From Macrostomum lignano (lineage: Eukaryota): a stretch of DNA of 64,000 nucleotides. Within the stretch, counting starts at the first letter, position 1. Every line of letters starts with the position of its first letter. Where the stretch lies: NCBI GenBank assembly GCA_002269645.1, contig NIVC01000850.1, forward strand, positions 335,904 through 399,903, written 5' to 3'. The position numbers were made by a program, and so were the translations under genes. Of this stretch, positions 1 to 64,000 are shown in pieces. The notes beneath the pieces are model-generated. The model was not told where the DNA came from and did not search any database. It saw nothing but the letters and a program-made list of their open reading frames with translations.

Positions 1-309
1 TAATTATCCTTTCTCCCCTTATCCACCAGAGTTACGTTTCTCCTCACTATTCAGGCAGTTTTCAGCATTCGGAGAAATGAAAAATCCCATGTTTAAACCC
101 CCCAGACTCTGTTTCGGGGCTCAGCTGGTTGCGCGGCTTGTTGCGCAATCAAAATCGGTTTCTCAACCGATGCCTGCATTTTCAGCCAGGCTGAGGGCGG
201 GGCCGGAAGCACTTACTCATCTGAAGGCAGCTGTCTATTTCGTTTAGCCTTCAAATAGCGGTTTCTCTGAAGAATAAGTCCTCAGAGTTCCTCATAGAAA
301 CCCAAATCT

Positions 310-632
310 TTCAGGGAGTCAAGACCTTCAGGGAGTCAAGTCCTTCAGGGAGTCAAGACCTTCAGAGAGTCAAAACCTTCAGGGAGTCAAGACCTTCAGG
401 GAGTCAAGACCTTCAGGGAGTCAAGACCTTCAGGGAGTCAAGACCTTCAGGGAGTCAAGACCTTCAGGGAGTCAAGACCTTCAGGGAGTCAAGACCTTCA
501 GGAAGTCAAGTCCTTCAGGGAGTCAAGACCTTCAGGGAGTCAAGACCTTCAGGGAGTCAAGACCTTCAGGGAGTCAAGTCCTTCAGACAGTCAAGACCTT
601 CAGGGAGTCAAGTCCTTCAGTTAGTCAAGTCC
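310..632. repeat. 17-bp minisatellite CCTTCAGGGAGTCAAGA, ~19 copies
   Basis: Period 17 read directly. Confidence 0.95.
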
Positions 633-1230
633 TGAAGCTGGGGTCTGGCTTCAAGAATAGCATCCTGGAAAGCTGTCAATTTTTTCTAGCGATTGCAGTG
701 TGACAACTTTATGGTTTCATAATGATCGAATTTCTACATTTAATTTCGCTTTACCTAACCTTCCCCAAGCAGCCCAGCAACAAAAAGCGAACTTGACACA
801 CATCAGGGCTCCGAGTGGAGTCTCCTGTATCGAGCTCCAGCCACTGCCTGAACTGGTGTGTGACACGCGAGGAATACCTGGGAAGCCTGCGATGACACCT
901 GGGGCAAAGTATAGAGTCAGAGAACGCAGACAGTTTTTCAGTGTCAAAACATTATTATGAAATATTAAATATGGGTTCCGAGTCTGAAGCCGGGAGCTGT
1001 AAATCTGTCTGTATGATTCCTGATTTTTTTATGATCAACCCTAGCAACAACTTCTGCAACACGATATCTTAACGCAGATTTTATAGCCTTTTGATGTATC
1101 CGTTTTGGTCTGTTAGGTTTTTTTGTTTTATTTCGCTAAGATTTGGTTTCATTATGATTCTGAATTCTGGGGTTCTAAAATTGTCAGCCAGATTCTGAAA
1201 TTGTCAAAAAATTTCCGAAACATTATAAAA

Positions 1231-2020
1231 GATTCTGAGAGCTTCTGAATGATTCTGAAAGATTCTGGAGGACTCTGAAAGATTCTAGATGATTCTGAAA
1301 GATTCTAGATGATTCTGAAAGATTCTGGAGGATTCTGAAAGATTCTGAATGATTCTGAAAGATTCTGAATGATTCTGAAAGATTCTAGATGATTCTGAAA
1401 GATTCTGGATGATTCTGAAAGATTCTGGATGATTCTGAAAGATTCTGGATGATTCTAAAAGATTCTGGATGACTCTGAAAGATTCTGGATGATTCTAAAA
1501 GATTCTGGATGATTCTAAAAGATTCTGAATGATTCTGAAGGACTCTGAAAGATTCTGGATGATTCTGGATGATTCTAGATGATTCTGAAAGATTCTGGAT
1601 GATTCTGAAAGATTCTGGATGATTCTGAAAGACTCTGGATGATTCTGAAAGATTCTGGGTGATTCTGAAAGATTCTGAATGATTCTAAAAGATTCTGAAT
1701 GATTCTGGATGATTCTGGATGATTCTGAAAGATTCTGGATGATTCTAAAAGATTCTGAATGATTCTGGATGATTCTGAAAGATTCTGGATGATTCTGAAA
1801 GATTCTGGATGATTCTGAAAGACTCTGGATGATTCTGAAAGATTCTGGGTGATTCTGAAAGATTCTAGATGATTCTGAAAGATTCTGGATGATTCTGAAA
1901 GATTCAGAATGATTCTGAAAGACTCTGAATGATTCTGAAAGATTCTGGATGATTCTGAAAGATTCAGAATGATTCTGAAAGACTCTGAATGATTCTGAAA
2001 GATTCTGGATGATTCTGAAA
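1231..2020. repeat. 10-bp minisatellite GATTCTG(AAA/GAT), partial 20-bp higher order
   Basis: Aligns with the 10-nt print blocks. Confidence 0.95.
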
Positions 2021-2250
2021 TATTTTGACGGATTAGGATTACTGACTCAGCAGCTGCAGTATCTAAGAAAGTGTACTATCAACTTGAGAGAGTTTTTATT
2101 AAATTTTTGAATACCAGTACTTAATAAATGTCATCGGACAATACAATTAGACAAATTAAATTATCCAGAATGAATAACCAAAAAAGTATAGTCTGCATTT
2201 TAGTCGCAATAGTTCCCATTCTACTAGTAATCGTTACTCTCTTCTCCTCG

Positions 2251-2310
2251 CATTCCTATTGGCTAGAATCTCAGCCAATGAGAATAGGCCTAAGATCCAA
2301 AATGGCGGCC
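2251..2310 (+). promoter_or_regulatory. Candidate promoter motifs: inverted CCAAT pair plus YY1-type site
   Basis: ATTGG at 2258, CCAAT at 2275, CAAAATGGCGGC at 2298-2309; motif match only. Confidence 0.3.
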
Positions 2311-2844
2311 CTGTTGGGGTGGGGTGGGTGAATCCTGGGCAAGGGGAGGGCGGCAGTGTCAGAGAGGGGTTGGACTGACCAGCCTTTTTACGATAAAGCT
2401 CAAGTCAGCAGACCAGTACAGCGGGCCCAGAACCGGCAAAGACATTAACAACAATCTGCTTGAGAATATTAAAGAATAAAAAACTTTGAAACGAACGAAT
2501 TTCAACCTGCACAAACCAGATAGACAAACTTATCTTTATTAGGTTCCTCCTGTGTTCTTGCCGCTCGGCTTAAGGTTTATTAAACTCAGAACAAATTATT
2601 ATTAGTGAATGGTTGCAATATTTACAGCTGGACAATACTTTTAAGACAATAGATTTAATCTGACGAGGCGAAATCGTTTATTGCTATGCGGCTACAAGCT
2701 GGAACTACGAGCTGGTTGCAGATTTTAATTCAATAAGTGAGTAACTAAGTGAGCACGTGTGTTTGGCTTTGCTTGTTTTGGTAGATATTTTATGGGAATA
2801 CGACCGTATTGACACTTGAAGCACACTAGGGTATTAGAGAGAAG

Positions 2845-2847
2845 AGG

Positions 2848-2921
<74 letters not shown>

Positions 2922-3297
2922 TGGGTGGAGATCGAGCAGAGAGATGGAGAGAAGAGGTGAAGACTGAGCAGAGAGATGGAGAGAAGAGGTGGAGATCGAG
3001 CAGAGAGATGGAGAGAAGAGGTGGAGACTGAGCAGAGAGATGGAGAGAAGAGGTGGAGACTGAGCAGAGAGATGGAGAGAAGCGGTGGAGACTGAGCAGA
3101 GAGATGGAGAGAAGCGGTGGAGACTGAGCAGAGAGATGGAGAGAAGAGGTGGAGACTGAGCAGAGAGATGGAGAGGCGGTGGAGACTGAGCAGAGAGATG
3201 GAGAGAAGAGGTGGAGACTGAGCAGAGAGATGGAGAGAAGAGGTGGAGACTGAGCAGAGAGATGGAGAGAAGAGGTGGAGACTGAGCAGAGAGATCT

Positions 3298-3384
<87 letters not shown>

Positions 3385-3385
3385 C
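2845..3385. repeat. (GA)n tracts flanking a 32-bp GA-rich minisatellite
   Basis: Unit GAGCAGAGAGATGGAGAGAAGAGGTGGAGACT over ~2930-3295. Confidence 0.93.
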
Positions 3386-4046
3386 GTGAGATCCTAGTGG
3401 GGCAGCTCATGCTATTACTTATCAAGGCCTCAGTAACTCCCAGTAGCGCCCAGCATGAGCTTCCATAATTGATAATTAAGTTGAGCGGGCTGGTTGAGAA
3501 CGCGACTGACACACAGTACCGCTTGTACACGAAGGCTTCCCTTTTTAATACGCGCGCATGTGGCGACCATGTGGTTACAGAATACGGATTTCCTCAACTC
3601 ATTCAATATTTAAGCACGGCAAACATCTGCAAACTCAGGGCAAATCTCTCCCGAAAAGGAGGTGAGTGGCTTGAGGGGATAACTAACTCCCCTGCTAAAA
3701 TCGTTGAACCTTCAGTAAGACAAAATGCCGGCTTGCGTATTAGGACGGCACTCTGATGAGCACTCTGATGAGCACTCTGATGAGCACTCTGCGATGGCTG
3801 ACAGGCAAGTAATGTAGCCGCTGGCTGATTCCATTTCTGTTTGCTGAGAATCGTCTCAGGCTGTTCACTCATTGTATCTTGGGCTAGAAACTGCTCACTG
3901 CGATAGTCTCTCTCGTTTGGCTTCGCTCAGCTCTTACTCACGGCTTCAGTAGGTAATAACCTACAATTTAATCTATTAGCAGCTATTCAAAGGTTTCCTA
4001 CCATGCCAACCAGCTCAGGTGTGCTAATTATATTCTGTGTTCTATG

Positions 4047-4828
<782 letters not shown>

Positions 4829-5714
4829 CTCCCCACTCCCACACTGAGTGCCACTCGCTGTCCAGCTCGCTACAGAAGAGCCACAACGGCAGTAGTTAAT
4901 TCCCAGTGTCTTAAGAGCCGTTGTGTTGCGAGCCAACCTCTCTTCCTTGTTTGAGCTCACTGAGTCCAGGGCTATCAGCCCACCTTACTCACACTTACTT
5001 AACTTGTTCCTTTTGACTCTCCCGAAGCCATTGTTGATCCATAGCTCCGGGGCAGCCAAGTGGCTGAATGGTGTATGCAACCCCCACCCCAACACACTGA
5101 TAATCCATTCTCCATAATGATATCCAAACTACCAATTGTTTGGCATTGTGTCTGTATCGAAAATACGGTATTATATGCGAAATGCCAGAGAGCCACATTT
5201 AGTTTCTAAGACTTACTGCACACAACATACATTATAAAGCTACACACAGAACCCCATTGCAAGCAAGCTAAGTGAGTCTCCAATTCAAATTCAACTCAAC
5301 CATGGACTACTAAGCGACTCTCTCTAATTAGTGTCTGGATTTGATTAAAAAAATCCCTAACAGAAATGAGTCAAGCAAGTTGTTCTATCCAACTAGCATT
5401 GGTACTCCATGACTTCACCCTACCGTCTCATAACTTTACTAACCTGACTGACCTACCAGCAGAAATTCTTTAGCAAACTTCCCATATCGTGGGGATATGA
5501 GGGTGAGATCTGGGGGGGGGGCGTTAGAGGGAGAGGGGAGAGGGGAGAAGGCACGAAATAAAAAGAACTTAGAGAAGTTTTGGTCAGTCAGTTATTACTT
5601 ATTTGTTGAGTACAGTCAGAAAAGCACAGAATGTTTCTTTTGCAAGATACCATGAGAGACAGACTGACCTAGAGGGAGAAAACCTAAATCCTAGAGGAGA
5701 TAGAGATACGAAGA

Positions 5715-5980
5715 TGAGAGAGCAGAGGATAGAGATGCGATAGTAGAGGATAGAGATGCGAGAGTAAAGGATAGAGATGCGAGAGTAGAGGATAGAGATG
5801 CGAGAGCAGAGGATAGAGATGCGAGAGTAGAGGATAGAGATGCGAGAGCAGAGGATAGAGATGCGAGAGTAGAGGATAGAGATGCGAGAGCAGAGGATAG
5901 AGATGCGATAGTAGAGGATAGAGATGCGAGAGCAGAGGATAGAGATGCGAGAGTAGAGGATAGAGATGCGAGAGTAGAGG
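5715..5980. repeat. 21-bp minisatellite GAGAGTAGAGGATAGAGATGC
   Basis: Read directly. Confidence 0.9.
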
Positions 5981-6808
5981 GTAGAGTAGAGGAAGAGAAT
6001 AGAAACGAGAGGAGAGTATACAAATGTTAGATTAGAGAATAGAGATAGCAGAAGAAAGAGATTTGAGAGGAAATTTGGGGCTAAGAGATTGCAAACCCTA
6101 TTTGAAGGCAATTCAAGGCGCTAAAACAAATGCAATCTAAAAAATTGAAATCTCCAGACCCCAGTATGTTCAAAGGTTCTGGTACTCCTTTAATGTCCGC
6201 GCACCCTCCAGGTCAGGGTCTTTACAAATAAGAACTGAGAACCCGCCTTTGCAACTGCAAGGTTGCAGAAGAATTCTTGATTTTTTACAAGCTGTAGCAT
6301 GCACCACTACTCTGCATGCATATCAGTATATGCATGGTGTCTCAGTGCTGTGGAGTTACTGGTATCAGAGTGCGTGTTATATTATAGGCCTGCAATAAAT
6401 TCCAGTGCAACAAAAAAGTAAATAAAACTTCTTTTCTTATCGGAGTCGGAACATGATTGTGCTTTTTTGCTTCTTTTAGAAGCAGTTATCTTCTCACTTG
6501 CCAGACTGTCCCAGTCCAGATGCTAGCAACAGTGATCTTGGTCACCGCATATATAACAAATTTAGTCCGCGAAGTCAAGCCCTAAGAATGCCATAAACAG
6601 TAGTGTTAAGCGCAATCTTAGTCATAGGAATGGCATCTATTCCATGCTTGGTTAAAAAGAATGGCTTTAGGAGTAAAGGATTAGAAACCTTTTATTGTAG
6701 TTCATTCTTGGAGTTTCCCTCCGGCTTTATTTGGAATGGTATTTTTTGAAAAGAAAGAGCTATTTCTTTTAGTGTGACTTTTTTCCCTCATTCTTGATGA
6801 AAATTACA

Positions 6809-8655
6809 AGTGCTATTAGAGTGCTAATTACAGTGCTATTAGGGTGCTAATTCTAGTGCTATTTTAAGGCGCTAATTCCAGTGCTATTAGAGTGCTAATA
6901 CCAGTGCTATTAGAGTGCTAATTCCAGTGCTATTAGGGTGCTAATTCTAGTGCTATTTTAAGGCGTTAACTCCAGTGCTATTAGGGTGCTATTTACAGTG
7001 CTATTAGGGTGCTAACTACAATGCTATTAGGGTGCTAACTACAGTGCTATTAGAGTGCTAATACCAGTGCTATTATGGTGCTAATACCAGTGCTATTATG
7101 GTGCTAACTACAGTGCTATTAGGGTCCTAATTCCAGTGCTATTATGGTGCTAACTACAGTGCTATTAGAGTGCTAATACCAGTGCTATTATGGTGCTAAC
7201 TACAGTGCTATTAGGGTGCTATTTACAGTGCTATTAGAGTGCTAATACCAGTGCTATTAGAGTGCTAAGTACAGTGCTATTAGGGTGCTAACTACAGTGC
7301 TATTAGAGTGCTAATTACAGTGCTATTAGAGTGCTAATTCCAGTGCTATTAGGGTGCTAACTACAGTGCTATTGTGGCGCTAATTTTAGTGCTATTAGGG
7401 GTGCTAACTACAGTGCTATTAGGGTGCTAACTACAGTGCTATTAGAGCGCTAATGTCAGTGCTATTAGGGTGCTAATTCCAGTGCTATTAGGGTGCTAAT
7501 TCCAGTGCTATTATGGTGCTAATTCCAGTGCTATTAGGGTGCTAACTACAGTGCTATTAGGGTGCTAACTACAGTGCTATTAGAGCGCTAATGTCAGTGC
7601 TATTAGGGTGCTAATTCCAGTGCTATTAGGGTGCTAATTCCAGTGCTATTAGGGTGCTAATTCCAGTGCTATTATGGTGCTAATTCCAGTGCTATTAGGG
7701 TGCTAACTACAGTGCTATTGTGGCGCTAATTTTAGTGCTATTAGGGGTGCTAATTCCAGTGCTATTAGGGTGCTAACTACAGTGCTATTAGGGTGCTAAC
7801 TACAGTGCTATTAGAGCGCTAATGTCAGTGCTATTAGGGTGCTAATTCCAGTGCTATTAGGGTGCTAATTCCAGTGCTATTATGGTGCTAATTCCAGTGC
7901 TATTAGGGTGCTAATTCCAGTGCTATTAGGGTGCTAATTCCAGTGCTATTAGGGTGCTAATTCCAGTGCTATTAGGGGCGCTAATTCCAGTGCTATTAGG
8001 GTGCTAACTACAGTGCTATTAGAGCGCTAATGTCAGTGCTATTAGGGTGCTAACTACAGTGCTATTAGGGGTGCTAATTCCAGTGCTATTAGGGTGCTAA
8101 CTACAGTGCTATTAAGGTGCTAACTACAGTGCTATTAGAGCGCTAATGTCAGTGCTATTAGGGTGCTAATTCCAGTGCTATTAGGGTGCTAATTCCAGTG
8201 CTATTAGGGTGCTAATTCCAGTGCTATTAGGGTGCTAACTACAGTGCTATTAGAGCGCTAATGTCAGTGCTATTAGGGTGCTAATTCCAGTGCTATTAGG
8301 GTGCTAATTCCAGTGCTATTAGGGTGCTAATTCCAGTGCTATTAGGGTGCTAACTACAGCGCTATTAGGGTGCTAATTCCAGTGCAATTAGGGTGCTAAT
8401 TCCAGTGCTATTAGGGTGCTAATTCCAGTGCTATTAGGGTGCTAACTACAGCGCTATTAGGGTGCTAATTCCAGTGCAATTAGGGTGCTAATTCCAGTGC
8501 TTTTAGGGTGCTAATTCCAGTGCTATTAGGGTGCTAATTCCAGTGCTATTAGGGTGCTAATTCCAGTGCTATTAGGGGCGCTAATTCCAGTGCTATTAGG
8601 GGTGCTAATTCCAGTGCTATTAGGGGCGCTAATTCCAGTGCTATTAGGGTGCTAT
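6809..8655. repeat. 23-bp minisatellite AGTGCTATTAGGGTGCTAATTCC, ~80 copies
   Basis: Period 23, made of two related GTGCTA subunits. Confidence 0.96.
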
Positions 8656-9893
8656 TTTTTGTTTAATATACCACCTCACTCAGGATTCTATGAGGCACAT
8701 AAGTTGTCACATCAATTTCTCACCCCCACAGGCACCAGAAGACACTTCGCCTTTGATTCAGCCCTGTTTGTACATTTTCCCTCGCCGACACGGCAAAAGG
8801 TGAGTTTAATTAAAATGTATGTTACTTTCTAGATGACGAAATTTATGATACTAATAGTCGCTAAGTTGTTGCGCTCTCTTGATGACGTCATCACTAATTA
8901 ATAAGGTTAATTAAAGTTGAAATAAAAATTAGTAATGCTACTATATAATAAGCTATCAGTGGAGACTCGAGTACATTGAGTCAAGAATATTTTTTGCAAA
9001 TCCTGTCCAACTCTCCTATCAGATCCTATTAGCTTCAAGAACTGACGGGGGGATTCAACTGCCCTTGGCTACTCATCAAGGGAGAATTTCAACAGTGCTT
9101 TACCCTCAGTGGAAGAATGCTTCTTTACAGTTGACTGGAGAGTGAAAGGGGCGAAAACAGGGGGGGGGAGATGAAAGACGCCAAATACAGCTAGCCACTG
9201 GGATAATTATATCCGAGGGAGGCTGGAGTCCCACCTACCCAATGATGACGTAACCGTGGGCGGCTTGATAGATTTAAGCTGCGGCGAGAGCAAATTCATG
9301 CGAATGTCTATCTTATATACTAGAAAGAAAAAAAGGGATCGGGTATTTCTGCCGAATTTTACTCAACGGGCCGCCCTTGAAACTTGAGCAACCGTAGACA
9401 GTGGAAAGCTCGTGTAGGGCCTTTCGTGGGGGCCCTCTGTCTGGCGTGTGACTTTGTTCTTTGATCGCCCGGGCAGAGGGGCCGCTCCTCCTTCTCCATC
9501 TGATGTTTTCAAGGCCGCTGCTTCTCTAGTTTTTCATTCCGTTTGTCGGCGAATAAAATTTGGCAGTCGTGACCGAAATGGGGGATAATTTAGTTTGGCG
9601 AGCTTTATAGAAATCCCATATGGGAATGGGACAGCTTTGTCTGAGGCTCAGCCTTCCTAGCCTGTAATCTGTGGCGCTGCCACCCGCGCTCTCCTCTGCC
9701 TGCGGACTCGAAGGTTTTAACGGAGGCAAGTCTTTGCCACACACCTGAGCTTTGTTGCAATGAGGGATTAATTGATAAGCAGACTGCCTTCATGCAGTTG
9801 TTAACACGCTGTATAATAGAAATGTAATAACATGGTTGGTTATATAGTAGGACTGTTATATCTAATTTTACCTGGCTATACAACATGTAATAC

Positions 9894-10318
<425 letters not shown>

Positions 10319-11060
10319 CACAGTATTTGCGTAGCTTGTCCGACAGTCAACGTTTAAACAATCGAAAATTCTTTTTTACATACACGCCCTTAGATTCCTA
10401 TCAAAAGGTTTTTTACAATGATGAAGTGCATGATGAAGGAGTGGGGAAGCCACAGCCTCCCCCTCACTGTCCTCAAATCGCTGAACTTCAGTGCGGACTG
10501 CGGCAGTAGCAGCAGTTTGCAAGCAATGCTGGTTGCTGGCTGCACATGAGGAGAGAGGAGGCTGATAGCATGGAGGCTGTGTGGCTCCCCTGGCATTTTC
10601 ATGGTGCACCCAGCCAACCAACTGCAGTCGCGTATTCAGCCAGTGTGTAAGTTTGACAACCCGCTGACAACCGCTGCGGCAGGATATTATTTCTGGGATG
10701 GCGGAATCGTTGAAAGGATCGCATAGTGGAGGGGGGTTGGACTTTGACGTCAGTTTAATTGGTATTAGGCCCCGTTATGGGTGGTAGGTAGAGTTCAGCT
10801 CTGGCCAGCCGATGGAAGTTGTGTCGGAAGTCCCCACAGCAACAGAATTAGTGTGGAATGGGGAGGGCTTGGTGCCAGCCGCAGTGTTGCCCTGTCCCGA
10901 TTCTCAAGTGCGGAGAATGATGCATGATTTTAGATGGGGATTGTCGCGATTCCAGTCCCATAGGTGCCTGCCAGACACACAGGCCTCAGTAAGCATTTCC
11001 TTTGACAATAAACATCGTTTTTTTGAGTCTGCTTTCTATTATTAGAAAACTGGGGTAAGA

Positions 11061-11590
11061 TCAGTTATAGGATTTGGGATCAATTATGGGATTGGGGGTC
11101 AATTATGGGATTGGGGGTCAATTATGGGATTGGGGGTCAATTATGGGATTGGGGGTCAATTACGAGATTTATGGTCAATTATGGGATTTATGACCAATTA
11201 TAGGATTTTATGATCAATTATTGGATTTGAGATCAATTATGGGATTTGAGATAAATTATGAGATTTTGGGATCAGTTATGGTATTCGGTATCAATTATGG
11301 GATTGGGATCAATTATGGGATTTGGGATCAATTATGGGATTTGGGCTCAATTATGGGATTTGGTATCGATTATGGGATTGGGATCAATTATGGGATTTGG
11401 GATCAATTATGGGATTTGGGATCAATTATGGGATTTGGGATCAATTATGGGATTTGTGATCAATTATGGGATTTGGGATCAATTATGTGATTTGGGATCA
11501 ATTGTGGAATTTGGTAGCGATTATGGGATTTGGGATCAATTATGGGATTGGGGATAAAAAGTGGGATTTGGGATCAATTATGGGATTGAG
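11061..11590. repeat. ~19-bp minisatellite GGGATCAATTATGGGATTT
   Basis: Read directly; degenerate. Confidence 0.92.
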
Positions 11591-12471
11591 CAATGGACAA
11601 GGATTGTTATCGGGAATTAGGTTTTAGAAACTTTCACTAAAATGCATCAAATTTCGGGATCAAAGTCGCGGCTCGGGAATAAAGGACCGACCAGGTGTTC
11701 AGTTTGCGGAGAGCTGGACTAAAATTCATGCAAAGAAAAGTAAAACAAGAACGTGCTCAAGTGCCCTCCCTCATTGGCCAAAATTCAATTCATTAATTTC
11801 TGAGAAGCCGAACTGGGAGGAGCTGAGAGCCTGAGCAACAGGGGCTGCTCAATCTTGAAGAAATTCTTAAAGCAGACAGGCTGGCAGAATCTCAAGGCTG
11901 CTGAGACTGAGACGACAGAGGAAGGAACAGAAGTGGTTGGGGCTGGCTATCCATAAAACTAGCTCAATGATGGATCCGAATAACCGTTTTGGGTAGTTGG
12001 TTGCTATGCCAAAGTTCCTTTCGAGGGGGGGGGGATTTTTGACAGGCATCCATGAGACCTGGCCTAAATTGGTTGGGGAGAAAAGTGACCGAGCTTTAAG
12101 CAAAGTTGAGGGGTGAGGGATTAACGAGGCTGTAGAAATCCGAGAGTAGGCAAAACTCGGCTTAGGTTGCTGAGCCGCCTCCGAGAGCATAGCAACTCGA
12201 AAAAGAGAGAGGAGGCTGGCTTGGCCAACTTTGAGTGGCTTCTTTTTGAGACAAGCCGCTTGTTTGCCCAGCTCTCGTTATGGTTGCCTTGGTCTCCAAG
12301 ATTGGTCTCTCAGTCGTGACCTGATCATATCAGTGGAGTCAAGTCCTGACCGACCGACCGACCGACTCATCTTTTTGCCGCAACTGCAGATTTATTAATC
12401 TGTTAATGACTTTTGTTTGGTTGATAGGGTTGATATATTGATAGAATAGTTTATTCATGCATTGATAGGTT

Positions 12472-12532
12472 GGGCCGTAGCCCAGTGGTCTGGCGCGGCC
12501 CTCTGATGTCCCAGCAGCCCAGGCTCGATTCC
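12472..12532 (+). pseudogene. tRNA-like fragment (pseudo-tRNA or SINE head)
   Basis: A box TAGCCCAGTGG and B-box-like GGCTCGATTCC at tRNA spacing; no complete cloverleaf can be drawn. Confidence 0.5.
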
Positions 12533-12950
12533 AAATGCAGTATCATTTACTTGGAGCTAAATTGAAATCTCAGCTTGGCTCTGCTCGTGCAATTAACGTC
12601 ATTGAGGACCGACCCCCCAAGGCACAGTGAAGTGTACATGCCTAACGATAAAATAAAGTTAGGGCCGCTGTGCACTCCTGTGTGAGTGTGTGCCTGCGTA
12701 CGTATCCGCGCGCTCGTGTGCCTGCTCAGGGGAGTCGGCGGAATGGGCAGTAATGCCTCTCGCCGGTTGTGCGACAATGTCGCTTAAAGTGCGCCCTGAT
12801 TTAACTTGATAAATTGATAGATTCACAGATCAACTAATGGATTTCCATATTTGTAATGGATACCATTGCTGGCGCACTGCATGTACAAATATGATACTCG
12901 AGTGTCGCTAATTATCTTCATTAGAGGAACCCACAAACTTCCAAGTCTTT

Positions 12951-13013
12951 GTGACGTCATAGGAGCGTAATGACGTCATACACAGGGCTATTTGCTAGAG
13001 GAGGTCACGTGAC
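12951..13013. promoter_or_regulatory. Cluster of two CRE palindromes and an extended E-box
   Basis: TGACGTCA at 12952 and 12971; GTCACGTGAC at 13004-13013; motif match only. Confidence 0.35.
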
Positions 13014-13536
13014 TGACCCAGCAGGCCTGAAAATTGAGCAGAATTGAGTCGACTAAAAAATAATTTAGCTTTCCAAAACTTTTTTCATACCGGATATCAA
13101 TTCAGATAGTTCTTGTTAATCCTAACTGCCTTCTCAAACATGTCGATTCACCTTTGCAATCAGCCGACCCCAACTCTCAGACATGCCGTACTGATGAGGC
13201 AGGTCACTGCGGATGAGGCGAAAAGACTCCGATACACAAAGGAGGCCTGACATTCCGGCCAAGCAAACTCAAAGACGACTCTTCTTGCAAGTCGCTTCTT
13301 TCATTCTTGAGCCTCTGTTTGGGCTCTGAAAGATTAATAAATAACGAGCTAGCCAGAATTGGATTCCTTCAGCCCTTTGAAGCTGCGATAGTCTTTCATC
13401 TTTGTCACCGGAAATTGTGACTCCCTTCTGGCTCCTCCTCTGCCTCCTATTATTCAGAATCCTTTGCTGTTTTTAGAACAACTGTGGCAAACAGATGCTC
13501 ATAGCTAGTTAGTTTATGTAGCTTAGACAGACACAC

Positions 13537-13646
<110 letters not shown>

Positions 13647-14144
13647 TAGCTTCAAGTATTCGCTCGTTTTTCAGTCAATGAACTTGGGGATAATTCTCCC
13701 TTATATTCATCTTCCGTATATGCTAAGCTGGCATTCGGTTTCCTTGGTAGAGGGAAGTGAGCAATCAATCAGCACCGCGGAGACCACCGGGAATAATCCA
13801 CTTCTTCATCTCTCTCTCATTGCGTGATTTCGCTGCCGGGCTCCACGTTCCCCATATAGGTTAAAACACCACGAGCCACGAGGTCCCCAGTTCGCGCGCT
13901 CTCTCTCCTGCTCCGATCTCTCTACTCAATTTCCATTTTCGTTTTTTCCCGATAAGAATCGACACGATCGCCGCAAATGAAGCCGCTACATAGAGAACAG
14001 TTTCTGATGACGCAACCCGTTGCTTTGGCCTGAGGGAGGGTGGCTTGACGCTTGTTCTCCATCAGAGATGCAGAGGAGAAAGTCTCGACAGCCGATATGT
14101 ATCGTAGGCAATATTATCAAGCATAGTTTTATGCTTTAGACTCT

Positions 14145-14457
14145 GCAGGGAGTTGAAGCCTAGTGATCAGAGCGTCGGACTCACGGCTGAAAAGTCGGGG
14201 GTTCGATTCCCGACCTACTCGGAACAATTTGTGTCCTTTAGCAAGACGCCTAACTCTGCATTGCTTCAGTTCTACCAGCTGTAAAATGGGTGCCAGCATT
14301 AGCTGGGGTAATTGAGGCTGTGTGTGTGGCGACCCCCCAGTCCTTGGACCGAACAGCCGTACGCAGCCTTCAGATGCGACGCGCAATAGCTGCGGTTGAG
14401 CTGTCGGTTGCCCATCTGGCCCAATTAGGGCAGGTGGTATCAATTAGTGTTATTAAT
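14145..14457 (+). mobile_element. tRNA-derived SINE with CORE/Meta-like central domain, copy 1
   Basis: A-box-like AGCCTAGTGATCAGAGC and B box GGTTCGATTCC, then TGTGTCCTTTAGCAAGACGCCTAACTCTGCATTGCTTCAGTTCTACCAGCTGTAAAATGGG (MIR-CORE-like); a second copy lies at 22127-22380. Confidence 0.85.
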
Positions 14458-14477
14458 ACGCGGATCCGCGTGACAAC

Positions 14478-14535
14478 AGCCCTCGGAGTCGAACCCCGGA
14501 CCTCTGGGCGCAATAATCAGACCCTTAGCGGACAC
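14478..14535 (-). pseudogene. tRNA-like 3' fragment (B box and T arm)
   Basis: Minus strand reads CCCAGAGGTCCGGGGTTCGACTCCGAGG; A box not intact. Confidence 0.4.
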
Positions 14536-15204
14536 AGTTCTTCGTTTAGCATAATTTCAAAGAATTCAAACAAAATCATCCGCCAAGTCAGATAACACAG
14601 TCGAGTCCTGTAATTAATTCCATCCGTCTGCTTATCACAGCAAAACGGCCAGTCGGTCGCTGTGGAAAGAAACACAGCGTCCGAGTTACGACGCTTTTGC
14701 AATTTACGTTGCGAGCAGAAAAAATGCGCACCGACTCCATGGCGGGGAGATAAGGACGACGTAGACACCCGTCCCCGAGCCATAAATTCTTATCAGGGAA
14801 ATTTCCCAGAAATTGGGAGGAGAAGGAGGAGGAGGGGGGCGTAATCTCGAGTCTTTTTTGAGCAGCAGCTCAATTGGAGCTTGGGGAATGCCAAGCCAAG
14901 CTTTAGAGGAAGATTGGCCTCTGATGACCCATGGCTGGGTCCCAGATCATTCTCGGCTGTTTGCTCAGCCTGAGCCGCTACAACTCGTTTTCGGGAGGCT
15001 GCCTTGGCGTCGTATTAAAACCATTTAGCCAGCTAATTTATTCCGTTGTCGGCTGACGGGCCCCATTGGGAGTGGGTTGGAGGAGCGGCGGTTTAACCGA
15101 GTTCGAGAATCGCGATATTCAGAGAGCGAATATCGCGATTTTAAAACGAAAAAATCTGCATTTATTTAAAGCAATTATTGTCAAACTGCTCTAAATGCCT
15201 TTGG

Positions 15205-15325
15205 CTCTGTCCCCTCTGTCCCCTCTGTCCCCTGTCCCCTTCTAGTGACCCTCTGTCCCCTTCTAGTGACCCCTGTCCCCTTCTAGTGACCCCCTGTCCC
15301 CTTCTAGTGACCCCTGTCCCTTTCT
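15205..15325. repeat. Short 10/20-bp array CCCTGTCCCCTTCTAGTGAC
   Basis: Read directly. Confidence 0.8.
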
Positions 15326-15624
15326 AACCCCCGCAACCTGTGTCACCTGACCATGCATTTCACACTTTATTAATAAATTACTGGTACCATGACGGGTTCC
15401 CACGAATATTTTGCTCGCAAAGTGACGAGTGCTGCTTTGACAGATTTTTCCTATAGGCAATCATATTTGATTGACAGATTCAAAAATATAAAAAATCGTT
15501 TTTTTTATGACGCACTATACGAGTATAGAGAGTCTCCATGAGTTAATCCTTCAGATAGGTTCGTGTCAGACTGATTTTTTACGAGTAGGTATGCCTAAGC
15601 CATGAGATCTAGCACCTACATGTA

Positions 15625-16125
15625 CCTCAAATCTGAGACTGAGCACTCTCCTCAAATCTGAGACTGAGCAGTCTCCTCAAATCTGAGACTGAGCGCTCTC
15701 CTCAAATCTGAGACTGAGCAGTCTCCTCAAATCTGAGGACTGAGCAATTCTCCTCAAATCTGAGACTGAGCACTCTCCTCAAATCTGAGACTGAGCACTC
15801 TCCTCAAATCTGAGACTGAGCAGTCTCCTCAAATCTGAGACTGAGCACTCTCCTCAAATCTAAGACTGAGCACTCTCCTCAAATCTGAGACTGAGCACTC
15901 TCCTCAAAGCTGAGACTGAGCACTCTCCTCAAATCTGAGACTGAGCAACTCTCTTCAAATCTGAGACTGAGCACTCTCCTCAAATCTGAGACTGAGCACT
16001 CTCCTCAAATCTGAGACTGAGCAACTCTCTTCAAATCTGAGACTGAGCATTCTCCTCAAATCTGAGACTGAGCAGTCTCTTCAAATCTGAGACTGAGCAG
16101 TCTCCTCAAATCTGAGACTGAGCAC
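15625..16125. repeat. 25-bp minisatellite CTCAAATCTGAGACTGAGCACTCTC, ~20 copies
   Basis: Period 25 read directly. Confidence 0.95.
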
Positions 16126-16354
16126 TGCTCATATTGCAAAGTATCCTAGACAGAAGAAAAAATACAGTCAGAGTCGATGGGGTATAAAAAATTAGCAAAA
16201 ATAGCAATCTCGTACAACTTTTTCTAAAGCTTCTTGAATTCCCAAAATCCTAGTCAAACGATACTCAACTTTAGCAGCAGTAAAAATAGCAAGGATTTTT
16301 AATACTGACATGCAAAATTTTGCTTGTACATGTACAGAACAGTAACTTCGGATG

Positions 16355-16593
16355 CAGAGGTTAGCAAACTTTTTTTACCTCAAGGGCCAAGGTAAAGAAT
16401 TCCTAGCTCACTGCTGGGGTTAAAACGAGAGAGGAGAAGAGATCGAGGGAATAGAGAAGAGAAAGGAGAGAAGAGAGGAGAGAAGAGATTAACCTTGAGC
16501 GGACCGCATTGCTATTGTAAACTTGTGAAGTTTCCAAAGACCCGAGGGCCATATAATACGAGGGTTTCGCGGGCCGGAGTTCGCTGACCCCAG
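16355..16593. mobile_element. hAT/Charlie-like non-autonomous MITE
   Basis: Imperfect TIRs CAGAGGTTAGCAAAC ... GTTCGCTGACCCCAG; subterminal AAGGGCCA and CGCGGGCCG as in MER58-type elements; no matching 8-bp TSD. Confidence 0.6.
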
Positions 16594-18039
16594 AGCTACC
16601 AGGTCCCCCGTTATTTCAAAATGAGTCAGAGGCTCTCAGCTTCTCAAAATTAGGAACCAGCTATATACCGGTAGAATAGCTAAAGGCATTGCTTTACATA
16701 GGAGACCGGCCCACTCCATCCAGATCGTTATCGGCTGCTCTGATCTTTTGAGTAAAAATGAGTAGTCCCCCGACTCTTCTGTGAGTTGGTGGGCGTTGCG
16801 GGTATATCAATTTGAGGAAACAAAGAACACACTCAGATCATATCCGGAGACTGTTACACGCTTCTCAAAAAGACCCTATAGTATTTTTATTTTTATTAGA
16901 AAGATCAGCCAGAGCTCTCATCGCATGGCGCAAGGCTGAGTCGGTGATGTAATCCTTAGTACTCAAATTCTTGTCGTGAATTATTCATTAAAAGCAATCT
17001 GCTAGCTAGCTCAGACTCTATAGCCAGCAAGATGGTGCTAACCTTTGGATGCTGCATCCGGTCTCTATGGGCTGTGGACTGAACTTTGAGCTCTGTTTAA
17101 TCATCGAAAAAAACTATAGCTAGTTCTGGATTCTGAACTAACAACAGAGCCCCTCTTAATAGCATTTCCGGACAGTGGCCAGCTATCAAACGGGACGAGT
17201 TAAACTCGGCCAATCCTGCAATTAAGCAGTCAACTAACTGCCACAGAAACTCAAGCTCCGCCTCCGCAGACCGACTCAAAATAACGGTTGTTTTGTTGAG
17301 TTGTTTGCTCAGCTAATTGGCTTTCCATCTCTCTCTCTCTGTTTTACAATGGCAATTAAAATTAGTCGATCTTGCCGCTGAATTTTAAATTTAAGGCACT
17401 GTGGAATCCAGTGTACATCTGTCACGAATGTACATTGGTTATTTCAGTTAGACAGGCGCGCGGAGCCTGAAAACTTTCTTTTCAGAGCTGACTTTTTCTT
17501 ATTTAAATCTAAGTTGCGCTGTTACCCATCGGTTGAATGTACATTAGCTCAATGTACAGTTAGCCCTTTTCAATCCAGATCCGGGCGCTTCATTTCTCCG
17601 TTCCTTATAGCTAATGATTCTCTCCCATGATTTATTACTTAATACTCGTATAATACGGAAGTTTAATATGACAAAAATAATAGAATCTTTCTAGGACCCT
17701 TCGTCGAGATTTTGTTAAAATAAATTTTTACATTTAAAACAAATAACTTTAAGACATGACTTAAACGGAGGCTTTGATGCCAGAGCTCACAGGGGGATCT
17801 TAGGCTTTACATAGCTGGATTTCAGGTCTGATGCTTTTTTGCTTTAAAGAGCAAGATGCTAACAATTGCGTCTGTACAGGTGTACAGGGTACATGTGCAT
17901 GTGTGCATGTAGGTAGTGGGTGTAAGGACAATGAGGGCGTGTTAACAATCTAAATTATTAATAACTTCACTGGTTTTAAACCAATTAAAACCTTCGATAA
18001 TTAGTTTCAGATTGTTCAACCCGTCGCATTGACATCCGC

Positions 18040-18897
18040 ATGACAACGCCCAGGATGCAGAGCTGCTCCATATTCGCATTTCTGTGCCTCTCTGCCGTCG
18101 CTGTCAACTTCGCCGCCAGCATGCACATCTTCGAATCGACCCTGCAGGTGAACGAAGAGGAACCAATTCGAACTTTGGCTAATGTTGCCACAGCCGGCAA
18201 CCTGCGAGCGATACTCGGCGACATCCCCGGCCTCTCCTACAACTTTATGATGGGAACAGATCCTTACCTAGAAGTTGACGCCAGCACTGGCGACATCAGG
18301 CCGAAAGCCAAGCTCGACATTGAGGCCATGTGCCGATCTCCACTGAATGAGGGGACAACCTGCCGGGACGACAAGCTGATGCACAAGTTCACCATCATCG
18401 TGCGCTCGCGCGGCAACCAAGTAGCTCGAGGCACTTTCACTCTCACTGTCTTAGATGTGAACGACAATGCCCCGGTATTTGCGCAAACTCTTCACGAAGA
18501 GAGACGAGATGAGAGCGTCTGCGTCGTTGTGCCAATCGCCTGCCCCAACCGTAAGATCTCTCTGTCAGTAGCCAAAGACAACGACCTGTCGTCAAAGTAC
18601 AACACCATCAGCTATTCAATGGACCCGATAAACATGTCTCTGAACACTTCCGTGGACTTTCGACTAATTAGTCCGCAGGTTGGAGCTCCCCACCTGGAGA
18701 TTGTGTCCGGTGTTGACGCGGAAAGAATCGAACAATACGAATTCACCCTGGTTGCTAGGGACTCGGGCGGTAAAGAGGGTCGCACCAAAATTCGCATCAT
18801 AATCAACGATGTGAATGACAACAGTCCGATGTTCACGAAGAAGACCTACGAAGTCGAGGTGCCCGAGAACACGCTGATAGGTGCAACAATTTTCAAT
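18040..18897 (+). CDS. Pcdh: Protocadherin exon 1: signal peptide, EC1, EC2, start of EC3
   Basis: Hydrophobic N-terminus (SIFAFLCLSAVAVNFAAS); cadherin linkers LDVNDNAPVF and INDVNDNSPMF; VPEN motif; donor AAT|GTGAGT at 18898. Confidence 0.93.
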
Positions 18898-18994
18898 GTG
18901 AGTAGAAATTAGCACTTAAACAATTTTTTGACAATTTTGAAGTATTCTAAATGTGGACTGTCGCTCACGCTTCTGTCTAACTTGATTCCGCAAG

Positions 18995-19347
18995 CTTGCC
19001 TCCCAGATCCTCAGTTGCTGGGCCAGCCTCCCAGATCCGCAGTTGCTGGGCCAGCCTCCCAGATCCTCAGTTGCTGGGCCAGCCTCCCAGAGTGGCAGTT
19101 GCAGGGCCAGCTTCCCAGATCCTAAGTTACTGGGCTAGCCTCCCAGATCCTCAGTTGGTGGGCCAGCCTCCCAGAGTGTCAGTTGGTGGGCCAGCCTCCC
19201 AGATCCTTAGTTGCTGGGCCAGCCTCCCAGAGTGTCAGTTACTGGGCCAGCCTCCCAGATCCTCAGTTGCTGGGCCAGCCTCCCAGATCCTCAGTTGCTG
19301 GGCCAGCCTCCCAGATCCTCAGTTTCTGGGCCGGCCTCCCAGATCCT
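18995..19347. repeat. 28-bp minisatellite TTGCTGGGCCAGCCTCCCAGATCCTCAG
   Basis: Period 28; starts ~100 nt after the exon 1 donor. Confidence 0.93.
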
Positions 19348-20620
19348 CTTACTAGCTTTATTACAAGCCAGCACAAGAAACCCTAGGAAAAATGCACCCA
19401 ACCTACTATTTTCGCGCCCTCGGAGTTCATCGCTGTGAAGTTTTATCTTGTTGATTTAGAAACGAAACTTGCATCAAGATCTGGGCTTTAAAATACGCTC
19501 ACAGGCTGCAGTTGGGCAGTTTCGCATTCTAAGATTGATGGCAGCCCGAATTTCCCCTGGGGGCTTGAAGACAGTTGAATCGGAATACATAGAAATGCAT
19601 TTTGGTCCGGGGCTAGTTCCAAAAATACTTAACCGAAAGTGCAGACTTCTGCCAGCACGCAGGGCTACTCCTCCAGATGGGCCGGTTTTGCACTATATTA
19701 TCTGTTTCAACATCTCCTCTGACTACTAATACGGCATGCTCGCGCTTCTGCTCTTGGCAGTTTCCCTTCTTGCTTGGCGTCGCACCAGAGTCCAATACTT
19801 TTGCTTCTTTTTGGTACTGCACAGAGCGCACTGCATGCCTGGGATTTCCCCATCTTCTTCCCAATCTCTCTCTCTCTCTCTCTCTCTTGTCTGCCTGTGA
19901 ATTTCTCATTGGTAACCACAAGAGGCTGATGATAGTGCCTCCACTATTTTCCCTTCAGAAGCTATAGAGCCCGAAACTCCCGGGAGATTCATATTGTGTC
20001 ATTCGTTAATACCTGATGCCGCCTCTCTGTCTCTCTCTGTCTCTCTCTCCCTCTCTCTCTGTCGTTACTATGCTATGCTAAGCATTGTATTAATCTAGGA
20101 GTATATAGAGGAGGCAACAGGGACAGATTTCGATTCGAAGATAAACTTGGGACACCTATAGCCATATAGGTACGCCATTGCCGCAGGGTTGTATCATCCT
20201 TCCCAATCTTTTTTCCCTTTGCAGCCATGCGGATTTCCATCCTTGCTGCTCTTTTTCCTTCTTCTTCTTCTTGTCCCTAAAGTTGTTTTGGGCCCGCGGA
20301 TCTGACAGTGACTGCAGGACGTCATTGTCTTGCTCTGCATGTCCGCCGCCGCGGCAGGATAAAGATATGGAACAGGCATTTTGAATTTGCGAGCGAATGA
20401 TGGACATGAAGTGGGAGACAGAGGGTTAGAGATAGTATGCGCCTTAGATAGGATTTCAACACGAACTGCTGTCAACAGGAAGCCATGTTGCTATTTAGTT
20501 GGTTTTTAGTTCATTTTGTCAATTCTATGTTAAATTTTAATACTTAACGAAATTTATTACCTGACTGTAAAGTTATGGTCTAGATTTAAATAGTAGAAAC
20601 TTTTGTGACACTGGGGAATG

Positions 20621-21405
20621 GAATGGTTTAAGGACCCTAAGAATGGTTTAAGGACCCTAAGAATGGTTTAAGGACCCTAAGAATGGTTTAAGGACCCTAA
20701 GAATGGTTTAAGGACCCTAAGAATGGTTTAAGGACCCTAAGAATGGTTTAAGGACCCTAAGAATGGTTTAAGGACCCTAAGAATGGTTTAAGGTCCCTAA
20801 GAATGGTTTAAGGACCCTAAGAATGGTTTAAGGACCCTAAGAGTGGCTTAAGAACCATAAGAATGGTTTAAGGACCCTAAGAATGGTTTAAGGACCCTAA
20901 GAATGGTTTAAGGACCCTAAGAATGGTTTAAGGACCCTAAGAATGGTTTAAGGACCCTAAGAATGATTTAAGGACCCTAAGAATGGTTTAAGGACCCTAA
21001 GAATGGTTTAAGGACCCTAAGAATGGTTTAAGGACCCTAAGAATGGTTTAAGGACCCTAAGAGTGGCTTAAGAACCATAAGAATGGTTTAAGGACCCTAA
21101 GAATGGTTTAAGGACCCTAAGAATGGTTTAAGGACCCTAAGAATGGTTTAAGGACCCTAAGAATGGTTTAAGGACCCTAAGAGTGGCTTAAGAACCATAA
21201 GAATGGTTTAAGGACCCTAAGAATGGTTTAAGGACCCTAAGAATGGTTTAAGGACCCTAAGAATGGTTTAAGGACCCTAAGAATGGTTTAAGGACCCTAA
21301 GAATGGTTTAAGGACCCTAAGAGTGGCTTAAGAACCATAAGAATGGTTTAAGGACCCTAAGAATGGTTTAAGGACCCTAAGAATGGTTTAAGGACCCTAA
21401 GAATG
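20621..21405. repeat. 20-bp minisatellite GAATGGTTTAAGGACCCTAA, 39 copies
   Basis: Period 20; recurrent 4-mismatch variant unit. Confidence 0.97.
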
Positions 21406-22126
21406 GGCAAAGATCCTTTGAAATGGCCCCTTGCGGGCACCCCAGAGATGATAAAAGGACATAAATGTGTTATCGAATAGTTTTTTTGCATTCACCAGCC
21501 AAGCAGTTGTCTGTTGAAGTGTGTTTTCATTTTCTTCTTGAAATTCAGCCAGTAGTTTTCAGTATAAGGTAAAGTCTAATAAGCATGAAATATGAAATAT
21601 AATTGCATGTATCGGTTTTTATCGCTTCGGTCGTCCTTATTTTGGCCCATTTCTGGCACAAGACTGCTCATGCTCTTTCTGACTGAGCTGGTTAAAATTT
21701 CCAGGGGAGGAATGCAGACTCGGCCTTCTGTCTTCTTGCTGTTAAATTAAAAAAAACTTTGGGGTGCCCTCCGTTTCTGCTTTTCTGCTATTTTTGCCTT
21801 TCTTAAATTTGTTTAATTGTTACTTTTTTGCCAATTCCGGACTCAGGCAATAAATTCCTAATAAAGTAACTTATCTAACAGTTTCTTTTATGGATTTATA
21901 TGTAGTGTGTACGTTTTGTACATGGAGATTGCTAACTTAATGGCAGTCCACACCAGATTAAATAGATACTCGTAGATTGCTCAAATCAATCCTAAAATGA
22001 GTTTGAACAAACTATACAATGATTTGAGCAATATCTAATGTACTAAAATTAAAGTTCCAAAGAAGTTCTCTCAGAAAAAGGTCGAAAGTCGTCTACATCG
22101 ACTTGTATTATTACCGTTGTTTTTTA

Positions 22127-22380
22127 CACCTGCCATAATCGCCAGATGTGCAACCGACAGCTTAGTGACATCTGAAGGTTGTTGAGGCCAAGGACTGGGG
22201 GGTCGCCACACACACCCTCAGTTACCCGCACCCATTTTACAGCTGGGTGAACTGAAGCAATGCATAGTTAAGGTGTCTTGCTCAATAAGGACACAAATTG
22301 TTCCAGTGGGATCGGGAATCGAACCTCCGACCTTCAGGTCGAGAGTCCGACGCTCTAAACACTAGGCTAGAGACCCCTGC
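22127..22380 (-). mobile_element. Same SINE family, copy 2, in protocadherin intron 1
   Basis: Reverse complement gives TAGCCTAGTGTTTAGAGCGTCGGACTC...GGTTCGATTCCCG...GAACAATTTGTGTCC...CAGCTGTAAAATGGG...GTGGCGACCCCCCAGTCCTTGG...GCTGTCGGTTGCACATCTGGC, collinear with copy 1. Confidence 0.85.
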
Positions 22381-22915
22381 CATGGGATTATTGCAATGGT
22401 ACTAGTTGAAACAGTGTAAAGATTTGGAAGTGGACTTAAATTCAAAATAGACACACCCGAACACACCTAAGCAAGGCCTTAACCCAACCTGGATGCACAA
22501 GTCCAGCTATAAGCCGCTAAGTGGCAAGCGATGTTCCGGTGTCAGTCATTGGAAACCAGCCAGCTTACGCGCATATTTCAGGTATATACTGTAGGTAGAA
22601 AATAACTGAAATCTGAAATCGAATATGCCAGAAATTTCGATTAGGGGATGGGGCCTAAGCCTTGAAGCTTCTACCATGAGTGAGTGAGTGTTAAGCTTCA
22701 AGCTAAAAAGTGTCTCTTTAAGCTATTGACAAACACCTTTAGGTTAGATTAGGGCGATTCGTAAGCCTACTGCTGCATAGATGAACGGCTGCAACTAAAA
22801 AAAGCAGAGAATATATTTCTCAAGCCAAAGCTTGGCATTAGGAGATCAATTTCTGCAGTGCTGAAATCCTTTAGGTGAAGTTTTTAGCGTTTCTTGGGAT
22901 ACTGGAGGAAAGTGA

Positions 22916-24172
22916 GGACACACAGATGGGTAACAAACACACGGAGCTAGGACACACAGATGGGTAACAGACACATGGAGCTAGGACACACAGATGGGTA
23001 ACAGACACATGGAGCTAGGACACACAGATGGGTAACAGACACATGGAGCTAGGACACACAGATGGGTAACAGACACACGGAGCTAGGACACACAGATGGG
23101 TAACAAACACACGGAGCTAGGACACACAGATGGGTAACAAACACACGGAGCTAGGACACACAGATGGGTAACAGACACATGGAGCTAGGACACACAGATG
23201 GGTAACAGACACACGGAGCTAGGACACACAGATGGGTAACAGACACACGGAGCTAGGACACACAGATGGGTAACAAACACATGGAGCTAGGACACACAGA
23301 TGGGTAACAAACACACGGAGCTAGGACACACAGATGGGTAACAGACGCATGGAGCTAGGACACACAGATGGGTAACAGACACACGAAGCTAGGACACACA
23401 GATGGGTAGCAGACACACGAAGCTAGGACACACAGATGGGTAACAGACACATGGAGCTAGGACACACAGATGGGTAACAGACACACGAAGCTAGGACACA
23501 CAGATGGGTAGCAGACACACAAAGCTAGGACACACAGATGGGTAACAGATACATGGAGCTAGGACACACAGATGGGTAACAGACACACGAAGCTAGGACA
23601 CACAGATGGGTAACAGACACACGGAGCTAGGACACACGGAGCTAGGACACACGGAGCTAGGACACACGGAGCTAGGACACATGGGGCTAGGACACTTGGG
23701 GCTAGGACGTTTGGGGCTAGGACACATGAGGCTAGGACACATGGGGCTAGGACACATGGGGCTAGGACACTTGGGGCTAGGACACACGGAGCTAGGACAC
23801 ACGGAGCTAGGACACACGGAGCTAGGACACATGGGGCTAGGACACATGGGGCTAGGACACATGGGGCTAGGACACATGGGGCTAGGACACATGGGGCTAG
23901 GACACATGGGGCTAGGACACATGGGCTAGGACACACCGGGCTAGGACACACGGAGCTAGGACACACGGAGCTAGGACACACGGAGCTAGGACACACGGAG
24001 CTAGGACACACGGAGCTAGGACACATGGGGCTAGGACACATGGGGCTAGGACACACCGGGCTGGGACACATGGGCTAGGACACACAGGGCTAGGACACAC
24101 AGGGCTAGGACACACAGGGCTAGGACACACAGGGCTAGGACACACAGGGCTAGGACACACAGGGCTAGGACA
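22916..24172. repeat. Bipartite array: 34-bp unit followed by a derived ~15-bp unit
   Basis: GGACACACAGATGGGTAACAGACACACGGAGCTA to ~23629, then GGACACACGGAGCTA variants. Confidence 0.95.
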
Positions 24173-24846
24173 CAGGCAGCAGAAGTCGTACTAATCATTT
24201 GCTTATCTATTTAAGCGATCTAAGCCACCTGAGAACAGGATGCAAACCATCTCAAGGATTTTTGTCATTCAAAGTGTACTCGGGTAGCCCCGTTCCATGC
24301 AAAAAATTTTCCTTCTGCAATTCTGACGACGAGAAGAATGTGACAAAATGTAAGAGTCGTTTGCAGCATCACTCTCATCCAGCCCCACTTATGCTGCTGG
24401 GGCTGCAGGATGAATTTCATTTTTATAGCCTTTGGTGAGGAGAATAGAAGAATCGAGGCTGAAGATGAAGAATGATGAAGCGTTGCAGAAGGATGCTGGA
24501 GTGCTTGCGTGTGTCTGCCGCTTTTCCGTCCTCTCAGCTTTGTTGGCTTTTGGTTCCTGGTAGTATGGGCTTTCTTCTACTTCAATGCAGAGCCGCCATG
24601 CAGGTACATATGCATATCATTTTGTTGCTATGGCCTAATTCCTGAGCTCTCCCAGTCTGATGGAGAATGCGTGTGAGATGTGGCGCCCCCGCCCGCTTTC
24701 TCTTCTAGCCGATTTCGACAGGCAATTGGGCGTTTCCGTTTTTTACCTGAGTTTTTGTGCTGCGCATAATTTGCTTTGGTGCTCCATTGGCGTGCTTTAT
24801 TTAGCTCTTTTAGTGCTACAACGCACCTGAGAGCAGTGAACAATGC

Positions 24847-26058
<1,212 letters not shown>

Positions 26059-26819
26059 CTGTGCACAGCAGTCAGACACAACAGATCATCTGCAACCCAC
26101 CTGCTGAAATGTGCAACTTAGCCGAAACAGAACCATTTTGATCGTCTTGTTTATTTCTCAAACACACGAATGATGCAGAGGATATTTAGCAGAGGCTCCA
26201 CAGAGGCTGGGGGAGCCAAGCACGCAGGCAGCGCCACCAGCCACCGATTTTCCTAATGGATTGAAAAGTTCAGTCGAAGCTGAAGTCACCAGAAACGGTT
26301 CGTTCAGGGGAGTTTTCGGAATAAATTTATGTGTGAAAAATCCGAGGCATATATGCACGGTAGGCACTATAACCCAATCCCTTGCTTTAGAATTCTCTCT
26401 GCACTGACCGCTCTCTAGAACGCTTTAAGAATTGAAGGTTTCAGCAATTGAACCGCGGTGTTAGAGTATGCGTTTTGGGGGGCTGATGGAATGGTTACTA
26501 GCCCTGTTAGCCATATGCTTGCCAGTCCCTTACACAAGTGCTGACGTATGAATTTGTGGAGAATTTATTATCATTTTTTGGCAGAGAACTTTGCGAAGGA
26601 AATAAAGTGCAAAGCCTGCGATGTTCGAGAATTCCGGTAGCGCGAGGGCAGATCCTGCTAGTGCAAATTGGGGTTTGACTCAAATTAGAAAGCTGATATT
26701 ATTTACTCTGGAGTCAGTGGCACACATATGCTTTGCACTTTGCACTTCAATGCTCACAGCAGTTTAGGATTTAAAAACTTGCATGTTGTGTTTAAATATA
26801 AGGCTATGAATGAATGAAT

Positions 26820-27250
26820 AGAATGAACAGGAGATCATGAAGATGGTAATTCTTAGAATGAACAGGAGATCATGAAGATGGTAATTCTTAGAATGAACAG
26901 GAGATCATGAAGATGGTAATTCTTAGAATGAACAGGAGATCATGAAGATGGTAATTCTTAGAATGAACAGGAGGTCATGAAGATGGTAATTCTTAGAATG
27001 AACAGGAGGTCATGAAGATGGTAATTCTTAGAATGAACAGGAGGTCATGAAGATGGTAATTCTTAGAATGAACAGGAGGTCATGAAGATGGTAATTCTTA
27101 GAATGAACAGGAGATCATGAAGATGGATATTCTTAGAATGAACAGGAGATCATGAAGATGGATATTCTTAGAATGAACAGGAGATCATGAAGATGGACAT
27201 TCTTTGAATAAACAGGAGATCATGAAGATGGATATTCTTAGATCATGAAG
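26820..27250. repeat. 35-bp minisatellite GAATGAACAGGAGATCATGAAGATGGTAATTCTTA
   Basis: Period 35. Confidence 0.94.
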
Positions 27251-27679
27251 ATGCAATGAGAATAATGAGCCAGACATTAGAAGTCAAAACAAAGATAATG
27301 AAGAAGAGACTTAAAAGCAAATTGCAGCAATTTACATTCATACAGAAGCACAAACGCACCGTCAAAGAAAACAGTTGGCCTTTGTAAAATCATTCCATCA
27401 ATTTACGATACTAAGCGTACGGTGCATGTATTGATATAATTTGCCTGTAGACAGCATGACAGTTGGACAGGGGTCGAACTCCTTTCCTCTGCTTCTATCT
27501 TCGCTTGTTTATCTTCTGGATAGCAACTGACCAAATAAATAAAAGGGCGCAGCATAGCCCCAAGTTTAATTAGACCTTTTAATAAGATTAGTGCGGTATT
27601 TTAGGATAGTAAAGAATAATGCTGGTATGGAAATTGTAGAAAAATATTAAAGGTTTTCGAGAATCGTGATAGATAGGAG

Positions 27680-28230
27680 AGAGGAAGAGAGAGTGGTAGA
27701 GCGGAGGAGAGCGGAGGAGAGAGTAGTGGTAGAGAGCGGACGAGAAAGGTGTGGACAGCGGAGGAGAGAGTAGAGGTAGAGAGCGAAAGAGAAAGTGGTA
27801 GAGAGCGGAGGAGAGAGTGGTAGAGAGCGGAGGAGAGAGTGGTAGAGAGCGGAGGAGAGAGTGGTAGAGAGCGGAGGAGAGAGTGGTAGAGAGCGGAGGA
27901 GAGAGTGGTAGAGAGCGGAGGAGAGCGGAGGAGAGAGTAGAGGTAGAGAGCGAAAGAGAGAGTGGTAGAGAGCGGAGGAGAGAGTGGTAGAGAGCGGAGG
28001 AGAGAGTGGTAGAGAGCGGAGGAGAGAGTGGTAGAGAGCGGAGGAGAGAGTGGTAGAGAGCGGAGGTGAGAGTAGTGGTAGAGAGCGGAGGAGAGAGCGG
28101 AGGAGAGAGCGGAGGAGAGAGTGGTAGAGAGCGGAGGTGAGAGTAGTGGTAGAGAGCGGAGGAGAGAGCGGAGGAGAGAGCGGAGGAGAGAGCGGAGGAG
28201 AGAGCGGAGGAGAGAGCGGAGGTGAGGGAG
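27680..28230. repeat. Purine-rich composite array GAGAGCGGAGGA / GAGAGTGGTA
   Basis: Read directly. Confidence 0.9.
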
Positions 28231-28792
28231 AGCGACAGCAGACGAGGTGTAAGCAATCGATAGTGTATGAGAGACAGAAGTGTACTAAGCAGGAAGGCAA
28301 GTAAATCCCCTTGGTGGAGCTCAGAGTGCCTGGGCGGAATTAGAACTACACCGCTCTGCTCTCTGCCGCATTCCTATCCAAAAAGTTCCTCCAACCCCTA
28401 AAAGCAAAGTCCTCTGTAAAATTTTCGATTGCATTATCCCTCCCTCTGCATGGCCCAGTGCCTCAGCGTTGCATAATTAATGGGGCTTGGATTTCGCTCG
28501 AACGAGCAACAGCCAAACTGAAGCGTTCTACGAATCGATTCGGGCGAATCCTATCCGTCCCCATTCGATGTAAAATTCTCCTTTTTGTCCGTCTGTCTGT
28601 CCGCCTGTCTGTCTGTCCGTCGTTTTCCCTCCTCCAGAGTCAGGCTTTGAAATTGATTGGGGGGTTTGCCGCCTGCCTGCCGGGGTGTCCGCGCGCCAGT
28701 CTCTGGGGTGACTCCTTGGTGGGGGGGGAGCAGGCAGTTTTAACTGCGAGGATGCTGAAGCTGTTGTGCTCGGTTGCGACCGACTGCATCCA

Positions 28793-28795
<3 letters not shown>

Positions 28796-28864
<69 letters not shown>
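28796..28864. repeat. (CT)n microsatellite
   Basis: Read directly. Confidence 0.97.
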
Positions 28865-28869
<5 letters not shown>

Positions 28870-29084
28870 GTAGCTAAAATAAAAACCGGAAGGGACCGCG
28901 TGCAGGATGGTGCGGGTGGGGGGGTCTCAGGCAGTGCGGCACTTTTCAGTGCAAATTGTTTGGCCTCAAAATATTGCGCTCTTTTTGCCTCTCTGCTGTT
29001 GTACCCTCTCATATGGGTCATCGCTTCCCTGCTTTTATTGCCCTCTGTCTCTGCTGTCACGTATCTGTTTATGCCTGTCTGAGT

Positions 29085-29385
<301 letters not shown>

Positions 29386-29799
29386 ATTGCATTCGCCAGA
29401 CAAAGAAGGATCGGACAGCATGCATATGATGACACAACAATGATAGATATATCAATAGTAATAGCATGCCTCAATAGAAAATAGTTATCCCCAACGCAGA
29501 CTCAACGAATAAGCTCAAGTTCTCCAGCAATAGCAAATTATCCTGAAAAGCTAGTAGTCAGCCCGTCCATTCCCTCCAGCGGCCATAAATTTATAGCTTT
29601 TTTAGCTTCAAATTGCTCCGCTGAGCTACCGCGTGAGCTGGGGTTCCCTTTGTCTACCAAAACCGCTCTCACAGTCAGTTACAATATTAGCCAGTGGCAA
29701 GTTGGTGCAAAGCTGACACCAAGCCTCAATGCCGCGTGTTCATAAATCATTTTTCTTCAGATCTGCTGGCGGGGGTCGCCGCGCTTGGTGTTGAGGGTT

Positions 29800-29934
<135 letters not shown>

Positions 29935-30879
29935 GGATCCTAGTATTTATATATTGTGACAATACAATGCAAACTATTGCAATACGAGGTACCTATCGAT
30001 AGATCCTCATATTATCTTGTTAACAATTATATGCATTTTAGCACTAATGCTTTTTGTTTTATCTGCCGGCTTGCCGAGCCAATTAATTATTAATTAGTCC
30101 GCATACTTTTGACACTATACAGTCTTAGAAAAATATTAGGTGTAACTTAGCGCTAATCATGAATGCCTAATAGATACCTATGTAGGCCTAATAGCTAGCT
30201 ATGAATACCTAATAGACATCTATGAATGCCTAATAGACATCTAATAGGCATTATATGTCTATTAGCATTTTGCATTCCAGAGGCATTAGACTTTCAGCCT
30301 AATAAACTAATGTACTTTTGGGCGTCAAAAGTTGGCCTGAGCGCATATTATATATCATATCCAAAGGTTCCGCCATCTGACAGCTGTCAAGCCAACCGTG
30401 AACCCCTTCATCAATCCATCAGTGCACTGACAAGGGAAAGTAAGCCATGCCATCTTAAACCGGGCGATTCTTTTTTGACATTTTATCTGCTCAAAAAATT
30501 GCTCATTGAGAGCAGCTTTGGGGTGTAAAGGGGAGTTAGCCTATCAAATCCTATTGATCAGTTGATCATAGTTTGAGCTGCTGCAACTGCCTACCTATAA
30601 CCTAGCACGTTGGTTCCTTCCGCTCTCCGCTCAGTGCAGCCTCTCTTACCTGCATTGTGGAAAATCAGACAGAGCGGAGCCAGGAGATGCCGCCAGGTTT
30701 TTCTTGCTGGCAAAAGGCAATTGAGAGCAAAGGCGTTTTGACGTAAGAAAGGAAATCACTGATTATAATTGTAGTGCCGTCCTTGATAGATTTCTGGTTG
30801 CAACTTCAACATGGAGTTGTCGCTGTCTTTAAACTTCAGATTGCAGCAGATTTTTCCTTGCTTTGGCTAACCTAATCTT

Positions 30880-31130
30880 TAGATTTCTGCTTTTAGGATT
30901 TCTGCTTTTAGGATTGGATGCTTTTACCCTCGTAGATTTCTACTTTTAGGATTTCTGATTTAGGATTTCTGCTTTCATATTTCTGCTTTCAGATTTCTGC
31001 TCTTAGGATTGCAAGCCTTCAGATTTCTGCTTTTAGGATTGCATGCTTTTAGATTTCTGCTTTTAGGATTGCATGCTTTTAGATTTCTGCTTTTAGGATT
31101 TCTGCTTTTAGTTTTCTGCTTCTGCTTTCA
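30880..31130. repeat. ~15-bp degenerate array GATTTCTGCTTTTAG
   Basis: Read directly. Confidence 0.85.
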
Positions 31131-32159
31131 GTGTCTATTTGTGTTTTTTGAATTTTTTAGATTTTACATACTATCAGATTGTTGAATTTCGATGCTGGAG
31201 TTTCTGCTTTTAAATTTGGCATTTTACGAGGCACAGGATTGTCTTGTATGAAATGTTTCGATTTAAACATATCTTCTTTCGCTTGCGCAAAGTTCTGCTT
31301 TCAAACTTCCAAGCAGTCATATCAAGAAATAGCGCTGATAACTGTAATCAGTGCGACGGTTGGATGCCCTGTGATGTCGCACCATTTCATAGCTCAGTCT
31401 CAATATCACTAATCTTTCATCTTGTAATTAGCATTATAGCGAACCAAATAGGAAAATATTTTAACCGATGAGTCACCATCTGATTAGCATAATTAAGCAC
31501 TAGAGAGTATATAGAAATCCCATGCAATCAGCTGATTTTAGTATCAGTTTCTCCCTAATGTTTTTGCCGCCGGGGATGCGAGGGCACTAATCCCTCGCGG
31601 CTTTGGCTGGCAACGATAAAAACTGTAAAAAATCGAAAGCCGTCACAGTCGCGCAGGCCCATTATCAACTGGGGTGTTCCTCTACCCCCAGTTTTCTAGG
31701 AAAGCTCTGGGAAAAAAGCTGACCAATATGTAGAAAGCGACATCACGGAGGGATCAATTTATGCGACAAAGCAGCTGTGAGGGAGAGAAGATAATGAAAG
31801 TCTGAGGGGGGGGGGGGGTTGGGGCTGCAGTGAGTAAGCCAAAGGATGCTGATGGAGTCGATGCTCAAGTCGAATTCCAGTTACGCATCATGCCCAAACT
31901 CGAACTGGCGGATTGGAAAGACAATTGCGTAATCGGAAGGGTGAGGTGGTTGGGTTGGGGGGAGGATTTTCCCGATGCTCGAGTGACCGCAGATAACACG
32001 CCGGGGGATCCAAGATTACTCGATGGGTGACGGAGGCTGAGGCGCAGTGCAGGAATTGATTGAATTGCAAATGCCAAAAATTAGAATTGCCTAATTCTTG
32101 GGGAATATAATTTGCTTAGAAAAACTACAGACTGATGACATTGGACCGCCCGCGTTATT

Positions 32160-32425
32160 CCCTCCGGAATCCCCTTCTTTTCCATCGGAATCCGCCCCAT
32201 TCCCTCCGGAATCCACCCCTATTTACTCTGGAATCCGCCCCTCATTTTCATCCGAAATCCGCCCCTTTTGCTCTGGAATCCTCCCCTCATTCCCTCCGGA
32301 ATCCGCCTCTCATTTCCTCCGGAATCCGCCTCTCATTTCCTCCGGAATCCGTCCCTCATTTCCTCCGGAATCCGCCCCTCATTTCCTCCGGAATCCGCCC
32401 CTCATTTCCTCCGGAATCCGCCCCT
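32160..32425. repeat. 23-bp array CCGGAATCCGCCCCTCATTTCCT
   Basis: Period 23; ends ~85 nt before exon 2. Confidence 0.9.
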
Positions 32426-32511
32426 CCTACCCACTCCTCCTAATCCACACTAATCCACCTAATCACACACTCTAATCACTTCAATTCACTCCTAAATCGC
32501 CAAACCCACAG

Positions 32512-32820
32512 CTGACTGCCACGGACGAAGACAAGAACCATGACTTCAAATTCGCGCTGGAAACCACCACTCCGGAGGAAGCCAGGCGCCATTTTGGGGT
32601 GCAGCCCAGCGGCCGGGTGGTTGTGCTTAATTCGCTGGATTACGAGTTTCAGCGCCAGTTTAATCTGCACCTCAAAGTTTACGAGGGCGAACTGACAGAC
32701 ACAGCGATTCTGAAAGTGACAGTCACCGATGTCAACGACAACCCGCCGCAGTACAAGGAGACCGCGCCACTGGAGCTCGATGAGGAGAGCAAATCAGGCG
32801 TTATGGTCGGAGAAGTGCAG
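32512..32820 (+). CDS. Pcdh: Protocadherin exon 2: rest of EC3, start of EC4
   Basis: Acceptor CCACAG|; reads LTATDEDKNHDF...LDYEFQ...VTDVNDNPPQY, continuing GATIFN from exon 1; donor CAG|GTGCGT at 32821. Confidence 0.92.
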
Positions 32821-32839
32821 GTGCGTGCCGTCCCAGACC

Positions 32840-33530
32840 TTGCCATTCCCGAATCTTCCATTCCCGAATCTGCTATTTCTGAATCTGCCATTTCTGAATC
32901 TGTCATTCCCGAATCTGCTATTTCTGAATCTGCCATTCCCGAATCTGCTATTTCTGAATCTGCCATTCCCGAATCTTCCATTCCCGAATCTGCTATTTCT
33001 GAATCTGCCATTCCCGAATCTGCCATTCCCGAATCTGCCATTCCCGAATCTGCCATTCCCGAATCTGCCATTCCCGAATCTGCCATTCCCGAATCTACCA
33101 TTCTCGAATCTGCCATTCCCGAATCTGCCATTCCCGAATCTGCCATTCCCGAATCTGCCATTCCCGAATCTGCCATTCCCGAATCTGCTATTACCGAATC
33201 TGCGATCCCAAATTAGAATTTCTGTCATTCCCGAATCTGCCATTCCCGAATCTGCCATTCCTGAATCTGCCATTTTTAAATCTGCCATTCCTGAATCTGC
33301 CATTCCCGAATCTGCCATTCCCGAATCTGCCATTCCCGAATCTGCCATTCCCGAATCTGCCATTCCCGAATCTGCCATTCCCGAATCTGCCATTCCCGAA
33401 TCTGCCATTCCCGAATCTGCTATTTCTGAATCTGCCATTTCTGAATCTGTCATTCCCGAATCTGCTATTTCTGAATCTGCCATTCCCGAATCTGCCATTC
33501 CTGAATCTGCCATTCCCGAATCTGCCATTC
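32840..33530. repeat. 15-bp array GAATCTGCCATTCCC filling protocadherin intron 2
   Basis: Period 15; runs into the 3' splice site. Confidence 0.96.
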
Positions 33531-33535
33531 CGCAG

Positions 33536-34220
33536 GTGTCGGACCGGGACTCCGGCGAAGGCGGCCGGTTCGAATGCGAAACGGCTTCCCAGCATTCAAA
33601 CTCGGAATCCCGTTTGAAGTTCGTCCAGAACCCGGACAGCGGTCCGGGCTATTACAAAATCTTCGCCATGGCAATCATCGACCGCGAAGTAGATCCCACC
33701 GTCACCGGCACTCTCACCTGCTGGGACCTGGGTCAGCCCCGGCTCACCAGCACCTTCACCGCCACAGTCGTCATCCGGGATAAGAATGACAACTCGCCCG
33801 TGTTCAACAACGTCGGTTCCACCGGAGTCATCCAGGCGGAGCTCTCCGAGAACAACGAAGCGAATAAAAAATTCTATCAGCTGTCAGCCAGCGACATGGA
33901 TGAAGGCGAGAACTCCCGCCTGACCTACAGACTGGCGGCGGGATCGCGTCACTCGGACATCTTCTCGATTGAACCGGACACCGGCTTCATTCTGGCGAAG
34001 GTTCCACTGGACAGGGAGCTGAAGGACAGCTACGAGCTGCTGGTGGTGGCCTCCGACAACGGATATGAGCCAAGAAGCGGCTCGGCTACAGTTCGAGTTC
34101 AGGTGAAGGATGAGAATGACAACCCGCCCCGGTTCACCAGCCAGGTTGGCTTTCAGATTGAAGAGAATCAGGAGCCTGGGCAGGTGCTGGGGCGCCTGAC
34201 TGCGGAGGATCCCGATCTTG
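33536..34220 (+). CDS. Pcdh: Protocadherin exon 3: EC4, EC5, start of EC6
   Basis: Acceptor CCGCAG|; VSDRDSGEGG, IDRE, DKNDNSPVF, SASDMDEGENSRLTY, LDRE, DENDNPPRF, TAEDPDL; donor G|GTGAGC at 34221 (phase 1). Confidence 0.95.
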
Positions 34221-34299
34221 GTGAGCAATTGCAGTGCCGAATCTGACATCTCGAGAAAAAATTGAAATCCCAAATATCAAAATCCTGAAGCTAGAATCT

Positions 34300-34736
34300 T
34301 GAATCCAAAATCCCAAATCCCGAATCTAGAATCCCGAATCCCGAATCCCGAATCCAGAATCCCGAATCTAGAATCCTGAATACAGAATCCCGAATCCCGA
34401 ATCTAGAATCCCGAATCTCGAATCTAGAATCCCGAATCCCGAATCTAGAATTTCGAATCCCGAAACTAGAATCCCGAATCCCGAATCTAGAATCCCGAAT
34501 CTAGAATCCCGAATCCCGAATCCAGAAACCAGAATCCAGAATCCCGAATCCCGAGTCTAGAATCCTGAATACAGAATCCCGAATCCCGAATCTAGAATGC
34601 CGAATCTAGAATCCTGAATACAGAATCCCGAATCCCGAATCTAAAATCCCGAATCCCGAATTTAGAATCCCGAATCCCGAATCTAAAACCCCGAATCTAG
34701 AATCCCGAATCCCGAATCCTGAATCCAGAATCCCGA
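34300..34736. repeat. 7-bp array GAATCC(C/A)/GAATCTA filling intron 3
   Basis: Read directly. Confidence 0.93.
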
Positions 34737-34779
34737 AATGACGCATCTAAAATCCTTGGTCTCCAACTTCGCCACTCAG

Positions 34780-35285
34780 GTCCCGCCGGCCAGGTGCAAT
34801 TCCTGCAGCTCAACAGCCGCTACAGGCACCTGTTCACTCTCGACGAAGGCGGCACCCTTCGCACCAACGCCAAGTTCGACCGCGAGGCCGTATCGTCCTA
34901 CACAATCCAGGTTCGAGCTCAGGACCGTGGCAGTCAGCCTCTTAAGACAGATCGCGAAGTTGTGATTCGAATCCTAGACGTGAACGATCAAGCACCGGTG
35001 ATTGTCTCACCTGGCAACAATAGCCAGCCAACGAAGATTAGCATCTACACTCACCGGGTGGGCTCGCTGGTGATGCGAGTTCGAGCTGAGGACGGAGATG
35101 ACGGTCTCAACGGCCAGATCGTGTACAGCCTCACGCAGCAGCAGGCCAGGAACAAGTTCAGCATCGACGCCAGCACTGGGGAAATTCGAGTGGCCCAACC
35201 GCTTGACTTGGCTGACCTGAACCGCTACAAACTCATGGTGCAGGCCAGAGACTGCGCCCCAACCAATCCCAAGTCAGAGGCCAAG
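34780..35285 (+). CDS. Pcdh: Protocadherin exon 4: EC6 and most of EC7
   Basis: Acceptor ACTCAG| (phase 1); FDRE, AQDRG, LDVNDQAPVI, AEDGDDGLNGQIVY, FSIDASTGEI; donor AAG|GTGAGT at 35286. Confidence 0.94.
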
Positions 35286-35329
35286 GTGAGTCGCTTGAAA
35301 TTGTGAAGAGCCACAGCGTTTCTTCAGTG

Positions 35330-35945
35330 ACAGATTCGCCATTTCCGCCCCCAATGAAACAAAAACCTCCGTTCCTTCAGTGCCACATCCGCCATTTCCA
35401 CCCCAATGAAACAACAACCTCCGTTTCTTCAGTGCCACATCCGCCATTTCCACCCCAATGAAACAACAACCTCCGTTTCTTCAGTGCCACATCCGCCATT
35501 TCCACCCCAATGAAACAACAACCTCCGTTTCTTCAGTGCCACATCCGCCATTTCCACCCCAATGAAACAACAACCTCCGTTTCTTCAGTGCCACATCCGC
35601 CATTTCCACTCCAATGAAACAACAACCTCCGTTTCTTCAGTGCCACATCCGCCATTTCCACCCCAATGAAACAACAACCTCCGTTTCTTCAGTGCCACAT
35701 CCGCCATTTCCACCCCAATGAAACAACAACCTCCGTTTCTTCAGTGCCACATCCGCCATTTCCACTCCAATGAAACAACAACCTCCGTTTCTTCAGTGCC
35801 ACATCCGCCATTTCCACTCCAATGAAACAACAACCTCCGTTTCTTCAGTGCCACATCCGCCATTTCCACCCCAATGAAACAACAACCTCCGTTTCTTCAG
35901 TGCCACATCCGCCATTTCCACCCCAATGAAACAAAAACTTCCGTT
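35330..35945. repeat. 52-bp minisatellite, ~12 copies
   Basis: CCCCAATGAAACAACAACCTCCGTTTCTTCAGTGCCACATCCGCCATTTCCA; period 52. Confidence 0.95.
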
Positions 35946-36630
35946 CCCTCAGCGACAGATCTGATCAATTCAGATCACTTTATAAACAATCTTCGAAGGC
36001 GCGAGTTTCTGATCAGATTTCATTCTCGAGGACCAAATTCCTACAGAAAAATGCAAATAGCACAAGAATTCCAAACTCTTATTCGTATAAAGGATACTGA
36101 CCACTCGAAAGCATTCCTTTCTCTATTAGTCAATTCATAAATCATTGAACAGAAATATTTTGGTCAAGCGGTCTTCGCTTTTAGATAAATCTCCGATCAT
36201 GAACCCCCTGAATGGAAACTTAGGAGAGATTTTTTTACGTTAAATTGCGTAACTTTGACGAGCAACCACCCCGCTGGCTGCCTGCCTCCCTGCCTCATCC
36301 TTCTTGAATTCCACAATCTGCCTTCCATGAGTGTCCAGCATTCCTACTATGCAATGCCAGTTGCGCAACAAATACTTCTACTCAGCCTCTTGAGCACGTC
36401 CATATACGACACACGAGTGCGCGCCTGTGTATTGTCTGAGAAAACAATGCGCGAAATGAGCATGCAGCAACGAACCCCTTAACGAACGACGTTCTGAAGC
36501 AGTCAGTCTAGGCAACGAAAACTTTATTTTACCTGGAAGTTAAGTCTGCTTTCTAAAGAATTATGAAATAAAGCTTTTGTTGCCTTTAAATTTGTGGCGA
36601 AAAGTGACGTCAATGTTGGTGCGATGCTCA

Positions 36631-38925
36631 AGAGGTGACATCAGACTTGTGGAATCCATCAGAAGTGACATCAGACTTGTGGATCCTTCAGAAGTGACAT
36701 CAGACTTGTGGAATCCATCAGAAGTGACATCAGACTTGTGGAATCCTTCAGAAGTGACATTAGACTTGTGGAATCCTTCAGAAGTGACATCAGACTTGTG
36801 GAATCCATCAGAAGTGACATCAGACTTGTGGAATCCTTCAGAAGTGACATCAGGCTTGTGGAATCCTTCAGAAGTGACATCAGGCTTGTGGAATCCTTCA
36901 GAAGTGACATTAGACTTGTGGAATCCTTCAGAAGTGACATCAGACTTGTGGAATCCTTCAGAAGTGACATCAGGCTTGTGGAATCCTTCAGAAGTGACAT
37001 CAGGCTTGTGGAATCTTTCAGAAGTGACATCAGGCTTGTGGAATCTTTCAGAAGTGACATCAGACTTGTGGAATCCTTCAGAAGTGACATCAGGTTTGGG
37101 GAATCCTTCAGAAGTGATATCAAGCTTGTGGTATCCTTCAGAAGTGACATCAGACTTGTGGAATCCTTCAGAAGTGACATCAGACTTGTGGAATCCTTCA
37201 GAAGTGACATCAGACTTGTGGAATCCTTCAGAAGTGACATCAGGTTTGGGGAATCCTTCAGAAGTGACATCAGACTTGTGGAATCCTTCAGAAGTGACAT
37301 CAGACTTGTGGAATCCATCAGAAGTGATTCCAGACTTGCGGAATCCATCAGAAGTGACATCAGGCTTGTGGAATCCATCAGAAGTGACATCAGACTTGTG
37401 GAATCCTTCAGAAGTGACATCAGGCTTGTGGAATCCATCAGAAGTGACATCAGGCTTGTGGAATCCATCAGAAGTGACATCAGACTTGTGGAATCCTTCA
37501 GAAGTGACATCAGGCTTGTGGAATCCATCAGAAGTGACATCAGACTTGTGGAATCCATCAGAAGTGACATCAGACTTGTGGAATCCTTCAGAAGTGACAT
37601 CAGACTTGTGGAATCCTTCAGAAGTGACATCAGACTTGTGGAATCCTTCAGAAGTGACATCAGGCTTGTGGAATCCATCAGAAGTGACATCAGACTTGTG
37701 GAATCCATCAGAAGTGACATCAGACTTGTGGAATCCTTCAGAAGTGACATCAGACTTGTGGAATCCTTCAAAAGTGACATCAGGCTTGTGGAATCCATCA
37801 GAAGTGACATCAGACTTGTGGAATCCATCAGAAGTGACATCAGACTTGTGGAATCCATCAGAAGTGACATCAGGCTTGTGGAATCCATCAGAAGTGACAT
37901 CAGACTTGTGGAATCCATCAGAAGTGACATCAGACTTGTGGAATCCTTCAGAAGTGACATCAGACTTGTGAATCCTTCAGAAGTGACATCAGACTTGTGG
38001 AATCCTTCAGAAGTGACATCAGGCTTGTGGAATCCATCAGAAGTGACATCAGACTTGTGGAATCCATCAGAAGTGACATCAGACTTGTGGAATCCATCAG
38101 AAGTGACATCAGACTTGTGGAATCCTTCAGAAGTGACATCAGACTTGTGGAATCCATCAGAAGTGACATCAGACTTGTGGAATCCTTCAGAAGTGACATT
38201 AGACTTGTGGAATCCTTCAGAAGTGACATCAGGCTTGTGGAATCCATCAGAAGTGACATCAGACTTGTGGAATCCATCAGAAGTGACATCAGACTTGTGG
38301 AATCCATCAGAAGTGACATCAGACTTGTGGAATCCATCAGAAGTGACATCAGACTTGTGGAATCCTTCAGAAGTGACATCAGACTTGTGGAATCCATCAG
38401 AAGTGACATCAGACTTGTGGAATCCATCAGAAGTGACATCAGACTTGTGGAATCCATCAGAAGTGACATCAGGCTTGTGGAATCCATCAGAAGTGACATC
38501 AGACTTGTGGAATCCATCAGAAGTGACATCAGACTTGTGGAATCCTTCAGAAGTGACATCAAACTTGTGGAATCCTTCAGAAGTGACATCAGACTTGTGG
38601 AATCCTTCAGAAGTGACATCAGACTTGTGGAATCCATCAGAAGTGACATCAGACTTGTGGAATCCATCAGAAGTGACATCAGACTTGTGGAATCCATCAG
38701 AAGTGACATCAGACTTGTGGAATCCATCAGAAGTGACATCAGACTTGTGGAATCCTTCAGAAGTGACATCAGACTTGTGGAATCCATCAGAAGTGATATC
38801 AGACTTGTGGAATCCATCAGAAGTGACATCAGACTTGTGGAATCCTTCAGAAGGGATATCAGGCTTGTGGAATCCTTCAGAAGTGATTCCAGACTTGCGG
38901 AAGCCTTCAGAAGTGAAATTGAACT
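36631..38925. repeat. 30-bp minisatellite GAAGTGACATCAGACTTGTGGAATCC(T/A)TCA, ~76 copies
   Basis: Period 30; single 1-nt deletion near 37969. Confidence 0.97.
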
Positions 38926-39292
38926 CGTGGAACCTACTGAAGACAATTCTTGACAACTTAATTAGAGAAAAGAAGACATGAATTTTCAACGCCAAAACTA
39001 TTGCGTGAGGCATTGATAAAAATCTTATAATTCAAAATTGATAATTATTGCCATATCTTGCAAATCCCCTGGGTTCTTGACCGGATGCTAAGTTAATTAA
39101 AACCACCGATCCGATAAGAAGGACTGGGAGGGTTGAAAAAGTCTTTCATCGCCAATCATGGCTTTTTTGCTTCTAAAATTTGAGCTTCTCATTTCCGCTT
39201 TTGATGCCAGTGTGAGAACAAAGGCTGTGATAGTCCGAGTTGAGCCTCGTTAGGGGCACTGCGAATTCGAAATACATTTACTATTCTTTTTA

Positions 39293-41146
39293 CCAAAAAC
39301 AGGCTGTCTGTATCGCTAAAAACAGGCTGTCTGTATCGCGCTAAAAACAGGCTGTCTGTATTGCCAAAAACAGGCTGTCTGTATCGTGTCAAAAACAGGC
39401 TGTCTGTATCGCCAAAAACAGGCTGTCTGTATCGCAAAAACAGGCTGTCTGTATCGCAAAAACAGGCTGTCTGTATCGCCAAAAACAGGCTGTCTGTATC
39501 GCAAAAACAGGCTGTCTGTATCGCAAAAACAGGCTGTCTGTATCGCAAAAACAGGCTGTCTGTATCGCAAAAACAGGCTGTCTGCATCGCCAAAAACAGG
39601 CTGTCTGTATCGTGTCAAAAACAGGCTGTCTGTATCACCAAAAACAGGCTGTCTGTATCGCAAAAACAGGCTGTCTGTATCGCCAAAAACAGGCTGTCTG
39701 TATCGTGTCAAAAACAGGCTGTCTGTATCGCAAAAACAGGCTGTCTGCATCGCCAAAAACAGGCTGTCTGTATCGTGTCAAAAACAGGCTGTCTGTATCA
39801 CCAAAAACAGGCTGTCTGTATCGCAAAAACAGGCTGTCTGTATCGCCAAAAACAGGCTGTCTGTATCGTGTCAAAAACAGGCTGTCTGTATCGCAAAAAC
39901 AGGCTGTCTGCATCGTCAAAAACAGGCTGTCTGTATCGCAAAAACAGGCTGTCTGCATCGCCAAAAACAGGCTGTCTGTATCGCCAAAAACAGGCTGTCT
40001 GTATCGCCAAAAACAGGCTGTCTGTATCGTGTCAAAAACAGGCTGTCTGGATCGCCAAAAACAGGCTGTCTATATCACCAAAAACAGGCTGTCTGTATCG
40101 CAAAAACAGGCTGTCTGTATCGCAAAAACAGGCTGTCTGCATCGCCAAAAACAGGCTGTCTGTATCGTGTCAAAAACAGGCTGTCTGGATCGCCAAAAAC
40201 AGGCTGTCTGTATCGCAAAAACAGGCTGTCTGTATCGCAAAAACAGGCTGTCTGTGTCGCAAAAACAGGCTGTCTGCATCGCCAAAAACAGGCTGTCTGT
40301 ATCGTGTCAAAAACAGGCTGTCTGTATCGCCAAAAACAGGCTGTCTGTATCGCAAAAACAGGCTGTCTGTATCGCGCCAAAAACAGGCTGTCTGTATCGC
40401 CAAAAACAGGCTGTCTATATCACCAAAAACAGGCTGTCCATATCACCAAAAACAGGCTGTCCATATCACCAAAAACAGGCTGTCCATATCACCAAAAACA
40501 GGCTGTCCATATCACCAAAAACAGGCTGTCTGTATCGTGTCAAAAACAGGCTGTCTGTATCGTGTCAAAAACAGGCTGTCTGTATCACCAAAAACAGGCT
40601 GTCCATATCACCAAAAACAGGCTGTCTGTATCGTGTCAAAAACAGGCTGTCTGTATCGTGTCAAAAACAGGCTGTCTGTATCGTGTCAAAAACAGGCTGT
40701 CTGTATCGTGTCAAAAACAGGCTGTCTGTATCGTGTCAAAAACAGGCTGTCTGTATCGTGTCAAAAACAGGCTGTCTGTATCGTGTCAAAAACAGGCTGT
40801 CTGTATCGCAAAAACAGGCTGTCTGTATCGTGTCAAAAACAGGCTGTCTGTATCGTGTCAAAAACAGGCTGTCTGTATCGCCAAAAACAGGCTGTCTGTA
40901 TCGTGTCAAAAACAGGCTGTCTGTATCGCCAAAAACAGGCTGTCTGTATCGTGTCAAAAACAGGCTGTCTGTATCGCAAAAACAGGCTGTCTGTATCGTG
41001 TCAAAAACAGGCTGTCTGTATCGTGTCAAAAACAGGCTGTCTGTATCGTGTCAAAAACAGGCTGTCTGTATCGCCAAAAACAGGCTGTCTGTATCGTGTC
41101 AAAAACAGGCTGTCTGTATCGCCAAAAACAGGCTGTCTGTATCGCG
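39293..41146. repeat. 22-25-bp minisatellite CAAAAACAGGCTGTCTGTATCG(C/TGT)
   Basis: Read directly; length-variant units. Confidence 0.96.
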
Positions 41147-41844
41147 CCAATAACATTTTTATATGCTGCTTACATGAACGAGAGGTTATGCTCCCCTCCG
41201 GCCTAAGCATACAATTTTCGAGCACTAACAGACGGAATATTTAGCTAAGAGAATCGCAAGTGACAAGTGAAAAGAGTGACAACACTGTATCTTTGCATTC
41301 AGCCCATCAAATTAAAAGCAGAATATGGGTTATAGTAACTTTTCCTAGGAGGAGCAATTAGCTGATTGAGTTTAGGGGGGGGGGGTGGGTTATAGGAAGC
41401 CTTTTTGATCTCGCTGAAGCGTTGATAGCATTAGGTAGGTTGAGCAGTCAGACACTCAATCTTCCTCATCGCCTCTGTGAGTCTGATATCTATCTATGTG
41501 TCTATTTATCATCATCAATCTATTTGCGAGAATCGAGTTCCCTCTCGAGTATTGACAGCTGCTCTAGTTGTGTGAGTTTCTTCCTGACTCTTAGCTAGCG
41601 TGTTGAGCACTGTGTTGCTCTGGGCTACTTTTGATGCATATGGTTTAGCATATATAGACAATTCGATTTTAATAATTATAATCAACTAATTACCTTTCCC
41701 TGCCTGACCGAAATAAGAGGAATGATATATTACAGAATCTTGTACAACCATGGTTGATCTTGTACACTTGTGGTCTTATAATACAGGATCTTGTACATCC
41801 GTCACGATCGACTAATTTAATAGGATTGTGTACAACTTCTTGTA

Positions 41845-42200
41845 CACCCTATGCTCATTGTACATCTTGTACACTCTATGGGTCATCGTACATCTTATAC
41901 ATCCTATGCTCATCGTACATCTTGTACGCCCTATTCTCATCGTACATCTTGTACACCCTATGCTCATCGTACATCTTGTACGCTCTATGCTCATCGTACA
42001 TCCTGTACACCCTATGCTCATCGTACATCTTGTACGCCCTATGCTCATTGTACATCCTGTACATTCTATGCTCATCGTACATCTTGTACATCCTATGCTC
42101 ATTGTACATCCTGTACATTCTATGCTCATCGTACATCTTGTACATCCTATGCTCATTGTACATCCTGTACATTCTATGCTCATCGTACATCCTGTACACC
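41845..42200. repeat. 27-bp array CATCGTACATCTTGTACACCCTATGCT upstream of exon 5
   Basis: Period 27. Confidence 0.92.
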
Positions 42201-42234
42201 TTACATCGCCACTGTGCTCACCGAACGCGCGCAG

Positions 42235-42624
42235 GTAATCTACATCGACGTCGACGATTCAGCTCCTCCGGTGAACCTCCTGGACGAAGCCGAGCTGGCC
42301 GCCGCTCACACCAGACGAAACGTCATCATCATCATCATTCTGGCAGCTGTCTCAGCAGTCCTGGCCATCATCCTGATCGTTGCCATCACCTGCGTGAATC
42401 GCCCCTGCTGCGGAGTGTACGAAGGCGGCGCTGGCGAAGCCGGCGGGCGCGGAAAGCATCGAGGAGGTCGGCAGCGAAGAACCGACGGCATTGACGGCAT
42501 TGGTGGAGGCGGTGGCGGTGGCGACATGCAGTACACAGAGCAGGCGCAGCATCTGACGGTGACGGACTCAGAGATGGCCTGGGCCGGCTCAGGAGTGCTG
42601 CGGGCGCCTTCGATTGGCTCGCAT
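42235..42624 (+). CDS. Pcdh: Protocadherin exon 5: end of EC7, transmembrane helix, juxtamembrane region
   Basis: Acceptor GCGCAG|; VIYIDVDD completes the EC7 strand; TM VIIIIILAAVSAVLAIILIVAITCV; donor CAT|GTGAGT at 42625. Confidence 0.9.
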
Positions 42625-42627
42625 GTG

Positions 42628-43165
42628 AGTGTACATCGTGTATTGTACATCGTGTAGTGTGTACATCGTGTATTGTACATTTTGTAGTGTGTACATCGTG
42701 TATTGTACATTGTGTAGTGTACATTTTGAAGTGTACATTGTGTAGTGTACATTTTTAGTGTAAATTGTCAATTATACATTGTGTAGTGTACATTGCGTTA
42801 GTGTGTACATTGTGTAGTGTACATCGTGTAGTGTACATTGTGTAGTGTACATTGTGTAGTGTACATTGTGTAGTATGCATGTACATCGTGTATTGTACAT
42901 TTTGAAGTGTACATGTACATCATGTAGTGTACATTTTGAAGTGTACATTTTGTAATGTACACTTTGTAGTGTACATTTTAGTGTACATTGTGTAGTGTAC
43001 ATTGCGTAGTGTACATCGTGCATTGTACATTGTGTAGTGTACATCGTGTAGTGTACATTTTGAAGTGTACATTGTGTAGTGTACATTTAAGTGTACATTT
43101 TGTAATTTACATTTTGTAGTGTACATTGTGTAGTGTACATTTTTAAGTGTACATTGTGTACTTAC
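42628..43165. repeat. ~14-bp array GTGTACATTGTGTA filling intron 5
   Basis: Begins within the donor context GTGAGTGTACATC. Confidence 0.92.
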
Positions 43166-43249
43166 ATCGTGTTTGATTACATTAATATCAATATTTGATG
43201 ATATGGTGTTTTTTATCTAACAAAGCCCGGCAAAAACATTCGCGCCCAG

Positions 43250-43769
43250 AGTCCAATAGTGACGACCTCGTTTGCGCTGCCGCAAAGTCACGACGCGAGC
43301 TGTTACTATGGAGGCGGCGGCGGCGGCGGCGGAGCCTGCAGCACTCTGCCAAATCCGCGCCATCAAGTGGCTGGCGAGAGATCTGCTTCTAGAGGAGGAG
43401 CGCAGGCTTCGAGACCGGGTCAGGCCAAGAGCGATCAGGTGAACTTCTGGCTCTACCAGATCAAAGAGGATGCCGCCGCCTCGCCGCAGATGCAGCATCC
43501 GAGGTACTATCAGCAGCAGCAGCAGCAGCATCTCAACAATTTTTGTACTATTTCCCGCGGTCAGCACCAGGTGGTGCACTATGGACAGCCGCAGCAGCCA
43601 AACAATCAAGACCAGCCTGTCGCTGACGGTGCCCAGTCCGATAGCGGCCGCGGCTGCTCAGACGAGGATCTGTCCTCGGGTCCGGGCTATCATAACCAGC
43701 AAGGTGGTAGCGGGACTGCCGCAGGCGCTGGAAGTCACCACCATCAGCAGGTGAAGACTGCCTACAGAG
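43250..43769 (+). CDS. Pcdh: Protocadherin exon 6: cytoplasmic region with CM1-like motif
   Basis: Acceptor GCCCAG| (phase 0); G/Q-rich linker and QSDSGRGCSDED, resembling the delta-protocadherin DSG-x-G-x-S motif; donor AGAG|GTGAGA at 43770 (phase 1). Confidence 0.82.
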
Positions 43770-43816
43770 GTGAGAGTGACTAGCTTTGGTCGTCCGGGCC
43801 GCTGGGGTTTAAGTTA

Positions 43817-44469
43817 CACTCAGTAACATTGAAAAGTGTCCACGTCTGCACAAAAGGCTACACTAGCTGAACGATTAGGGATTGAAAGGGTTTTAACTAT
43901 GTTTGAGCCATAGACAATCAAAATAAGGCAACAAAGAATGAACAGCGAAACAAGTCCATGCCCATTTCCACGCTGTGTACATGTCTAAAGCACAGTCAGT
44001 TACAGGTATAGATAGCAACCACGAGCATCCAACAGACCGCTCACTCGTCGAGGCATTCCCGAACAAGGCGCCGCAGAAAGTCTTGTGGTAGCTGTTGCCA
44101 CGCGACTGAAAGCGCATTGCGCAGCTGGACCATGTTCTGGGGGCATAGAGACTGTTGCACCGAATCGTGCGCTTCAGGAAATCCCACACGTGCTCAATCG
44201 GGTTCATATCCGGTGATCTGGACGGCCAACGCAGAGTGCGCCATCAGTCATTTAGCGGATTATCGTTGTCACCTGCGTCCAGATGCCTCCAGTGAACTCC
44301 TGTACACTCGTTACTGTAACGCTTTTCCCTGTGACACCAGATATCGGTATTTACTTTCCTGTCCTTATTTGCTCATTTGTCTATGGCCCAAAGCCAACTG
44401 ACGAAACCATCGATCGTGCTGCCCATGGACCCTTGGGGCAAGGGTGGACAATTTAAATGTTGCTGAGTC
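43817..44469 (-). mobile_element. Internally deleted Tc1/mariner element with transposase C-terminal remnant
   Basis: Minus frame WPSRSPDMNPIEHVWDFLKRTIR, then frameshifted QLRNALSVAWQQLPQDFLRRLV and MPRRV; TIRs (TA)CACTCAGTAACATTGAAAAGTGTCCAC and GTGGACAATTTAAATGTTGCTGAGTC. Confidence 0.85.
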
Positions 44470-44682
44470 ACTTTGTAGTTCAAAGTCTGTGCATTTTTGC
44501 TTTACGATTTTTCGCACTACATTTGTACATTTGTACTACCGATTTTGTAAATCAAGTTAGGATTTGAGAAATTTTAATACAGATATCGATCGATATTTGT
44601 ACTATTTTTTGGACAATATTTTCATAAAATACTACAGTTTTTACAACGTTATTTTGTACTATACTATACCTATACAACGCAG

Positions 44683-44996
44683 ATCCCCAGCAGCAGCAGC
44701 AGCAGCAGGCGCCAATACGGTTCACCCCAGTTCCGCAACTGAGCTCAGTGCAAACAAGTCGATCAACGCCTTTGCCGAGTATTCAAAATCAGCCCCAGCC
44801 CCAGCCCCAGCAGCAGCAGCAGCCACAGCACCAGCAGGGATCAAAGCCGCCAACCCCGCAGCCTCTGGCAACTGTTCACGCAGCCAGCGCTGGCCACAGC
44901 GCCTCCCCTGTGACCGCTGCCTCATCTGCTGCCAATCCAGCTGACCAGGTGTGCCGGCAGATCGACAACCTGTTCTTCAAGGATATGACTGTTTGA
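44683..44996 (+). CDS. Pcdh: Protocadherin exon 7: Q/P-rich C-terminal tail ending QIDNLFFKDMTV*
   Basis: Acceptor ACGCAG| at 44682; phase 1 matches exon 6; frame open to TGA at 44994-44996. Confidence 0.78.
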
Positions 44997-47568
44997 AAAT
45001 ATGTGGTTGGAGTGTGGATTGCAGGTAAAAATTGACTGTTCATTTTCCGGGTTTTTTAATTTGCGATCGTACGCTAATTGTATTAACAATTTGAAACATA
45101 ACGCGATAGTTAAAATTAATAATTTTACTTTGGATTTTTTCCGCGCCATCTCACTAATCATATGATAAATATTCTAATACGCCTCATTTAATCTCATAGC
45201 ATCAGATGTTTGTCTCATTCCTAATTTTGCAAATCTCAGTCGATTCTGCTTATTTAAAATTTAAACTTTAAAGTTAAAAAATCACCATGGTTGTTGTAAC
45301 CAGTATTCCCGTGTATGCTGACAGTGCTACGAATCCGCAGGAACATAAAACGAAATAACATTCTGCCGGCAAAGTTATTTTGTTTTGTCTATAGAAAAAA
45401 TATTATATTTATTATGGCTTCAAAATTTGTTATTTTATAAATCCTCTAGTCACAACAATTTTCACCCTTTTCCTGTACAACAATTTCCAATGTCATGCAA
45501 CGGTCAAAATGTAAAAAATTAGCTACATGATGACCGGCGCAATGTAAAAGAACCCATTTTCTATATACGCTTGCAGACGTGTATCGGAGTCGAATGTTTT
45601 ACGGGTTTAAAACAATTGAACGTAACTAATTTTCCAACTTTTCTATTTAATCGATAGTTTATTATTAGTAGTTATGAATTAATAATGTATTATTTAGCCT
45701 CTTAATACTCGAGTACTGGATAGCTGCCTTTGTTTTTTAACAATTAAAGCGCGTCATACTAAAATTATTTGCTCATCACCTCTAGTTCCTCGCAGTGAAC
45801 AACCAGCTTTAAGTCAGTTTTGTTATATTTTTCATCTTATTAAATATTTTAATATCAGTTTTTCATTTGAAGTGAAAGAGTTAGCTATTAAAACTTATAA
45901 TTTACGATTTTTTTAAAAACAAGCGTTTTGTTTTACTAGCATGCGCATCTGAATACTTCTGTTAATTAACGTAATCGTGCTAAAGCAACTTGTATTTGTT
46001 ACTAATGTACATTTATTGTTATTCCTCTCCAGATTTTCTAAGGCAGTATTTTAGCTTCTAATTTTTGTTTTATTACTGCTATAATGCATTGAAGGATATA
46101 AGAGAATTAAATAGTTTTTTGTGAACTATTTTTGCTATCTTTGAATAGCAGAAGCTATAAAAGCGTATTTGTTGCATTGGAGTTGTAAAACCCGGAAAAT
46201 TTAGACTATTGGTTTGTACGAATAGAAGTTCAATTTCAAGCCTTAAAAGTTTTGCTTAATTATTTAAAAAATATTTAACTAAGTCATGCTTAGGGATGAA
46301 ACTTTTAATGGCTTTAAGAAACCTATAATCATCTTTTTGTAGCAATTATTTTGTCAGATTGGACTAATAATTACGAGTAATGAACAAACTCCCTTGTATA
46401 TATTGAGTGAGTGTTAGAAAAATGGTACGTGGCTATAATGTGTAGGGTAGTGTGTACATTGTCCCATAACTTTCATTTACGTTTTTGCTGATATTGACGG
46501 CTAATGCAGCTAAGTTTATATTATAATTATATATAATTTACAGTTTTCAACGAACTTAAATGCCTGTGTAAAAAATGATTCCTTTTGTTAGAATTACGCT
46601 AATATTTCCGCGCAAGAGTCAAACAGAGTGCTGGACCTTCGCTTCAAAATGATATAATTTTTTATTAATTTTTCAATTAATTGCTATTCATATTATGTTT
46701 TCATGCAATATTGAGCTGATACAATTGCTAATGTCTGCATTCATTAATTGCTTATTAGCCAAAGCGTTGACTCAATAACACGGCTAATCGATTTTATGCG
46801 GATATTAAATTTTACTATTCCCTCTCTCAGTACACTACTGTCGGAGCCTACTGTAAGTAGTATACTTCTCGTATTAAGTGGAAAATCTGTTATACCATGT
46901 GTTTCGTAAGCGTATTTTGTCTCGTTTTGCCAATATAAATATTACTAGTCGTGAAAATAAATGAGGGAAATAAGATCGACTAACTCATAAGTGAAGTCTT
47001 GAATTTGCAGATTGTGGCTTTGTGACTAAAAAAAAAATCAGATCTAGCTACGACTTAATTTTTATCCGTTTTATTATCGAATCATCGCATAATTAAGTTC
47101 TCAGTGTGCAAAGCACAAAAGTTCTATAAAACAGATGATTCAAAAGGAGGAAAGTAGTGTGTTGTTTTTTTTCCTAACAGTACACCAAACAAAAGGAAAC
47201 ACGTTGCAATACTCGTGTTAAAATTGGATATTTGGGTTGTCTGCGAATAAAGCGACTGAAACAAAACAAAATTTAAATTTAGCAAAGAAAAGAAAAGTTT
47301 TGCAGTCACCGTGTCGTTAAAAAAAGCGTGTGAAACTGCCAACGAGACATCAATTTTCCGGTACAAGAGAAACATTTTCTTCTCACGGACTCCTTGAAGG
47401 ATAAAAATAAAAACGCAGTTCCGACTATAGTCAAAAATAGTCCAGGTTTCAAATTAAGAAACAGATTTATTTTTTATTGCGCAGTGACCTTGTCAATGAG
47501 ATGCGAAAAGGCAGATAATGAATGGACACAGACAGACACAAAGCCAGAACAGACAAAAAAATATACAT

Positions 47569-47788
<220 letters not shown>

Positions 47789-48364
47789 CAGACCCATAAT
47801 ACACAGACATGTTGAGACCCCGAAGGAGGCAGAAGCGGCATTAATTATTCGAGTGTCTGTCTGCCTGTCATTGCTGTTTTCACTCTCAGTACCCTGTCGC
47901 ACATTGCCAACCGGAAAAGCCCTAATTATGTCACGCGTTGCAATTATGCTAATTAGACAAAGAACGCGAAAACAAAGCAAAGGACATGGCAAACCGGCAT
48001 GACACGGGCCAACCTGGTCTGGCAACTGAGCTGAGAATGTCTACAGACCGAATATTTCCCAGGAAATGTACAACGGTGCTCGGGTTATGCTAAAATTCAG
48101 GCGAATGTTATTTTAGACATCAAGAAATCTAACTGGCTGAGTGGCTGGTCAGACTTGTTTTGCCTTTAGAGGCCACTGGATTCATACTTTTAGTTCTAGC
48201 CTTGCAATTCCTGTGCCACGTGACTAAAGTGGTGCGCATTTGCTTTCGTTGCCGAGGGAGCTGATTCTTTGAAATTGAGGGACGCCACAGAAATGTAATG
48301 AATTATGCTATTTTTCTATTTTAAAGGGCTCAATTGCCGCTTTGGAAAGTTGTTAGTTTTAACT

Positions 48365-48975
48365 AAGTTTTAACTAAGTTGTTAGTTTGGAAGGTTGTGA
48401 GTTTAGAAGGTTGTCAGTTTAGAAGGTTGTCAGTTTGGAAGATTGTCAGTTTGGGAGGTTGTCAGTTTGGGAGGTTGTCAGTTTGGGAGGCTGTCAGTTT
48501 GGGAGGTTGTCAGTTTGGGAGGTTGTCAGTTTGGGAGGTTGTCAGTTTGGGAGGCTGTCAGTTTGGGAGGTTGTCAGTTTAGAAGCTTGTCAGTTTGGGA
48601 GGTTGTGAGTTTAGAAGGTTGTCAGTTTAGAAGCTTGTCAGTTTGGGAGGTTGTCAGTTTAGAAGCTTGTCAGTTTGAGAGGTTGTCAGTTTGAGAGGTT
48701 GTCAGTTTGGGAGGTTGTCAGTTTGGGAGGTTGTCAGTTTGTGAGGTTGTCAGTTTGGGAGGTTGTCAGTTTGGGAGGTTGTCAGTTTGTGAGGTTGTCA
48801 GTTTGGAAGATTGTCAGTTTGGGAGGTTGTCAGTTTGGGAGGTTGTCAGTTTGGAAGATTGTCAGTTTGGGAGGTTGTCAGTTTGGGAGGTTGTCAGTTT
48901 GGAAGATTGTCAGTTTGGGAGGTTGTCAGTTTGGGAGGTTGTCAGTTTGGAAAATTGTCAGTTTGGGAGGTTTTC
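48365..48975. repeat. 16-bp array GTTGTCAGTTTGGGAG
   Basis: Period 16. Confidence 0.94.
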
Positions 48976-49587
48976 AGTTTGGAGGGGATTTTTCCAGTTT
49001 AGAAGGGAGTTTACCAGTTCGGAAGGTTGCCAAAGTTGAAGGAAACCTGTCGGTTTGAAATTACATCTTCCAGTTGGGAATAAAGCCTCTTCATTTGCTT
49101 GAAAATCTCGTTTAGCAATTCAATATGGTCAAAAGCAAAGTATCCGGCCAGACAGACAAGGGGTGACAGGCAGCGCGCTGCGTCACATGACTTGTTCCCG
49201 CGTGCACTTTATCGCCAAAGCCAGCAGGCGGAGGCACTCGTGCGCCTTTACCTGTGCACGCATTTGCAGATTAGAACTCTTGAACGCCCACGCATTCAGT
49301 GGGACAAAAAAAGAGGAGTTTGGTGCACGAATTGTCTGCTGAGAAGACAAACAGACTGAGATAGAGGAGTGGAAGCAATCGCTACACACTCCCACTATCT
49401 GTATAGCTTGAGCACAGAGTAGGATATAGAAAATCGATATTCTCATATATAGACAAACTTATGTGTAGGCGTTTCTGCTTTGTTCAGACTATCGGTGGAA
49501 TAATGCTCTCATAAAAGCTGCATTTGGCTCGATATGCGCACTGATAAAACAGGCACCGCAGAGCAGGGCTGCGGGGCAGGAGGGAGT

Positions 49588-50190
49588 CTCCAGTGGCGCT
49601 AAAATCTCCCCAGTGGCGCTAAAATCTTCCCAGTGGCGCTAAAATCCCCCCATTGGTGCTAAAATCTTCCCAGTGGCGCTAAAATCTTCCCAGTGGCGCT
49701 AAAATCCCCCAGTGGCGCTAAAATCTTCCCAGTGGCGCTAAAATCCCCCCATTGGTGCTAAAATCTTCCAATGGCGCTAAAATCTTCCCAGTGGCGCTAA
49801 AATCCCCCCATTGGCGCTAAAATCTCCCCAGTGGCGCTAAAATCCCCCATTGGCGCTAAAATCTCCCCAGTGGCGCTAAAATCCCCTCAGTGGTGCTTAA
49901 ATCCTTCCAGTGGCGCTAAAATCCTCCCAGTGGCGCTAAAATCTCCCCAGTGGCGCTAAAATCACCCCATTAGCGCTAAAATCCTCCCAGTGGCGCTAAA
50001 ACCTCCCCAGTAGCGCTAAAATCCCCCCATTAGCGCTAAAATCTCCCCAGTGGCGCTAAAACCTTCCCAGTAGCGCTAAAATCCTCCCATTGGCGCTAAA
50101 ATCTCCCCAGTGACGCTGAAATCTTCCCAGTGGCGCTAAAATCTCCCCAGTGGCGCTAAAATCCCCCCATTAGCGCTAAAATCTCCCAAA
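49588..50190. repeat. 20-21-bp array CAGTGGCGCTAAAATCTCCC
   Basis: Read directly. Confidence 0.94.
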
Positions 50191-50500
50191 ATCTCCCTCA
50201 CATCTCCCTCACATCTCCCTCACATCTCCCTCACATCTCCCTCATATCTCCCTCACATCTCCCTCACATCTCCCTAACATCTCCCTAACATCTCCCTCAC
50301 ACCTCCCTCACATCTCCCTCACATCTCCCTCACATCTCCCTCATATCTCCCTCACATCTCCCTCACACCTCCCTCACATCTCCCTCACATCTCCCTCACA
50401 GCTCCCTCACATCTCCCTCACATCTCCCTCACATCTCTCTCACATCTCCCTCACATGACCCTCATATCTCCCTCATGTCTCCCTTATATCTCCCTCACAT
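50191..50500. repeat. 11-bp array ATCTCCCTCAC
   Basis: Period 11; abuts the previous array. Confidence 0.94.
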
Positions 50501-50829
50501 ATACTTCTTTTTATAACTTGCTGTCCTTGTTCTTAACCCTAGAAACACAGATGGCACAGCAGTGGTTTTTCTGTGTGTAAAATTGCCAATCTAGAAACAA
50601 CGGAAGTGCATCATCGTATCGGATAGTCCAAACAGATACATTTATGCTTGATAATCTGCTACAATAGGTAGAAAAACACAGCATGATGTGGCTTCTATAT
50701 TGCTACCAGCACAAGTCACGGGGTGCAAAGTATATTTTCTAGGAAACGCAAGCGGAAGGAGGTTCTTAGTAGTGCCAGAACTAAAAATAGTATAGTAATA
50801 TATAGTAATAACCATTTTCCCCAGCAGAC

Positions 50830-50834
50830 ATGGC
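50830..50834 (+). CDS. Predicted start micro-exon (ATG GC) of the PDP-like gene
   Basis: TTTTCCCCAG|CAGAC ATG GC|GTAAGT: acceptor at 50824, perfect donor at 50835; phase 2 fits the next micro-exon. Predicted from splice signals only. Confidence 0.4.
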
Positions 50835-51139
50835 GTAAGTGCATAGGTTCAGTCCCATGTGCAATATCATTTTAGCAGATAAAATTTGGCGGGAAACCAG
50901 ATGCCCTTTGATATCTGATTATTCAGTTCAAGCAGAGTGCGGTGCGTGGGAATGTGCTGTGAAGGATGTGAAAAAAGACAATTTTAGCCAAATAATTTCC
51001 GCATAAGATCCAGTGATTAAAATTGAAATATTGAAAACACAAATTTCTCTGTAATGGATAATTAATGACTGAGAGAGAAGAACAACAGTTTGCAATGAAG
51101 AGGAGGGTAGGTTAACGAAGAGAAGAGAGGCTAAAAAGG

Positions 51140-52508
51140 GAGACGTAAGGGAAAGACGAGAGGGAGAGACGTGAGGGAGAGACGTGAGGGAGAGACGTGA
51201 GGGAGAGACGTGAGGGAGAGACGTCAGGGAGAGATGTGAGGGAGAGACGTGAGGGAGAGACGTGAGGGAGAGACGAGAGGGAGAGACGTGAGGGAGAGAT
51301 GTGAGAGAGAGACGTGAGGGAGATGTGAGGGAGAGACGTGAGGGAGATGTGAGGGAGAGACGTGAGGGAGATGTGAAGGAGACGATAGGGAGAGGTGAGG
51401 GAGATGTGAAGGAGAAGATAGGGAGATATTAATGAGAGACAGCACAGCAGACACGTGAGGGAGATGTGAAGGAGAAGATAGGGAGAGGTGAGGGAGATGT
51501 GAAGGAGACGATAGGGAGATATTAATGAGAGACAGCACAGCAGACACGTGAGGGAGATGTGAAGGAGACGATAGGGAGATATTAATGAGAGACAGCACAG
51601 CAGACACTTGAGAGAGATGTGAAGGAGACGATAGGGAGATATTAATGAGAGACAGCACAGCAGACACGTGAGGGAGATGTGAAGGAGACGATAGGGAGAT
51701 ATTAATGAGAGACAGCACAGCAGACACTTGAGGGAGATGTGAAGGAGACGATAGGGAGATATTAATGAGAGACAGCACAGCAGACACGTGAGGGAGATGT
51801 GAAGGAGACGATAGGGAGATATTAATGAGAGACAGCACAGCAGACACTTGAGGGAGATGTGAAGGAGAAGATAGGGAGATATTAATGAGAGACAGCACAG
51901 CAGACACTTAAGGGAGATGTGAAGGAGACGATAGGGAGATATTAATGAGAGACAGCACAGCAGACACGTGAGGGAGATGTGAAGGAGACGATAGGGAGAT
52001 ATTAATGAGAGACAGCACAGCAGACACTTGAGAGAGATGTGAAGGAGACGATAGGGAGATATTAATGAGAGATAGCACAGCAGACACTTGAGAGAGATGT
52101 GAAGGAGACGATAGGGAGATATTAATGAGAGACAGCACAGCAGACACGTGAGGGAGATGTGAAGGAGACGATAGGGAGATATTAATGAGAGACAGCACAG
52201 CAGACACTTAAGGGAGATGTGAAGGAGACGATAGGGAGATATTAATGAGAGACAGCACAGCAGACACGTGAGGGAGATGTGAAGGAGACGATAGGGAGAT
52301 ATTAATGAGAGACAGCACAGCAGACACGTGAGGGAGATGTGAAGGAGACGATAGGGAGATATTAATGAGAGATAGCACAGCAGACACGTGAGGGAGATGT
52401 GAAGGAGACGATAGGGAGATATTAATGAGAGACAGCACAGCAGACACGTGAGGGAGATGTGAAGGAGACGATAGGGAGATATTAATGAGAGACAGCACAG
52501 CAGACACG
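51140..52508. repeat. 11-13-bp units grading into a 60-bp higher-order repeat
   Basis: GAGGGAGAGACGT and GAGGGAGATGT units, then ~16 copies of a 60-mer from ~51500. Confidence 0.95.
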
Positions 52509-53097
52509 AGAGAAAGCTGCAGGTGGCGGCTGGCAATAAAAGATTGACATGTTTAGCCATGTCACGAGGCAGGCTAAGCTAATGTCAATTGTTTAAAGTC
52601 AATACAGACATAATCGTAATTTCCGCGGCACCGCTGCAGAAGAGAAAATAAAAGTACAATTTGGCATGAATTCTTCAACAGGCCGCCTCCGACTGTCCCT
52701 GTGCCCTCTAGCGCACGTGATTTCTTCTGCAGCCAATAGGGACAAAGCCAGACTACCTTAGTGTCACCCCCAGTCTGCCCGCGTGTTATGTGGGCGGCTT
52801 GGGGTTAGCAAATGCTATTATATCTAAATGTATACATGTAATAGGCCGGCACCCTAAAGTTGCAGTTCAACCGAGTCGAGACTCTCACCTGAGAAAGGCT
52901 GTCGCTTCTAAAACTTTTTTAGAATAATTTTTTCTAGACATCCGTAAGGATTATTTTTTGATTAATCTGTAGTTTTTTCAAACAGATTAGATTGAAATTA
53001 GAACACTGAATATACTAGCCATTCAATTGTATTTTCAGTCTTAGAATTTTTTCATTGGATTTTTAAATTTACTCAAAAATTGAGTACAATACAACAG

Positions 53098-53139
53098 CGG
53101 CGATGAAGATGCTCAGCTGTCTACTGTACTCGGCTTTGG
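53098..53139 (+). CDS. Predicted 42-nt micro-exon of the PDP-like gene (GDEDAQLSTVLGF)
   Basis: TACAACAG|...TTTGG|GTGAGC; phase 2 in and out; joins in frame to the acceptor GGCCGCAG| at 54037. Confidence 0.45.
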
Positions 53140-53179
53140 GTGAGCATGAGCAGATAATTGATATTCTTGCTGCGAGGGG

Positions 53180-53886
53180 TACAGTGGGAGGTAGAGAGAA
53201 AGGTAGAGTGGGAGGTAGAGAGAGAGGTAGAGTGGAAGATAGATCGAGAAGTAGATTGGAAGATAGAGAGGTAGAGTGAAAAGTAGATAGGTAGATTGGA
53301 AGGTAGAGAAGAAGAGTGGAAGGTAGAAAGGTAGAGTAGAAAGTAGATAGGTAGATTGGAAGGTAGAAAGGTAGAGTGGAAAGTAGATAGGTAGATTGGA
53401 AGGTAGAAAGGTAGAGGGGAAAGTAGATAGGTAGATTGGAAGGTAGAAAGGTAGAGTGGAAAGTAGATAGGTAGATTGGAAGGTAGAAAGGTAGAGTGAA
53501 AAGTAGATAGGTAGATTGGAAGGTAGAAAGGTAGAGTGGAAAGTAGAAAGGTAGAGTGGAAGGTAGAAAGGTAGAGTGGAAAGTAGATAGGTAGAGTGGA
53601 AAGTAGATAGGTAGATTGGAAGGTAGAAAGGTAGAGTGGAAAGTAGATAGGTAGAGTGGAAGGTAGAAAGGTAGAGTGGAAAGTAGATAGGTAGAGTGGA
53701 AAGTAGATAGGTAGATTGGAAGGTAGAAAGGTAGAGTGTAAAGTAGATAGGTAGAGTGGAAAGTAGATAGGTAGAGTGGAAAGTAGATAGGTAGATTGGA
53801 AGGTAGAAAGGTAGAGTGTAAAGTAGATAGGTAGAGTGGAAAGTAGATAGGTAGAGTGGAAAGTAGATAGATAGGTAGGATTGGAA
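53180..53886. repeat. Purine-rich 10/20-bp array GTAGAGTGGAAAGTAGATAG
   Basis: Read directly; fills the predicted intron 53140-54037. Confidence 0.93.
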
Positions 53887-54037
53887 GGTCGAAGAATAGC
53901 TCGTACAATGACTATAGAGAACATGCTTAGTTCCTAGAATAAATAGTGAAAGGTTTTGAAACCGAATATCTCAACCTGAAAACATTCAATTAGCCTTCCA
54001 ATGCCCATCAACCTGTCAATTGTCAAAAAGGCCGCAG

Positions 54038-54995
54038 TTACAACCAGCAGCAGAAGCAGGAGCAGAGTGGACCAGCTACGGAGCCCAACTCACCGGCAGC
54101 AGCCAGGGCCCGACCCTCAGACTGCTCAAAGCCGAGCAGCAGGACTCGAGCCCAGTCTCTACCGCAGAACTGCATCAGCCAGCACCGCGTCCTCACTAAT
54201 TCGGCTAACGCTACTGCTTCTGGAAGCAGCAATGACAGCCACTGCCCGGCTCTGGCGAAGAGCTGCACCCCGAACGGGTCTCCGTCAGCTTCGCCACCGT
54301 CGCCCAAGTCGGCGGCTCCCAGATGGCCGCCCGTCGGCTTGGCGATTCAGCAGGAGACCACCGACTGCGGCAGAGTGCACTCCGCCTGCCGGCCAGCAGC
54401 GTCGGGCGGCGGCATCTCCCCAGACTCCGTTGCCTCATCGGAATGGACAGCGGCCAGACTGACCCGAAGCTCATCGACATTCGCCGGTCTATTTGTCGGC
54501 GTCGGCGGTCGGCAGTGCGCCGCGGCGGTGGCGGCTCTGGCGGCGGACTACGCCGCGGCCGAGTTGGCTTCGAATTCGCCGATTGAAGCTCGCGACGCTC
54601 GGAGAAGTCTGCTCAGACAGTTCGACTGGAGCGACAACGAGGACTGCTGCAGTAATAGTCACAGTCCGGGCGAAGACGCTGCTGCCGTCGATGGCAACGC
54701 AGACGTCCCGGCGGTGTCCCTGCGGCGGCCCGGCAGCGGCCAGTTCGTGCCCGAGGACCTGGTCTCCATGGCTAAGGCCGACTGGCTGACCGAGAGGCTG
54801 CTGCGGGCGGCAAATTCCCAGCCCGACGCCGATTGCACAACTGCGGACCGACTGTGCCAGGCCATGATCAGACTGGATGCCGATCTGTGCGGCGCGGCTG
54901 GGCAGTCGGCCTGGACTCTGCGGGCAGCCACCACGGGTGCCGTGGGATCCGCCTGTCTGATCTCTGGCGACGGGAGCCGGTGCTGCTTGATGCAG
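54038..54995 (+). CDS. PDP: PP2C / pyruvate dehydrogenase phosphatase-like protein, N-terminal half (5' boundary uncertain)
   Basis: Frame open 53994-55007. ELASNSPIEAR, LLRQFD, AVSL, QAMIRLDADL and LRAATTGAVG align by eye with PDP motifs QLPANAPIEDR, LGVFDGH, AVSL, NAFKRLDNDI and LRVAFSGATA. Donor CAG|GTAAAG at 54996. Confidence 0.8.
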
Positions 54996-55246
54996 GTAAA
55001 GATTTGACTAGATTGGCTGAGTAAAGTTATTAAACACTACATATCGGTAGATAGAAATCTTTTATGCATTTAAAAATTGTTGAAATAAAAAAATCTCATT
55101 ATAAAACTTACTATCGCTACATATCGGTAGATAGTAGTTATTTTACTTATTTGACAACTACCAGATTATAAATATCATCATAGAAAGTTATTTACCCAAA
55201 ATATCGGCAGATTTGAGAAAAATGATACGAAATTGAACAATTTCAG

Positions 55247-55885
55247 ATCGGCAACAGCGCTGCCGTGATTGGCTCTCGAAGTGCCCCCATTGCCGCTGCC
55301 TCCGACGCCGAAGATGGCACTGACAGCGTCAACAATGTCCAGACGGCCTGGCGATGGCGGCAGCCGCTCGCCCAGCAGACCATTGAGAATGGTCGGGAAG
55401 TTCGACGAGTTCTGGCCGAGCACCCGGCATCCGAGCGCGGCTCCGTGTTCGCCGGCAACCGCCTCCTCGGCCGCATGGAGGCGCTCAGAGCCTTCGGCCT
55501 GGTGCAGTTGAAGTGGCCGAAGGAGCGCCTGAACTCTTGGACTTCTTGGCCAGCCGGCCAGTCGCCACCGAGCTGCGAGACGCCGCCCTACCTGACCGCC
55601 AGACCGGAAGTGATCGAGGTGGGCATCGACCCGGCCGCCGACCGCTTTATCATCCTGGGAAGCCCCGGCCTGTGGGACCGGCTGTCTCCCCAGCAGGCGG
55701 TGGCCTGCGTTGGCGGCCAGCTGTTGGCGGCGCAGTCCCAGGGTTCGAATCCTAGCGGAGAAAATCTTGCGGCCACTTTGGTGCAGCTGGCCGAGAGCTG
55801 CGGGCACAGGGACTCGGCGGCCGGCTTTAACGAGGCCGACTGGGAGAACGAGGAGGTGTCCGCCTGTATCGTGCTGCTGCACTGA
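55247..55885 (+). CDS. PDP: PP2C / PDP-like protein, C-terminal exon, catalytic aspartates substituted
   Basis: Acceptor TTTCAG| (phase 0); IGNSAAVIG, EVRRVLAEHP, RLLGRMEALRAFG, KW, TPPYLTARPEV and FIILGSPGLWD match the PDP family pattern; TGA at 55883-55885. Confidence 0.88.
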   Translation: MGNSAAVIGSRSAPIAAASDAEDGTDSVNNVQTAWRWRQPLAQQTIENGREVRRVLAEHPASERGSVFAGNRLLGRMEALRAFGLVQLKWPKERLNSWTSWPAGQSPPSCETPPYLTARPEVIEVGIDPAADRFIILGSPGLWDRLSPQQAVACVGGQLLAAQSQGSNPSGENLAATLVQLAESCGHRDSAAGFNEADWENEEVSACIVLLH

Positions 55886-55922
55886 CTGACTGTGCAACCC
55901 TGACCTCAGCTGGCTCGGTGTT

Positions 55923-56156
<234 letters not shown>

Positions 56157-57114
56157 CCTTGCTGTATAAAGCATTCTGTTTCACCGTCTGTTTGCCTGTA
56201 AATCAAGCCAATGCAGGCAGCCTGTTTCATTCTGTGTCCTCAGTCAAGTGCTTGTCGTATCTTACGTTGGAATTTCTGAGCGTCTTGAACTGCATGCAAG
56301 CCCAGAGCTACCTCAGAAATCAATGATGAAGCTCCCTTACCAGTCTCACACTCAAACCCAGTCAGTTCATTCATGGAGGCCCTAATTTTATTGCTCATGT
56401 TGTATTATTAATAGTCATGTCGCCATTATTTTCAGTTCATTCACTGCACCGTAACTTTTCCAGTCTTGTACACACTTCGACTTCGACTTGTTGCTCATTC
56501 ATCAAGTCTGCCTGGTTGTTAAAAGAAATTTATTGATCTATTTTTTCCATTCTACGCCCGCTGCACCAACCTAGATTTTTCGCAATCATTGTAAATAATA
56601 AATTTGATTTTCTGATCTTCTGTACATTTTTCCGTATGGAAGCATTCAATGCTAAATCAGACTTGAAATTCTGTCTTACAGAAAGTGCAATGTGCTCAAA
56701 CTATTAATGATAAGCGCGCACAAACACGCATGGGTATACACAATCACAATTATTGAAAAATATATATTATTGAACGATGGGAATTATTTTGTAAAAATAA
56801 AATATCGATTTTATAAATCGAATGCTGTTTATTTTATTTATTTCGTTGTATAATTGAAAGCTTTCTGTGACTGTATTGTATAACTTGTGAGAAAGAGACA
56901 GCAGATGGAGTTGAGAGGCTGGACACACTGACAAAAAGCTAAGGCAGTTGAAGCGTTTACGAGCGGTACAGATGAGGCATGTTCGCAGCCAAGTGTTTCC
57001 AGAGAGTCTGGGAGAGTACACGTACGCAAGGAGTTGTGCAAATAAACTTACTTTTGAACAATACATATATTATTGAAAATAATAACTATGTATGCTTCGT
57101 ACTCTACAGTCACA

Positions 57115-58015
57115 AGGCAGCGGAGAAGAGAGTAGAGAAAGAGCAGAGAGGGGAGCGGAGAAGGGAGAAGAGAAGTGTTTGGAAAAGGAAGCGGAGTAGA
57201 GCGCGGATGAGGAAGAGAAGGCAGCGGAGGAGAGAGCGGAGAAGGGAGAAGAGAAGGGGCGGAGGAGAGAGCGGAGGAGAGAGCGGAGGAGAGAGCGGAG
57301 GAGAGAGCGGAGAAGGCAGCGGAGGAGAGAGCGGAGAAGGGAGAAGAGAAGGGGCGGAGGAGAGAGCGGAGGAGAGAGCGGAGGAGAGAGCGGAGAAGGG
57401 AGAGAGAGAGGGGGCGGAGAGAGAGCGGACGAGAGAGCGGAGAAGGGAGAAGAGAAGGGGCGGAGAAGAGAGCGGAGGAGAGAACGAAGAAGAGAAAAGA
57501 GAAGGCAGCGGACGAGAGAGCGGAGAAGGGAAAAGAGAAGGCAGCGGACGAGAGAGCGGAGAAGGGAGAAGAGAAGGGGCGGAGGAGAGAGCGGAGGAGA
57601 GAGCGGAGGAGAGAGCGGAGGAGAGAGCGGAGAAGGCAGCGGAGGAGAGAGCGGAGAAGGGAGAAGAGAAGGGGCGGAGGAGAGAGCGGAGGAGAGAGCG
57701 GAGGAGAGAGCGGAGAAGGGAGAAGAGAAGGGGGCGGAGAAGAGAGCGGACGAGAGAGCGGAGAAGGGAAAAGAGAAGGGGCGGAGGAGAGAGCGGAGGA
57801 GAGAGCGGAGAAGGGAAAAGAGAAGGGGCGGAGGAGAGAGCGGAGGAGAGAGCGGAGAAGGGAGAAGAGAAGGGGGCGGAGAAGAGAGCGGACGAGAGAG
57901 CGGAGAAGGGAAAAGAGAAGGGGCGGAGGACAGAGCGGAGGAGAGAGCGGAGAAGGGAAAAGAGAAGGGGGCGGAGGACAGAGCGGAGGAGAGAGCGGAG
58001 AAGGGAAAAGAGAAA
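57115..58015. repeat. Purine-rich ~12-bp array GAGAGAGCGGAG with AAGGG variants
   Basis: Read directly. Confidence 0.92.
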
Positions 58016-58574
58016 GGGTCATTAGTGAATGAGTGCAGAGCTAGGTGCACTGACACAGGACAAGAGCAAATACCTGTAAAACTAATCACACGGCTAAGCA
58101 CAGACAGAACGCAAGAAGCAGGTACAATCAGCTCATTAGTAAAGTGACGCAGTTCGCAAGTGTCACGTGGTCGATTCTGTTAAGTAATTGGCGCACAATG
58201 CACTAAGAAAATTTTCTAATCTCACTCTAGTACATATCCCTATATATAGATAAAAGATAAAATAATTATTAGTAAGACAATTACCAAGTTATCAGACGCC
58301 TCGCTCTATACTGTAAAACGCATTTTAATCAGTCTTTCTGAATAGAAAAAAATCTGTAGCTTGTATAACTAATTCTTTAAATTATGTACACTGGTTTGTG
58401 TGTGTGCCGGGGCGTGTCTTTTGCGACTATGGTAATTCTACGGTAACTATGGTAACTACGGTAACTATGGTAACATGGTAACGTTTTTAAAAGCAAAAGC
58501 TAAAAGTTGTATAACGAGTGAATAAAGTTGCTCATCCTTAACTGGCTGGCGCTATTTCATGGATTGCGCTACTT

Positions 58575-60875
58575 CATGGATGATGCTATTTGGTGTGGCG
58601 CTATTTAGTGTGGTGCTATTTAGTGTGGTGCTATTTAGTGTGGCTCTATTTAGTGTGGCGCTATTTAGTGTGCGCTATTTAGTGTGGCGCTATTTAGTGT
58701 GGCGCTATTTAGTGTGGCGCTATTTAATGTGGCGCTATTTAGTGTGGCGCTATTTAGTGTGGCGCTATTTCATAGATGGTGCTATTTAGTGTGGTGCTAT
58801 TTAGTGTGGTGCTATTTAGTGTGGCGCTATTTAGTGTGGCGCTATTTAGTGTGGCGCTATTTCATAGATGGCGCTATTTAGTGTCGCGCTATTTAGTGTC
58901 GCGCTATTTAGTGTGGCGCTATTTAATGTGGCGCTATTTAGTGTGGCGCTATTTAGTGTGGCGCTATTTAGTGTGGCGCTATTTCATAGATGGCGCTATT
59001 TAGTGTGGTGCTATTTAGTGTGGTGCTATTTAGTGTGGAGCTATTTCATAGATGGCGCTATTTAGTGTGGCGCTATTTAGTGTGGCGCTATTTAGTGTGG
59101 CGCTATTTCATAGATGGCGCTATTTAGTGTGGCGCTATTTAGTGTCGCGCTATTTAGTGTGGCGCTATTTAATGTGGCGCTATTTAGTGTGGCGCTATTT
59201 AGTGTGGCGCTATTTAGTGTGGCGCTATTTCATAGATGGCGCTATTTAGTGTGGTGCTATTTAGTGTGGTGCTATTTAGTGTGGCTCTATTTAGTGTGGT
59301 GCTATTTAGTGTGGCGCTATTTAGTGTGGCTCTATTTAGTGTGGCGCTATTTAGTGTGGCGCTATTTAGTGTGGCGCTATTTAGTGTGGTGCTATTTAGT
59401 GTGGTGCTATTTCATAGATGGTGCTATTTAGTGTGGTGCTATTTCATAGATGGCGCTATTTAGTGTGGTGCTATTTCATAGATGGCGCTATTTAGTGTGG
59501 TGCTATTTAGTGTGGCGCTATTTAGTGTGGCGCTATTTCATAGATGGCGCTATTTAGTGTGGCGCTATTTAGTGTCGCGCTATTTAGTGTGGCGCTATTT
59601 AATGTGGCGCTATTTAGTGTGGCGCTATTTAGTGTGGCGCTATTTAGTGTGGCGCTATTTCATAGATGCGCGCTATTTAGTGTGGTGCTATTTAGTGTGG
59701 TGCTATTTAGTGTGGCTCTATTTAGTGTGTGCTATTTAGTGTGGCGCTATTTAGTGTGGCTCTATTTAGTGTGGCGCTATTTAGTGTGGCGCTATTTAGT
59801 GTGCCGCTATTTAGTGTGGTGCTATTTAGTGTGGTTGCTATTTCATAGATGGTGCTATTTAGTGTGGTGCTATTTCATAGATGGCGCTATTTAGTGTGGT
59901 GCTATTTAGTGTGGTGCTATTTAGTGTGGCGCTATTCGGTGTGGCGCTATTTAGTGTCGCGCTATTTAGAGTGGCGCTATTTAGTGTGGCGCTATTTAGT
60001 GTGGTGCTATTTAGTGTGGTGCTATTTCATAGATGGCGCTATTTAGTGTGGTGCTATTTAGGTGGCGCTATTTAGTGTGGCGCTATTCGGATGGCGCTAT
60101 TTAGTGTTGCTCTATTTAGTGTGGCGCTATTTAGTGTGGCGCTATTCGGTGTTGCGCTATTTAGTGTTGCTCTATTTAGTGTGGCGCTATTTAGTGTGCG
60201 CGCTATTCGGTGTGGCGCTATTTAGTGTTGCTCTATTTAGTGTGGCGCTATTTAGTGTGGCGCTATTTAGTGTGGCGCTATTTAGTGTTGCTCTATTTAG
60301 TGTGGCGCTATTTAGTGTGGTGCTATTTAGTGTGGCGCTATTCGGTTGTGGCGCTATTTAGTGTCGCGCTATTTAGTGTGGAGCTATTTCATAGATGGTG
60401 TTATTTAGTGTGGTGCTATTTAGTGTGACCGTCTATTTAGTGTGTGCTATTTAGTGTGGTGCTATTCGGTGTGGCGCTATTTAGTGTCGCGCTATTTAGT
60501 GTGGCGCTATTTAGTGTGGCGCTATTTAGTGTGGGCGCTATTTAGTTGTGGCGCTATTTAGTGCTGGCGCTTTCGGTGTGGCGCTATTTAGTGTTGCTCT
60601 ATTTAGTGTGGCGCTATTTAGTGTGGCGTATTCGGTGTGGCCGCTTATTTGAAAGTGTTGCTCTATTTAGTGTGGCGCTATTTAGTGTGGCGCGCTATTC
60701 GGTGTGGCGCTATTTAGTGTTGCTCTATTTAGTGTGGCGCTATTTAGTGTGCGCGCTATTTAGTGTGGCGCTATTTAGTGTGGTGCTATTTAGTGTGGCG
60801 CTATTTAGTGTCGCTCTATTTAGTGTGCGCGCTATTTAGTGTGGCGCTATTTAGTGTGGCGCTATTTAGTGTGGC
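58575..60875. repeat. 15-bp minisatellite GGCGCTATTTAGTGT with a recurrent 17-bp variant GGCGCTATTTCATAGAT
   Basis: Period 15; ~150 copies. Confidence 0.96.
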
Positions 60876-60921
60876 GAATACGTACAAGTACTCAACGGCT
60901 AATCACGGGGGATTTATTACG

Positions 60922-61258
60922 CTACTTTTCACACCAGCGTCGCTTCGCTGAACTCCACCTGTGGTCCCGCCGCTGTCCACAGCTGGTTTCCGCGTCCGAG
61001 GACCAGCTAAATGAAACTTTTTTATTGGCAATGGGCTCGAGCGAAGTGTACGCTAGCCGGCTTGGCGATTCAGGGTCACCTCCTCTTTCTGGAGATGCGG
61101 TTGCTGCACTGGAGGCTGCGGAGGCTGCAGCGCGTGGCTGTTGGGACTCCAAGCTCGGTGCCAATTGAAGCATTGCGAAACTGTTGAAGAGGGGCCTGAG
61201 CCTCCGCAAGCGACCGAATCTGCGGCTCTCTGCATTGCATCGCTTGCTCCCGCGGGCT
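60922..61258 (-). CDS. Possible terminal coding exon of an unidentified gene
   Basis: GC-rich non-repetitive island between two arrays; open minus frame with A/S/R-rich tail and KKVSF; candidate acceptor CCAAACTCAG|. No family recognised. Confidence 0.3.
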
Positions 61259-61269
61259 CTGAGTTTGGC

Positions 61270-62280
61270 TAGAATGGGATTTTGAGCGTGACAGAATGGG
61301 ATCTGAAGTGGATCTGAGGTGACAGAATGGGATCTGAGGTGACAGAATGGGATCTGAGGTGACAGAATGGGATCTGAGGTGACAGAATGGGCATCTGAGG
61401 TGACAGAATGGGATCTGAAGTGACAGAATGGGATCTGAAGCTGACAGAATGAAATCTGAGGTGACAGAATGGGTTTTGAGGTCACAGAATGGAATTTGAG
61501 GTGACAGAATTGGATCTGAAGTGACAGAATGGGATTTAGGGTGACAGAATGGAATTTGAGGTGACAGAATGGAATTTGAGGTGACAGAATGGGATTTGAG
61601 GTGACAGAATGGGTTTTGAGGTGACAGAATGGGTTTTGAGGTGACAGAATGGAATTTGAGGTGACAGAATGGGATTTGAGGTGACAGAATGGGATTTGAG
61701 GTGACAGAATGGGTTTTGAGGTGACAGAATGGGATCTGAAGTGACAGAATTGGATCTGAAGTGACAGAATGGGATTTAGGGTGACAGAATGGAATTTGAG
61801 GTGACAGAATGGAATTTGAGGTGACAGAATGGGATTTGAGGTGACAGAATGGGATTTGAGGTGACAGAATGGGTTTGAGGTGACAGAATGGGATCTGAGG
61901 TGACAGAATGGGTTTTGAGGTGACAGAATGGGATCTGAGGTGACAGAATCGGATCTGAGGTGACAGAATGGGATTTAGGGTGACAGAATGGAATTTGAGG
62001 TGACAGAATGGAATTTGAGGTGACAGAATGGGATTTGAGGTGACAGAATGGGATTTGAGGTGACAGAATGGGTTTTGAGGTGACAGAATGGGATCTGAGG
62101 TGACAGAATCGGATCTGAGGTGACAGAATGGGATCTGAAGTGACAGAATGGGATCTGAGGTGACAGAATGGGATTTGAGGTGACAGAATGGGTTCTGAGG
62201 TGACAGAATGGGATCTGAGGTGACAGAATGGGATCTGAGGTGACAGAATGGGATCTGAGGTGACAGAATGGGTTTTGATG
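61270..62280. repeat. 20-bp minisatellite GTGACAGAATGGGATCTGAG, ~50 copies
   Basis: Period 20. Confidence 0.95.
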
Positions 62281-62659
62281 TGACTTATCTGTCCCAATTT
62301 TCTGTCACACACCGCACCCCAGTCTCTCCAACCTCTACCGCACTCTCAATGCTATGCAGACTGGAAGCATTGTAGACCCCCATCATGCATCAAGCGCGTG
62401 CACGCTTCACATCAGTCGGAGCTAAAAATAGAAACAGCGCGTGCCTAGATGTGCGTGGATCAATAATGAAAATTGTATTCTCATGCCAAGGTAACACGCA
62501 TACGCCCGTATTTGCTCCAGAGTACAGGCGGCTGAGGGCTACAGTTGCTCGCTCGAGCACGTGGTGGGTGATGCCAGTTTGCCAGCACTAAGTTTTTTGC
62601 ATTGTAAATTTGCCAAGCATAGGTTTAGCCCATGGTTTTGCATCTACTGCCTTCTCGCT

Positions 62660-63830
62660 GCCTTCTTCGCTCTCTTCTCCGCTCTCTTCTCCGCACTCTT
62701 CTCCGCTCTCTTCTCCGCTCTCTTCTCCGCTCTCTTCTCCGCTCTCTTCTCCGCACTCTTCTCCGCACTCTTCTCTTCTCTCTTCTCCGCTCTCTTCTCC
62801 GCTCTCTTCTCCGCTCTCTTCTCCGCTCTCTTCTCCGCTCTCTTCTCCTCACTCTTCTCCCTTCTCCGCACTCTTCTCCGCTCTCTTCTCCGCTCTCTTC
62901 TCCGCTCTCTTCTCCGCTCTCTTCTCCGCTCTCTTCTCCTCACTCTTCTCCTTCTTTGCTCTCTTCTCCGCACTCTTCTCTGCACTCTTCTCTGCTCTCT
63001 TCTCCGCTCTCTTCTCCGCACTCTTCTCCGCTCTCTTCTCCGCTCTCTTCTCCACTCTCTTCTCCTCACTCTTCTCCCTTCTCCGCTCTCTTCTCCGCTC
63101 TCTTCTCCGCTCTCTTCTCCGCTCTCTTCTCCTCACTCTTCTCCCTTCTCCGCTCTCTTCTCCGCTCTCTTCTCCGCTCTCTTCTCCGCACTCTTCTCCC
63201 TTCTCCGCTCTCTTCTCCGCACTCTTCTCCCTTCTCCGCTCTCTTCTCCGCACTCTTCTCCCTTCTCCGCTCTCTTCTCCGCTCTCTTCTCCGCTCTCTT
63301 CTCCACACTCTTCTCCCTTCTCCGCTCTCTTCTCCGCACTCTTCTCCTCACTCTTCTCCCTTCTCCGCTTTCTTCTCCGCACTCTTCTCCTTCTCCGCTC
63401 TCTTCTCCGCACTCTTCTCCTCACTCTTCTCCCTTCTCCGCTCTCTTCTCCGCTCTCTTCTCCGCACTCTTCTCTGCTCTCTTCTCCCTTCTCCGCTCTC
63501 TTCTCCGCACTCTTCTCCGCACTCTTCTCCGCTCTCTTCTCCGCACTCTTCTCCCTTCTCTGCTCTCTTCTCCGCTCTCTTCTCCGCTCTCTTCTCCTCA
63601 CTCTTCTCCCTTCTCCGCTCTCTTCTCCGCTCTCTTCTCCGCTCTCTTCTCCGCACTCTTCTCCGCTCTCTCTCCGCTCCCTTCTCCGCTCTCTTCTCCG
63701 CTCTCTTCTCCGCTCTCTTCTCCGCTCTTCTTTCCGCTCTCTTCTCCGCTCTCTTCTCCGCTCTCTTCTCCGCTCTCTTCTCCGCTCTCTTCTCCGCTGC
63801 CTTTTCCGCTTCTTTCCAAACCCCAGTCCG
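62660..63830. repeat. Pyrimidine-rich 12-bp array CTCTTCTCCGCT
   Basis: Read directly. Confidence 0.94.
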
Positions 63831-64000
63831 CTCTCTTCTCCATCAGTTCTCAATAAGCACCCATTTCTTATCGCACTTTCTCACAGTGCAGAAACTTTTC
63901 AAGTGCAATTTCGAAATCAGTGAGTGTTTTATCGCTGCGCTGCCAAGAATCACGTTGCTAAAATAGCTTCTGTATGAGTTCACTATTGACAAAGTCTTTT

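What the first reader, a model, noticed from the sequence alone, without database searches (positions are those of the whole stretch)
54038..55885. Probable pseudophosphatase: intact PDP-like ORF with most catalytic acids replaced
Seen versus the established PDP/PP2C consensus (aligned from memory): PIEDR to PIEAR, FDGH to FDWS, GDSR to GNSA, DHN to QQT, RAFGD to RAFGL, (A/S)DGLW to SPGLW, terminal DDIT to EEVS. Structural motifs (EHP, RLLG, KW, TPPYLTAxPEV, GLWD) are kept and the frame is unbroken across two exons. Inference: selection keeps the fold but not metal-dependent catalysis, suggesting a scaffold, substrate-trap or competitor role. I do not know of a described dead PDP paralogue.
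Basis: partly seen in the sequence, partly recalled or inferred. Interest (0 to 1): 0.7.

Follow-up and report, generated by a model that had tools for sequence, protein, structure and literature searches.

The report
Catalytically dead PDP paralogue in flatworm
The flatworm Macrostomum lignano carries a gene for a copy of pyruvate dehydrogenase phosphatase that has lost its metal-binding catalytic residues but is still kept intact by selection, so it is probably a non-enzymatic binding protein, a modest new example of a well-known kind of "dead enzyme".

Summary
The window is Macrostomum lignano DNA. The ORF is the annotated gene BOX15_Mlig012261g1 (546 aa, "hypothetical protein", PF00481).

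- **Gene model:** three exons, not two: 53103-53139, 54031-54995 and 55247-55885.
- **Family:** it is a PDP-type PP2C. PDP1 is the best solved-structure match by sequence (E 1e-16) and by fold (Foldseek E 5e-15).
- **Active site:** all canonical metal-binding or catalytic acids are replaced (FDGH to FVGV, GDS to GNS, RAFGD to RAFGL, SDGLWD to SPGLWD, DDIT to EEVS). The flap motifs (KW, TPPYLTARPEV) are kept.
two of the seven pairs (PIEAR, FDWS) lie in an out-of-order second copy of the N-terminal segment.
- **Selection:** three genomic copies differ by 14 synonymous and 6 non-synonymous changes (dN/dS about 0.15, P = 3.5e-5). It is therefore not a decaying pseudogene.
- **Active paralogue:** a canonical PDP with every motif intact also exists in the genome.
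- **Distribution:** no orthologue was found outside M. lignano, and no paper describes a dead PDP.

The pseudophosphatase reading is supported in silico. Its role as binder, trap or competitor remains inferred. It is a new member of a known kind (PPM pseudophosphatases such as TAB1 and PHLPP), of moderate-to-low interest.

The parts
53103..53139 (+). Coding exon 1 (MKMLSCLLYSAL + first base of G13). ATG at 53103 is the first ATG after an AG acceptor at 53083-53084. Donor GTGAG at 53140.
   Evidence: Joining 53103-53139 + 54031-54995 + 55247-55885 reproduces GenBank protein PAA76014.1 exactly. The annotated gene range equals 53103-55885. The exon is conserved in both other copies.
53140..54030 (+). 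Intron 1 (891 nt), mostly a 20/40-nt tandem-repeat array (53178-53886).
54031..54995 (+). Coding exon 2. It encodes a Ser/Pro/Ala/Gln-rich disordered N-terminal region (residues 14 to about 146) and the N-terminal half of the PP2C fold.
   Evidence: The frame is open from 53994 to 54995. AlphaFold gives pLDDT below 50 for residues 1-146 and 76-93 for 149-200 and 250-345. Substitutions between copies are synonymous in this frame.
54306..54308 (+). Codon AAG (K105) in the window. It is ATG (Met) in the two other genomic copies, where it serves as the annotated start of the 442-aa model P0010.
54492..54566 (+). FVGVGG + RQCAAAVAALAADYAAAEL. This is the structural equivalent of the FDGHGG strand and helix alpha-1. 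The bridging Asp is replaced by Val and the general-acid His by Val.
   Evidence: HMMER vs PDB, MAFFT, PDP profile, shuffling test 0/500, predicted strand 162-169 and helix 173-191, coordinates
54564..54632 (+). LASNSPIEARDARRSLLRQFDWS. It sits in the post-alpha-1 insert and is partly low-confidence in the model.
54996..55246 (+). Intron 2 (251 nt, GT..AG, phase 0, AT-rich). It carries short internal repeats and is about 240 nt longer in copy L001.
55247..55885 (+). Coding exon 3 with the TGA stop: the C-terminal half of the PP2C fold including the PDP-type flap.
55247..55264 (+). IGNSAA (GDS/GDC motif, Asp replaced by Asn)
55487..55501 (+). RAFGL (RAFGD motif, Asp replaced by Leu)
55511..55612 (+). 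KW ... TPPYLTARPEV: the PDP-specific flap region, retained.
55658..55678 (+). GSPGLWD (SDGLWD motif, the M1-ligand Asp replaced by Pro)
55847..55882 (+). NEEVSACIVLLH: the C-terminal RDDITVxV motif with Asp-Asp replaced by Glu-Glu. The protein ends at ...LLH, exactly as the canonical M. lignano PDP does.
   Evidence: BLASTP of P0001 vs P0312

Best explanation
This is a transcribed, protein-coding paralogue of pyruvate dehydrogenase phosphatase (PDP, PP2C/PPM fold) in Macrostomum lignano. It has lost the binuclear metal site and is maintained by purifying selection as a non-catalytic protein, that is, a PPM-type pseudophosphatase.

**Shown**
- PDP-type homology and a predicted fold.
- Replacement of all canonical catalytic acids.
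- Purifying selection on the frame.
- A separate intact PDP in the genome.

**Inferred**
- It cannot hydrolyse phosphoserine.
- It works by binding. The best-conserved part is the C-terminal lobe with the PDP-specific flap (KW...TPPYLTARPEV, residues 376-495, about 60% of conserved PDP positions kept). The most likely mechanism is therefore that it docks a PDP-type partner or phospho-substrate without turning it over, for example as a trap or competitor that opposes the active PDP at phospho-E1alpha of the pyruvate dehydrogenase complex.

My probabilities: dead and selectively maintained about 0.8; acts on the pyruvate dehydrogenase complex specifically about 0.3.
For: - **Identity and model:** 100% match to PAA76014.1, BOX15_Mlig012261g1.
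- **Family:** PF00481 E 5.2e-13; PDP1 2pnq/3mq3 E about 1e-16; PDP profile E 4.5e-49.
- **Fold:** AlphaFold core pLDDT 80-93, pTM 0.63. Foldseek top three hits are all PDP1 (E 5e-15 to 1e-13, target TM 0.62-0.67), with other PP2Cs and TAB1 lower.
- **Active site:** of 120 columns at least 90% conserved in 39 active PDPs, 56 are kept. All 8 catalytic acids are changed (S, S, V, N, L, P, E, E) and the general-acid His is Val, while 6 of 9 other conserved acids are kept.
- **Contrast with relatives:** nearly all of the 150 closest library proteins keep the motifs.
- **Selection:** three genomic copies differ by 14 synonymous and 6 non-synonymous changes. dN/dS is 0.15-0.17, P = 3.5e-5. Shifted frames give a ratio above 2. 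There are 3 indels in the 251-nt intron against 1 in 1593 nt of CDS. GC3 (0.76) exceeds GC1, which exceeds GC2.
- **Transcription (indirect):** the GenBank annotation was built only from RNA-seq-derived transcripts with trans-splice and poly(A) boundaries (PMC5730564).
- **Active paralogue:** BOX15_Mlig021355g1, Mlig030750g1 and Mlig001710g5 carry PVEDR, FDGHAG, VGDC, RAFGD, SDGLWD, RDDIT and an Arg-rich presequence. This paralogue is 31% identical to the dead copy and shares the same ...LLH C-terminus.
[quoted passage not shown] PPM catalysis requires the Asp-coordinated binuclear site (PMC12002173).
Against: - No activity, metal-binding, localisation or interaction data exist.
- Transcription is inferred from how the annotation was made, not from reads seen here. 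No Logan (SRA-assembly) protein matches this gene.
- No orthologue outside M. lignano was found, so long-term conservation across species is untested. Selection is measured only between within-genome copies with 20 substitutions.
- The window copy lacks the internal ATG present in the other two copies. Copy L002 has a 1-nt deletion in a CCCC run upstream of that ATG, which is either a real lesion or an assembly error.
- The N-terminus is not an obvious mitochondrial presequence, unlike that of the canonical paralogue.
- The region matching PDP1 residues 98-151, the proposed lipoyl pocket (PMC12146199), is not conserved: 1 of 8 conserved columns kept, pLDDT below 50. Docking to E2 like PDP1c is doubtful.
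- Glu-Glu at the last motif, Asn at GDS, and the acidic stretch FDWSDNED could in principle still hold one metal, as TAB1 and PHLPP2 do.
Confidence: 0.7

Rival explanations
1. It is a non-functional pseudogene. A duplicated PDP copy is decaying neutrally, and its frame is open only because the sequence is GC-rich and the death was recent.
For: - No in-frame ATG lies in the main exon of the window copy (AAG where the other copies have ATG).
- Copy L002 has a 1-nt deletion.
- Older-assembly models P0002 and P0003 read as frameshifted.
- No Logan transcript-derived protein matches the gene.
- No orthologue was found elsewhere.
- GC-rich DNA gives long ORFs in all frames.
Against: - dN/dS is 0.15 with P = 3.5e-5. 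Substitutions concentrate at third positions of this frame only, and the shifted frames give a ratio above 2.
- Indels are depleted in the CDS relative to the intron.
- The protein is only about 31% identical to its active paralogue yet has 546 uninterrupted codons. At 65% GC about 2.5% of random codons are stops, so an open run of about 330 codons has a chance of about 2e-4 (my own calculation).
- Loss is selective for catalytic acids rather than uniform.
- The gene model comes from a transcript-based annotation.
- P0002 and P0003 come from the older ML2 assembly, which the Mlig_3_7 paper reports as having fewer intact ORFs.
Confidence: 0.08
2. It is still an active phosphatase or other hydrolase that uses a non-canonical active site, for example Glu-Glu, Asn and acidic residues from the inserted 'PIEARD...FDWSDNED' segment.
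For: - The second, out-of-order copy keeps PIE and FD, and it is followed by an acidic run.
- DD to EE is conservative.
- Some proteins with degenerate PPM motifs have been reported active (Cyr1, disputed PHLPP).
Against: - The bridging Asp of FDGH is Val in the strand that the profile and the model place in the core.
- The M1 ligand Asp of DGLWD is Pro, and the Asp of RAFGD is Leu.
- All known PPM enzymes need the Asp-coordinated binuclear site, and proteins lacking it (TAB1, PHLPP2) are inactive in vitro.
- The PIEAR/FDWS segment lies in a partly low-confidence loop.
Confidence: 0.07
3. It is a selected non-catalytic protein, but its function is unrelated to the pyruvate dehydrogenase complex. 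A neofunctionalised PP2C-fold binding module acts outside mitochondria, as TAB1 does for TAK1/p38.
For: - The N-terminal 146 residues are long, disordered and Ser/Pro/Gln-rich, and the start is not Arg-rich, unlike the canonical paralogue's presequence.
- The lipoyl-pocket region of PDP1 is not conserved.
- The branch is long, with only about 30% identity to any PDP.
Against: The best-kept parts are exactly the PDP-specific ones (KW, TPPYLTARPEV, EHPxxER, RLLG), which other PP2C subfamilies lack. This suggests a PDP-type partner surface is under constraint. No localisation data exist either way.
Confidence: 0.35

Closest known systems
Pyruvate dehydrogenase phosphatase catalytic subunits PDP1/PDP2 (PDB 2PNQ, 3MQ3, 6V0T)
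   Same: Best sequence and fold match. It has the same PP2C beta-sandwich and the PDP-specific flap motifs KW and TPPYLTAxPEV, plus EHPxxER, RLLG and GLWD.
   Different: All metal-binding and catalytic acids are replaced. About 31 conserved columns are deleted, including roughly 45 residues between the VGEHMSG and NAATHL regions. The region of the proposed lipoyl pocket is not conserved. It has a long disordered N-terminus and an out-of-order duplicate of the N-terminal motif segment.
Canonical M. lignano PDP (BOX15_Mlig021355g1, Mlig030750g1, Mlig001710g5; P0312/P0039)
   Same: Same genome. It is 31% identical over 301 residues, has the same shortened region before NLATLLV/NLAATLV, and has the same C-terminal end ...LLH, whereas other PDPs run on.
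   Different: The canonical copy keeps PVEDR, FDGHAG, VGDC, RAFGD, SDGLWD and RDDIT and has an Arg-rich presequence. It has 4 exons, and none of its intron positions is shared with the dead copy. Its GC3 is 0.88-0.95 against 0.76.
TAB1 (TAK1-binding protein 1), a PP2C-fold pseudophosphatase
   Same: PP2C fold with a degenerate metal site, used as a binding and regulatory protein. It is a structural hit at E about 7e-5.
   Different: It belongs to a different PP2C subfamily and has no PDP flap motifs. TAB1 is conserved across animals, whereas this protein was found only in M. lignano. Its partners are unknown.
PHLPP1/PHLPP2 and fungal Cyr1 PP2C domains; Talaromyces marneffei EEA18836.1
   Same: PPM domains lacking the canonical aspartates, classed as pseudophosphatases. 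EEA18836.1 is likewise lineage-restricted.
   Different: Those are multidomain proteins (PH, LRR, cyclase) or fungal, and none derives from the PDP subfamily.

Membership tests
PPM / PP2C fold (Pfam PF00481) | Significant match to the family profile | tested here: met
   PF00481 E 5.2e-13, 49.7 bits against a cut-off of 20.3. Only profile positions 99-253 of 255 are matched.
PPM / PP2C fold (Pfam PF00481) | Central beta-sandwich flanked by helices | tested here: met
   AlphaFold2 model has pTM 0.63 and core pLDDT 80-93. Foldseek hits to PDP1, ABI1, PPM1A/B, PPM1K and TAB1 all have probability 1.00. This is a prediction, not an experimental structure.
PPM / PP2C fold (Pfam PF00481) | [quoted passage not shown] | tested here: not met
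   S148/S149, V168 (and V170 for His), P474 and E536/E537. In addition N337 replaces the GDS Asp and L419 replaces the RAFGD Asp.
PDP subfamily (pyruvate dehydrogenase phosphatase) | Closest relatives by sequence and structure are PDPs | tested here: met
   Top PDB hits by phmmer and by Foldseek are PDP1. The named top library hits are PDPs. PDP profile E 4.5e-49.
PDP subfamily (pyruvate dehydrogenase phosphatase) | PDP-specific flap and signature motifs (KW ... TPPYLTAxPEV, EHPxxER, RLLG) | tested here: met
   All are present. 59-60% of conserved PDP columns are kept in residues 376-495.
PDP subfamily (pyruvate dehydrogenase phosphatase) | Surface pocket (rat PDP1c residues 98-151) proposed to bind the lipoyl group of E2 | tested here: not met
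   In the corresponding residues, about 196-275, 1 of 8 conserved columns is kept and pLDDT is below 50 for 212-247.
PDP subfamily (pyruvate dehydrogenase phosphatase) | Mitochondrial matrix targeting presequence | tested here: inconclusive
   The N-terminus MKMLSCLLYSALGRSYNQQQKQEQ... is not Arg-rich, whereas the canonical paralogue has MTIRRAAARPAWLRRWLH.... No targeting predictor was available.
PDP subfamily (pyruvate dehydrogenase phosphatase) | Dephosphorylates E1alpha of the pyruvate dehydrogenase complex | not testable with these tools
   This needs an enzyme assay. The sequence predicts no activity.
PPM-type pseudophosphatase (TAB1 / PHLPP kind) | Phosphatase fold kept but catalytic motif residues mutated | tested here: met
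   criterion as in PMC13216928
PPM-type pseudophosphatase (TAB1 / PHLPP kind) | Maintained by purifying selection (not a pseudogene) | tested here: met
   dN/dS 0.15-0.17 between three genomic copies, P = 3.5e-5. Indels are depleted in the CDS. The comparison is within-genome only, with 20 substitutions.
PPM-type pseudophosphatase (TAB1 / PHLPP kind) | Expressed | tested here: inconclusive
   The GenBank model derives from an RNA-seq-only annotation pipeline. No reads or transcript contigs were seen directly, and the database holds no Logan-derived protein for this gene.
PPM-type pseudophosphatase (TAB1 / PHLPP kind) | No catalytic activity of the purified protein | not testable with these tools
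   This needs biochemistry.

The most novel reading that the evidence does not exclude
The dead PDP is imported into mitochondria and binds phospho-E1alpha (or the active PDP's docking site) without hydrolysing it. It thereby shields the inactivating phosphates and holds the pyruvate dehydrogenase complex off. That would be a previously unknown third layer of PDC control beside the kinases and phosphatases, perhaps tied to life in oxygen-poor intertidal sand.
Probability: 0.12. Interest if true: 0.6.

Novelty: new member of a known kind. Interest (0 to 1): 0.33.

Why it matters
Pseudoenzymes derived from PP2C phosphatases (TAB1, PHLPP1/2) turned out to be regulators that work by binding. No such derivative of the pyruvate dehydrogenase phosphatase branch has been described.

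If this protein still recognises the PDP substrate or docking site, it offers a natural 'substrate-trap' version of PDP and a possible extra control on the entry of pyruvate into the TCA cycle.

M. lignano has transgenesis and RNAi, so the idea is testable. The significance is limited. The gene was seen in one species only, it is already annotated (as a hypothetical PPM-domain protein), and dead paralogues of enzymes are common.

Tried and rejected
1. **Frameshift hypothesis, rejected.** I considered that the true start is the presequence-like ORF from ATG 54232 in frame 1 (MTATARLWRRAAPRTG...), followed by a frameshift into the PP2C frame. Substitutions between copies are synonymous in frame 0 and non-synonymous in the shifted frames. 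The annotated three-exon CDS also reproduces the GenBank protein.
2. **Wrong guess for the canonical PDP.** I guessed that the GC-rich-looking library hit P0022 was the canonical M. lignano PDP and spent a database search on it. Its relatives are arthropods. The canonical PDP was then found by ranking library hits on Ala/Arg/Gly/Pro content and looking up names.
3. **Literature look-ups, nothing found.** I searched for the gene ids, for PDP1/PDP2 in the supplements of the genome paper, and for 'Macrostomum' plus 'pyruvate dehydrogenase phosphatase'.
4. **Dating the duplication, unresolved.** The neighbour-joining tree puts the dead copy on a long branch at the base of animal PDPs, next to the canonical M. 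lignano PDP but not resolved as its sister.
5. **Shared intron positions, none.** The canonical gene has introns after residues about 89, 178 and 365. The dead gene has one between CLMQ and IGNS.
6. **Direct similarity between the two N-terminal segments, none.** Residues 131-191 against 190-262 show nothing above shuffles. The duplication is therefore inferred only from each segment's match to the PDP consensus.
7. **Bacterial-type promoter and terminator scan downstream of the stop.** It is irrelevant for a eukaryote.
8. **Older-assembly models set aside.** P0002, P0003 and P0004 were not used as evidence of decay because they come from the more error-prone ML2 assembly.
Full report
**What the sequence is**

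The window is genomic DNA of the free-living flatworm Macrostomum lignano, and its last base is the end of contig NIVC01000850.1. The reading frame in the finding translates to GenBank protein PAA76014.1 (BOX15_Mlig012261g1, 546 aa, 'hypothetical protein', PF00481) at 100% identity.

- **Exons:** joining 53103-53139, 54031-54995 and 55247-55885 reproduces that protein exactly (1641 nt). The annotated gene range equals 53103-55885.
- **Start codon:** the gene has three coding exons, not two. The start codon lies in a 37-nt exon about 900 nt upstream, separated by an intron made mostly of a 20/40-nt tandem repeat.
- **Position 54038:** An older gene model (P0004) uses it to fuse the upstream gene to this ORF through the same small exon read in another frame. 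That upstream gene is a 1170-aa cadherin ending near 44944.
- **Intron 2:** the intron at 54996-55246 is GT..AG, phase 0 and AT-rich.

**Is it PDP-like, beyond chance?**

Yes.
- Pfam PP2C scores E 5.2e-13.
- The best solved-structure sequences are rat and bovine PDP1 at E about 1e-16.
- A profile I built from 39 active animal and fungal PDPs scores E 4.5e-49.
- An AlphaFold2 model made with that alignment has a confident core (pLDDT 80-93; pTM 0.63). Disorder is predicted for residues 1-146, 212-247 and about 505-542.
- Its three best Foldseek matches in the PDB are all PDP1 (E 5e-15 to 1e-13, TM 0.62-0.67 on the target). Other PP2Cs and the pseudophosphatase TAB1 follow at E about 1e-5 to 1e-4.

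**The catalytic residues**

I aligned the protein with 39 active PDPs. Of 120 columns at least 90% conserved among them, it keeps 56.

The acids of the catalytic motifs are all changed:

| Canonical motif | Here | Change |
|---|---|---|
| PIED | residues 148-149 | E148S, D149S |
| FDGH | FVGV | D168V, H170V |
| GDS | GNS | D337N |
| RAFGD | RAFGL | D419L |
| SDGLWD | SPGLWD | D474P |
| RDDIT | NEEVS | D-D to E536-E537 |

By contrast, 6 of 9 other conserved acids are kept (D295, D297, D326, E385, E397, D466). That is 0 of 8 against 6 of 9, Fisher P = 0.009.

These are the aspartates whose loss defines PPM-type pseudophosphatases in the literature (PMC13216928). PPM catalysis depends on the Asp-coordinated binuclear metal site, and relatives lacking it (TAB1, PHLPP2) are inactive (PMC12002173).

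Among the 150 closest proteins in a 1.8-billion-sequence library, essentially all keep the motifs. Only a few show one or two changes, for example P0034 with TGG and RALGN.

The other two (PIEDR to PIEAR, FDGH to FDWS) refer to residues 191-213, 'LASNSPIEARDARRSLLRQFDWS'.

- This stretch resembles the PDP 'QLASNNPIEDTRAEARCLL..FDGH' well: an 8-residue identity with one insect PDP, and only 3 of 500 shuffles reach its score.
- It comes after residues 154-191, 'ARLTRSSSTFAGLFVGVGGRQCAAAVAALAADYAAAEL', which match 'ARCLLTTGLLLGVFDGHGGAACAQVVSKRLFEYIAASL' even better (0 of 500 shuffles).
- HMMER, MAFFT and the model (strand 162-169, helix 173-191) all place that earlier segment in the core.

The order of the two motifs is thus inverted relative to every PDP. 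The simplest reading is a partial internal tandem duplication of the N-terminal segment, each copy having decayed in a different part. This is an inference. The two segments show no direct similarity to each other. Under either mapping the catalytic residues are lost.

**Pseudogene or maintained gene?**

The Mlig_3_7 assembly holds two more copies: L001 (NIVC01000399.1, P0009) and L002 (NIVC01001748.1, P0010).

- **Substitutions:** over the CDS from 54039 to the last sense codon (1593 nt compared), the three copies differ at 20 sites, 14 synonymous and 6 non-synonymous. Nei-Gojobori pS is 0.035 and pN is 0.005, giving a ratio of 0.15-0.17.
- **Significance:** the chance of at least 14 synonymous changes among 20 under neutrality is 3.5e-5. 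Shifting the frame by 1 or 2 makes the ratio exceed 2.
- **N-terminal extension:** the disordered region 54039-54305 shows 3 synonymous and 0 non-synonymous changes.
- **Indels:** there are 3 in the 251-nt intron against 1 in the CDS (P = 0.009).
- **Composition:** base composition is codon-structured (GC3 0.76, GC1 0.63, GC2 0.59).
- **Age:** the protein is only about 31% identical to its nearest active relative, so an uninterrupted 546-codon frame cannot be a recently dead gene.

Two blemishes remain. The window copy has AAG where the others have an in-frame ATG (54306-54308). L002 has a 1-nt deletion in a CCCC run at 54268 upstream of that ATG, which may be an assembly error.

**Transcription**

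I could not see reads. The GenBank annotation of this assembly was made exclusively from a genome-guided RNA-seq transcriptome, with experimentally mapped trans-splice and poly(A) sites (PMC5730564). The model therefore implies a transcript. Its first exon begins just after an AG acceptor, and ATG 53103 is the first ATG after it, as expected for a trans-spliced mRNA (inference). The small exon and its donor are conserved in all three copies. No protein from SRA-derived (Logan) assemblies matches this gene, so expression may be low.

**A separate active PDP exists**

Library hit P0039, with cluster mates P0311 and P0312, is M. lignano BOX15_Mlig030750g1, Mlig001710g5 and Mlig021355g1.

- It has PVEDR, FDGHAG, VGDC, RAFGD, TPPYLTAEP, SDGLWD and RDDIT, plus an Arg-rich N-terminal presequence.
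- The dead protein is 31% identical to it over 301 residues. It shares two features that other PDPs lack: a shortened segment before NLA(A)TLV, and termination exactly at ...LLH. This points to a duplication within the flatworm lineage.
- A distance tree cannot date it, and the two genes share no intron position.

**Distribution and literature**

The exhaustive representative search found nothing closer than ordinary PDPs (E 5e-24, about 40% identity over the C-terminal half) outside M. lignano. No paper was found that mentions the gene, a PDP in Macrostomum, or a dead PDP paralogue.

**How it most likely works**

Conservation is uneven.

| Region | Residues | Conserved PDP positions kept |
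|---|---|---|
| Helix/flap half (EHPxxER, RLLG, RAFG, KW, TPPYLTARPEV, GLWD) | 376-495 | 59-60% |
| RLDxD helix to GDS strands | 276-345 | 50% |
| N-terminal strands and helix | 147-195 | 33% |
| Stretch matching rat PDP1c 98-151 | 196-275 | 12% |

The last stretch is the surface pocket proposed to hold the lipoyl group of E2 (PMC12146199).

In PP2C enzymes the flap shapes substrate choice (established knowledge of the family). I therefore think the protein keeps a PDP-type partner or substrate surface while being unable to hydrolyse. On that view it is a binder, trap or competitor, most plausibly for phospho-E1alpha, rather than a lipoyl-domain-docked enzyme.

This step is inferred. The non-presequence-like N-terminus leaves open a role outside mitochondria, unrelated to the pyruvate dehydrogenase complex.

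**Verdict**

The pseudophosphatase interpretation is supported by every computational test available. It is a new, lineage-restricted member of a known kind (PPM-fold pseudophosphatases) and the first I could find that derives from the PDP branch. It is of moderate-to-low general interest until a partner or phenotype is shown.

Noticed in passing
window 47569-53886 and 55925-63814: The gene is a GC-rich island (65% GC) inside dense tandem-repeat DNA. Arrays seen: (ATAG)56, a 16-mer x38, a 20-mer x30, an 11-mer x28, a 60-mer x17, a 20/40-mer array inside intron 1, (TCTG)58 starting 40 nt after the stop codon, GA-rich 12/83/95-mers, a 15-mer x150, a 20-mer x49 and a 12-mer x103.
   Followed up: partly
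window ~24900-26000: There is a (TCTA)n microsatellite more than 1 kb long (GC 0.25, GC skew -1 in the composition profile).
   Followed up: partly
window 56979-58025 (+): The 348-aa ORF 'ERAEERAEEKRRGG...' is just the translation of a GA-rich tandem repeat (57114-58018). It is not evidence of a gene.
   Followed up: partly
window 54996-55246; L001 ~11970-12110: Intron 2 contains three copies of an ACATATCGG(T/C)AGAT(A/T)G-like unit. The L001 copy carries about 240 extra nt made of the same unit, so the intron is itself a small expanding repeat.
   Followed up: partly
window 54306-54308 and 54265-54268: This codon is AAG (Lys) here but ATG in the other two genomic copies, one of which is annotated to start there. 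Copy L002 also lacks one C of a CCCC run just upstream, which would break the long N-terminal frame if it is real.
   Followed up: partly
window 54232-54462 (+, frame 1): An out-of-frame 77-codon ORF begins MTATARLWRRAAPRTGLRQLRHRR and looks like a mitochondrial presequence. The substitution pattern shows that the other frame is the selected one, so this is probably a by-product of GC-rich sequence.
   Followed up: yes
window 42235-45020 (+) and 53085-53139: The upstream neighbour is a 1170-aa cadherin-domain gene ending near 44944. An older UniProt model, misnamed 'Protein grainyhead' (P0004), fuses its last exons to the PDP-like ORF through exon 53085-53139 read in a different frame and through acceptor 54037|54038.
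   Followed up: partly
L004 3001-6361 (NIVC01000020.1): The canonical M. lignano PDP gene has 4 exons, GC3 of 0.88-0.95, an Arg-rich presequence and all catalytic motifs. At least three annotated copies exist in the assembly, one of them (P0311, 745 aa) with a long Gly/Ala-rich read-through tail.
   Followed up: partly
protein P0034 (library hit, 475 aa, arthropod-like PDP; source unknown): This is an otherwise canonical PDP with TGG in place of TGD and RALGN in place of RALGD. It may be a partially degenerate PDP in another animal.
   Followed up: no
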